Shown piece after piece: positions 1-64,000 of a stretch of 64,000 nt of DNA. The DNA lies in the NCBI GenBank assembly GCA_964035545.1, contig OZ037771.1:11164480-11228479 (forward strand), in the 5' to 3' direction. This DNA comes from Bugula neritina (taxonomy: Eukaryota; Animalia; Bryozoa). The position numbers were made by a program, and so were the translations under genes. The first letter of the stretch is position 1. The number at the start of each line of letters is the position of its first letter. Below the pieces are notes generated by a model, which saw nothing but the letters and a program-made list of their open reading frames with translations, had not been told where the DNA came from and did not search any database.

Positions 1-1501
1 ATGAAAGGGCAACAATTATTGGCTTGGCTCACAACAGAGGTGATTGACTATACTCTACCAGCATTTTAATAGAAATATCTCTGAACAAACCCATTTCTAT
101 GAAGATATAAGGTGTGTTAACCTACTCTGCATTATTTATCATTGTAGAAGTAGTGGCTGCTTATAGTTATTTAGTTACAATCATTATTTAGCAGTTTTCT
201 CATAATTTATTTATGGTACATTTTCCTACAATTACACTCTAAGACTCTCAAAATTATTTGTATAGCAATTATTATTTATGTAAATTTTGATAGCTACTGT
301 ATATATCTACTTTTCTTCAAACTTTAGTTTGCTGATTTTTAAAATATTAGACCTAATTCTAACTTAATATACATTAATAAAGCTCTGTCTTTGTTTCAAT
401 TTGAGCCACAGAGAACTTTCCTCATTTGAATCTAATTGTTGTAATTACTAAAAGCTGCAGATACGAGCAAGATTCAATTATAGATAGCAAGTTTCTTTTC
501 ATGGAGCTATATAAATGTGCATGCTGAGTATGGTTTTCTTGTTTGATTCTTTAAAGTTAAGGCAAAAACTTTGCTGGTTCAAGTAGTTGTATAAACGGAT
601 TCTTAGTTTTTAGTATAAAATGTATATAGAGCTTTCACTGCATGCATGCAATATTATTATAATGTTTTAGATATTGGTAATGTCTGCATTTACCTAAAAA
701 GACCTTTTGTACCTAAAGCTTCAACTTCCAATGAATCAAACTTTTTCAGAATAGTTTTGCTATCAAAACTACACTTACAACGAGACAAAAGACTGCTCTA
801 GCTTGGCTCCACGGTTGATTATCCTGAACTATTCTTACTTATTTGTATCATACATTCTACATAATATAACATTTTCCAAAGATAAATGCTGCAAGGGTAT
901 TCTACCATTATTATATAATGTTTAGATTATGCAAGCCACATAGTTGGAGAAAAATTAAATACTATTTGACTACATAAAGTTGTGCTTAAGTAACTTTGAA
1001 TGTAACACCTTAATTGCAACTGTGTATAAAACCAAACTGTATGTAGACATTCTGAGAACACTTTATATAAGCATTGCTATCTTTTCAACTATCTATTTGT
1101 ATCTACAGTGAGCAGTAAAATGTAATCACTGTTACCATGGGTATAGTAATGACAGATAATAATATATCAAAGAATGGCTGAATAGTAACAAAATTTTCAC
1201 AAATGAAACAACTTACATATACTACTATATAATAATAAATTGTTGTCTAGTAATTACATTAATTTATTATAAAAGTGTACTAAGTCTATTTTTCATAAAA
1301 CTTCAAAGTTTTTCATATTTCATTCAAAATAATGAATTTTTTGTTCTTAGATGTTCTAGATCGTACATAATAGTGCGCTGTCAGCTTTAATAATTATCTA
1401 AAATCATTTGCATTTTAGTTGCCATTACAAATTTTAATCTTTTAAAAAGTTGAGGTGAGATAATATTAACAATACTATTATTGTGAGTATTCTTATGAAA
1501 A

Positions 1502-8410
<6,909 letters not shown>

Positions 8411-10255
8411 TGCAATCTGAAAGACATGTCAGTATGGAACTGCTATAGTAGAAGGCAAGAAATAACGCACTTGACCAAATGCAGTTTTCAATGAACAAGA
8501 CTTAATGTCGTTAAGAAATAAACAATACAGACCATCATATGCTGTAAAAACCACTCATATACATTGTTGAGAGATGTCATTGTCATTATTATCGCCGTTC
8601 GTAATTAGTAGTTACCTTATCATTGAACACAATAACGTGATTAACTATAGATACGGTATATCGCTAGATCTAACATTTCATAGGGACACTATCAATATAG
8701 CATCAAGTTTGCATTGATACAAACCCAAGCATGGATTGATTATTCTTGCATCATCATCGATCAAGGGCCCCTGTAACTTCACTTTTTCTACACATGCATC
8801 TGGTAAGAATATACTATTTAACTAACACTATATACTATTACAAAACATACATGACATGTAGGATCTGTATTATATCCTTTCTGTATTTATATGCAGCAAT
8901 AGAAGGAATGTATAACAAAGCTTGAAATAGCAAATTTGATCCTAGCACTGCAACACTGAAGTAATTATTCTGACATGTCTTACTTGATTAAGATATGAAC
9001 TCCAATATGCTGCTCTAGTACTAGCTATACAAATATATTTACTCATGCATAACAGGTAGTACATAAGTGCTAACATAAAGCTTATTAAGCTAATATCTCA
9101 ACAGGTTTGCAATAGATAGCTCAATATAATATACATTATGTTATAGATGTAGGCTATAAACTGCCGTCTACCAAAGAAGTAGTTTTGCTTGGCATTATAA
9201 TTATTTCAAGAGAAAGGTTGCACAACTTAGAAAGTAAACTATACTTGTATTTGTTTCTGACTAACATAATGGGAGTATAACCTATTTTTATGTCTATTAA
9301 AAATCACTTATAACTTTGAATAGCCATGATTTTCATTAAGACAAAGGACGTAATTCCAATACAAGGATTGACAAATGCTAACAATTGTTTATAGAGGTAC
9401 AGATGGTATAAGAAACTAGTGGATTGCCAACATAGGTTAATCATTATATTTCACAATTTTGTATGGTGATTTGCTTGCTATAATACTGAAGATATGAATA
9501 CTTAAATAATTCCCAGGTTAAACCAGCATCTATTATTAATTTCCATTCATTGGTTGTTATTATGCTTTAATAGTCAACACTACATATAATATAACCCATT
9601 GATCAATGCAACTGTTTGACTGCAAAGTCTTCTAGAACATATTGCATAAGCTAAGCTATACCTGTGGCCTGCCAAGTCACAGAGCTGGTTCAAACTTCTA
9701 CTGATTTGGAAACTTGATTTCAGAACTTAATGTAAGTAGTCAGTCTCAATGCAAGGTGAGAATTTAAATAGACAGTTCGAAGAAATAACAATATTCATTT
9801 TTAAATAAAGTCAGTGCTCAATCAATGTTATAGAATTAGGAGAATAAAAGTTGCTTAACTTACCTCTTTAGTTGATAGGTTTTCCTTCTAATCAACAAGG
9901 CTTTGAGTCATTAGGATTTCAATCAACAAACGTACAAACATATGCAGAGCACTAAGTATAAATACTATTATATCTAACATTGATACAATGCAACTTTGCA
10001 ATGCATATGCAATTTTCAACATTCTTTTGTTCTAAGTGTAAACATTAACTGTTAGTTTCAACTGTTCCCATTATACACAATCATAGTACTTAGTTTGTTT
10101 AGTAGTACGTATACGTACAAGTAACAATTAGCTCTTGTAACCTTACTTGTAGCTAAAAATAGGGTTCATAAACAGAGTTGCAGCTGTTTGATTAGCGTCA
10201 GTGGTAAAACTACTTTTATAGCAAGGAAAATTACCTGCTTGCAACAGTGTAATCA

Positions 10256-10272
10256 AGCTCCAAACTAATTCA

Positions 10273-10336
<64 letters not shown>

Positions 10337-10353
10337 TGAATTAGTTTGGAGCT
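10256..10353. repeat. Perfect palindrome centred on a (TA)n tract
   Basis: AGCTCCAAACTAATTCAAATATTA-(TA)n-TAATATTTGAATTAGTTTGGAGCT; the arms are exact reverse complements. Confidence 0.92.
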
Positions 10354-10611
10354 CTCATTTAATGCTCAGCAATGACATTAAGTGATTGAGCACACTCACC
10401 ATGGTCACAAACTCAAGCTGCTAGCATTTAGCATAGCTCGTGACTCCTAGGTGACCCTAGAGTCACTTGAGCACTCTGGCTTGGGTTTACACACCTCTTA
10501 AATATGCTTTAGTAAAACTATAAGTGTCTACTATTGCGAAGGTGTGGGCCATGGTACTCTGTTCTGTGCTGATGAGGGGACAAATCCCGAAACAGCTGCT
10601 GTCCACAGATT

Positions 10612-10980
<369 letters not shown>

Positions 10981-12144
10981 CTACTTCTTCATGCACACTC
11001 TTCCAAACATTATTTTTTAAAATGAATATTACAGAGTTGTCCACTCAATCCTGGGAAAGCTGTTGCTAATTAACCATTTACCAGTGTGTAAATGTGAACC
11101 TCTATGAGTTACTCATATCTTTTATAAACTCAATAGAGAAATTCCTATGTATGGTTGTTGTAAAGAGTGAGTTATTTTAGCAAAGGTCAGAGTTTATCAT
11201 TATTTAAAATTTGAGACAGAGTTATATTATTCCGCTAGACATAAATTATTCAATGACTGGAGGTGTGCTATATAGCAAAGTTAAAGTGATGACACTTTAT
11301 TAGACTGATTTATTTGCAATCTTAGGCAGACAGAATCAAATATCAATATTAAATAGGATAAATATATTACAATGAGCATAATTGAGAAATTGCTTTCAAC
11401 AATAATATTCTTTGACTTATGTTATACACTGATCAATATCTACTGCTTATGTTCATGAAAATGAATATCTTTCTGCTACTTCCTTTTGTAACTACTTCAG
11501 GAGAATTATAAATGTTCTTTAGTGCACATTGTGTTTTAATTATTATCATTTGTCGTCTTATTTAAAATTATGCAATAATATTGCTGATAATACTTTGGCT
11601 ACACGCTATAACATAATTATATGATTATAAAAACTGACTAGATATGCATGTATAACAATTTCGATATAAGCTGTGAACATTGTTATTACTCACTTATTTT
11701 AGATGTCAATATGGCTAGGGATAACAAAAAACTCTATTGCAATTATCCATTTTATTATATTTTGTATAAAAATATATGCATATAGTTATGACATCACTTA
11801 ATACGACATAATTTTCCTAATTTACTCAGCCATGTCTGCATGTACTGAGGGTAAAGGTCAGTGTGTATAAGCATATGCAATAGTTTCAGTATTTATATGT
11901 TTCATTGCCTAAAATGAAAAAACATTTTTTCATAAAATATATTAATAAATTTCTATAAATAAAGTTACTGGCATTTATCAATTTTTTTAAGTTGAATTTT
12001 TACCAGAAGTAGCAAGATATCTGACAACTAAAAATCCATTAACACTTATAAGATGTAAAAACTACATTCAATTCAAATATCATAATACAACTAATCTATA
12101 GCTACTAACTTCAGGATAGAGAATAGATACTTAGGTGTTATATA

Positions 12145-18170
<6,026 letters not shown>

Positions 18171-21100
18171 ACTCAATATGACGTCAAGTTGGATCTTCTG
18201 TAGCTGAGATAATTGCTCTATAGAGGCTAAACTATGAATGCTATTGCCGAGAGGGTGCCTCTGTTATATAGTGGTAGCTTCAGGAACAAGGAAACGTTAC
18301 AAGAGTATTACAAAACAATTACAATAATATAACATGATTCATCCTCAAGAAGAAATATTATAGAACTTGCAAAAGAATATTTTTGATTATTAAGGTTTAA
18401 TTTATCATAATTACTCTATCCTTAACTTACCTATATGGCTATTCCAAAAATAACTTTTAGTAATTTATTATTGTTTATACTTAGTGCCTAAGTACTAGCT
18501 TCTTATGCCTAATTTTCTATCATATGACAAATTAATTGTCTTTAAACACAACATCTGTAAAAAAATTCAAAAAGTGGTTTTATTTTGTAAAAAGAACCTA
18601 TTTATAAGCTCTTCCCTTTGTCAGAAGCATATGTGTACATGTCAAATATTTGGCGTAAATATTTTTATAGCCACTAGAGTATATACCATGTTAGCTGCTG
18701 TAACATGTTGTATCAACATAGTGTAGTGTTCAACAGTTTCAATTATACAGTACGTCAGGTTTTAGTTATGTTTCTTTTCCGTATATTTACTAATTTGTAT
18801 ATTATATTTCTTTAAGTTGTTTTAATTTAAATGAAGACAGCTTTAATTTTTGTAAGTTTCGATTATTCAGAATGGTTCTATATGCACCAAATTATTCTAC
18901 ATTGGTGGACATCCGGTTGAAGTAAGAGATAGACAATTGCTATATTTAGTGCAACACAGATAGCTGTTCAATTTATCAGATTAGACAGGAAATTCATGGA
19001 CACATATATTATTAGTGCACCCAGCATATGCTGATAAAACTTTAAACAAGATATAAATAACTTCGAACTATAGCTATTGTTTGTAACTTGCTTTTACAGA
19101 TATATGTGCCATGGTATATGATGCATTAGGTGAATACAGCAGGAAAATAAGTTAGATTAGCATGACTGATTTATAATTGCTATTGACTAGCTATTGTTTT
19201 TTTAATTTATGGGGTGCATATACAAACTCACTCTGGTTAGAGAAAGCAAACTTTACTGCTTATTTATTGACAGCATGCAGATATGCCCTGGATAAGTAAC
19301 GTATAATAGCGTTTAAATGCTGTAGATCATCAAATATTCGTAATACACTTTATAGTTTTTTTTATATATATTCTAGGTTTCAACACATCAACATTTTTAT
19401 CTGAATGCCAGCTTTTCTGAATGTTTTCTGATTTTCCTATCTAAAATTACACACATGCTATGCCAGTAGTCAAAATTCAACAACAGCCATATTGCTGCAG
19501 TCGTACTTCGAAATGCCTCAACTATTATGTAAGAAAATCTTGAGGCAAGGAACTTAGTTCTACTCAGATATTTTGACAGCATACTCTCACTGATGGCTAC
19601 ACCAAATTTCTAGTCTGCTAACTTTTTAGAGGAGATATTTTATTTAAATGTGCTGTATATAAGCCAGATATTATGATTTTGTTGCATTAAACATAAACTA
19701 TAACTACCCAAATATACTGTATGGATCATTTAAATATAGTAAAAGCATTAAAAACTTTTGTTTCGGTTAAAATATTCAAGTTTTAATTTTAAAGTTTCTA
19801 TATATAAGTGACATTCTGGCATATGACATTGTGACATTATGACATGCCGTAAAGTCACATTTTTGTCACAATGTCACATGTGACAACATACCATGTGATA
19901 TGCAAGAATTTAAAAGAAGTAAATCTATAAAAAGTATAAGAATTATAGGGTTGCCAAAAAGCAAAGTGGAGTTACAGAGAGACTTAAAGAGACATTTACG
20001 CTTAGTTATAGAGTACGTTGATTTAGTTAGCACGTACCACATTTATAGTCAATGGAATCATGTTCTATCAGAGAAAAACAAAACACGCCAACTTGGCTTC
20101 ATTGTGTTGTTTAGAGCTTGTTTACACAATCCTGGTACTATCTCATAAACAAGTAGAAAGAATCTGCAAATAAAGCTATTATATATTCATAATATTGTAC
20201 ATAACAATGATGCTTTTAATAGCGACATTTTCAATACCTATTGTAATGCAAACTACAATTGCATAAAAACTGATCAGATATAGCTGTTGTTTAGCAACAT
20301 TTAACATATATATTATATTATTAGGAACACAGGATTTTATCTAAAATAGCAGCTAATAATATATTGTTAATCACAGAAATAACATCTCATGTCATGCATA
20401 AACATGCAACAAGTGCGCACATGTGTATCTTATGAAAGTTCTAAATTGTATATTCAATTGAAATTTTTAAAATAAGCATTGCTTTTGGTATACATGTTGT
20501 TCTAAACATTCTCATCATGATGCTGCAGAAGTACTGATGACAGCACACCTGCAGACTATAGTCACATATCCTTAGCATCCTTTAACTGAATTTTCAACAA
20601 ATTATTTCTCTGCAGGAAGAATTTTTACAAAGTTATAAATCTTTGATCATCCAAGCAGCTGAACTAAGCTGAACTTTCTGTTATGTTAATATAATTAATA
20701 TTCTCTAATCTATTTGAAAGTTTTATTTTTATATTTTTGGCCGTGTTATGAAAAGTTGAAATTTTACTCCTAGCAAAATATACTATATGTTGAACATCAT
20801 TAATTTAGCCAGCAATCATGTTATTGCAATTTACCAATTGAAGGGTTGATATTTTAAGGGAGGGGTATATTAACTTCACTCTTTTCAAATTTTTGTTGTT
20901 CAACTCATTTAACCTTCAGCCAACTTTTTGATTCATTACTTCCCTGAGCCCTAAAAATAAATGCATCAGTGAATCTTCCATGCATTAATATGCTTTAAAA
21001 TAAGGTCATACTCTCTTATATTTACAGCTCTAAATATGCATGTATAGTACATATTGTACATATTCCTGTATTGTAGTAAAAAAAGCAATAAATTAAATTG

Positions 21101-23844
21101 TTTTTGATCATGTTGGAGTGAATAATCATGTTGCTTAGGTGAAGCACATCAGGATGCAGTACCACCAGTCTCTTAGTGTGACGTGAATTACTTAAAAAAG
21201 CCACAGAATATCACATGCCAAAAAGTTGCCGTCAACAAGAGAGTGCTTGCTGAATGAAAAGATTCATTGTACATTGCATAATACAAACAGGTTGCATGCA
21301 TTTGGCACTAGTGTAAACTAAATTTACGCAATTTTGAGTAATTTTTCACAACAAATAAATATATTGACCCCAAAATATGTTGTTCGCATTTTTGAAATTT
21401 GTTATTCATTTCTCAGGATGTTGTATGCAAAGTGAAAATTTTCTCAAAAAGAATATTATAGTTTAATTTACAATAATTTCCTCGATATAGTGTGATGTCA
21501 CGCATATATCAAAGCAAGGAATCTGTTACCAATCACATATCACTTTCCACAAACTATGCTCAAACTTGTAAACAATGTAAATGAAATAACAACTAATCTA
21601 AAATTTCATTCTAATTGTATGATTAAGAAGAATATTTGCACTGGGGAACTTCTGCCATTATAATAAACTCTGCCAGTATTTAAAATTGCGTAATTAATTT
21701 TTAAAGCACAGTCTCACACTATAATAGTGAATATTTGTTAGCAACATAAATAAAATTCTAGTAATGATTCAAACCTATCAAGCCTATACAGAGCAACTTT
21801 TGAAACACACTGATTGATCAATTACAATAAGAATTTAGCTCTACATTAACTTGACAAATCAACATGTGAATAGAACAGCAAACAAATCTTGAAAAGCACA
21901 GTTTTTTCAGAAATCAAAACACTATCTGCTATTCTACTTTCACTGAGACAGGTTCAAGTTTCTTTATCTTGAATTTTTGAAAAATGTGTCAACCATGACT
22001 AGCTGCAGTGAGTGCTGTTTTTGTGGACTTCAGTGGATATAGATTGGTGCAGCACTCTGGTGCAATTCAAGTATATTATATAGTTACTGAATATTCTACA
22101 GATTAACAATCTCATTAACATATCCTTGCTTAATAATCAGCAATTATCAAGCGAATGCACTACAAATTATTTTCAAATACGTAGTCAAAAATAATGTAAG
22201 TCAAACGTGGCTATTGCTAATTATGTATATGATAATCATAAACTATTGGTAACTGTAGCTAATCATTATTTCCCAATAAATAATATTGGCACTGTTGTCA
22301 TCGAATGCTTCATTAATCAAAGGGATGTGTTTCTGTTACTTTATTATGAATAATTCTATCACTGGAAGGTAAGTAGTACCTGAGGATATTATTGACCTCA
22401 TCAAATATAATCTTTTGACCTGTAATGAGTAAGTATCTCAGAAGGCAATATTTTGCCTTTTTGCCTATACTGCATGCAGAGACTATATATTTTTGCTTAG
22501 CTTGAGTTTATAGTATTATGTTTAATTGCTTAATTGTTTTATTTTAAAATCAAGCAACTCTTCACGAGGTATTTCTGGAACTAATGCTATTTAAAAATTG
22601 TTTTGTTCATGCAGCGCCTGATGACAGCATACTTACTATTTATGAGTAGACAATTCCCTGCCAGTAAAGTGATTTTCTATATTATTTATAGATCCAAATT
22701 CTTATGGACTTTTTAAACAAAAAATTGTCATTTGAACTACTATGTTTGTAGGAAATCTAGATGAAACTTCAAAGATTGTTGTGCAGTTTATAAGTGATCT
22801 AGCAAGATAGCAAGACTATTTTTCACAACTATGAATAGTTAAAATAATGTAAATTGTAGGCAGTTTATAGACTGTTCTAAATGTGGTCAGTTTTTAGTTC
22901 AAAACAAGTCGAAAACTACAAGTTTCAGCTACAAGAACTAGTTTAAATACATATATGACAAGCTTTTACTTCACCTCTGCAATTGCTTTCAATCAACCCA
23001 AGCCGGTTACATTTATGGATCTAAACACAGCTATACGTGTCTCTCAGCATATAATACTATGACTAATGACAGGTAAACACAATCACAATAATTATGTTAG
23101 TGATTCAAGAAGAGAAGATTATTGCAAAAAAATTAATTTTATGATGAATCTGTCACAATAAGTAGCTGATTGGTCAATAGAAATAGCTAGACTGTTTCCA
23201 TAAGGAATTTCCTAATATAACTATATATACATTAATGATAAAAATTTGTTGGTTATAATTTATTACCAGACGACTAATGACATCCTTGAAAAGTATAGAT
23301 TATATTATAGTATCATAAGTTTTGATGACTAACTTAAGTCAAACTACCAGCCTGATTATTATTTGTATTGCAACACTATAGTGAGGTATCTCTTTCCTTC
23401 TATGCTTTCCTTCTATAAAAAGCTTATGCTGTGCTAATAATTCTAGCAGTATTCTGTTTTTAGATTCATATTTAAAAATATTTCTTAGGCATTAAGCTAT
23501 TAACCTGGAAACAATTTTCGAAACAAATAATTATTCTTGTAACATTTCTCTGAACTTTCAGCTCAATTAATCAACGAATCAACATCAGCTGTTTCACTGC
23601 TGATGATTGACATTGGCAGGTTAGACCAAAAAATTTATAAAAAACGCTTTTAATTGTAAAATTTGTAGCTTTCTGTTGTAAAGTTGTGAGTTGCTGGAGA
23701 GTGTAAAGCCAGTGACATATAGCAAAATGGTAAATATTATGTATACAGAAACCATTTAGGAGAATCATTGTTGATAAAGAATGTCAGGTAGGCTAAGTTT
23801 GGAGGGAAATCTTTAAAATTATTGAAACAGTGAATTAACTTGTT

Positions 23845-24260
23845 CAGGCTGGCAGAAGGGTACCAGTGGAAGATGTTTTAACAACATTTAGTGTTTCGGT
23901 TGGTACAGCTTACAAAATTATTATAATGACCTACTCTAAATTTAGCTGCCACTGGGTTAGCAAACCGCTAATCCACTCGAAGACCCCACACAGCAGCCGA
24001 AACAGTCAAAACCAACAATAGATTTTGCTTGAGATATGCTATCCCATACCCATTACAATTCCAATACCTGGAACAATTCGATTTTCACCTGTTTAGGTGT
24101 TTTAGGAATTTCTGAGAGGATAACAGTTTACTGGTGATAATGACAAGGTATCTGAAAGTTGCCACAATTTACTTGATAGAAAATTAGCTTACACATTTCT
24201 AATCTGAGGGCATTGATTTAAAAGTTAATATTAAACTGGCAAAAGTGTGTTATATTGAAT
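23845..24260 (+). mobile_element. Degenerate mariner (Tc1/mariner) transposase relic
   Basis: Frameshifted fragments in mariner order: GRRVPVEDVLTTFSVSVGTAYKII, SKFSCHWVSK (cf. WVPK), PHTAAETVKT, LSHTHYNS (cf. LPHPPYSPDL), FDFHLFR (cf. SDFHLFG), EFLRG, KLAKV/WQKC. Confidence 0.7.
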
Positions 24261-24499
24261 ACAAATGAAAAATGAAGAAAAGCTTTTTGCATTTAGTAAG
24301 ACTCATTATGTATAGCAAAATTTACTTCATGAACTATGATAATTTTGTAGGTTGCAAAGCTAACTGGAGAACATAACTCCTCGCAGTAAGAGAGAGAAGA
24401 CAATTTCCAGGTCTATAGAATAACTTTATTGTAGTATCAAAAGGTGTAGCAGTCTATACCTATGATGTTTCTTACTCGAGCTGTGGTGGTAGATTGCTC

Positions 24500-27400
24500 T
24501 ACACTGGCAAGCTAGACCTTTTTTATACTTTAGAAATCAGAAGTGCCAAGCCTCTGGACCCCCAAAGTTTAGGCACCCCTACTTGAAAAATATTCTATCT
24601 GATCTTGGTCCAAGTCAATTTTCATAAACTGCGGAATCCTGGACTCCGGCCGAGGTCTGAATTACATGACAAAAATTGAAACGTTCACAATATATTTACA
24701 AGGAGAGATAACTATAAAGCGTCATCCCAAAATCTTTCTATCAAAAATTACCCCCCTTTCAATAACATAAAAAACAATATAATTTAAGAATACTGCATCC
24801 TGTAGCACACCCAAAAAACAAAAAACTTGAGGTTTTACATGTGTTGTTTAAAAAAAATATAGCAAAATTAAACACCTAACTATATAGTAAACGACACAAA
24901 AACAATAAAATTTTAATCTACACTTGGAATGATAACTAACAGACATGTTAATATATAATATGACAACTCAGTGGCAACAGCCCTCTAGCTCTAGCTCCTC
25001 CTTGCAGCGCATAGCTGTTGCTGCACAGATTGTATCTAATCATCTATAAAGAAGTGGCTGTAGTGGCAGGTTGCCTGGCTGGGTTGCGATGAGAGTTATA
25101 GCTTCGCCTTTTTCTTCTTAGGTGGGGACCGGTTAGTCTTAAATATAAAGTGTCGTATCACCCAGTCCGACACAACTCAAAGAAACTGGGTGGCTGCTGG
25201 CCAGGTGACAGGGCCGAGCTGCGAAGTTTTGTTTTCGAATTTGTTTTTCACCAGCCAACACATTGAGAATTTCAGGAAAAAAGCTTCCTGTTTGGGAGGA
25301 TCATCACGTGGGGTAGTATTAAATTTCAAAATTCCGTGGAAATGGTAGCGTCCATGACAAATTTTCTTCTCGTGTAGTAGCAGGCTATCCGCTGATGCTT
25401 CAACACATAATCTCATTGGTAGTAAAAATTTCCACATGGGCAGGAAACGTTTATGAAAGGCTAGAGGGTGTGCACGCAAAGCCGTCGGTGCGAGAAAAAC
25501 TTTTTCCCTCACACAAATGTCACCGGCTCATCACAAGCATGCTTGATCTGGTGACCTGTTTCCAAAGTGACACACTGTTGCTTTACCGCCAAGAGTAGCA
25601 CCAAGGAACCATCACTATTGTCAGGGATGGGCTGCTTCTCTCCCACAGCTGGATGTCCATGAGTTTAGTCACAGGCTCACCCGAAATGACAGAGGGGGTA
25701 AAATCTATTTCCTCCGGATCTTTCGAGCTGGTACTAGCTGCACCAGGACCTATTCATTAAATAGTGTGGGGGAGGCTAGAGTCCATGCAGCTTGGTCCTG
25801 CTCTATAAGTGTCAGCCAATCCACCTAAAACATGCAACAGAGGTTGACTCAAGCCAATCTTTCTAGTGCGGAAACTTGGCATCTCCTTATAAGGAGCTCG
25901 TCAAAACACTGCGGCGCCTGCATGCCTAGAGAAGTAATCATTCAGGGGCTCCTCTTTTAGTTCTACAGAAATTCACTCATGTCTCAGTACACTAGCTTCT
26001 ACTCTGCCTACAGAAAAGTCATTAAGAAGGGTAGAACTTGATTCTAATATTGGAGGATCTAGTTCTAAGCAGGATAGATAAGGGCACCCTCACTAAAAAC
26101 ATCATAGATTTCTCGCAAAATATAGTTTAGGTTCTTGCATAATATTGCTCGGTAGGTGGCCTGTGGGAGGCCTTATTGCAATCGTTTAGCCTAAGATCAA
26201 ACTACAATCCATAAACAGCAACCTCAGTTAAGGCTGCTTTATCTATCATCATTCCTGTAATAATACTTTATAAACAAACTACACAGCAAGCTATTCATTA
26301 TAGCCTGTTAGCTAGCATGTCTGTAACTAGTAATGTACCGCCAATATCTTCTCTTCTCTGCGTGCTCACTGAAGCTCGAAATGCTGTACGCTGCTAATTG
26401 CTTAGGAAAAAATATAGCAACTTCAGTATATAAATAACTAATTTTATTGAAAAATCTAGGAGAGTTATCAAAAAAGAAAATTGCACTGGAGGAATATCTC
26501 AGGATTCTAAGGGTGCAACTTTTATTCAGATATCTTGTTTTTCTTCTGAGATATTTTACTGGTACTGAAAAGTCAGTTTTTTAGCCAAAATTGGTCAAAA
26601 GGGGCAAGTTTTTGTCTATAACTTTCCAACAAAAATAAGAATTGAGAATTCCAAAAAAAGTTGCACTAGGGAAAAAAATATACGTCATAGTTTTTAAATT
26701 TTGAGTTTAGCCTAATTAGGTGAGATTTTATTTTACTGGTACTGAATTGTTATATGATTACAATGTAAACCTCAACAAGGCAATTGCAGCTAAAAGGTTG
26801 CCTTTAACTATTCTGTGTAAAGCAATACCTGACTGGCTGTTGTCATTTGGGTTTATCTGAGGAGTGACTCCCATTGTAGAATTACAAACTAAAAATCTGT
26901 GATCGTTCGTGGCCATGTCTGTGGTAGAAATTACTGAGCCGCTTATTTTCATAATCTTACTTGACAACCCTGCGGTCACGTGCACGGTCGACCAGTTTCT
27001 CGATAATTGCAGGGACCACTCTAAAACTCAGAACACCCTTTCCAAAATTTTAGGGCCGACATTCTGCAACTTCAGGAGAATTCTCGGTACTGCCAGAGCT
27101 ACTCTTCGTCCCAAGCTCAGAATTTTTACCCACACTGGATGTACAACTCCCTCTTGCCTGTAATGGATACTACAGATAGGGTTGGCCCGCCCCCCACGCA
27201 ATTCAGAGTTCGAGAGATTTCCTACTCCCAGGGCTAGTCTTAGAGCTGGCTGAGCTAAGGGTCTACGCTGAGAAGGTGATGCCACGATCAGCCAGCAAGA
27301 GTAGCAAAGTCTGGGAAAATGACAATGACATCACCCAAATAAATGATCAGCGTCTTCCAGTGTAGCCCCTGAGAACCTTCTCTATGAGTCATTGGAAAGT

Positions 27401-29830
27401 TGCAAAGGCAGATGTTAATAAGAATGGTAGTGTTTTTTATTTCCAAACCTCATCACGAGTGATAGATGGGCATTAGGACTGAGTGGTACTTGCCAGTACC
27501 AACTCAGCAGGTTCAATTTATTAAGGTGTTTGTTTTCTATTAGAGCATCCAGTGACTCATTCATCCGAGGGACGGGGTAATTACTTTGGATGGTAACACT
27601 GTTGAGCTTTCGGTATTCCACGCAGAACCTCCAACTACCATTTTTTTTCTTGGTGAAAACTACGGGTGAGCTACTGGTGGCTCACCTCCTGCTTTTATGA
27701 GCCCAGTCATCCACTAAAATAATCTTGTGGCAGACAACCTTAGTCAGCTCTATGTCATTCTTTCCACAGCTGAATATGTTATCAAATGTTAGGAGTAGTG
27801 GAGCCAGCTCCTGGTGTTCTGAACTATTCCAACAGCTTCTACAGGCACTCTGCACAGATCAGCTACGTGATCAGAAATAACCCTTTGTCTGCCACAAGAA
27901 AGGGTTCCCTCGGCTCCGGCTACTGTCTTCAGTGCCTGTCCCTCATCTTTTTTTGATGAGGTAGTACTTCTTTACCAACTCACCAGCTGGTAGCTAGACG
28001 GGCTTCGTAAACATGTGGATTGCATTGCACAATGAGTTTTCCCTGACAGCATAGCCAATTAATTAGGCTGTTTGCCAATTAGATCCTTCCACACATCCTC
28101 TCAACAACTCTCAGCTCCGAGATCCTCTTACAGTTGACCTTGCAGCATAACGTAGCTTGGGAACGCCCAGTTACCGTGCTGTCTTGCACTACCTGTATTC
28201 CACCAACTAGGAGCCGGCTAAACTGCCAACATAGACAAGTTTCTTTCCAGTCATAATGATTTCCAACTTCTGAAAATCTATATGACACTAGTGTTTCCCC
28301 AAAAATTGCATGTCTAAGATGTCATCTTTTTTCAGGTGGCTTTCAATGAAAGTCTCATGAATCAACTGATCACAGACTTGTCCAGGTAGTGTGATGATGA
28401 AGTAGAATGGATTGCATGATTCATTCTCCAACATGCCATGCGCAAGTCGAGGTCTGCCAGCTTCTGAGCATCATGGGTGTCAAAAAGCTGCATACTCAGC
28501 AGGTTTAAAGTGCAACCGGTGCTCGGTAGGAAAGTGGTAGCTTTATTCGCAATCATCCCATGCAGGAAATGTCTGTTTCCATAGTGCTCTTGGAGCAATG
28601 ACTCTCTGTGGGACAATTTTTTCTGAAATCACTGGAAGTTTTCTGAGATTGTAAGGGTAACCTGAGCAGCTCTTGTGAGTAAACTCAGTCTTCCTTTATA
28701 ACCTTGTTGGATAACCCGTCGAGCCACTTGCTGAATGGTGCGGCAGGAGGTTCAGATAGACCTTGGGTCTTCAGTATCTTCGAGGTGCCCGCCACCTCAG
28801 GTTGAGAGGCTCCATCTGTGTCTTTTTTGGTACCATTTAGACCTACTTTTGAATAGGGTTCTCTTCATGCCCCAGTTGGTGGAAGTTGCTGCAGGCATTG
28901 GCTGTTCAAAGACACCATCCTTCCATGTGGGCAGTCCTGCCTCACTTGTTCCTCAGAACCATATCTCCAGCAGGTAAAGGGTAGAGGCCTGACGGGGTCG
29001 TTTTTTTATCGAGGAGCCCGCCGGTCAACCTGATTCTGTTGTACTTTGTTTATGTCAGCCTGCAGGCCTTTCATCATGTCCAGTACCATATAGAACCTGG
29101 TGGGGGCCGGTAAGGCCGTAATAACGGCAGCTATAAGAGGCACTGTTGAGGTGAGTGAAGTCGCCCTCTGTTCATCTGCTTCCAAATGTTTTGCAATAAA
29201 ATTTGCCCTTTGCAGCCATTGACCTAGTAGTAGGCCCTAATTAGCACTAAGGTAGATTTTAAGTTACTCACCCCCGCTGCCAGGAGTTAGCGCAACAACC
29301 CTGAGTTATCCAGGGTCCTGAGAAACGCTTTATACGCTAGGGTTTGACGTTCTTCCAGGTCCATGCTGCTATTTACAATATGGGCCAATCATTCTACTTG
29401 ATTGCTATGGTCTTGTAGAGAAGTCTTAAGTTCCCTCTTCAGACCTTGTAGGTAGTTTCTCACATCTTGGGTGGCTATGCTGAATTATACACAGAGTGCC
29501 CAAAAAATGTGGCCCACTTCAAGGCTAGTTTCATAGCATTTGGCTCGGTCTGTCAGGTAGGACCGGAGTTCAAGAAGCATCAACGGTGCTGGCAAGCTCG
29601 CCCTATTTTATACTTTAAAAATTGAGAGCCCTGGAGTTCCAGCGCCTCAACTTCTAGAATGTTCTATACGTTCTCAATTTGAGTCGGTCACCCGAACTTC
29701 AGGCACATCATATTGAGCGCCAAAATTTCACGGCTCCCAAATCAGCCACTCCAAAGTCCGGAACTGAAATCAGATATACATAACCAAAATTTGAATGTCC
29801 ATAATATATTTACAAGGGAAGACAGTTCTA
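24500..29830 (-). mobile_element. Heavily decayed Ty3/gypsy LTR retrotransposon
   Basis: RT fragment at 27415-27680: SSPVVFTKKKNGSWRFCVEYRKLNSVTIQSNYPVPRMNESLDAL...LLSWYWQVPL. The interior is GC-elevated with many stops. A PBS-like TGGCGCTCA lies at 29722-29714. Diverged direct repeats: 24504-24538 vs 29589-29622 and 24663-24703 vs 29777-29817. Boundaries are approximate. Confidence 0.75.
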
Positions 29831-31402
29831 AACAGTAAATAATAAAACGTATATAATATTATTATAAAAAGTTAAAAAAAGTCAGAAAAAAGATATCATG
29901 TGTAAGGTATATAATTGTCAAGCATTATTATTGAATCACAGGCTATACCTGGGAGACAATAATTTACTGTAATACGTTACAAGGAAAATATGCGTACAGC
30001 CAGTAACCCCTCTATCAATTTCTATGCAACTTATACATATAGCCAACCAACCCAATGACTAGCTGATCAGTAAGCCTCAACAGCGGGTACTAGGTAAAAC
30101 ATGATATAAATACATATTATATTGTAATATAGACAGTTGTCAGGTTTATTGCTTAGCAGCTTATCACTTATAGCTTTTAGCTTTTATACAATTATGTTGT
30201 TGCATGGCTGTGAGCTTGCTTAATCATATTTTAATCATTACCTGTACTATACTACTTAATGAAGGTAGAGTGTTCTAAATAGATAATGTAGAGTGCAATT
30301 GCTTGTCTTTTGCAATTGTATTTATTAACATATAATCTTCAAAATTGTCTGTGGAAAATATTCACATAATAAAATACATAAGTTTTGTTTATACCTTCAT
30401 GATTTTTCATCACAAATTCAATTTAGGTGAGTTACCAAGTTCCGTTGCATTGTAACGGCCACTTGTCAAAATTTTTGGTTTGTAGTAATTTAATTGGCGA
30501 TTTCATAATAACAATCAACAGGCAAAAATGATAACTCTTTGCAGATGTCAGTATTTATGTTTATAATTATATTGGTTGTCTTTCTCAATTGTCACTTTTA
30601 TGGTGTTAACTCAATTAATTAATTAAGTTTTCAAAGGGCATCAAACATTTTTTCAAGCTATATTTTATTATTGCAAATTGAGCTTCGGGGTCAATATGAT
30701 TTTAGCCTAATGATTTTCAGCAAAACTATAAAAGGGTACTTGACTGAGTGAGATTGGAACTCAGAACTTTTTCACTAAAATTCTAAAAGCAATTCAAGAA
30801 GGTTGCAGGAGTAAACAACTGCTGTATATTTATCACTTTACAATGTCTTCATTAATACGCATATTTAAAATGCTAATTATTGGACAAAGGCGAGTTAAAT
30901 TTGAATATAACTTTACTAATAATGTTCATTTTACTTTGTGATAAATAATGTGGTCCTGGTTTGCATTTTGACAAGTTTTGTCGCATTTGAAATATGGAGA
31001 GGATAAATTCATTTTAAAATATAACTATAAAACATTCTCATGAGAGTACATATTGAAATAAATTTTGTTAGTGCTATATAATTTATGCTAGAAACCGTTT
31101 TTTTATTTGATTTAAAAAGTTACAACTTTTATAAAGATTCAACAATAAAAGGTTTGCTAAAATTTCAATTTGTAGAATAGTAATAGACATATTGGACTTT
31201 GAACTTTAGCGTACAGCTTATAGACAAATGTGACTAGTAGGCCTATGCTTTTAATTTAACATTGTTTATCTTTACAGTTATTTGCATTCTGTTTATTGTT
31301 TTTTTTAAAAATTTGCTAGATTAAAAACAAACTTAAACTATGTTTAACTAGCCAAGGTAATAAATAAATAGATTCTGCTCCTTTAGATATTTATGTTGAT
31401 TT

Positions 31403-31675
31403 TGTTGAATGTGTTGCCATCGTGTATAGTATTTATTATGAAATACGATATTGATTGCTGATTTAACTTATCGAGCAAACTGACTGACTGATTTAATTAT
31501 TTGGTAATAAAATATTTATTTGAATCAAAAACATGACGATGGTTTTTGTATAACAGAACGGAAGAGAAGGGGTAAACAAGTATACAGCGATTCTAGTAAA
31601 GCAATTAGTTAGTACATTGTCACGTGATTGTTATGAATGTGATTAGCGATAGGATCGCATGATTGTTTCTCAACA
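31403..31675 (-). repeat. 3' LTR of the Copia element
   Basis: 273-bp direct repeat of 34491-34763, next to the PPT. Confidence 0.96.
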
Positions 31676-31682
31676 CGCCCCT

Positions 31683-32296
31683 TCAAGCATGTGATTTGAT
31701 AGCTAGTAGCTCCAGGGCAATTCTGAGATTGGTTTTAGGCAAGCTCTTAGTCATGACATTGGCAGGGCTCTCAGCTCCTCTGATGTGTTGGTATACTATG
31801 GTGTTTTGCTCTCTGACAATGTGGAATCTAGTGTCAATGTGTTTGCTCCTCTGATGTAAGTATGGTTGTCCCTTAGTGAGGGCAATGGCTCCAAGGTTGT
31901 TGGTGAAAACTGTGTTAGGGTTATTCTGTTTCATCTTGAATGTTTTGCACAAGGTCTGAAAGGTCCTGTTTTGAGTATAGACAAGGGTCTCCGGCACCAG
32001 GTGTGAAGCCTTGTTCCTTGACGAAAGTGGTAAGTGTTTGGTGCCAATTGCGTCTGCTGTGTTTGAGGCCATATATATATAGATCTGTTGAGACGCCAAG
32101 AAAGCTTCCCTTGGTTGCTGGTTTCTTCGTACTCTTCAGGCTGTTGTAGATAGGTTTCCTTATTGATTGGCGTGTTTAGGTACGCCTCTTTAACATCTAG
32201 TTGATGTATCTTCTTGTTTTCATTTTGCTGCTTTCTGTAACAGCAATCTGATTGATGTGAATCTGGTGGTTGGACTGTACATTTCGTCATAGTCAA
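31683..32296 (-). pseudogene. Copia pol remnant (RT and RNase H fragments, frameshifted, YVDD region absent)
   Basis: ORFs 31931-32296 and 31683-32099 carry Copia RT and RNase H motifs in different frames. Confidence 0.88.
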
Positions 32297-32584
32297 CTCA
32301 TTGTATTTGTCAGTATCCTTTTGCTACATATCTAGTTTTATGTGGTTTTTCACCAGGGGTTTTTCCTTGTTTGAATTATGTAGGGTGTTTATTTTCTTGT
32401 CCTTAGCTCTTTTCTAGGCTTCTTTATCTCTTGAATTTACAGTTTCTTGGTGGACTGTGATATGTTTGCCATCAGTGGGCAAGCATAGTTAGTGTCTTTT
32501 ATGTCATAGTTCTGTAGGTAGGTAGAACACTTTCGTTTCCGTTATGATTTACGTGGTCCAGATTGATCAGTGGCCTTTGCCAGA

Positions 32585-32878
32585 TCTGGTGCAGGTCTTT
32601 GTGGCATGACGTTCATTGCGTCATTTCCGCATATTTGTGCAGGTTCTTGTGGCATGGTATTCTGAGTACCATTTCTGCTGTTTTGTGCGGGTCCTTGTGG
32701 CATGACATTCATTGCGTCATTTCCGCATTTGTGTGCAGGTTCTTGTGGTATGGTATTCTGAGTACCATTTCTGCTGTTTAGTGCGGGTCCTTGTGGTATG
32801 ACGTTCATTGCGTCATTTCCGCATGTTTGTGCAGGTTCTTGTGGCATGGTATTCTGGGTACCATTTCTGCTGTTTTGT
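32585..32878. repeat. 96-bp tandem repeat (two 48-bp subunits), about 3 copies, inside the Copia element
   Basis: Minus-strand translation repeats MPQEPAQTCGNDAMNVIPQGPALNSRNGTQNT. Confidence 0.9.
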
Positions 32879-33690
32879 GTGCCGGTGTGTGTTCCGGTGT
32901 GTGTTACGGTGCGTGTGCCGGTGTGTGTTTCAGTGTGTGTGTTTCAGTGTGTGCGTGTCAGTGTGTGTTCTGGCGTGTGCGCCGGTGTGTGTTCCGGTGC
33001 GTGTGCCGGTGTGTGTGCCGGTGTGTGTTTCAGTGTGTGCGTGTCAGTGTGTGTTCTGGCGTGTGCGCCGGTGTGTGTTCCGGTGCGTGTGCCAGTTTGT
33101 GTGCCGGTGTGTGTTCCGGTCTGTGTGCCGGTGTGTGTTCCGGTCTGTGTGCCGGTGTGTGTTCCGGTCTGTGTGCCGGTGTGTGTTCCGGTCTGTGTGC
33201 CGGTGTGTGTTCCGGTGTGTGTTCCGGTCTGTGTGCCGGTGTGTGTTCCGGTCTGTGTGCCGGTGTGTGTTCCGGTCTGTGTGCCGGTGTGTGTTCCGGT
33301 GTGTTCCGGTCTTTGTGCCGGTGTGTGTTCCGGTCTTTGTGCCAGTGTGTGTTCCGGTCTTTGTGCCGGTGTGTGTTCCGGTCTGTGTGCCGGTGTGTGT
33401 TCCGGTCTTTGTGCCGGTGTGTGTTCCGGTCTTTGTGCCGGTGTGTGTTCCGGTCTTTGTGCCGGTGTGTGTTCCGGTCTGTGTGCCGGTGTGTGTTCCG
33501 GTCTGTGTGCCGGTGTGTGTTCCGGTCTGTGTGCCGGTGTGTGTTCCGGTCTGTGTGTCAGTGTGTGTTCCGGTCTTTGTGCCGGTGTGTGTTCCGGTCT
33601 TTGTGCCGGTGTGTGTTCCGGTCTTTGTGCCGGTGTGTTCCGGTCTGTGTGTGCCGGTCTGTGTGTGTACCGGTATGTGTGTCGGTGTGT
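32879..33690. repeat. 24-bp minisatellite CTGTGTGCCGGTGTGTGTTCCGGT (dimer of 12-mers) inside the Copia element
   Basis: Directly visible tandem array. Confidence 0.95.
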
Positions 33691-34425
33691 AGTACTATAT
33701 AGTGAGTAGTACTATATAGTGAGTAGTACAATATAGTGAGTACTGAGTAGTGTTGTATTGTGAGTAGTACTACATAGTGAGTGATACTGTGCAGTGAGTA
33801 ATACTATGTAAAGTGAGTAGTGCTGCCCAGTGAGTAGTACTGTGTACAGTGACCGAGTGATATTGTACAGTGAGTAATAGTAATACTGTGTGCAGTGTGA
33901 GTGAGTGGTAGTGTACAGTGAGCGATACTGCATAGTCACTATGATAGTGAGTGATACTGTACAGTGAGTAATAGTAATACTGTGTACAGTGTGAGTGAGT
34001 GGTAGTGTACAGTGAGCGATACTGCATAGTCACTATGATAGTGAGTGATACTGTACAGTGAGTAATAGTAATACTGTGTACAGTGTGAGTGATATTGTAC
34101 AGTGAGTAGTAGTAATATTTATATTGTGTACCGTGTGAGTGACACTGTAGAGTGAGTGAGTACTGAGTAGTAATAGTACTGTGTACAGTGTGAGTGACAC
34201 TGTAGAGTGAGTGAGTACTGAGTAGTAATAGTACTGTGTACAGTGTGAGTGACACTGTAGAGTGAGTGAGTACTGAGTAGTAATAGTACTGTGTACAGTG
34301 TGAGTGACACTGTACAGTGAGTAGTAGTAGTATTGTGTACAGTGTGAGTGACACTGTACAGTGAGTAGTAGTAGTATTGTGTACAGTGTGAGTGACACTG
34401 TACAGTGTGAGTGATTAGTATTAGT
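33691..34425. repeat. AGT/ACT-rich compound minisatellite (55-bp, 44-bp and longer units) inside the Copia element
   Basis: GACACTGTA recurs at 34141, 34196, 34251 and 34306 (55-bp period), then at 34350 and 34394 (44-bp period). Confidence 0.92.
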
Positions 34426-34490
34426 AGCTACCTCGTGGAGCAAGTCGCAGGGTAGAAGTTGATGGCTACAAAGCATCTGGGCCCATAACC

Positions 34491-34763
34491 TGTTGAATGT
34501 GTTGCCATCGTGTATAGTATTTATTATGAAATACGATATTGATTGCTGATTTAACTTATCGAGCAAACTGACTGACTGATTTAATTATTTGGTAATAAAA
34601 TATTTATTTGAATCAAAAACATGACGATGGTTTTTGTATAACAGAACGGAAGAGAAGGGGTAAACAAGTATACAGCGATTCTAGTAAAGCAATTAGTTAG
34701 TACATTGTCACGTGATTGTTATGAATGTGATTAGCGATAGGATCGCATGATTGTTTCTCAACA
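34491..34763 (-). repeat. 5' LTR of the Copia element
   Basis: 273-bp direct repeat of 31403-31675, next to the PBS. Confidence 0.96.
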
Positions 34764-35455
34764 GATTTAGTCCTAATAAAATAGTATGAAGTGCTGCTAG
34801 TATATAAGTATTTCATTATTTGTTTTACTAAATTTATGGGTAAGTTATAGGATAATTACATGGTAAAAGTGCTTATTTATTATCGTTTATTTTAAATTAG
34901 CTAGTAGCTTTAAGTACAAATATATCGTTTAGTTGTGTTGCTTTTTAACGTAAAAGAAAATACATATATAAATAAAACAGAAAAACATTGTTGGCAAAGC
35001 TCTACAAAGCATTAGCATTGCAACTAGCAGAAATCTAAGAATAATTATAGTTCTTACTGTTTATTTGTGGTAGTACTGGAGTAGTACTTTTATATTTATA
35101 AATCTGAGATTTTGTATAGAGCATACAAACTATAATACTATACCTTCTGTTGCTTTTGCGAGTAAAAGTTATATTTAATTTCCACTTCCATTATAAATTC
35201 ATTTATGCAAAAATTTTGTTTATATCACATTTTTGTAAGCTGTAAGTTTTTTTATGTTTTATGCTATAACTTGTGAGTTTATGAAAATTCACGAATTGTA
35301 TTGTTTATTCATAAATCAATATGTAGTCGTAGGCAATAAAAAGCTGTTCAACAAATACTGAAAGAATGAAAATTTGAAGTACAAAGGAAAACCTATACTG
35401 TAGCTATAGGCTAACCTGATGTACAAACTATCTACAAGACCATAGAAGTACATCT

Positions 35456-41116
<5,661 letters not shown>

Positions 41117-41553
41117 GTTCAGCGGAGATACTTTAATGTTATTCTAGTTTTACAGAAAGCCGCAGTCTAAAAGGCAAACTTTTTTACTTAGATTTAAACA
41201 TTTCATCAAAACAATGCAAAAGTGGGAGGAGCTAATCTGCTTTCAATTTTTATCAACAAACTGATAGGTAAATCTGTTGAAACTCCACATAAATATGTTA
41301 GTTTGTTGTTGCAAGAAAGGAGCTAGTGATCATGCAATACCACTAATACAGTGCTCCTTTCATACCTCACTAAGCTGCGGGTAACAAAACCTCAACCCGT
41401 GGCGCAGCAGAATACCAGATCTGTAATATTCGGTCATTTTACACACATGCACAATTTATAAAACAGAGAGGAGGAGGGTCGAAGCTATCTCATGACCTAT
41501 AGAATTTTGTGAGAAATAGAACTGTGAGATATGGAGGAAGCATTGTATTATTA

Positions 41554-41592
<39 letters not shown>
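41554..41592. repeat. (GATT)n tetranucleotide microsatellite
   Basis: Directly visible. Confidence 0.95.
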
Positions 41593-41676
41593 AGATTATA
41601 TTGACATAATTATTTATGGACATTTTACAAGTTTTTGCCTGTCTTGCTTGGCCAGTTTATCTTACAAGAGCAACTG

Positions 41677-42075
<399 letters not shown>

Positions 42076-43140
42076 TGCAGGTGCATATATACAATGCATC
42101 ATCTTAGAGACATTATATGTTAGAACATTGCAATAACATGAAAATGTAAATCTAAAAATTCTATTTTAGAACATCAATAGTTTCAACAGTAAATTTTTCT
42201 ATAACAGCATATGCTTTTGCTTCATATTAAATTTCAATCTGTTAAGTTTTTATAGACTATTTCCAATTATTACTATGCAATGATTCGGTAATTAGCAACA
42301 TTTTTTTTAAATTATAAATTTCATAATTTAAAAAGTTGAAAATTGAGCTCACCATCATTTTCTTGGAGTTAGAGACATTACAGAGCAGTTGATGCTACAT
42401 ATGGCATAGGAGAAGTTAGTGTGTAGAGATTCTAATCTCACCATAACAATAGTTATATAATGTGGTATCGTTGATTCGTGATGTAAAACTATGGTGATAA
42501 AAATCTCCAACATTGTATTATTATACCATATAATCAATTTTAAGATTGTCGGGCCTGGTAACTTTTAACTATGTAAAACATAATGAATTACTATTATATT
42601 ATTTTATGTATATTCAAAGTCAAGTAGAAAGTTATTAAAATCAGATCATCTGATACTAGACAACACTTGTACCAAATTATACAAATGTACAATGCATATT
42701 TCAAATGTGTATTACGTAGACTCAAAGTTACTATAAAGTTTTCAAATAATGAATTAGTATTTTAAAAAGTAATTAGCTCTGTGAAATAAAAATAAAATTT
42801 TCAACTGGAGCTATAAATTGTTACTGAAAAAGTGCTGTGTTTTGTAATTAAATCATGCTTTTGAGCATAAACGCAAATTTTTGAATTAAATAGTTTTTCC
42901 GGTTTGTAATCCTCAGTAGGCCTTCTAATGTATTAGTTTGCACAACAACTGCAGAGGGTTGAAAATGTAAGTTTTGATTCTCTGGTGGGGGGCAAAAGTC
43001 TTTAAAATACCACATGTTTCAACTTTTTTCAAATTAAGATAATGCGTGCAATAATTCTATTAGTATAAATAAAAATCTCACCAAATTTTATAGCCACTAC
43101 CCCTGATATGAAGGGTTTTGTTAAATCAATTTAAGAACCT

Positions 43141-43272
43141 AATCGAATAAGGCATAGGTGCAATTGTGACTGGATGCTCTTCCTAATATTATCAATGGCT
43201 TTTGTCAGGGTTTCAACCCATGACCTCGTGTTTACTAGGCCAGCGCTCCAACTCCTAGACCATGGCTTCTTC
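43141..43272 (-). mobile_element. tRNA-derived SINE copy 2
   Basis: Shares GACTGGATGCT-TTCCTAA...ATGGCTTTTGTCAGGGTTT...CCTAGACCA with 4882-5015. Confidence 0.7.
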
Positions 43273-46200
43273 ATTCTATTAGTATAAATTATCACTAAAA
43301 ACCAGTAATGGTATTTGTTGATCAAGCAGTAACAAGCGAAAATGATCAATGACAGTCAGAAATGGTCAATAAATCAATGAAAGTCAATGAAGGTGAATAA
43401 AGATCATGATAGTACATAATTGTCAATATACCAGTGAAATGTGCACTTAATTTCAAGAAATGCAAAGCAAAATTTACTGATTAGCTCAAATATTCATTTA
43501 ATTGCTCTGCAGCCAATTGCTCTCTCTACTATAACTTGAAGTTGTTGATAATAGCTGCTTCTTGTAAATCTTAAAAACTTACTTTCCTGTCTCTGCATGT
43601 TTTTCTTGTACTTTTTATATCAGTGTGATGTGTCAAATTAGCAAATGAATAGCTGTCTTTATCAGCTGATCAAGTTTCACACAAATTGAATTCACACCCG
43701 GTGCAAAAATGATAGGCATAGAATGTATTTTATATCCTAATATTGTATCATTCAAGTAGAAGCAATTCTTTGTCCATTATGTAACTAAATCATTGTTGCT
43801 TCATCTTTACAATAGCATATGTTTGTTATGACAGTTGAACAATTTTGAGTATCTATATATTTCACCTAATTTAGAATATAGAATATTTTTGTTTTGTTGT
43901 ATGCATAAAGAAATAGTATTAGTCATTTTGTATTATATAAGAAAAAATATTGGAAGTTGTTGAGCTGCATAAAAATTTAAATTTAAAGCATATAAATATG
44001 TTAAGTTATTTAGTCAAATATTTTCACAAATCACAATTTGGCATTTTTCTACTATTCTTATCAGTTGACAACAATAATCTGCAAAATAATCTTTTAGGAA
44101 TCAGTCATAGTTTAGAATTACTAATATTCTGTTACTGATATTGGTAATAATACATTATAATATAATTTATCATAATATCTAACTAGCTCAAGCAGTTTTT
44201 GTTAAGTAGACCTACAATTATAATGCATATGCAATAAGAAGTTATTTCTATGATTTTCTAAATTGTTTTATCTGTACACATTATTAGCGTTCATATGAAA
44301 GAAAGCTATTGAGTATAAGTTTAATAAAATAACACTAACTCTTGGATTTACATGTTTGTATTTATTTACAACACCGTTTCATGCACATCAATTGAAATAA
44401 AAAATAGTAGTAGCATTAGCTTTATCAATACCAGGTTTTTGAAACTCACTGTTTTTTCAAACGCTAATGCAATTATAATTAAATTTGCAGATGCATTATT
44501 ACATGCTGTTAAAATAAAATTGATTATTTCATATAGTCAAAAGTAAGCTATTATATAACCAATTAAATTATTTATTATCATAATGCTTTATCCTACGGAT
44601 ATTGTAGACTAAAATACAATCGTGCATATATTATTTTGTGTTAAAAAGCAAATCTATTGTAAATTAAAATGGTCTTTCCACCTATACAAAGGAAACATAC
44701 AAGAAGAATTACTATAAAATTTATTTTTCATTGCAGCTTACTATTTACACTAAAAATTTAATTTCTATAGCAATTAATGAGCAGTTAGCTTCAAGCTTGT
44801 TGTGGAACAGATTTAGTGTTTGAAACATTTTAATAGGCAGTATTAGAGCTGAACTGTCATCATTAATATTTGTCAGAGGTAATGATTAATATACTTTAAT
44901 AGCTTATATAATATGATGCTGATTTGAAAAATTAATTTGTTTTGTAAAAGAGTTTTATTTTGAAAGATATATTTAAAAGCAATATGTTATAGCTACTGCT
45001 AGAACACTGCAAAATTAAAATAACATTGTAACAGATATATGAAATTTAATTAAATGTGTTGTTTCATGACAAAAACATAATGCTCTTTATTATTTGCTTA
45101 TTGCGTTTTTTTAGATTTTTTACATGGTAAAATATTTAGTAAGCAAAACAGATTGAAGTTCTGGTTGACCACTGTATATCTCCTTCAAAGTGTAAATGAG
45201 AAAGTTTGCAAAATTATATACGTAATACACAGCTTACTATTTATTGTCTCCCTGTAATTAACATGAGTAGATAACTACAATAGCATATACTAACAAAAAT
45301 TCAGGAGCTGATAACTGCTATTGTAATGAATATACATAATAATCTTACAATGATTATGTGGTTGTTTTGTGTACCAGAAGTAAAATTATTTTATAAATGA
45401 ATTATATGTTATGACTAAACTAGATCAGGTGACATCTAGAGGTAACTGCTTTATACTATTATTATCTATATAATTTGTTTACTGTATGAAGTGTTAACAA
45501 AGTTGTTACAGTAACTCACTGCTATGAATATATTAACAGAATATTTCAAGCTGCAGTGCCACATACACAAATGTGAAAAGCACATATAATTAGCAAAACA
45601 AATTCAAATTGAAACTAAACAACATTTAGATATGATTGACAATATACGTAAACTGTTGCTTTATATTGGTCTTAAATATATAATAAACTAATAGCTTTCT
45701 TCATTTTGATAGTGTAAACCATAAAGCTCTCATGTGTTATGGCTGTCTCTGTAGGTGTGCATAACATATGCTGTGATTTGTGTTTGTTGCGTGTTCATGT
45801 GCAGATGCGCTTATATAAATAGCTAGGATACAGCAGTAAAAGTGAGAAATAATTATTACTTGTTTCTAAATGTTTTACTGTAGATATGACATATAAGTTA
45901 TATATGATGTCTAGTCATGGAGAATATTTCTTATCTTCATAAACCAATGCATCTTAAACTTACAATTATTTTTACATTCCTAATGAGGTTGAGTGATTAA
46001 AAAGTTAAGAATATATACACTCCTCTTTCTCATCGATTATCTTTGTCTGATTTGATGTGCAAACATCGCTAATATGGATACAGGTATTCATATAATGCTA
46101 AAGGAAATTTCAATACTCCTTTTGTCAATAAAAAACTGTAAACAAAACTTTGATACCCTTTTGGAAAACATTGTAATAATTTTAATACAATATAAAATGT

Positions 46201-47332
46201 GCCAACTGAAATGTTAAAAATTAATTCACCTAGAAAAATAAACCTTATATATTGCTAAAAGTTAAACAAAATCTTTTGCAAAAAGTGATTATGAAACAAA
46301 CAGTCTCCCAGACACAAGACTTGCTGATAGTATGGCATCTGACATAGGAATAATAGTTTATATAAGCATCACTATTTAATTACAGACACACGAGTAGAGG
46401 AGGTGGGGGGTATTCTACATCAGATCTTAACTAACACAGCTATTGCCTCTACAGATTCTATATATAGGTCTTATTTGTCATGAATTTCAACCGGAAAGTA
46501 AACACAGCCAGTTTAATAACACATTTTAGATGTGACAAACATATTTAATTATATGTTTTGTCTGGATCAACAGCCTGCATCTTACTGTTTACAATAGCAA
46601 CACATTGTAAAAGTATACATTTATTAACTTTAATATTATCTATGCAAAGAACGCAAGCTATTGGAAAATTGGGAAGATTACCTACAATGTGTCATTATAT
46701 ATATATCCAACTAGTATTTATAAACAGAGATATAGTAATTATAATTTGCATGTATTCTGCTATTATGATATAAAATCAAACCAAAACAAACTTCAAATAT
46801 AATTTAGCAATCATTTTACTCAGCTATCTCATTGCTTACTGAAAAAGGTTAAAAATACAGAACTTACTACAGTTGAATTTTACGTAGAATACTTTTTAAT
46901 ATTTCTTTCATCATTGCCATTTGGTATTATACAGCAAATGCTAAATTAATTATTTTGATAAGCTTGTGGACTTTTTATGCATTCCTAAACGCAAATAAAT
47001 TTATTGTGTGTCAAGATATAATAATAACAGATATAGTTTGTGACTGAATTTAAAAGTTTCCAATTTATTTGTTTAGGTTCACACAAAGATTAAAACTATA
47101 TAAATTATATGAATATATAAAGGAAAATCTGTACAACATAATTTGAGAATCTATAGTTACTGCTACAGCATAAATAAAAGATGAAAAACTTACCATAAAC
47201 AGACACTATAATCATCACAAAGTAAATGAATTATTAAACCCGCACAACATTTTACAGTTCCTACAATATTCTATTCAAAAATTGATAGCTGCCTTGAATT
47301 TTATTCCAACTATTTATATAACTAATTTATTT

Positions 47333-48288
47333 TCATTTCTTGGTATTATAATGTTTTTGCTGATTCAGGGCTTCTACAAGAGGAGAGTTGGAAAACTTCA
47401 TTGGGTCATCAAATATATGCACATACTGGTCAAAGTCCTTTAAGTGTTGTAGGAAATATTCTGGTAGAGATTGAGATTTGGGGCCAGATCTTTTCCTTCT
47501 CTTGAAGTCTTCACAATACTCCATTATCTCCTTGTCATTACAGCCATACACGCAGCACTCACACACTATACCTTGGGAGTCGCTTGGCGTGAAGCCACCA
47601 TGTTGACGCTTCTGCCGGAACAAGAACTCATTGGCCTTGGCGTGACTTTTGAAGACACTATTTGCTTCTGGTGTTTCTTGCTTGATGACTTGTTTAGCTG
47701 GAGTGTTGTTGAGCGAGGTTGAAACTGCAAAATAATGTTATAAAATTATTGTCTATTATAGTTGCAAATACGGCAATAAACTAAAACAGCAATCCTCAAC
47801 TTGAAAAATGATTACAAGGTTGTTTTAATTATAAACCTCTGACTCTTTACAGCAGATCTTTTTACATTCATAATTAACCATTTGATTTTAAAAAAATTGT
47901 AAATAAACTCAATAAACTACAGGATATATAAATTGTATTTCAGAGTTTATGTTGACAATATGTACACTAAATTTTCAAAGCAATTAAATGTAGTAAAATG
48001 ACTTATAAAACTGCTATACACATTTAAGTATGAAAAAACACATGTCTATTGTAGCAAGTATGAACTTGGTTTGTTATCCCCACCTGCTCGCTTTCTTCTG
48101 TTGGGTTGGTACCCGTAGCACTTGCTGAGAACGTAGTCCGTGAGTTCCCCGCCGCAGCGAGCCATTCGCCCGTGATAGCCACTTTTGATTTTGGCTTCTG
48201 AGCAGGTGTGCGTCAGTTTTGCTGTGGTGAAATTCAACAGCGTCAGCAGCATTGGTAGCATGCAGACAAACATTTTGACTGCAACCAT
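47333..48288 (-). CDS. Insulin-like peptide precursor A (8-Cys, molluscan-insulin type), 198 aa
   Basis: Exons 48084-48288 and 47333-47724 (phase-1 intron). Signal peptide; B chain HTC-x15-C-x11-C; RRKR; C peptide; RQKR; A chain QHGG...GIVCECCVYGCNDKEIMEYC; KRRKR; 51-aa tail. Confidence 0.94.
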
Positions 48289-48783
48289 CTGCAATTATAC
48301 AAACAGCTTTTTGTATTTCAAAGAGAACAACAAACAGCTATTAAAATATTTCTATATTTTAAAGTAAAAAACTAGCAATAAAAAGGTTTGTCACCCAATT
48401 GTAGGTATAGAAAGAAACATCCCATAGCTGTGATAATCAAAAAAATACTTGGTTACAAAGTTTTTAAAACGTAACTTTCCATCAATACTGTAGTCAACTA
48501 AACTAATTAATTACATTAATTAAATTAAATTATTTTGTATAATAGACATAAATTGTATGTTTTTGATAAAAACTAAATCATAATACTACTATCTCTAGCA
48601 TTGAAGTTTTAAGATTGATGATCAAAAATAGTAAGACTGCTGCATTTAAAAATACTTTGAAATTAATCAAAAGCAAATATTTTGCTGTACCATAATAAAG
48701 TAAATACCTTGATGTAAAAATATTTGATATGTGTTTCTTTAGTGTAAAATTTATGTATAATCAAAACAAGGTGTAAAGTTTTG

Positions 48784-48856
48784 CTTATATACTCCTAGCA
48801 ACCTATTATTCGATGTAAGTAGATAGAACGAAGTTTTGTTAGCCAATGAAATTGCA
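48784..48856 (-). promoter_or_regulatory. Putative core promoter of insulin-like gene A (TATA plus CCAAT)
   Basis: Minus-strand GTATATAAG at 48792-48784 and plus-strand AGCCAATGAAATTGCA at 48841-48856, near-identical to the motifs upstream of gene C. A 5'-UTR donor AAG|gtattt lies at 48708/48707. Confidence 0.6.
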
Positions 48857-50176
48857 GTCGTTAGTTTGAAGCTCTCAATAGACACAGCTTTTAGTTACTA
48901 CGTCACAAATATTATGTTTCTGGGTTTAGCAGTAAGCAGTTCAACGATGTTGTTCGCACATTTCCTATTTATTTCTATCATATGAGTATATGTAATTTTG
49001 TTATTACTTTCAAAAATTATTTAAAGTCTATTGGTATATCATTCATAAAGACTATTTTTTAAATGTCAAAATATTTAGAATACTTTAGAATCAGAAAAAT
49101 AATTTGTTATCTCTTTCATTAATTAATGTAATAACATTTTACTTTCATTGATTTGTAGATCTCTAAATAATAATGTTATATTATTTGTGTGCTGATGCTA
49201 TAATATTTAGTCTGATAAGTTACACTTTTTTAAATTGTATTAACATTTATTTGTTAATTTTACTATAAATTATGTTCCCCTTCAAAAAAAATTCTGCAGT
49301 ATAAAAGACAAATGCAATCAAAACACTTGCAGTGGTTATTTTATTTCAAGTTATTTCACTTTCAAATTAATTACTTTTACAATATTTCCTTCTAAATAAG
49401 TTTACAATAAAGTAATTTCCACGTTTTTGTTATTGCATGCGTTTATGGAATTATCAGCGTTAAAACTTTCGCAGAGTTATTGAAATGGTACAAAATAATA
49501 CATTTTAAAATCTTATTAGTTTTCCGTATTTTTTTGGTTACAAAAATCATTTTTTGAAATAAAAATGAAGTAGCTGTTGTATTATCTGTTGCAAAATTTA
49601 AAAAGTGAAATTTTCAGTTTATTATAGTAAGGTATGCTGCAAATCAGTAAAATAGCTAAATGAGCAAATAAAATAATATTTTACTGTTATTGACAAATTA
49701 CACACATATTATCTATTTAAGCTGTTCATTATCTGTGATTATTTTTCAAATTTTAAAGAATTTGGCATTCACATCTTTTTATGTTAACCAACCCTTTTAT
49801 TAATTGCAAAGGTTTAGTTGTACCAACATTTCTGTAACGCATTTCTCAAATCACTCAGATTCTTGTGTGAACCGAGATTTTCAGATAAATTAGTTGCATT
49901 AAAATTAGCATCAGGACGACTGCCTGTATTCCTGAAATGCTGGCAACAGTACAGCTCAGATTGTTGCTGTGCTGGTAAACAGGGGAGGTAAATAATCATT
50001 ATTTTCCCAAAACCAAGTAGATGACAAATATTTGCATGTCTAATGAGCATCAAGAACCTATATACAGGTAAACGGCAATGACAAGTAGCACTATAGTAAG
50101 ACTCGTGCAAGTTTATAGTCACCATCCTTGTGCGAAACCCCTTCTGGAAGAGGTTTTTTGCAAAATGGGCTGGGGA

Positions 50177-50302
50177 CTTATTCAGATGAAGCACAGGAGC
50201 AATTATGACTGGATGCTTTTCCTAATGCCTATGCAGGGTGTTGGAATCCGCAACTCCGTGTTTACAAAGCAAATGCTTTAACCCTAGACCACTGTTGCTC
50301 CC
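50177..50302 (-). mobile_element. tRNA-derived SINE copy 3
   Basis: Shares GCACAG...TATGACTGGATGCTTTTCCTAA...AACCCTAGACCAC with the other two copies. Confidence 0.65.
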
Positions 50303-50911
50303 ACAAGTAGCACTATAATAAGATATATCAGGTAATTGTTATTATGATTACATAATGAGTGCTTAGATTAAAGTTTCTGTAAACAAAATGAGAGCAGCTG
50401 CTGACAAATGAAAGTATTAATCATTTTTGCTAAGTTGCCACAAAGCTTGCCCCAACCCTGTGGCTATCTGTTTATATCCAATTGTCGAAATATTTTCTTG
50501 TACTCTCAAAATATACCAATTTTTTCAAACACGCAGCAGTGATATATGTTCGCAATTCATCTAAATCAGCTTATCTGTGTGCTACATATTCAACTTTTGT
50601 ATAGATTTCCTGGTGTATTTTCTACTTCAACACTGTACTGCAAGTAACCAACATTCTTATATTAATGTAACTGACCTCCAAATGCAAAGCAGCAGCAAAG
50701 TTGTAATTTCTAAAGAGGCAGAAACAAAACCATAAAAACTTATTCTTTTGTACAGCTGTGCAATTTTTTAAGTTTGTATTGTAGTTGAATTTTTGCAAAA
50801 ACAAAATTATGTTGTTGCAAATTTTGATAACTGATTACATCAAAACTTGATTTGTACAAGTTTGTAACCATAGAGCAGCCTATATGTTATAAGAAGTTAT
50901 GTTCTCTTCTG

Positions 50912-50913
<2 letters not shown>

Positions 50914-50983
<70 letters not shown>
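50914..50983. repeat. (TA)n microsatellite
   Basis: Directly visible. Confidence 0.97.
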
Positions 50984-50987
<4 letters not shown>

Positions 50988-53874
50988 AAGTTTAAAAATT
51001 CTTTTGGCTCATGGTTTCAAACTGTGCTAAAGAGTAGATATAATACAACACATACGTAGATAATAAGACCATAATAATCTATCTATTTGTTTACAAACAT
51101 AGGTGTGTTTACATTTTATTTTCAAGTTTACATTTAATTGGTAGATCTGCAGTTTATACAGAGAATTTTTCATGACAAACTGGGAATAATGTATAGTAAT
51201 TGTAAAATACCAAACATCGACATTCCTGTTCCTACGGCGTAATAACTGAGTATTTGCATTTATAGAAATGTTTAAATTACTGTTTTTAAACCTTTTTATA
51301 TCATTAATCTGTATAGGTACTCCCACTAGATTATTTATTGTATAAAAACCTGGTTATTATGTTCAAGCTGATATCTATCAACTAAATAGTAAACAATTTT
51401 TTTTACCCTCTCGACACCCTGTGTCATATTGTGGGCCATAACATCAAATGTCAGGCATTTTTACAAGTGTCTGCATTTCCTGTACAATGTTATGGTGCGC
51501 CAGGATCAAGCGCTGTTTGATTTTAAAAAGTTGCGACGGGCTCCTATTGGACAGAAAGACATTGCGTCAATTCATTGGATATAAATGTCCAATGAGGTGT
51601 CATAGATCGTACCTATAAATAAAAAACTTTGAGAGCTTCAGCACGGATACATCAAAAGTGGCTGACATTTTACGTGCTGGAAGCTGCTGTTATTATTGTT
51701 ACTTAGCTCCTAGTTGCTGTTTACTCATCTGGTTGCTAAACAGAATGATTTAAGAGTACCACCCTTCAAAACTTTTAAATGTGACCTCATTTCTGGAACT
51801 ATTTATAGCTCTGTTTGCACTTGCGCAAAACTCTGTTGATTTTTGTTTACCATGCATATACTGAGCTGCAGTTTTATATAGAAATAATCAAGTATAGGCA
51901 TTAAATAATAGTGAATATTTAGAAAATGCAAGGAATTTAATATTGTATGTGTAGTACGCTTGAAACTAAGCAAATATCAAGATTTCAATTCATGATGTCT
52001 TGGTGAAACAAAATACAAAAGCAATCTAAATTCGGAGTACTTTATTACATTCATCTGCGATGTTTTACTCTGTTGCTAAAAGTTGAAGTTAATATATTTC
52101 GTAAAAAATTAAATATGAAAGCCAGCATTATATATGTTGCGTGAGATAACATATATTGCAAATGCTAACACTTGTAATAAACTTTTCAACTTCATAACAG
52201 TTATTTGGGTGCTTTGTGAATAGATCTGATGATTTCTTGGCCCATTACCATTGTTTGGTTAAACATTTGTTAACTAATAAGTGAATTGTTGGGGGAGTTT
52301 CTATAAGTAATAAATTTGACTATAACAAAGTAAACTAATTAAGAAGTAATGCAATGCATTAAGTATGTTTTTATTTAGAATCTAACGTTTTTTAGAAAAT
52401 ATTTAAGCCACTTGCTGGTTGAAAAGTTCTATTGCGCTTCACTAATTGTTGTAAGCTTGATAAATGATTATAAATCAGTCAATTTTCTTTTAAATGTATG
52501 TTTTTGTTGGTAGGTTTACATCATTTGTAGAATGTAGTGTTAAACCAGAATTAAAAATTTGCTGTTCAATTTCTTCGCAACGTATGCAGCTCATCCATTG
52601 CAGTAGGTGACAATAATTTAATAACATAGAATAGATATCTGCAATAAGTGCTATTATAAATTCACTAGTCAGTTCATATAATTATACGCTACAGCAAACT
52701 ACTCATTTCATTTTAATATATGTTTACCTATTTATATAATTATACATGTCTTTGCTTGTCAGATGCAGTGGTATTTAGTGTAGTTATACATATATACGTC
52801 TTCCTTATACACAGAAATCTTGCAGACATGCAGTATAAATATATGTTGATATACTGCGAACATTTGATGGCTGATTCCATGTACAAACAAGGAAACTAGA
52901 GTAAATCTGTGCAGTGCTTTCACTAGATTTGTAATAGTATATTGATTTAATAACATTACATATAGTCATATACTATGATGCAAACTTAATGTTCCTGTCG
53001 CACCTCTAGACAAGTGCTTGGTAAAAGCATGCACTTTATTTTATGTCTATAAAAAGACTTTACAATCAAGAAGTGTTAGATAATAGTTATTCTTTATAAA
53101 CACAAATTTAGAACTGAACTGAACATATTATTGAATTCTTGTCCAAAACATTCATAGTGCAGTTTATTATCACAAGCTATATTTTTTCCAAAACTTGGTA
53201 GTTAGTTGTGTTCTCCTAAGTTTGTTTGTTTGTTTGTTTTTATTTTGTCATAGTAGGGTAAAAATTGATTGAGAAAAAAATAAACAAAATGACAGGGCCT
53301 ATGGCGCAATAGCACTGTAGCTAGTCGAGGCACCGAGCCATGAATGGTTGACAGTTATATAAGATTTTTGTTTAGGTTTTTGGAAGTTTTAGCAACTTAA
53401 AAAGTATTATTTTTTTATCTGGAAATTTGCCATTAGATGGTCTCTCAGGGCAAGTTTGAAACCAGCCTCCCTCCCCACAGCACGAATAGAACTAGGCAAT
53501 TTATTACATAGCGTCGAACATTGGAATTCCACTCTTCGTTGACCTGCAGCAGTTGATGATGGAGGAGTTTGTAGGCTGAACTCTGAAAATCTTGTGGGAT
53601 TGTTATGTGTGAGATGTGTTAGTTGAGAATAGTAAAGTGAATCTTATTATCAGATAATTATAATAATGTCCTTGAATTAAGAGGCTAGATGTGAATTATA
53701 GTAGCCATGCATGCAAAGCACAAGTTCCAGTAGCTAAGGGTTAGTTACTGGTTAGGGGTATAGCACCTGTGTGCTGGATCGCAGACTCGAACCACAAAGT
53801 CATTATTGAGACACACAGTCTATATACAGAGACGGTAAGAATTGTTATATTAGCAGTTTCTAGTCGGGGGTAAC

Positions 53875-53999
53875 TGAGTGCAGTAGTTTGAGGTTCTCAA
53901 GTTTGTGGTTGGGGGTTTCAATAACCGCACAATGAACTTCGATCAATAATCATTGAGTAACCGCAGCTCAAACTCGAAAACCTCAATTTGCTGCACTCA
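53875..53999. repeat. Imperfect inverted repeat, MITE-like
   Basis: TGAGTGCAGTAGTTTGAGGTTCTCAAGTTTG pairs with CAAACTCGAAAACCTCAATTTGCTGCACTCA. Confidence 0.65.
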
Positions 54000-54558
54000 A
54001 CTCGGAGCTGCTTATAAAACAATGTGAATTTTGTCTTCACTTGAGAGTTGTCTTGCCAAGTATATCTCAATGCAAGGAAATGCAATTTCTGTGAGCAGAC
54101 AACTTCCACTTACTTACTATTGTATGAACTTTCACAATATTAGGCCTATATAATTAAAATAATTGTGAACTCAAATAGTAATATTTGAAGAACAGTTGGT
54201 CAGCATATTTTACAGAACTTAATAGAGTTACAGGAGACATTTGCTGAGAATTACGTATTGACTGTAATATAAGTCACGAACTGGTGCTTGAAATTATTCC
54301 TGCTTTGTAGTATATCCATGAGTAAATAACTCCTCCTCAGTATAACAATAGTTCAGCAATTTTATACTTCTTTAAATTTTAATGTGTTTTGATTTAGTAA
54401 TGATAAGTTTTTGTATGGAAATCAGTTTCTAAAATAAAATATGTATAAAAAGATATTAGCCTACAGGCAATGTAATAGTATTGTTTATTTGCCTCAGAAT
54501 TTTCTTACTCATAACTTGACATGTTACTTCAGGTGCTTGATTTAAACTCATTCATGCT

Positions 54559-55465
54559 TCAAGCAAGAAGCTTTGTATGGCCGTTGATAGTTTTCTGCTT
54601 ATCTAAAGCTTGTACAATGGGCGTATTGACAAACTCTACCACACTGTCAAATTTTTCTGGGTAATTACTGATTTCATCCAGATATGTTTTAAAATAGTTT
54701 GGTATTGAATCTAACATTGAAGTTGATCTTTTCCTCCTCTTGAAATCTTCACAATACTCCATGATCTCGTTTTCATCACAGCCATGTATGCAACACTCAC
54801 ACACTATACCCTGGGAACTGCTGGGAATGAAACCAGCATAGTTCATGTAATCTTCGTACATCTCTCTGTTCCGCTTTCTGGGTGACAGGAACTTGTCAGC
54901 ATCAACCTTCTTGGTGAAGATCTTGCCGTTAGCAACATCATTCTGCCCCCTGGTGAGTAGTTTTTTCAAGGAGGTTTCTTCAGCCGTATCATTTGTGGTG
55001 TTAGCATCAGCAACTGCAGCATATAATGTTGAAAATATTACATCAGACTTTGTTAATATTCATAGAGACAACATAACTTCTGTAAAATTTGCTTTTATTC
55101 TAACTTAAAATCTATGAAACAATGATTCAAAATAGTTTAAAGAAGTTTTGGAAATTAAGCAAAGACATATTTTAATGGTTCCTTAAATTTTAGAAAATAT
55201 AATATTTGTAATAAATATACATTGGTGTATACACTTTTTAGTCATACTTAGTTTTTATTTTCTTACATTCTCGTTTGCTTGGGATGTAGCCGTAGCATCT
55301 GTTAAGGACATGATTCGTCAGACTTCCACTGCAAAGAGATTGTGAAGTACGATATCTACTCATGATCATGCTATAGGAACAGTTGTGGTCGTACCCTGCC
55401 TGGGTAGAGGTCAACAGCCCCAACAGCATCGCCCAGCTAAAGCAGTCTGCTAAGAGTTGAACCAT
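54559..55465 (-). CDS. Insulin-like peptide precursor B (8-Cys, molluscan-insulin type), 217 aa
   Basis: Exons 55267-55465 and 54559-55013 (phase-1 intron). Signal peptide; B chain HNC-x15-C-x11-C; KR; C peptide; RKR; A chain NREMYEDY...GIVCECCIHGCDENEIMEYC; KRRKR; 55-aa tail. Confidence 0.94.
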
Positions 55466-55845
55466 TTTCTTTAGCTGCATATAATCAAACAAAACATCAT
55501 TGCAGATTTAAGTACGTATTGTTTTTCCATAAAATTGCATTAGACCGCAAGTATAGAGTTTTTTATAAATAAATTATATCCCAAAAAAATTTAATGCTCC
55601 ATAAGTTTAATAAACATTTTTATAAGTTATTGCAACGTTTATAAAATATTTTTAAATTTATTTTCGTAAGAAATTTATAAAATTATTGTAAAAATGTATT
55701 TATATGTAGCTAGCCATAGCCCTAAGAGTTACTAAAAGTACTTCAGATAGTAACTATTTACACCCCTGAACTTAGGGGACTGCTGTGTGGTACTAAGAAT
55801 GTACTCTGTACATACTCGAGTGTATTGAACTCTGCAAGAAAATAG

Positions 55846-55899
55846 CTTTTATATTCACTGCCCAGTTGCAACTAAATGTATCTGACATTCAACCAATCA
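55846..55899 (-). promoter_or_regulatory. Putative core promoter of insulin-like gene B (TATA plus CCAAT)
   Basis: Minus-strand TATAAAAG at 55853-55846 and plus-strand AACCAATCA at 55891-55899; same arrangement as in the paralogues. Confidence 0.5.
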
Positions 55900-58703
55900 T
55901 ATTATAGAACCAGATTTCAAAGTTTCACTGCAACCAACGTAAAGTTTGCCTATAAACGTTTAAATAAAATAACCAGTACTTTAATTATATCATTTAATAT
56001 CTCTTTTATTCAAGTACTTAACAGCTGCATTAAAATTGTTTTGCAACAAAATAGAATATGTTAACTTTCCTAAAAGTGTAAAAAAGGGAATAAGATGCAT
56101 ATATCCGTCAAGGCAGCAGCGAAATGCTCCATAGCAAATTATAAAAATTTTCTAGGCACTTGATTTTGAAAAGTTTTAAGTTTGACCTTATTCATCTTTA
56201 TTATCCATGCATCTTTGTTTGTCTCTTGTACTAGCAACGTTGTACCATCCAAGGTCAACTTTCTGCTTTAATACTCACTGTCATCTAGTTTGTGTTCTTC
56301 TAATCCTTACCCCTAACACTTTGCTAATGTTTTCGTTGGCTTTTTGCTATTTACTTTAAGGCCATGCCACTCTATCCATTTCTTCTCACAACGTCCTTAA
56401 ATGACACCATGCTGGTCCTTGCTGTGAGATCTACAGCTGCAGATTAGCAATAGTCCCCCAGGTTTGTCTATATATAGGCATGAATATGGGTCAACATTAA
56501 CCCCTCACAATGCATCAATTGCTAACCACGTGATTAGTTATGTTTCATTAATATGAAATAGAACAGTCTTGTCACCTTTGAAATATAGGCACAGGTTAAT
56601 TAGCGGCTATAGTGAAATACAATAAGAACCATGTAACATATATCTATACATGGCAAACATTGCTTATCTCACATAAATCCATGTAGCGTACTTGTAGAAT
56701 ATCTGGTATATAAATAGCAGAACACCGACAATTCTTTATATGTAGATTATTACAATCTTTAAATCTTTATACAACGAACAATAGCTTAGCTGCATTGTCA
56801 TCAATAGCATTACAATAAGCATATCACTAAAATCATAATTTGTATTTGATTTTTTGTTCTGACAAGAGATTTTGTCAGAAAAAGAAGCACTTTTTTAATA
56901 ATGAAAATTATCTTGACTAAACTGAGATGAAAAAGAAAGGAAGGTTATAAACATATAATAGAAATGTACACTTTAAGAACTATACAAAGGCTGCAGATAT
57001 AGCACAGTGTGTGTAACAAGTGAACAAACAAGCCTGAAAACTGCTGCTTCATTTGGTTGTATATATAGAATATTTCAAAAAACAAAAATATACACAGTAA
57101 TTCGAAAATAGATTTGTAATTGCGACTTATATTATACATCTTGTGTAGATTTAATAATATTTTATCTTGTTCTTTAAATTCTTTGTCATCACTTTATTTA
57201 CACGGTATAGTTATATAATTACAAATGTGATTATGTAATCAAAGCTACTATGTTATAATAGTTCTAAATATAAACATAAAATGTGTTGCTTAAGCCTGGG
57301 TTCGTTATGTTTTGTGGTTTAATAATGCAGCTGAAGGTATACAATTTAATAAATGTGTGCTATAATTCTCACCTATTCTCACCTATCTCAGATTTGTCAT
57401 GTTCTGGTAGCGGTAGTGTGTGCTATAACTGATAAGTCTATAATAAGTGTGCTATAATAAGTTATTTAATATGTGTGTTATAGTGCTTTGATATTCTATA
57501 TTAATATGATTATATTATAAGAACATTATAATGACATTATAATGCATACCCATATATTAGAAATAATTGTAATAATTTATAAAATATTATAACAATAAAA
57601 CTATATTGTAGTAATTTTGGTATATTCAAATAATACTGGCGTATTATGTTGAAATTAATGGTATAATATAACATTATAATAATATTGGTATAGAATAATA
57701 TTTTAAAAAGTTGATTTAGTATAATATTGTTGGTACATTAGTACTGTATTAGTATAACTGCTGAAAATGCAGTAATGTAAAAAATGATGCCATATGTTTG
57801 GCTAGTAGCCTACTCATAATATATAATCTCTGTTTGTGCATGATAGCAATATGGGTATATTATAAATATATTTTCGTATAAGTTATTATTTTCCATAATA
57901 AGAAGACAACTACTTTGTATATAATAAATATAAAAATAATTTATTGATTACAAGTGATGACAACTCTAGAATCAGGTTTATAATTTGATGTGGAGTAAAA
58001 GCAAAAATTGATACAGTATAAATTTATAAGATATAATGTAGCATTTTGTAGACCAGTACAAAATAGTATAATATATCAAATTGTATTTTATGTTAATAAT
58101 GCTATGTTAGATTTTATTGCAATATAACTTATGTTGTCTTCTATTATTTATATTATTGTAAATTGTATTATATTACATTATTACATCATGTTATATTACA
58201 TGATAATATAATATTGCATTGCTTTATAATATATTACACTATATTACACTTCGCTATGCTTCATGGCATTATATGTCATATTATAATAGGTCAAAGGTCA
58301 ATAGTATAAAAATTTAGTGAACCTATCTTCATGATGGATTTAAACTAAAAACTGCATTATTAAAGATGTTTTTATTATAAACCACATTGGCTCATTGACT
58401 TATATACTGTCCATTGATTGTTTATTCACTCTTTATTTGTCCATTAGGTTGAAAAGCACAAATATAATATAAAGTATAAATATTATAGAATTTGGTGTTC
58501 TACTTTGGTAACTTTTAGTGATCAAGGTTTTTCAAAAACATAAATACCTTATTCAGCAGTATTGAGTCAAAATTTTTATCTAAATTTTATCCTAAGAAAA
58601 AAGTACAAAGTTCTTCTCATATGAGTCATGTAACAAATTTTGTAAAACAATAGCATTTTCTAGCAAATCATCTCTGTTCCAAAGTCTAGCTTCTTTTAAC
58701 TTG

Positions 58704-59556
58704 TTAGTTGTTGTGTTTAATGTTGATAGCCTTTTGTTGATTTAATGCTTGTACAATTGATGTCTTAGAAAACTCTACCGGATCTTCAAATATGTAGTCT
58801 TCCAAGCCGTCTTCAAAGAAATCACGAAAATATTCTGGCACTCGTGAGTTAGAAACTGATCTCTTCCTTCTCTTGTACTCACAATACTCACCAATTTCTG
58901 TGACAGTGCAGCCAAAGATGCAACATTCGCAAACAATACCATTCTGATAGGAATCTATTCCATCATAATTCCCATAATCTCCATAGTAATAGCTGTAAAT
59001 GTCAAACATGTTCCGTTTTGATAAAAAGTTGTTTGCATCCAGTCGACTTTTGAAGATCTTACTCTCAGCTTGGGAGTTGTGCTCTCTCGAAAGTAGTTTG
59101 TGTAAAAAGTTGATAGTTTGAGGAACAGCTACAAAAGAAATATTGATATAATATCTAATATGTTGACTAATAAACTTATAGCAAATTCAAATGCTTTTGG
59201 ATCAATAGAAGCAATAATGTATGACCCTTCCTAATACATTTATTCAAAATTAAAAGGTATTTAACAGGTGTGAGAATATACCATAAATTTGAAAAAAAAT
59301 ATTAGCTCTATCAAAATATTTTTTTTTGGTAACTGAGTATCCTATTTTCCTCACCATTCCGTCGTTTTCTTTTTTTTGCGTAGCATACTCTATAGACGTA
59401 AGCCATCAAATTGCCACTGCACTGAGATAGTGGCCCTCGAAAGCCACCTTGTATCATTGAAAGGGTACAGTTGTGTTCAAATCCTGCATTTGTCTCTGGC
59501 ATAATCTCACATATGATCATGCAGGTAGCACATGCCACCAACAACATAGACACCAT
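58704..59556 (-). CDS. Insulin-like peptide precursor C (8-Cys, molluscan-insulin type), 208 aa
   Basis: Exons 59355-59556 and 58704-59128 (phase-1 intron). Signal peptide; B chain HNC-x15-C-x11-C; KKRKRR; C peptide; KR; Tyr-rich A chain ...GIVCECCIFGCTVTEIGEYC; KRRKR; 51-aa tail. Confidence 0.94.
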
Positions 59557-59944
59557 TTTACCTGCATAATAAAACGCAGCAATGTTCACAAGACAAGAAT
59601 ACAGTGAAATAGTTGACATACAAGCATGCTACGCATCAAACACTAAATATATATAAGCTCAAAACAACAAATTATCTATCGTTTTGCATTATATATATAT
59701 GTCATTTAATACCAAAAGTGAAATGGTATACATGCACTGCAATGCTATACAATGTCATTACCAATCGTTTACAAAAGTGCTAAAATAACTAATCTTGTAC
59801 AAGCCTTGTATCAGTCCAGAAAAAGGAATAAGTCAACATGCAGTTTACATGCCTGCTGCTGAGGGTTAATACTGACAGCATTGTTTTACCTGAGAAACTC
59901 TGAAAGTTGGTATGAAGAAATGCTTTCTATGCACTGTCTCTCTT

Positions 59945-60008
59945 CTTATATACATCTCAGTTAGTGTTGCAGCTACTAGGTAATGAAATTACAGCCAATC
60001 AAATTGCA
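59945..60008 (-). promoter_or_regulatory. Putative core promoter of insulin-like gene C (TATA plus CCAAT)
   Basis: Minus-strand GTATATAAG at 59953-59945 and plus-strand AGCCAATCAAATTGCA at 59993-60008. A 5'-UTR donor CAG|gtaaaa lies at 59890/59889. Confidence 0.6.
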
Positions 60009-60976
60009 CATTTCAAGTTAATGATCTTATGGAAACATTATTACTGGTATAATATTGTTTCTTTTGCACTTCTTTACTGCCTAAAATGGAAAGATTATCA
60101 ACATGTTGACACAAAAAAATTTTCTGCTTGATAATTGTTATTTTGCATCAGCTCATAGTCTGCAGAATATTTGTTGTACATATTTGAGACACATAGTGCT
60201 TTATCTATATATATAAAGCTAACATTAGATTGGATACGATACATTTCATCAACAACAACAACAACAATATTATTTCACAAATTATTTATTTAAATACATT
60301 TTATAAAACTAAAATATTGATAACTCTGGGCATGTGCAGTAAGTCTGATAACTAGCAGTAAAAGTAAGTCGCCCTATTGCAATATTATAATTATGATCTA
60401 TGGTAGTCGGGTTTATACCTTCACTGAAAAAAAGTAAAGATTTTCAGTCAGTTTCACTGATCCGAGTAACCCTTTTACCAAAACTCTTTGAAATCATATT
60501 GATGTAGAAGCTTACTTTCTGATTGGGAACTATAACTCACTTAATCAGTATTTGATATACCCTTCGAAAATGTGATGAGCAAAGTTGACAGCATACAAGT
60601 GATAATTGGGAAATAGTAGCTGATATTATAAACATGAAGTTTTTGCTTGAATTGCAGAAATTTTATTTCATGCTTTCTAAGTAAGTCACCTAGCTGCCAA
60701 AGTAATAATTATAAATAGCGATATCTACATAGAATTATCATTCCCACTGAATATTATAATATTCTGAAATCAGCCAATTAAGTTATCACAGGACAGTAAG
60801 TTTAACAAGTGGCTTTTACAGTGCAACGCAGCTGGGTAAAATGTTCAACTCGACCAGATTGCTTTTCTGCCTGAAAATCATGAAGGTATAAACGTTACCT
60901 TAATCAGGTAAAATTGTAAAGCAGTGATCGATTAGAAAAATAGAAGTTACTTGTTGTGGAAAATTTTATAAACACT

Positions 60977-61617
<641 letters not shown>

Positions 61618-64000
61618 ACACACCTTGAATATCAGTATATAATATCTACATAAAATGACTATCAATTATACAATTGATGTTCACCTTCTATGAAAGGATT
61701 TGCACATGAAAGATAGATCTCATATGGCCACCAAACAGAGCTTCCTATAAGATTAGGGTTACTGCACCAGCTGACAGAAATGGGTGTTATGTAAGTATAT
61801 AGTTATGTTTACTTATAACAGTCTACCAAAAGCTTTGTCACTCATACAACTAATTTTAGATCATGCAGTTAAAATTATTTTGAAGTCTCTAGAGAGAAAA
61901 CAAATCAGACAGCCATAATATTTGTACTGCAAGTGTGTAAATAAATCATTATCAAAACATAAAGTTATTGCAATGATGGATTTAACTTTGAATTTATTAG
62001 TCTTGAGATGCAGCATAATAGTAAAAATCAGTTTTTAAAGTGTTTTGATGCAGACTTACAGATGACAAAATATATCTTTAAGCTCACAGTATCTGGTTTC
62101 AGCCAAATAAAATTTCAAATAAAAATTTAATAGTAGACATGTGATATGTTATATATGTTCGACAAGATGCAGTATTTGTTAACTTACACTGTTTAGCACA
62201 ATGAAAACAAGTTATTGTAACAAATAAAGTGTTTATACCATTTCAGCACAACTGTTGCTGTTTTGAAATAATTGTGTATGCCATATACTGAAATTTGAAT
62301 TTTAATTAAAAATCACGCAATACATGTTAAAAATATTATTCGGAGCTAATTGTGTTTACAATTTGTCTGGCACACTGCATTGCAAACCATGGCTGTGTTC
62401 ATGTTTTTCAAATTGACATATTTGTTTATGTGATTATATAATGCTTCATTGTCAAAAACAAACAAATTATACATGTAGATCAGTGCAATGGCATTTTTAA
62501 ACATAGTTTAACAAACTAATCAATAAATGATATATTATTGCTAGCTGAAACTTATAAATACTTAAACTGTTCATTAAATGAACCCAAGTTGATTCAATAG
62601 GAAGATGCGTAATACTAGCAGACTTTACCAATATTCAAGCAGGGTCTTCTAGACAAGACGTAGACATTGCGTCATATTGTGTCTAGTCACATGTTCAATC
62701 TAAACCCCGTCCATTTCTTTAAATCTATTTTAACACACTACGTGTATAAAAATTCAAGGTACATGACGCAATAAACTAATATAATGGTAATTTTATTCAA
62801 AGCTATTTTTAGTAGTAAGTAGTTTTCTGTATACATTGATAGCTCTTCTACCATGTAGCCTAAAGCAACAGTTTATAATATAAATCCAGGCCTCTATCTG
62901 TTTCTCTACCCTTGATTAATAAATTAAAAGGTTATGCAGTTTAATTTTTAAAATAAAAAACAGCACAATAACAATAACAATTACAATCACAAACGGGATG
63001 CTTCTATAATTTGTAACTAATTGGCAACTTGAGAGCTGGCTGCCCCCACAGTATGTACTTCGTACTATATTTAGTAGAAATAAAGCTCTCGTCATTGTTC
63101 TTAACCACTTGAGATGTTAGTCTAGTCTCTGACAGTTGAATATTTAGCCACGTTTGAATTATTTATAACCCCTCGTTATCTCAGCCAGTAAATCCGTTTT
63201 AATACATCAAGTTTGCGTGGTATTTGAGAGCTGCTATAAGGTTGCGTAACAGTAACGTGATTTGTACAATACAGAGATTACAGGATGTAGAGGTGAATAA
63301 GTGCAGTGAATGTATTCATATATACAGTCAGCAGCAAAGGGAAAGTTTCCTTTCCCCCTCACTGTATATTATTACTTTAACGTTTAAAAAATGATAGACA
63401 ACTTAAATGAATTAACAAATAGTAGGGTTTTGGTTTTATGGAACAACTTCAAGGACGTTTGTATGATGGGACTTGGACATTGTATCGGTTTGTGTTTGTG
63501 TCTGGTTGCAAGATATGCTTTAACTACTAGCCAACTTGGCAACAGGTTTTCGAGTTTATTAACTGTCAAATCGTACCCTATAAAATGGGAAACATTAGAA
63601 ATTGTATAAATAAGTAGTCACAATATAAATCAAAATTCAGAGGAACACTATGAATATTACAGAACCAAAAAATTGACATGAACTATTATAATTCTAATAA
63701 ACTTACAATATTGATGCGTGGATAAAAATCTTAGCCATCACAATGCCGAAACCGATAGTTTATTCATACAAAGAGTGTAAATATGGTGGTTTGATCATGA
63801 TATACTGACTCATGCAGTACAGTGAATGAACTAGCTCTGCCAGCTAATAGTAGCTTTGGTGAAAGCTTTTGAAGCTTGAAAGCTTTAATGATTGGCTGCC
63901 TGCCAATACTTCTGGGTGGCATACCAATACAGACATCTTTTATCAACCTGCATGTCAATGTCAATTTATTCATTTTTGACATAAAAATATTTTGTTGTTA

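What the first reader, a model, noticed from the sequence alone, without database searches (positions are those of the whole stretch)
47606..59060. C-peptides of all three insulin precursors end in a vitamin-K-dependent gamma-carboxylase-type recognition propeptide
Seen in the sequence: the residues just before the A-chain cleavage site are SVFKSHAKANEFLFRQKR (47606-47659), KIFTKKVDADKFLSPRKR (54871-54924) and KIFKSRLDANNFLSKR (59013-59060), while the rest of the C-peptides is much more divergent. Numbered from the cleavage site, genes A and B have F-16, A-10, L-6, K-2 and R-1. Gene C keeps the F-x5-A-x3-L spacing but sits two residues closer. Established: F-16, A-10 and L-6 are the hallmark residues of the GGCX docking propeptide of Gla proteins (factor IX TVFLDHENANKILNRPKR; similar sites in MGP and GRP/UCMA). 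Recalled and to be verified: cone-snail venom insulins and an Aplysia insulin-precursor peptide carry gamma-carboxyglutamate. Inference: the C-peptide doubles as a carboxylase docking site for the Glu residues that follow (4-8 in each A chain, more in the tail), making these vitamin-K-dependent, possibly Ca2+-binding hormones. Caveat: a looser A-x3-L..KR ending occurs in other molluscan insulins, so the motif may be widespread or serve convertase recognition instead.
Basis: partly seen in the sequence, partly recalled or inferred. Interest (0 to 1): 0.9.

Follow-up and report, generated by a model that had tools for sequence, protein, structure and literature searches.

The report
Vitamin-K docking tag in invertebrate insulins
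Three insulin-like hormone genes of a moss animal (bryozoan) carry a short tag, also found in many other invertebrate insulins, that matches the docking signal blood-clotting proteins use to recruit the vitamin-K-dependent carboxylase, so these hormone precursors are likely natural substrates of that enzyme (not yet shown by experiment).

Summary
The motif is real and lies at the stated coordinates. The genes are three tandem eight-cysteine insulin-like precursors; gene A is 88% identical to Bugula neritina ILP-C. The motif is family-wide. In relatives found by the A chain alone, F-x5-A-x2-(hydrophobic)-L occurs in 50 of 109 (shuffles 1.2%), Ala is kept in 109 of 110, and the strict form lies at 0 of 199 other dibasic sites. 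The family consensus fills all three propeptide subsites of the published carboxylase (GGCX) structures. Its distance to the cut site varies, but the conserved A-chain Glu never lies closer than 22 residues (0 of 80), the factor IX distance. The same site shows in named Dilp7-type and starfish IGF1-type precursors, including Drosophila Dilp7 with one change, and in 0 of 28 other named precursors. Against: the three window copies are weak members (polar residue at -15), only gene A resembles factor IX in PDB searches (E 0.11-1.3), GGCX was not shown in the host, and no carboxylation data exist. Verdict: likely a GGCX docking site (0.6). Calcium binding is unsupported. My searches found no paper stating the link.

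The parts
48084..48288 (-). Gene A exon 1: signal peptide, B chain (3 Cys in the mature part), RRKR site; phase-1 intron 47725-48083 follows
   Evidence: spliced model matches RACE-cloned B. neritina ILP-C P0001
47333..47724 (-). Gene A exon 2: C-peptide, A chain, KRRKR, 51-aa tail, stop
   Evidence: 88% identical to P0001
47606..47659 (-). Gene A C-peptide end: candidate carboxylase docking site (V-17 F-16 K-15 A-10 F-7 L-6; core 47621-47656) and QKR cut site
   Evidence: aligns in register to factor IX propeptide chain 9bvk_P
47504..47605 (-). Gene A A chain, 34 aa, 4 Glu; first Glu 31 residues after the Phe
47336..47488 (-). Gene A tail (D/E-type peptide), 2 Glu
55267..55465 (-). Gene B exon 1: signal peptide, B chain, KR; inferred phase-1 intron 55014-55266
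   Evidence: GT-AG, open frame; splice inferred
54559..55013 (-). Gene B exon 2: C-peptide, A chain, KRRKR, 55-aa tail
   Evidence: close relative P0002
54871..54924 (-). Gene B candidate docking site (I-17 F-16 T-15 A-10 F-7 L-6; core 54886-54921) and RKR cut site
54742..54870 (-). Gene B A chain, 43 aa, 7 Glu, at 18, 21, 40, 48, 50, 53, 56 residues after the Phe
54562..54726 (-). Gene B tail, 3 Glu
59355..59556 (-). Gene C exon 1: signal peptide, B chain, basic site; inferred phase-1 intron 59129-59354
   Evidence: splice inferred
58704..59128 (-). Gene C exon 2: C-peptide, A chain, KRRKR, 51-aa tail
   Evidence: B. neritina relative P0003
59013..59060 (-). Gene C candidate docking site (I F K x4 A x2 F L; core 59022-59057), Phe at -14 from KR
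58875..59012 (-). Gene C A chain, 46 aa, 4 Glu
58707..58859 (-). Gene C tail, 5 Glu

Best explanation
[quoted passage not shown] Shown: the genes, the motif, its family-wide conservation, its match to the three published GGCX subsites, its position only before the A chain, and the spacing floor to the conserved Glu. Inferred: that the prohormone binds GGCX in the ER through this site, that the host has GGCX and VKOR, and that any Glu is carboxylated; which Glu residues is open (tail peptides are as likely as the A chain). The three window copies would be lower-affinity versions (polar -15). Calcium binding by the hormone is not supported.
For: (1) Subsites defined independently in human GGCX structures: hydrophobic -17 to -15 with invariant F-16, small -10, hydrophobic -7/-6 (PMC13187478 section 7; PMC12647623). 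(2) Relatives found by an A-chain-only profile: strict motif 50 of 109, loose 87 of 109, shuffles 1.2% and 7.3%; with the F-to-A gap set to 2,3,4,6,7,8 instead of 5 the strict counts are 0,1,1,4,1,1. (3) Anchored without using -10, the residue there is Ala in 66 of 66; full hydrophobic-F-hydrophobic-x4-A-x2-hydrophobic-L in 41 of 109 vs 109 of 218,000 shuffles and 0 of 5,374 tail positions. In the 110-row alignment A is 109/110, F 68 (L/I 30), L 91. (4) Strict motif before 41 of 137 dibasic sites ahead of the A chain and 0 of 199 other sites. (5) Distance to KR varies (mostly -14 to -16), which GGCX tolerates: -1/-4 mutations do not affect carboxylation (PMC7395276), and MGP has an internal site. 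(6) Phe-to-conserved-Glu distance is 22 or more in 80 of 80 (permutation mean 3.7 below 22, P 0.001); factor IX F-16 to Glu7/8 is 22/23 (alignment) and that linker is 'just enough' to reach the active site. (7) Gene A: factor IX propeptide is the 2nd PDB hit, in register (E 0.11); without the Cys region the only 2 hits among 177,635 sequences are the pro-factor X and IX chains. (8) Named precursors read by eye: strict in 5 of 8 Dilp7-type or starfish IGF1-type, one conservative change in the other 3, strict in 0 of 28 others. (9) Cleft residues kept in 26 non-vertebrate GGCX (Y/F at 425 in 24, L/I at 426 in 24, F/W/Y at 431 in 24). (10) Cone-snail venom insulins carry Gla at A4; a Gla-containing neuropeptide paper exists (title only), recalled to be the Aplysia insulin D-peptide.
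Against: No binding or mass-spectrometry data. GGCX not shown in the host (no genome held; none of 29 hits is a named bryozoan). The window copies have polar -15 and score 8.1, 7.9 and 13.0 bits against a family median of 21.4 and 5th percentile 12.4, with background maximum 7.6. PDB similarity is weak and patchy: E 0.11-1.3 for A, the factor X match is out of register, nothing for B or C, and neither the 3-sequence profile nor the 110-sequence profile (0 of 30 hits) finds a Gla protein. About 30 of 110 relatives have L/I instead of the 'invariant' Phe. A-10/-7/-6 is ordinary helical spacing. Family members are related, so counts are not independent events; the spacing floor rests on 4 sequences with a short A-chain extension and the rank correlation is not significant (rho -0.12, P 0.29); one loose match lies at 18. 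Glu invariance (109 of 109) is partly imposed by the A-chain search. The conserved Glu follows Cys and most window Glu lie 31 or more residues from the Phe. A 2016 paper calls the venom-insulin modifications 'unlike any other characterized insulins'. Human V430/Y415 equivalents are mostly A and V in the invertebrate enzymes.
Confidence: 0.6

Rival explanations
1. The motif is a conserved helix with another job: packing on the insulin core during folding, or binding a chaperone or granule-sorting receptor. The likeness to Gla propeptides is convergent.
For: A-10/-7/-6 is helical spacing and the model shows a helix at P0001 residues 101-113. K/R at -13 (72 of 82) and S/T at -8 are also conserved and are not GGCX subsites. 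L/I replaces F in 30 of 110. Profiles do not retrieve Gla proteins.
Against: The AlphaFold model gives no confident overall packing (pTM 0.40; motif pLDDT about 65, flanked by segments under 50). An invariant Ala plus a separate hydrophobic triplet six residues upstream is the GGCX pattern. 28 named precursors of other subfamilies lack the strict motif, so it is not needed by the insulin fold in general.
Confidence: 0.24
2. The site is a true GGCX docking site in the family but a weak or dead relic in these three bryozoan genes, or the host lacks the enzyme.
For: Polar -15 in all three; A and B score below the family's 5th percentile; host GGCX not shown.
Against: F, A, F and L are invariant across three paralogues whose motifs otherwise share 4-7 of 12 residues; Watersipora ILPs keep strict motifs; propeptide affinities vary over 100-fold among true substrates.
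Confidence: 0.09
3. The motif is a recognition element for prohormone convertases at the C-peptide/A-chain site.
For: It always lies shortly before a dibasic site, most often with Phe at -14 or -15.
Against: Strict form at 0 and loose form at 2 of 199 other dibasic sites of the same precursors; distance to KR ranges from -13 to beyond -20.
Confidence: 0.05
4. Chance resemblance in three paralogues.
For: Weak PDB E-values; three related genes are one observation.
Against: Family-wide conservation far above shuffles.
Confidence: 0.02

Closest known systems
Gamma-carboxylation recognition propeptides of vitamin-K-dependent proteins (factor IX, factor X, PRGP1, osteocalcin)
   Same: Hydrophobic -17, F-16, A-10, hydrophobic -7, L-6; basic cut site after; Glu residues 21-23 or more residues downstream.
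   Different: Sits inside an insulin C-peptide, not after the signal peptide; no Gla domain follows; -15 is polar in the window genes; distance to the cut site varies; activity untested.
Matrix Gla protein
   Same: Internal docking site with Phe at -7, serving Glu residues away from any N-terminal propeptide.
   Different: The MGP site stays in the mature protein (recalled); here it would be removed with the C-peptide.
Molluscan insulin-related peptide (MIP)-class eight-cysteine insulins; Bugula neritina ILP-C
   Same: Signal-B-C-A-tail layout, extra Cys pair, GIVCECC A chain, phase-1 intron in the C-peptide; gene A 88% identical to ILP-C.
   Different: The 2016 description has 0 occurrences of 'carboxyl'; the C-peptide motif is not interpreted there.
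Cone-snail venom insulins (Con-Ins G1, G3) and the Aplysia Gla neuropeptide
   Same: Insulin-family products known to carry Gla, at A4 and B10 in Con-Ins.
   Different: Venom peptides with the vertebrate six-Cys frame; I could not see their C-peptides, so whether they hold the motif is untested. The Aplysia result is recalled (title only).
Dilp7-type precursors and starfish IGF1-type precursors
   Same: Carry the same site before a Glu-bearing A chain.
   Different: A different subfamily; Dilp7 genes have an extra intron between signal and B chain that the window genes lack.

Membership tests
Insulin superfamily, MIP-class 8-Cys precursor | Signal-B-C-A layout with dibasic sites and CC-x3-C-x8-C A chain | tested here: met
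   (PF00049 E 0.0003, 0.0003, 0.023, all below the curated cut-off on exon 2 alone)
Insulin superfamily, MIP-class 8-Cys precursor | Extra Cys in both chains; phase-1 intron in the C-peptide | tested here: met
   four bridges predicted for B. neritina ILPs
Dilp7-type precursor | Phase-2 intron between signal peptide and B chain | tested here: not met
   signal and B chain share one exon; criterion
GGCX recognition propeptide | Phe at -16 | tested here: met
   3 of 3
GGCX recognition propeptide | Hydrophobic -17 and -15 | tested here: inconclusive
   -17 V/I/I met; -15 K/T/K not met in the window genes, but hydrophobic in 91% of 82 relatives
GGCX recognition propeptide | Ala or Gly at -10 | tested here: met
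   3 of 3; 109 of 110 in the family
GGCX recognition propeptide | Hydrophobic -7 and L/V/I at -6 | tested here: met
   F and L in 3 of 3
GGCX recognition propeptide | Glu residues within reach downstream | tested here: met
   A: 31 and beyond; B: 18, 21, 40 and beyond; C: 42 and beyond
GGCX recognition propeptide | Significant sequence match to known propeptides | tested here: inconclusive
   E 0.11-1.3 for A only; none for B, C or profiles. A PSSM of known Gla propeptides was not built, as no such sequences were held.
GGCX recognition propeptide | GGCX and VKOR encoded by the host | tested here: inconclusive
   no genome held; no named bryozoan GGCX among 29 hits; 77 unnamed eukaryotic-type loci could not be tied to the host; VKOR not searched
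GGCX recognition propeptide | Binds GGCX and directs vitamin-K-dependent carboxylation | not testable with these tools
   needs biochemistry
Gla-domain (calcium-binding) protein | Gla domain after the propeptide | tested here: not met
   no Gla-domain hit in Pfam for the six exon translations at E up to 10

The most novel reading that the evidence does not exclude
A gamma-carboxylase docking site has sat in the C-peptide of several insulin subfamilies (MIP-class, Dilp7-type, echinoderm IGF1-type) since the last common ancestor of bilaterians and was lost in vertebrate insulins and relaxins. Insulin-like prohormones are then an ancient class of vitamin-K-dependent proteins and the missing natural substrates of invertebrate GGCX, with Drosophila Dilp7 as the fly candidate, and vitamin K status would tune invertebrate insulin signalling.
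Probability: 0.4. Interest if true: 0.92.

Novelty: new variant of a known kind. Interest (0 to 1): 0.78.

Why it matters
Invertebrates have working GGCX and VKOR without a clotting cascade, and fly knockouts show no apparent defect (PMC5578492), so the natural substrates are an open question. This motif names candidates across bryozoans, molluscs, echinoderms, hemichordates, annelids and flies, each testable with an existing reporter assay and targeted MS. It would give a conserved function to part of a C-peptide usually treated as a spacer, offer an origin for Gla in cone-snail insulins, and mean that synthetic invertebrate insulins made with plain Glu may not be the native ligands.

Tried and rejected
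Complex prediction of the gene A 37-mer with a spider GGCX as stand-in: verdict 'no answer' (0.59, 0.68, 0.59; partner-swap controls 0.00; chain-1-swap control 0.60; alignments not used), so no evidence either way. No RNA holder listed for gene A. ESM Atlas: low-score insulin clusters for the motif region and no usable hit with insulin clusters left out. Foldseek of the precursor model: no match at E 0.001, insulin/IGF chains lead. The one search counts (17 strict, 23 loose of 27 evaluable, out of 35) were set aside as biased because that profile included the motif. GGCX tree was the quick version only and named no bryozoan. Cone-snail precursor sequences were not in the readable text. Jakubowski 2006 is not held. 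Earlier findings of this scan: none. Rejected: chance, generic convertase signal, Dilp7 membership of the window genes, a Gla domain.
Full report
Observation. The three stretches are in the sequence as quoted, on the minus strand. Each belongs to a two-exon gene with signal peptide, B chain, C-peptide, A chain and a tail after KRRKR, with a phase-1 GT-AG intron in the C-peptide. A six-frame scan finds these three insulin A chains in the window and one microsatellite artefact. Gene A exon 2 is 88% identical to Bugula neritina insulin-like peptide C, a RACE-cloned transcript (PMC4990251 passages) whose sequence confirms the splice; splices of B and C are inferred. B and C have close relatives P0002 and B. 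neritina P0003. The host is therefore inferred to be a bryozoan near Bugula. The strict motif arises in about 0.1% of shuffled C-peptides per gene. Glu counts are 4, 7, 4 in the A chains and 2, 3, 5 in the tails.

The yardstick. I took the definition from structures, not memory. PMC13187478 (sections 7 and 8 read) names three subsites: hydrophobic -17 to -15 with invariant Phe-16, a small residue at -10, hydrophobic -7 and L/V/I at -6. PMC12647623 (passages and section 10) agrees and says the 7-8 residue linker is just enough to place the first Glu in the active site. PMC7395276 (passages) shows that -1/-4 changes block cleavage but not carboxylation and that affinities vary over 100-fold. So gene C's shorter distance to KR is no obstacle. 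The window genes meet -17, -16, -10, -7 and -6 and fail at -15 (K, T, K).

Direct similarity is weak. With gene A exon 2, the factor IX propeptide chain 9bvk_P is the second of 14 PDB hits, in register, E 0.11. With the Cys region removed, the only 2 hits among 177,635 sequences are the pro-factor X chain (E 0.72, out of register) and the factor IX chain (E 1.3, in register); the 22-mer finds factor X only. B and C find nothing. The three-gene profile finds 3 unrelated chains and the 110-sequence profile 30 insulin-family chains and no Gla protein.

The motif is family-wide. A first search whose profile included the motif gave 17 strict and 23 loose of 27 evaluable; I set it aside as biased. 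A second profile held A chains only (17 rows, seeds taken from the first search) and returned 268 proteins at E 0.001, of which 150 were listed and 120 were new. Of these, 11 were dropped for having under 22 residues upstream. Among 109, the strict motif occurs in 50 and the loose in 87, against 1.2% and 7.3% in shuffles; strict counts for other F-to-A gaps are 0-4, while the loose pattern is not gap-specific (84, 87, 67 for gaps 4, 5, 6). Anchored without position -10, that residue is Ala in 66 of 66; the full pattern occurs in 41 of 109, in 109 of 218,000 shuffles and in 0 of 5,374 tail positions. In an alignment of the 3 window genes and 107 of the 120 (13 with short upstream parts left out), Ala is 109/110, Phe 68 with L/I 30, -7 Y/F 81, Leu 91. 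The consensus is I/V/P-F-L-x-K-x-x-A-L-S-Y-L. The conserved -13 K/R and -8 S/T are not explained by the GGCX subsites. Named hits include Watersipora, Tritonia, Mercenaria, Tegillarca and Ruditapes; the 120 are unnamed.

Position tests. The strict motif precedes 41 of 137 dibasic sites ahead of the A chain and 0 of 199 other sites in the same proteins (loose 75 vs 2), which argues against a general convertase signal. The Phe lies mostly at -14 to -16 from the first KR but ranges further. The distance from the -16 residue to the conserved Glu of GIVCE is 22 or more in 80 of 80, against 3.7 expected below 22 on permuting the two segments (P 0.001). Factor IX has Glu at 22 and 23 (alignment). This test is suggestive only: it rests on 4 sequences, relatives are not independent, the rank correlation is not significant, and one loose match sits at 18.

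Other subfamilies. A supplement of PMC11863921 (file MOESM14 read whole, by eye) lists 36 named precursors. The strict motif is in the Dilp7-type precursors of Saccoglossus, Asterias and Acanthaster and in two starfish IGF1-type precursors; Crassostrea ILP7 (Ser at -10), Owenia ILP7 (Phe at -6) and Drosophila Dilp7 (Trp at -16) differ by one conservative change. It is strict in 0 of the other 28 (human relaxins, INSL, insulin, IGF1/2; amphioxus ILP1-3; starfish RGP and IGF2; Owenia RLP; Dilp1-6, Dilp8; bombyxin). The FASTA supplements could not be read and may bear on the range. The window genes lack the Dilp7-type intron.

The enzyme. No host genome is held. Six named arthropod GGCX were reached among 29 hits and 77 unnamed metagenome loci. 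In 26 of 27 eukaryotic rows with the anchor, the residues matching human Y425, L426 and F431 are mostly kept (24, 24, 24 conservative), those matching Y415 and V430 are mostly V and A (the anchor numbering is recalled). None could be tied to the host. GGCX and VKOR are functional in flies, with no apparent knockout defect (PMC5578492 passages). VKOR was not searched.

How strong are the window copies. Against a PSSM of the other 107 rows they score 8.1, 7.9 and 13.0 bits; family median 21.4, 5th percentile 12.4, maximum of 26,313 background 12-mers 7.6. They are real but divergent members. An AlphaFold model of ILP-C shows the site as coil then helix at pLDDT about 65 between disordered segments, pTM 0.40, giving no confident sign of packing on the insulin core.

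Literature. Gla at A4 and B10 was identified in Con-Ins G1 and G3 (PMC6372279 passages); PMC5062327 calls such modifications unlike any other characterized insulins (passages; supplement part 1 of 2 has no sequences). [quoted passage not shown] The same passage notes that Gla decomposes in MALDI, which could hide it. Searches listed no paper linking an insulin C-peptide motif to GGCX (listings and abstract starts; term look-ups in PMC13311285, PMC4208409, PMC4278219, PMC8149454 and PMC6586643 showed nothing on it). The library lacks most subscription papers, so novelty is provisional.

Verdict. The most likely mechanism (0.6): the prohormone docks on GGCX through this site in the ER, downstream Glu residues are carboxylated, and convertases then remove the C-peptide with the site. 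Motif, conservation, position and spacing are shown; binding, host enzyme and carboxylation are inferred. The main rival is a conserved folding or sorting helix (0.24). It works like a Gla propeptide by sequence; membership cannot be granted without the binding and carboxylation tests, and it is not a Gla-domain protein. Interest 0.78, chiefly because the family-wide site makes the question of invertebrate GGCX substrates directly testable.

Noticed in passing
PMC11863921 supplement MOESM14: Drosophila Dilp7 has the site with Trp at -16 before a Glu-rich A chain, a candidate natural substrate for fly GGCX; Dilp1-6 and Dilp8 lack it.
   Followed up: partly
window 47336-47488, 54562-54726, 58707-58859 (-): The tails share an acidic-aromatic stretch and a helix ending L-x-Q-Q-K-x-x-N, also seen in Watersipora and many unnamed relatives; a possible second bioactive peptide.
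   Followed up: partly
window 54841-54870 and 58956-59012 (-): A chains of B and C have long Tyr/Asp/Glu-rich N-terminal extensions that could be tyrosine-sulfated (inference).
   Followed up: no
window 37151-40798 (-): Exons of a monocarboxylate-transporter-like MFS gene, by eye from ORFs at 37151-37894, 38508-38801 and 40547-40798.
   Followed up: no
window 4053-5785 (-): ORF fragments resembling an ANKH-type transporter (e.g. start of ORF 4053-4730; recalled likeness).
   Followed up: no
window 13997-15718 (-) and 31683-32323 (-): Decayed LTR retrotransposon pieces: Gypsy-like integrase and RNase H region, and Copia-like reverse transcriptase fragments (by eye).
   Followed up: no
window 3900-4700, 7670-8400, 10490-11040, 17730-18200, 32760-34580, 41600-42170, 60900-61670: Long AC, AT and longer-unit microsatellite arrays that give spurious long ORFs.
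   Followed up: no
P0051, P0052, P0053, P0056, P0057: Unnamed 765-785 aa carboxylase-like (HTTM) proteins of bacterial type with a long insertion in the soluble domain.
   Followed up: no

What the first reader, a model, noticed from the sequence alone, without database searches (positions are those of the whole stretch)
47336..58859. Conserved 51-55 aa peptide released after the A chain by an invariant KRRKR site
Seen in the sequence: each precursor continues past the A chain through KRRKR into a tail (47336-47488, 54562-54726, 58707-58859). The tails share S-x6/7-P[EN]YF...Y..[IK]F[DE][DS].. [EK]F..[ST][PS][IL]V[EQ]AL[ND][QK]QK. They are clearly better conserved than most of the C-peptide, have no Cys, have an aromatic/acidic central part and look amphipathic-helical. 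Established: classical insulins and most MIPs stop at the A chain, and IGF E-domains are basic and poorly conserved. I do not recognise this tail from any named family. Inference: it is a selected, co-secreted peptide (second hormone, granule-sorting or chaperone module, or Gla-bearing Ca2+/mineral-binding peptide).
Basis: partly seen in the sequence, partly recalled or inferred. Interest (0 to 1): 0.8.

Follow-up and report, generated by a model that had tools for sequence, protein, structure and literature searches.

The report
Conserved cleavable tail on bryozoan insulins
Three neighbouring insulin-like hormone genes of a moss animal (a bryozoan close to Bugula neritina) each encode, after a furin-type cutting site behind the A chain, a 51-55-residue helical tail that is kept by selection, occurs in all ten tail-type insulin genes found in this genome and in other bryozoans, and matches no described protein domain.

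Summary
Three tandem two-exon, 8-cysteine insulin-like genes each continue in the same exon through KRRKR into a Cys-free tail of 51-55 aa.

The tail is under purifying selection. Pooled dN/dS against B. neritina orthologues is 0.21 (p=1e-7), against 0.15 for the A-chain core. AlphaFold2 predicts it as helical (pLDDT 79-90).

The tail is not special to these three genes:
- This genome has at least 10 genes with a tail.
- About 40 of the 70 clusters found in an exhaustive profile search carry it.
- Of the 20 clusters looked up, every one that has a name is bryozoan (Bugula neritina BnILP-C/D, Watersipora subatra).

Across 45 precursors the furin P1 Arg and one tail Lys are invariant, like the cysteines. 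The RACE-cloned BnILP-C cDNA keeps the tail. The 2016 paper that reported that cDNA calls the precursors plain B-C-A. The tail has no Pfam or PDB relative.

Best reading: an IGF-E-domain-like, furin-released C-terminal pro-domain. It is the first module of a longer helical domain seen in paralogues. Whether it acts before cleavage (folding or sorting) or afterwards as a free peptide is still open. The Gla/mineral-binding idea has no specific support.

The scan found this before on other DNA of this genome (note s1-472051, contig C3 cluster). I reproduced that independently.

No RNA reads could be obtained.

The parts
47336..47488 (-). g1 tail, 51 aa (SGPKSQSLPEYF...NQQKHYNTKK). Motif 1 is at 47464..47432 and motif 2 (SPLVEALNQQKHYN) at 47386..47345. 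The stop codon is at 47335..47333.
   Evidence: It is 92% identical to the tail of B. neritina BnILP-C. An AATAAA lies 1 nt and another 27 nt after the stop.
47489..47503 (-). g1 KRRKR furin-type site
   Evidence: P1 Arg is present in 45/45 and P4 Arg in 44/45 family members.
47504..47605 (-). g1 A chain. An N-terminal extension (QHGGFTPSDSQ) precedes the core GIVCECCVYGCNDKEIMEYCEDF.
   Evidence: (PF00049, 16.9 bits, below the cut-off)
47606..47724 (-). g1 exon 2 start: the remainder of the C-peptide, ending in VFKSHAKANEFLFRQKR
48084..48288 (-). g1 exon 1: signal peptide, B chain (3 Cys), RRKR and the start of the C-peptide. The donor is GT at 48083 and the intron is phase 1.
54562..54726 (-). 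g2 tail, 55 aa. Motif 1 is at 54702..54670 and motif 2 (TPIVQALDKQKTIN) at 54624..54583. The stop codon is at 54561..54559.
   Evidence: The orthologue in L005-L007 is 77% identical in the tail. An AATAAA lies 69 nt after the stop.
54727..54741 (-). g2 KRRKR furin-type site
54742..54870 (-). g2 A chain with a Tyr/acid-rich N-terminal extension
   Evidence: (PF00049, 21.8 bits)
54871..55013 (-). g2 exon 2 start: the remainder of the C-peptide, ending in IFTKKVDADKFLSPRKR
55267..55480 (-). g2 exon 1: signal peptide and B chain
58707..58859 (-). g3 tail, 51 aa. Motif 1 is at 58838..58806 and motif 2 (TSIVQALNQQKAIN) at 58763..58722. The stop codon is at 58706..58704.
   Evidence: The orthologue P0020/L020 is 88% identical in the tail and differs by one in-frame 4-codon indel.
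58860..58874 (-). g3 KRRKR furin-type site
58875..59012 (-). g3 A chain with a Tyr-rich N-terminal extension
59013..59128 (-). g3 exon 2 start: the remainder of the C-peptide, ending in IFKSRLDANNFLSKR
59355..59619 (-). g3 exon 1: signal peptide and B chain. The start codon is the ATG at 59619 or the one at 59556.

Best explanation
The tails are the C-terminal pro-domain of bryozoan insulin-like peptide precursors. In position and processing they are the analogue of the E domain of IGF precursors.

Each gene encodes, in order: signal peptide, B chain, C-peptide flanked by dibasic sites, an 8-Cys-type A chain, R-R-[KR]-R, and the tail.

Shown here:
- The tail is translated in the same terminal exon as the A chain.
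- It is under purifying selection about as strong as that on the A-chain core.
- It is predicted to form two to three helices, the first of them amphipathic.
- It has two conserved motifs. Motif 1 is an aromatic/acidic helix. Motif 2 is 'P-[LIV]-[VI]-x-x-L-[NE]-x-Q-K-x-x-N-[IV]'. The motif-2 Lys is invariant and the Asn nearly so across 45 precursors of all paralogue groups.
- It corresponds to the first module of a longer four-helix tail. In long-form paralogues that first module is closed off by a dibasic 'NSKR'.

Inferred:
- A furin-like convertase cuts after the invariant P1 Arg in the late secretory pathway.
- Carboxypeptidase then trims the basic residues from the A chain.
- The tail leaves the cell in a 1:1 ratio with the hormone.

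Every paralogue keeps the same minimal epitope while the rest of the tail diverges. I therefore think the tail most likely docks to one shared partner and acts mainly before or at cleavage, in precursor folding, routing or latency, rather than each paralogue's tail being its own hormone.
For: Gene structure and reading frame.

Terminal exon: poly(A) signals lie 1-266 nt after the stops, and there is no GT[AG]AG donor inside the tails.

Selection:
- Pooled over three orthologue pairs, tail dN/dS is 0.21 (Fisher p=1.1e-7). The A-chain core is 0.15 and the N-terminal C-peptide 0.44.
- In a 14-member polymorphic cluster from another species, variable sites fall in the spacers (8 of 22 and 4 of 11). 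Few fall in motif 1 (1 of 16) or motif 2 (2 of 31).

Family-wide presence:
- The exhaustive profile search gave 70 hits, about 40 of them with a tail.
- This genome has 10 genes with a tail.
- Named members are B. neritina ILP-C and ILP-D and Watersipora subatra proteins.

The tail alone is significant.

Conservation: R152 45/45, R149 44/45, K197 45/45, N200 42/45.

Helical prediction: pLDDT is 79-90 in the short form and 83-90 for the motif-2 helix in the long form.

cDNA evidence: BnILP-C was obtained full-length by RACE (PMC4990251), and its deposited protein keeps the tail.

The E-domain concept and its removal by furin are described in PMC8286064.
Against: - There is no direct evidence here of cleavage, secretion or function.
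- There is no sequence homology to vertebrate IGF E peptides or to any Pfam or PDB entry, so 'E domain' is an analogy of position and processing only.
- Unlike IGFs, the C-peptide has convertase sites on both sides, so the hormone should be two-chain.
- Conserved cleavage sites on both sides of the module in long forms fit a released bioactive peptide just as well.
- Evidence for a single conserved helix face is only marginal (p=0.05).
- For g2 alone the tail's nucleotide identity equals that of the intron.
- The taxa of about half of the tail-bearing clusters are unknown.
Confidence: 0.6

Rival explanations
1. The released tail is itself a signalling peptide, a second hormone co-secreted with the insulin-like peptide and acting on its own receptor.
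For: - Conserved processing sites bracket the module: a furin site upstream in all members, and 'NSKR' downstream in long forms or the stop codon at the same place in short forms.
- It is under purifying selection.
- It has an invariant polar epitope, QK..N, which is typical of specific recognition.
Against: - Ten paralogues in one genome have tails only 35-46% identical within this cluster, and less across clusters.
- That would require many receptors, or one receptor that reads a very small motif.
- There is no amidation or other hallmark of bioactive peptides.
- No relative with a known activity was found.
Confidence: 0.22
2. The tail is not removed and forms part of the mature hormone, as a long D-domain-like extension of the A chain that changes receptor or binding-protein interactions.
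For: Veenstra notes that echinoderm and hemichordate IGFs have large charged C-terminal extensions without clear cleavage sites (PMC8286064). The type-II paralogues end in His/Arg-rich stretches like those extensions.
Against: The multibasic R-R-[KR]-R-S site is as conserved as the cysteines (45/45 at P1 and 44/45 at P4). That is hard to explain unless it is cut.
Confidence: 0.08
3. The tail is a gamma-carboxylated (Gla) Ca2+- or mineral-binding peptide.
For: - The C-peptides of g1 and g2 end in a motif with F at -16, A at -10 and L at -6 from the KR cut.
- The genome has an HTTM/gamma-carboxylase-type gene.
- The tails are acidic, with 6-9 Asp+Glu.
- Bryozoans calcify.
Against: - No Glu position in the tail is conserved across the family. 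The conserved residues are F/Y, L/I, Q, K and N.
- The first tail Glu lies about 49 residues after the recognition-like motif. That is outside the roughly 40-residue reach known for vertebrate carboxylase substrates (general knowledge).
- EF-hand-type PDB matches are only noise (E about 0.3).
- If carboxylation occurs, the A-chain Glu residues are the better candidates.
Confidence: 0.04
4. The tail is a neutral read-through without function, a stretch between the A chain and the first stop codon.
For: For g2 the raw nucleotide identity of the tail is no higher than that of the intron.
Against: - dN/dS is 0.21 with p=1e-7.
- Indels are in frame only.
- The tail is conserved between Bugula and Watersipora and across 10 paralogues.
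Confidence: 0.02

Closest known systems
E domain (E peptide) of vertebrate IGF-1/IGF-2 precursors and the C-terminal extensions of invertebrate IGF-like peptides (Veenstra, PMC8286064)
   Same: It lies C-terminal to the A (and D) domain. It is separated from it by a furin-type basic site. It is a pro-region that accompanies the hormone through the secretory pathway. The type-II bryozoan paralogues also end in Arg/His-rich stretches.
   Different: There is no sequence similarity: no match to PF08365 or any other Pfam family. The bryozoan tail is acidic/aromatic, helical and well conserved, not basic and poorly conserved. The precursors also have a cleavable C-peptide, so they are insulin-like two-chain precursors rather than single-chain IGFs.
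Bugula neritina insulin-like peptides BnILP-A to F (Wong et al. 2016, PMC4990251; ANW11186 = ILP-C, ANW11181 = ILP-D)
   Same: g1 is the orthologue of BnILP-C, 89% identical over exon 2. The order g3-g2-g1 is also found on B. neritina contig VXIV02001447. The deposited sequences contain the tail.
   Different: The paper describes the precursors as plain B-C-A with four disulfides. The passages on the insulin-like peptides that I read make no mention of the post-A-chain domain. The window's species differs from that assembly, at about 80-82% nucleotide identity over the loci.
Molluscan insulin-related peptides (MIPs)
   Same: Both have the GIVCECC-type A chain, eight cysteines, the same two-exon structure with an intron in the C-peptide, and a 'xANxFLxxKR'-type end of the C-peptide in related hits.
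   Different: In the profile search, hits that matched only the A chain stop within about 5-30 residues after it and lack motifs 1 and 2. The taxa of those hits could not be named here.
C-terminal amphipathic helices of granule proteins (carboxypeptidase E, PC1/3) used for sorting to regulated secretory granules
   Same: A C-terminal amphipathic helix on a secretory-pathway protein.
   Different: This is an analogy from general knowledge only. Membrane binding and sorting were not tested, and the bryozoan tail has an invariant polar QK..N epitope.

Membership tests
Insulin/IGF/relaxin superfamily (PF00049) | A-chain cysteine motif CC-x3-C-x8-C, B-chain cysteines, and a signal peptide | tested here: met
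   C-x-CC-x3-C-x8-C is present in all three exon-2 products, and exon 1 has 3 Cys and a hydrophobic N-terminus. The exon-wise PF00049 scores are 16.9-21.8 bits, just under the 23-bit cut-off. The orthologue is deposited as 'insulin-like peptide C precursor'.
Insulin/IGF/relaxin superfamily (PF00049) | A conserved phase-1 intron inside the C-peptide | tested here: met
   GT...AG introns of 226-359 nt, phase 1, are present in all three genes.
IGF-type precursor with E domain | A C-terminal pro-region after the A/D domain, preceded by a furin-type site | tested here: met
   KRRKR is followed by a 51-55 aa tail. R-x-[KR]-R is conserved in 44-45 of 45 precursors. Cleavage itself is not testable here.
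IGF-type precursor with E domain | Sequence homology of the pro-region to IGF E peptides (for example PF08365) | tested here: not met
   Pfam scans of the exon-2 products and of 18 tails at E up to 1 gave no IGF E-peptide family.
IGF-type precursor with E domain | A single-chain hormone with a short, uncleaved C domain | tested here: not met
   The C-peptides are 50-60 aa and flanked by RRKR/KR-type sites on both sides.
Vitamin-K-dependent Gla peptides | A carboxylase recognition propeptide (F -16, A -10, L -6) upstream of the Glu targets | tested here: inconclusive
   The pattern fits in g1 and g2, and in g3 the register is 2 residues shorter. It sits in the C-peptide, not the tail. Its function was not tested.
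Vitamin-K-dependent Gla peptides | Conserved Glu residues in the candidate Gla domain (here, the tail) | tested here: not met
   No tail column is a conserved Glu. The conserved residues are F/Y, L/I, Q, K and N.
Vitamin-K-dependent Gla peptides | A gamma-carboxylase gene in the genome | tested here: met
   HTTM (PF05090) exons score above the cut-off at G000 C2:15.960-15.966 Mb. Orthology to GGCX was not checked further.
Bryozoan ILP post-A-chain domain (undescribed; defined here) | Furin site, then motif 1 ([DE]x[FLI][YF]xx[LI][DE]), then motif 2 (Lx[NE]xQKxxN[IV]) | tested here: met
   All three window genes have it. The alignments are A2-A5. The tail-only HMM beats the decoys.

The most novel reading that the evidence does not exclude
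The conserved module (motif 1 and motif 2, with the invariant QK..N epitope) is a distinct bioactive entity. It could be a co-secreted hormone with its own receptor. Or it could be a latency/chaperone helix that binds the insulin core or its receptor until furin frees it. Either way, bryozoan insulin genes would be two-product genes, and this would be a new peptide family restricted to, or originating in, Bryozoa.
Probability: 0.2. Interest if true: 0.75.

Novelty: new variant of a known kind. Interest (0 to 1): 0.45.

Why it matters
Insulin-superfamily precursors are a textbook case of pro-hormone architecture. Regions outside the B and A chains are usually taken to be poorly conserved spacers.

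Here a whole phylum-level gene family keeps a structured post-A-chain domain behind a furin site, with at least 10 copies in one genome. One Lys in that domain is as invariant as the cysteines. This suggests a function added to insulin biosynthesis or signalling in bryozoans: folding, routing, latency, or a second peptide.

Practical consequences:
- It gives a clean marker (a profile) for annotating bryozoan ILP genes.
- It corrects the published B-C-A description.
- It offers a comparison for the debated roles of IGF E peptides.

The sequences were already public, and the function is still only inferred.

Tried and rejected
- Plus-strand reading gives only stops.
- Pfam on the exon products and on 18 tails gave only sub-threshold noise: ApoLp-III, POX and others.
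- A PDB profile search with the tails gave a best E of 0.3 (calcineurin B/troponin C EF-hands), which I rejected as noise. No insulin or IGF receptor chain appeared.
- Foldseek of the full model against PDB gave nothing below E=6.
- ESM Atlas by features gave no usable hit.
- The word-indexed protein search with single and profile queries added only Watersipora and unnamed contigs.
- The conservation-moment test for a single conserved helix face was not significant for helix 1 (p=0.58) and marginal for the motif-2 helix (p=0.05).
- Paralogue dN/dS was unusable because synonymous sites are saturated, so orthologue pairs were used instead.
- Literature searches for a described bryozoan or lophotrochozoan insulin tail found none.
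Work was done exon by exon, and the natural full-length orthologue P0019 was used for folding.


Full report
**Observation.** On the plus strand the three intervals contain only stop-ridden frames.

Each tail is the end of an open exon that also encodes the end of a C-peptide, an A chain of the GIVCECC...C-x8-C type, and KRRKR. Reading the DNA gives three tandem two-exon genes:
- g1: exon 1 at 48288..48084, exon 2 at 47724..47333
- g2: exon 1 at 55480..55267, exon 2 at 55013..54559
- g3: exon 1 at 59619..59355, exon 2 at 59128..58704

All three have GT-AG introns in phase 1 inside the C-peptide. Exon 1 carries a signal peptide and a B chain with three cysteines. With five in the A chain, that makes eight in all.

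tblastn finds no further copy in the window. Poly(A) signals lie 1-266 nt after the stops, and no GT[AG]AG donor lies within the tails. The tail is therefore the true C-terminus in the terminal exon. All searches were exon by exon, and the natural full-length orthologue was used where a whole precursor was needed.

**Whose genes these are.** The word-indexed search found an 85%-identical protein and a 36%-identical one that also carries KRRKR plus a tail ending in PLIQLLEKQKEI. An exhaustive profile search with the A chain plus tail (A1) returned 70 representatives at E<=1e-3. About 40 of them match through to the end of the tail.

Twenty of the clusters were looked up. Every one that carries a name is bryozoan:
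- Bugula neritina 'insulin-like peptide C precursor' (ANW11186, the g1 orthologue)
- Bugula neritina 'insulin-like peptide D precursor' (ANW11181)
- B. neritina genome models
- uncharacterised proteins of Watersipora subatra

The B. neritina assembly contig VXIV02001447 carries the same g3-g2-g1 order, at about 80-82% nucleotide identity. The window therefore comes from a bryozoan close to, but not identical with, that B. neritina. It is not a mollusc.

**The tail is a family-wide domain.** A profile search of the window's own 216-Mb genome finds ten genes with a tail: the three here, six in tandem on contig C3 and one on C6.

Alignments of 38-46 precursors (A2, A4, A5) show one common architecture after the A chain:
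- a multibasic site, R-R-[KR]-R-S
- a variable spacer
- motif 1, [DE]-x-[FLI]-[YF]-x-x-[LI]-[DE]
- an acidic spacer
- motif 2, P-[LIV]-[VI]-x-x-L-[NE]-x-Q-K-x-x-N-[IV]

Column counts over 45 sequences:

| Position | Count |
|---|---|
| P1 Arg | 45/45 |
| P4 Arg | 44/45 |
| motif-2 Lys | 45/45 |
| motif-2 Asn | 42/45 |

These are on a par with the cysteines.

Some paralogues continue after motif 2 with a dibasic 'NSKR' and two more helices. These are long forms such as L011, L015 and Watersipora P0026. Others end in a His/Arg-rich stretch (type II). The three window genes are short forms that stop 3-7 residues after the motif-2 Asn. That is close to where the long forms place their dibasic site, about 8-9 residues after the Asn.

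**More than chance, and under selection.** An HMM built only from the three window tails was run against the post-A-chain parts of other proteins and 36,800 shuffled decoys. It scored BnILP-D-type, P0023-type and P0003-type tails at 18-23.5 bits, above every decoy (maximum 16.7). Watersipora P0026 scored 13.5 bits, with one decoy above it.

Synonymous sites are saturated among the three paralogues. Even so, tail-core amino-acid identity (41-54%) exceeds that of the N-terminal C-peptide (14-33%). It is similar to or a little above that of the C-terminal C-peptide motif (33-47%).

Orthologue pairs with B. neritina DNA (L006, L020, L023) give the following pooled Nei-Gojobori counts:

| Region | dN/dS | Note |
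|---|---|---|
| Tail | 0.21 | 26 non-synonymous over 370 sites, 27 synonymous over 95 sites; p=1.1e-7 |
| A-chain core | 0.15 | |
| C-terminal C-peptide motif | 0.30 | |
| N-terminal C-peptide | 0.44 | |

Raw nucleotide identity is a weaker signal:

| Gene | Tail | Intron |
|---|---|---|
| g1 | 0.889 | 0.808 |
| g2 | 0.867 | 0.873 |
| g3 | 0.922 | 0.858 |

All tail indels are multiples of three, whereas the introns carry 5-28 gap columns.

In a cluster of 14 near-identical sequences from another species, amino-acid polymorphisms concentrate in the spacers (8 of 22 and 4 of 11 sites). They spare motif 1 (1 of 16), motif 2 (2 of 31) and the A chain (1 of 36).

**Structure.** AlphaFold2 on the natural full-length g1 orthologue, with the family alignment, gives helices at tail residues 162-179, 181-185 and 188-202. 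Their pLDDT is 79-90, higher than in the insulin core. The long-form Watersipora precursor gives an all-helical tail, and its most confident helix (pLDDT 83-90) is motif 2.

The first helix is amphipathic, with a moment of 0.50-0.56 that is reached by 1-4% of shuffles. Overall pTM is low (0.30-0.35) and I could not inspect contacts. Whether the tail packs on the hormone core is therefore unknown. Foldseek against PDB found nothing.

**Comparison with what is known.** No Pfam family, including IGF E-peptide families, and no PDB sequence matches the tail. ESM Atlas gave no usable hit.

Wong et al. 2016 (PMC4990251) cloned BnILP-A, -C and -D by RACE and described all six BnILPs as B-C-A precursors with four disulfides. 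The passages on the insulin-like peptides that I read do not mention a post-A-chain region. The deposited BnILP-C and BnILP-D proteins do contain it. That is cDNA-level evidence that the tail is not spliced out.

Veenstra (PMC8286064) defines the D and E domains, notes that the IGF E domain is removed by furin in the Golgi, and describes charged C-terminal extensions in invertebrate IGFs. This is the closest known concept.

The bryozoan domain shares the E domain's position and its furin-type junction. It differs in three ways:
- It has no sequence similarity to IGF E peptides.
- It is acidic/aromatic, helical and conserved rather than basic and variable.
- It sits on precursors whose C-peptide is flanked by convertase sites, so the hormone should be two-chain.

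Other literature searches found no description of such a tail.

**Mechanism.** Shown: the anatomy, the selection, the distribution and the predicted helicity.

Inferred: cleavage by a furin-like convertase at the invariant R-x-[KR]-R site, trimming of the basic residues, and co-release of the tail.

As to function, every one of ten diverged paralogues keeps the same small epitope while the rest of the tail drifts. That fits docking to one shared partner, such as folding or sorting machinery or the hormone core, better than ten separate hormones. I therefore favour a pro-domain role. The bracketing cleavage sites keep the 'second hormone' reading alive at about 0.2.

The Gla/mineral idea is unlikely:
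- The carboxylase-recognition-like motif (F -16, A -10, L -6 in g1 and g2) is in the C-peptide.
- The genome does have an HTTM-type gene.
- But no tail Glu is conserved, and the tail lies mostly beyond the usual reach of the recognition motif.
- The A-chain Glu residues would be the more plausible targets. That belongs to the sister finding s1-451009.

**Earlier scan notes.** Note s1-472051 reports the same kind of tail in the six-gene C3 cluster of this genome, and its follow-up reached a similar reading. I reached mine from independent searches and confirmed the C3 genes myself.

**Limits.**
- There are no peptide data.
- The taxa of roughly half of the tail-bearing clusters are unknown.
- Codon counts are small for any single gene.
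- The structure models have low pTM.

**Verdict.** This is a real, selected domain that the literature has left unremarked. It is a new variant of the E-domain kind in an already deposited gene family. Interest is moderate.

Noticed in passing
window 47656..47621, 54921..54886, 59057..59022 (minus strand): The C-peptides end in xFxxxxxA[ND]xFLxxxKR. In g1 and g2 this puts F at -16, A at -10 and L at -6 from the cut; in g3 the register is 2 residues shorter. 'ANxFL' is conserved across the 45-precursor family. An HTTM/gamma-carboxylase-type gene lies at G000 C2:15.960-15.966 Mb. This is the subject of sister finding s1-451009.
   Followed up: partly
window 54870..54811 and 59012..58941 (minus strand): The A chains carry long Tyr- and acid-rich N-terminal extensions before GIVCECC (g2 NREMYEDYMNYAGF..., g3 NMFDIYSYYYGDYGNYDGIDSYQN). 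They may be tyrosine-sulfation sites.
   Followed up: no
L023 about 3700 and L020 about 8190 (B. neritina GCA_010799875.2, contig VXIV02001447): The g2 orthologue in the published assembly has an A-run 2 nt shorter (AGTAAAAACCC becomes AGTAAACCC), which frameshifts its tail. Three other samples (L005-L007) are intact. The NCBI model KAF6033169 (345 aa) fuses the g2 and g1 orthologues and skips the g2 tail. This is probably an assembly or annotation artefact.
   Followed up: partly
window 32589-34422: A minisatellite block with strong GC and AT skew. It has a 24-nt unit repeated about 34 times at 32876-33690, flanked by 96/48-nt and 94/55-nt repeat arrays.
   Followed up: no
G000 C3:31640975-31663035 (L010, L011, L015, L017-L019) and C6:12124482-12124997 (L012): Seven more insulin-like genes with the furin site and tail: six in tandem on C3 and one on C6. 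They include long forms with an extra 'NSKR' and two further helices, and forms that end in His/Arg-rich stretches.
   Followed up: partly
window about 50950-50995 (plus strand): A (TA/TATA)-type microsatellite, visible as a YIYIYIY ORF in the ORF list.
   Followed up: no
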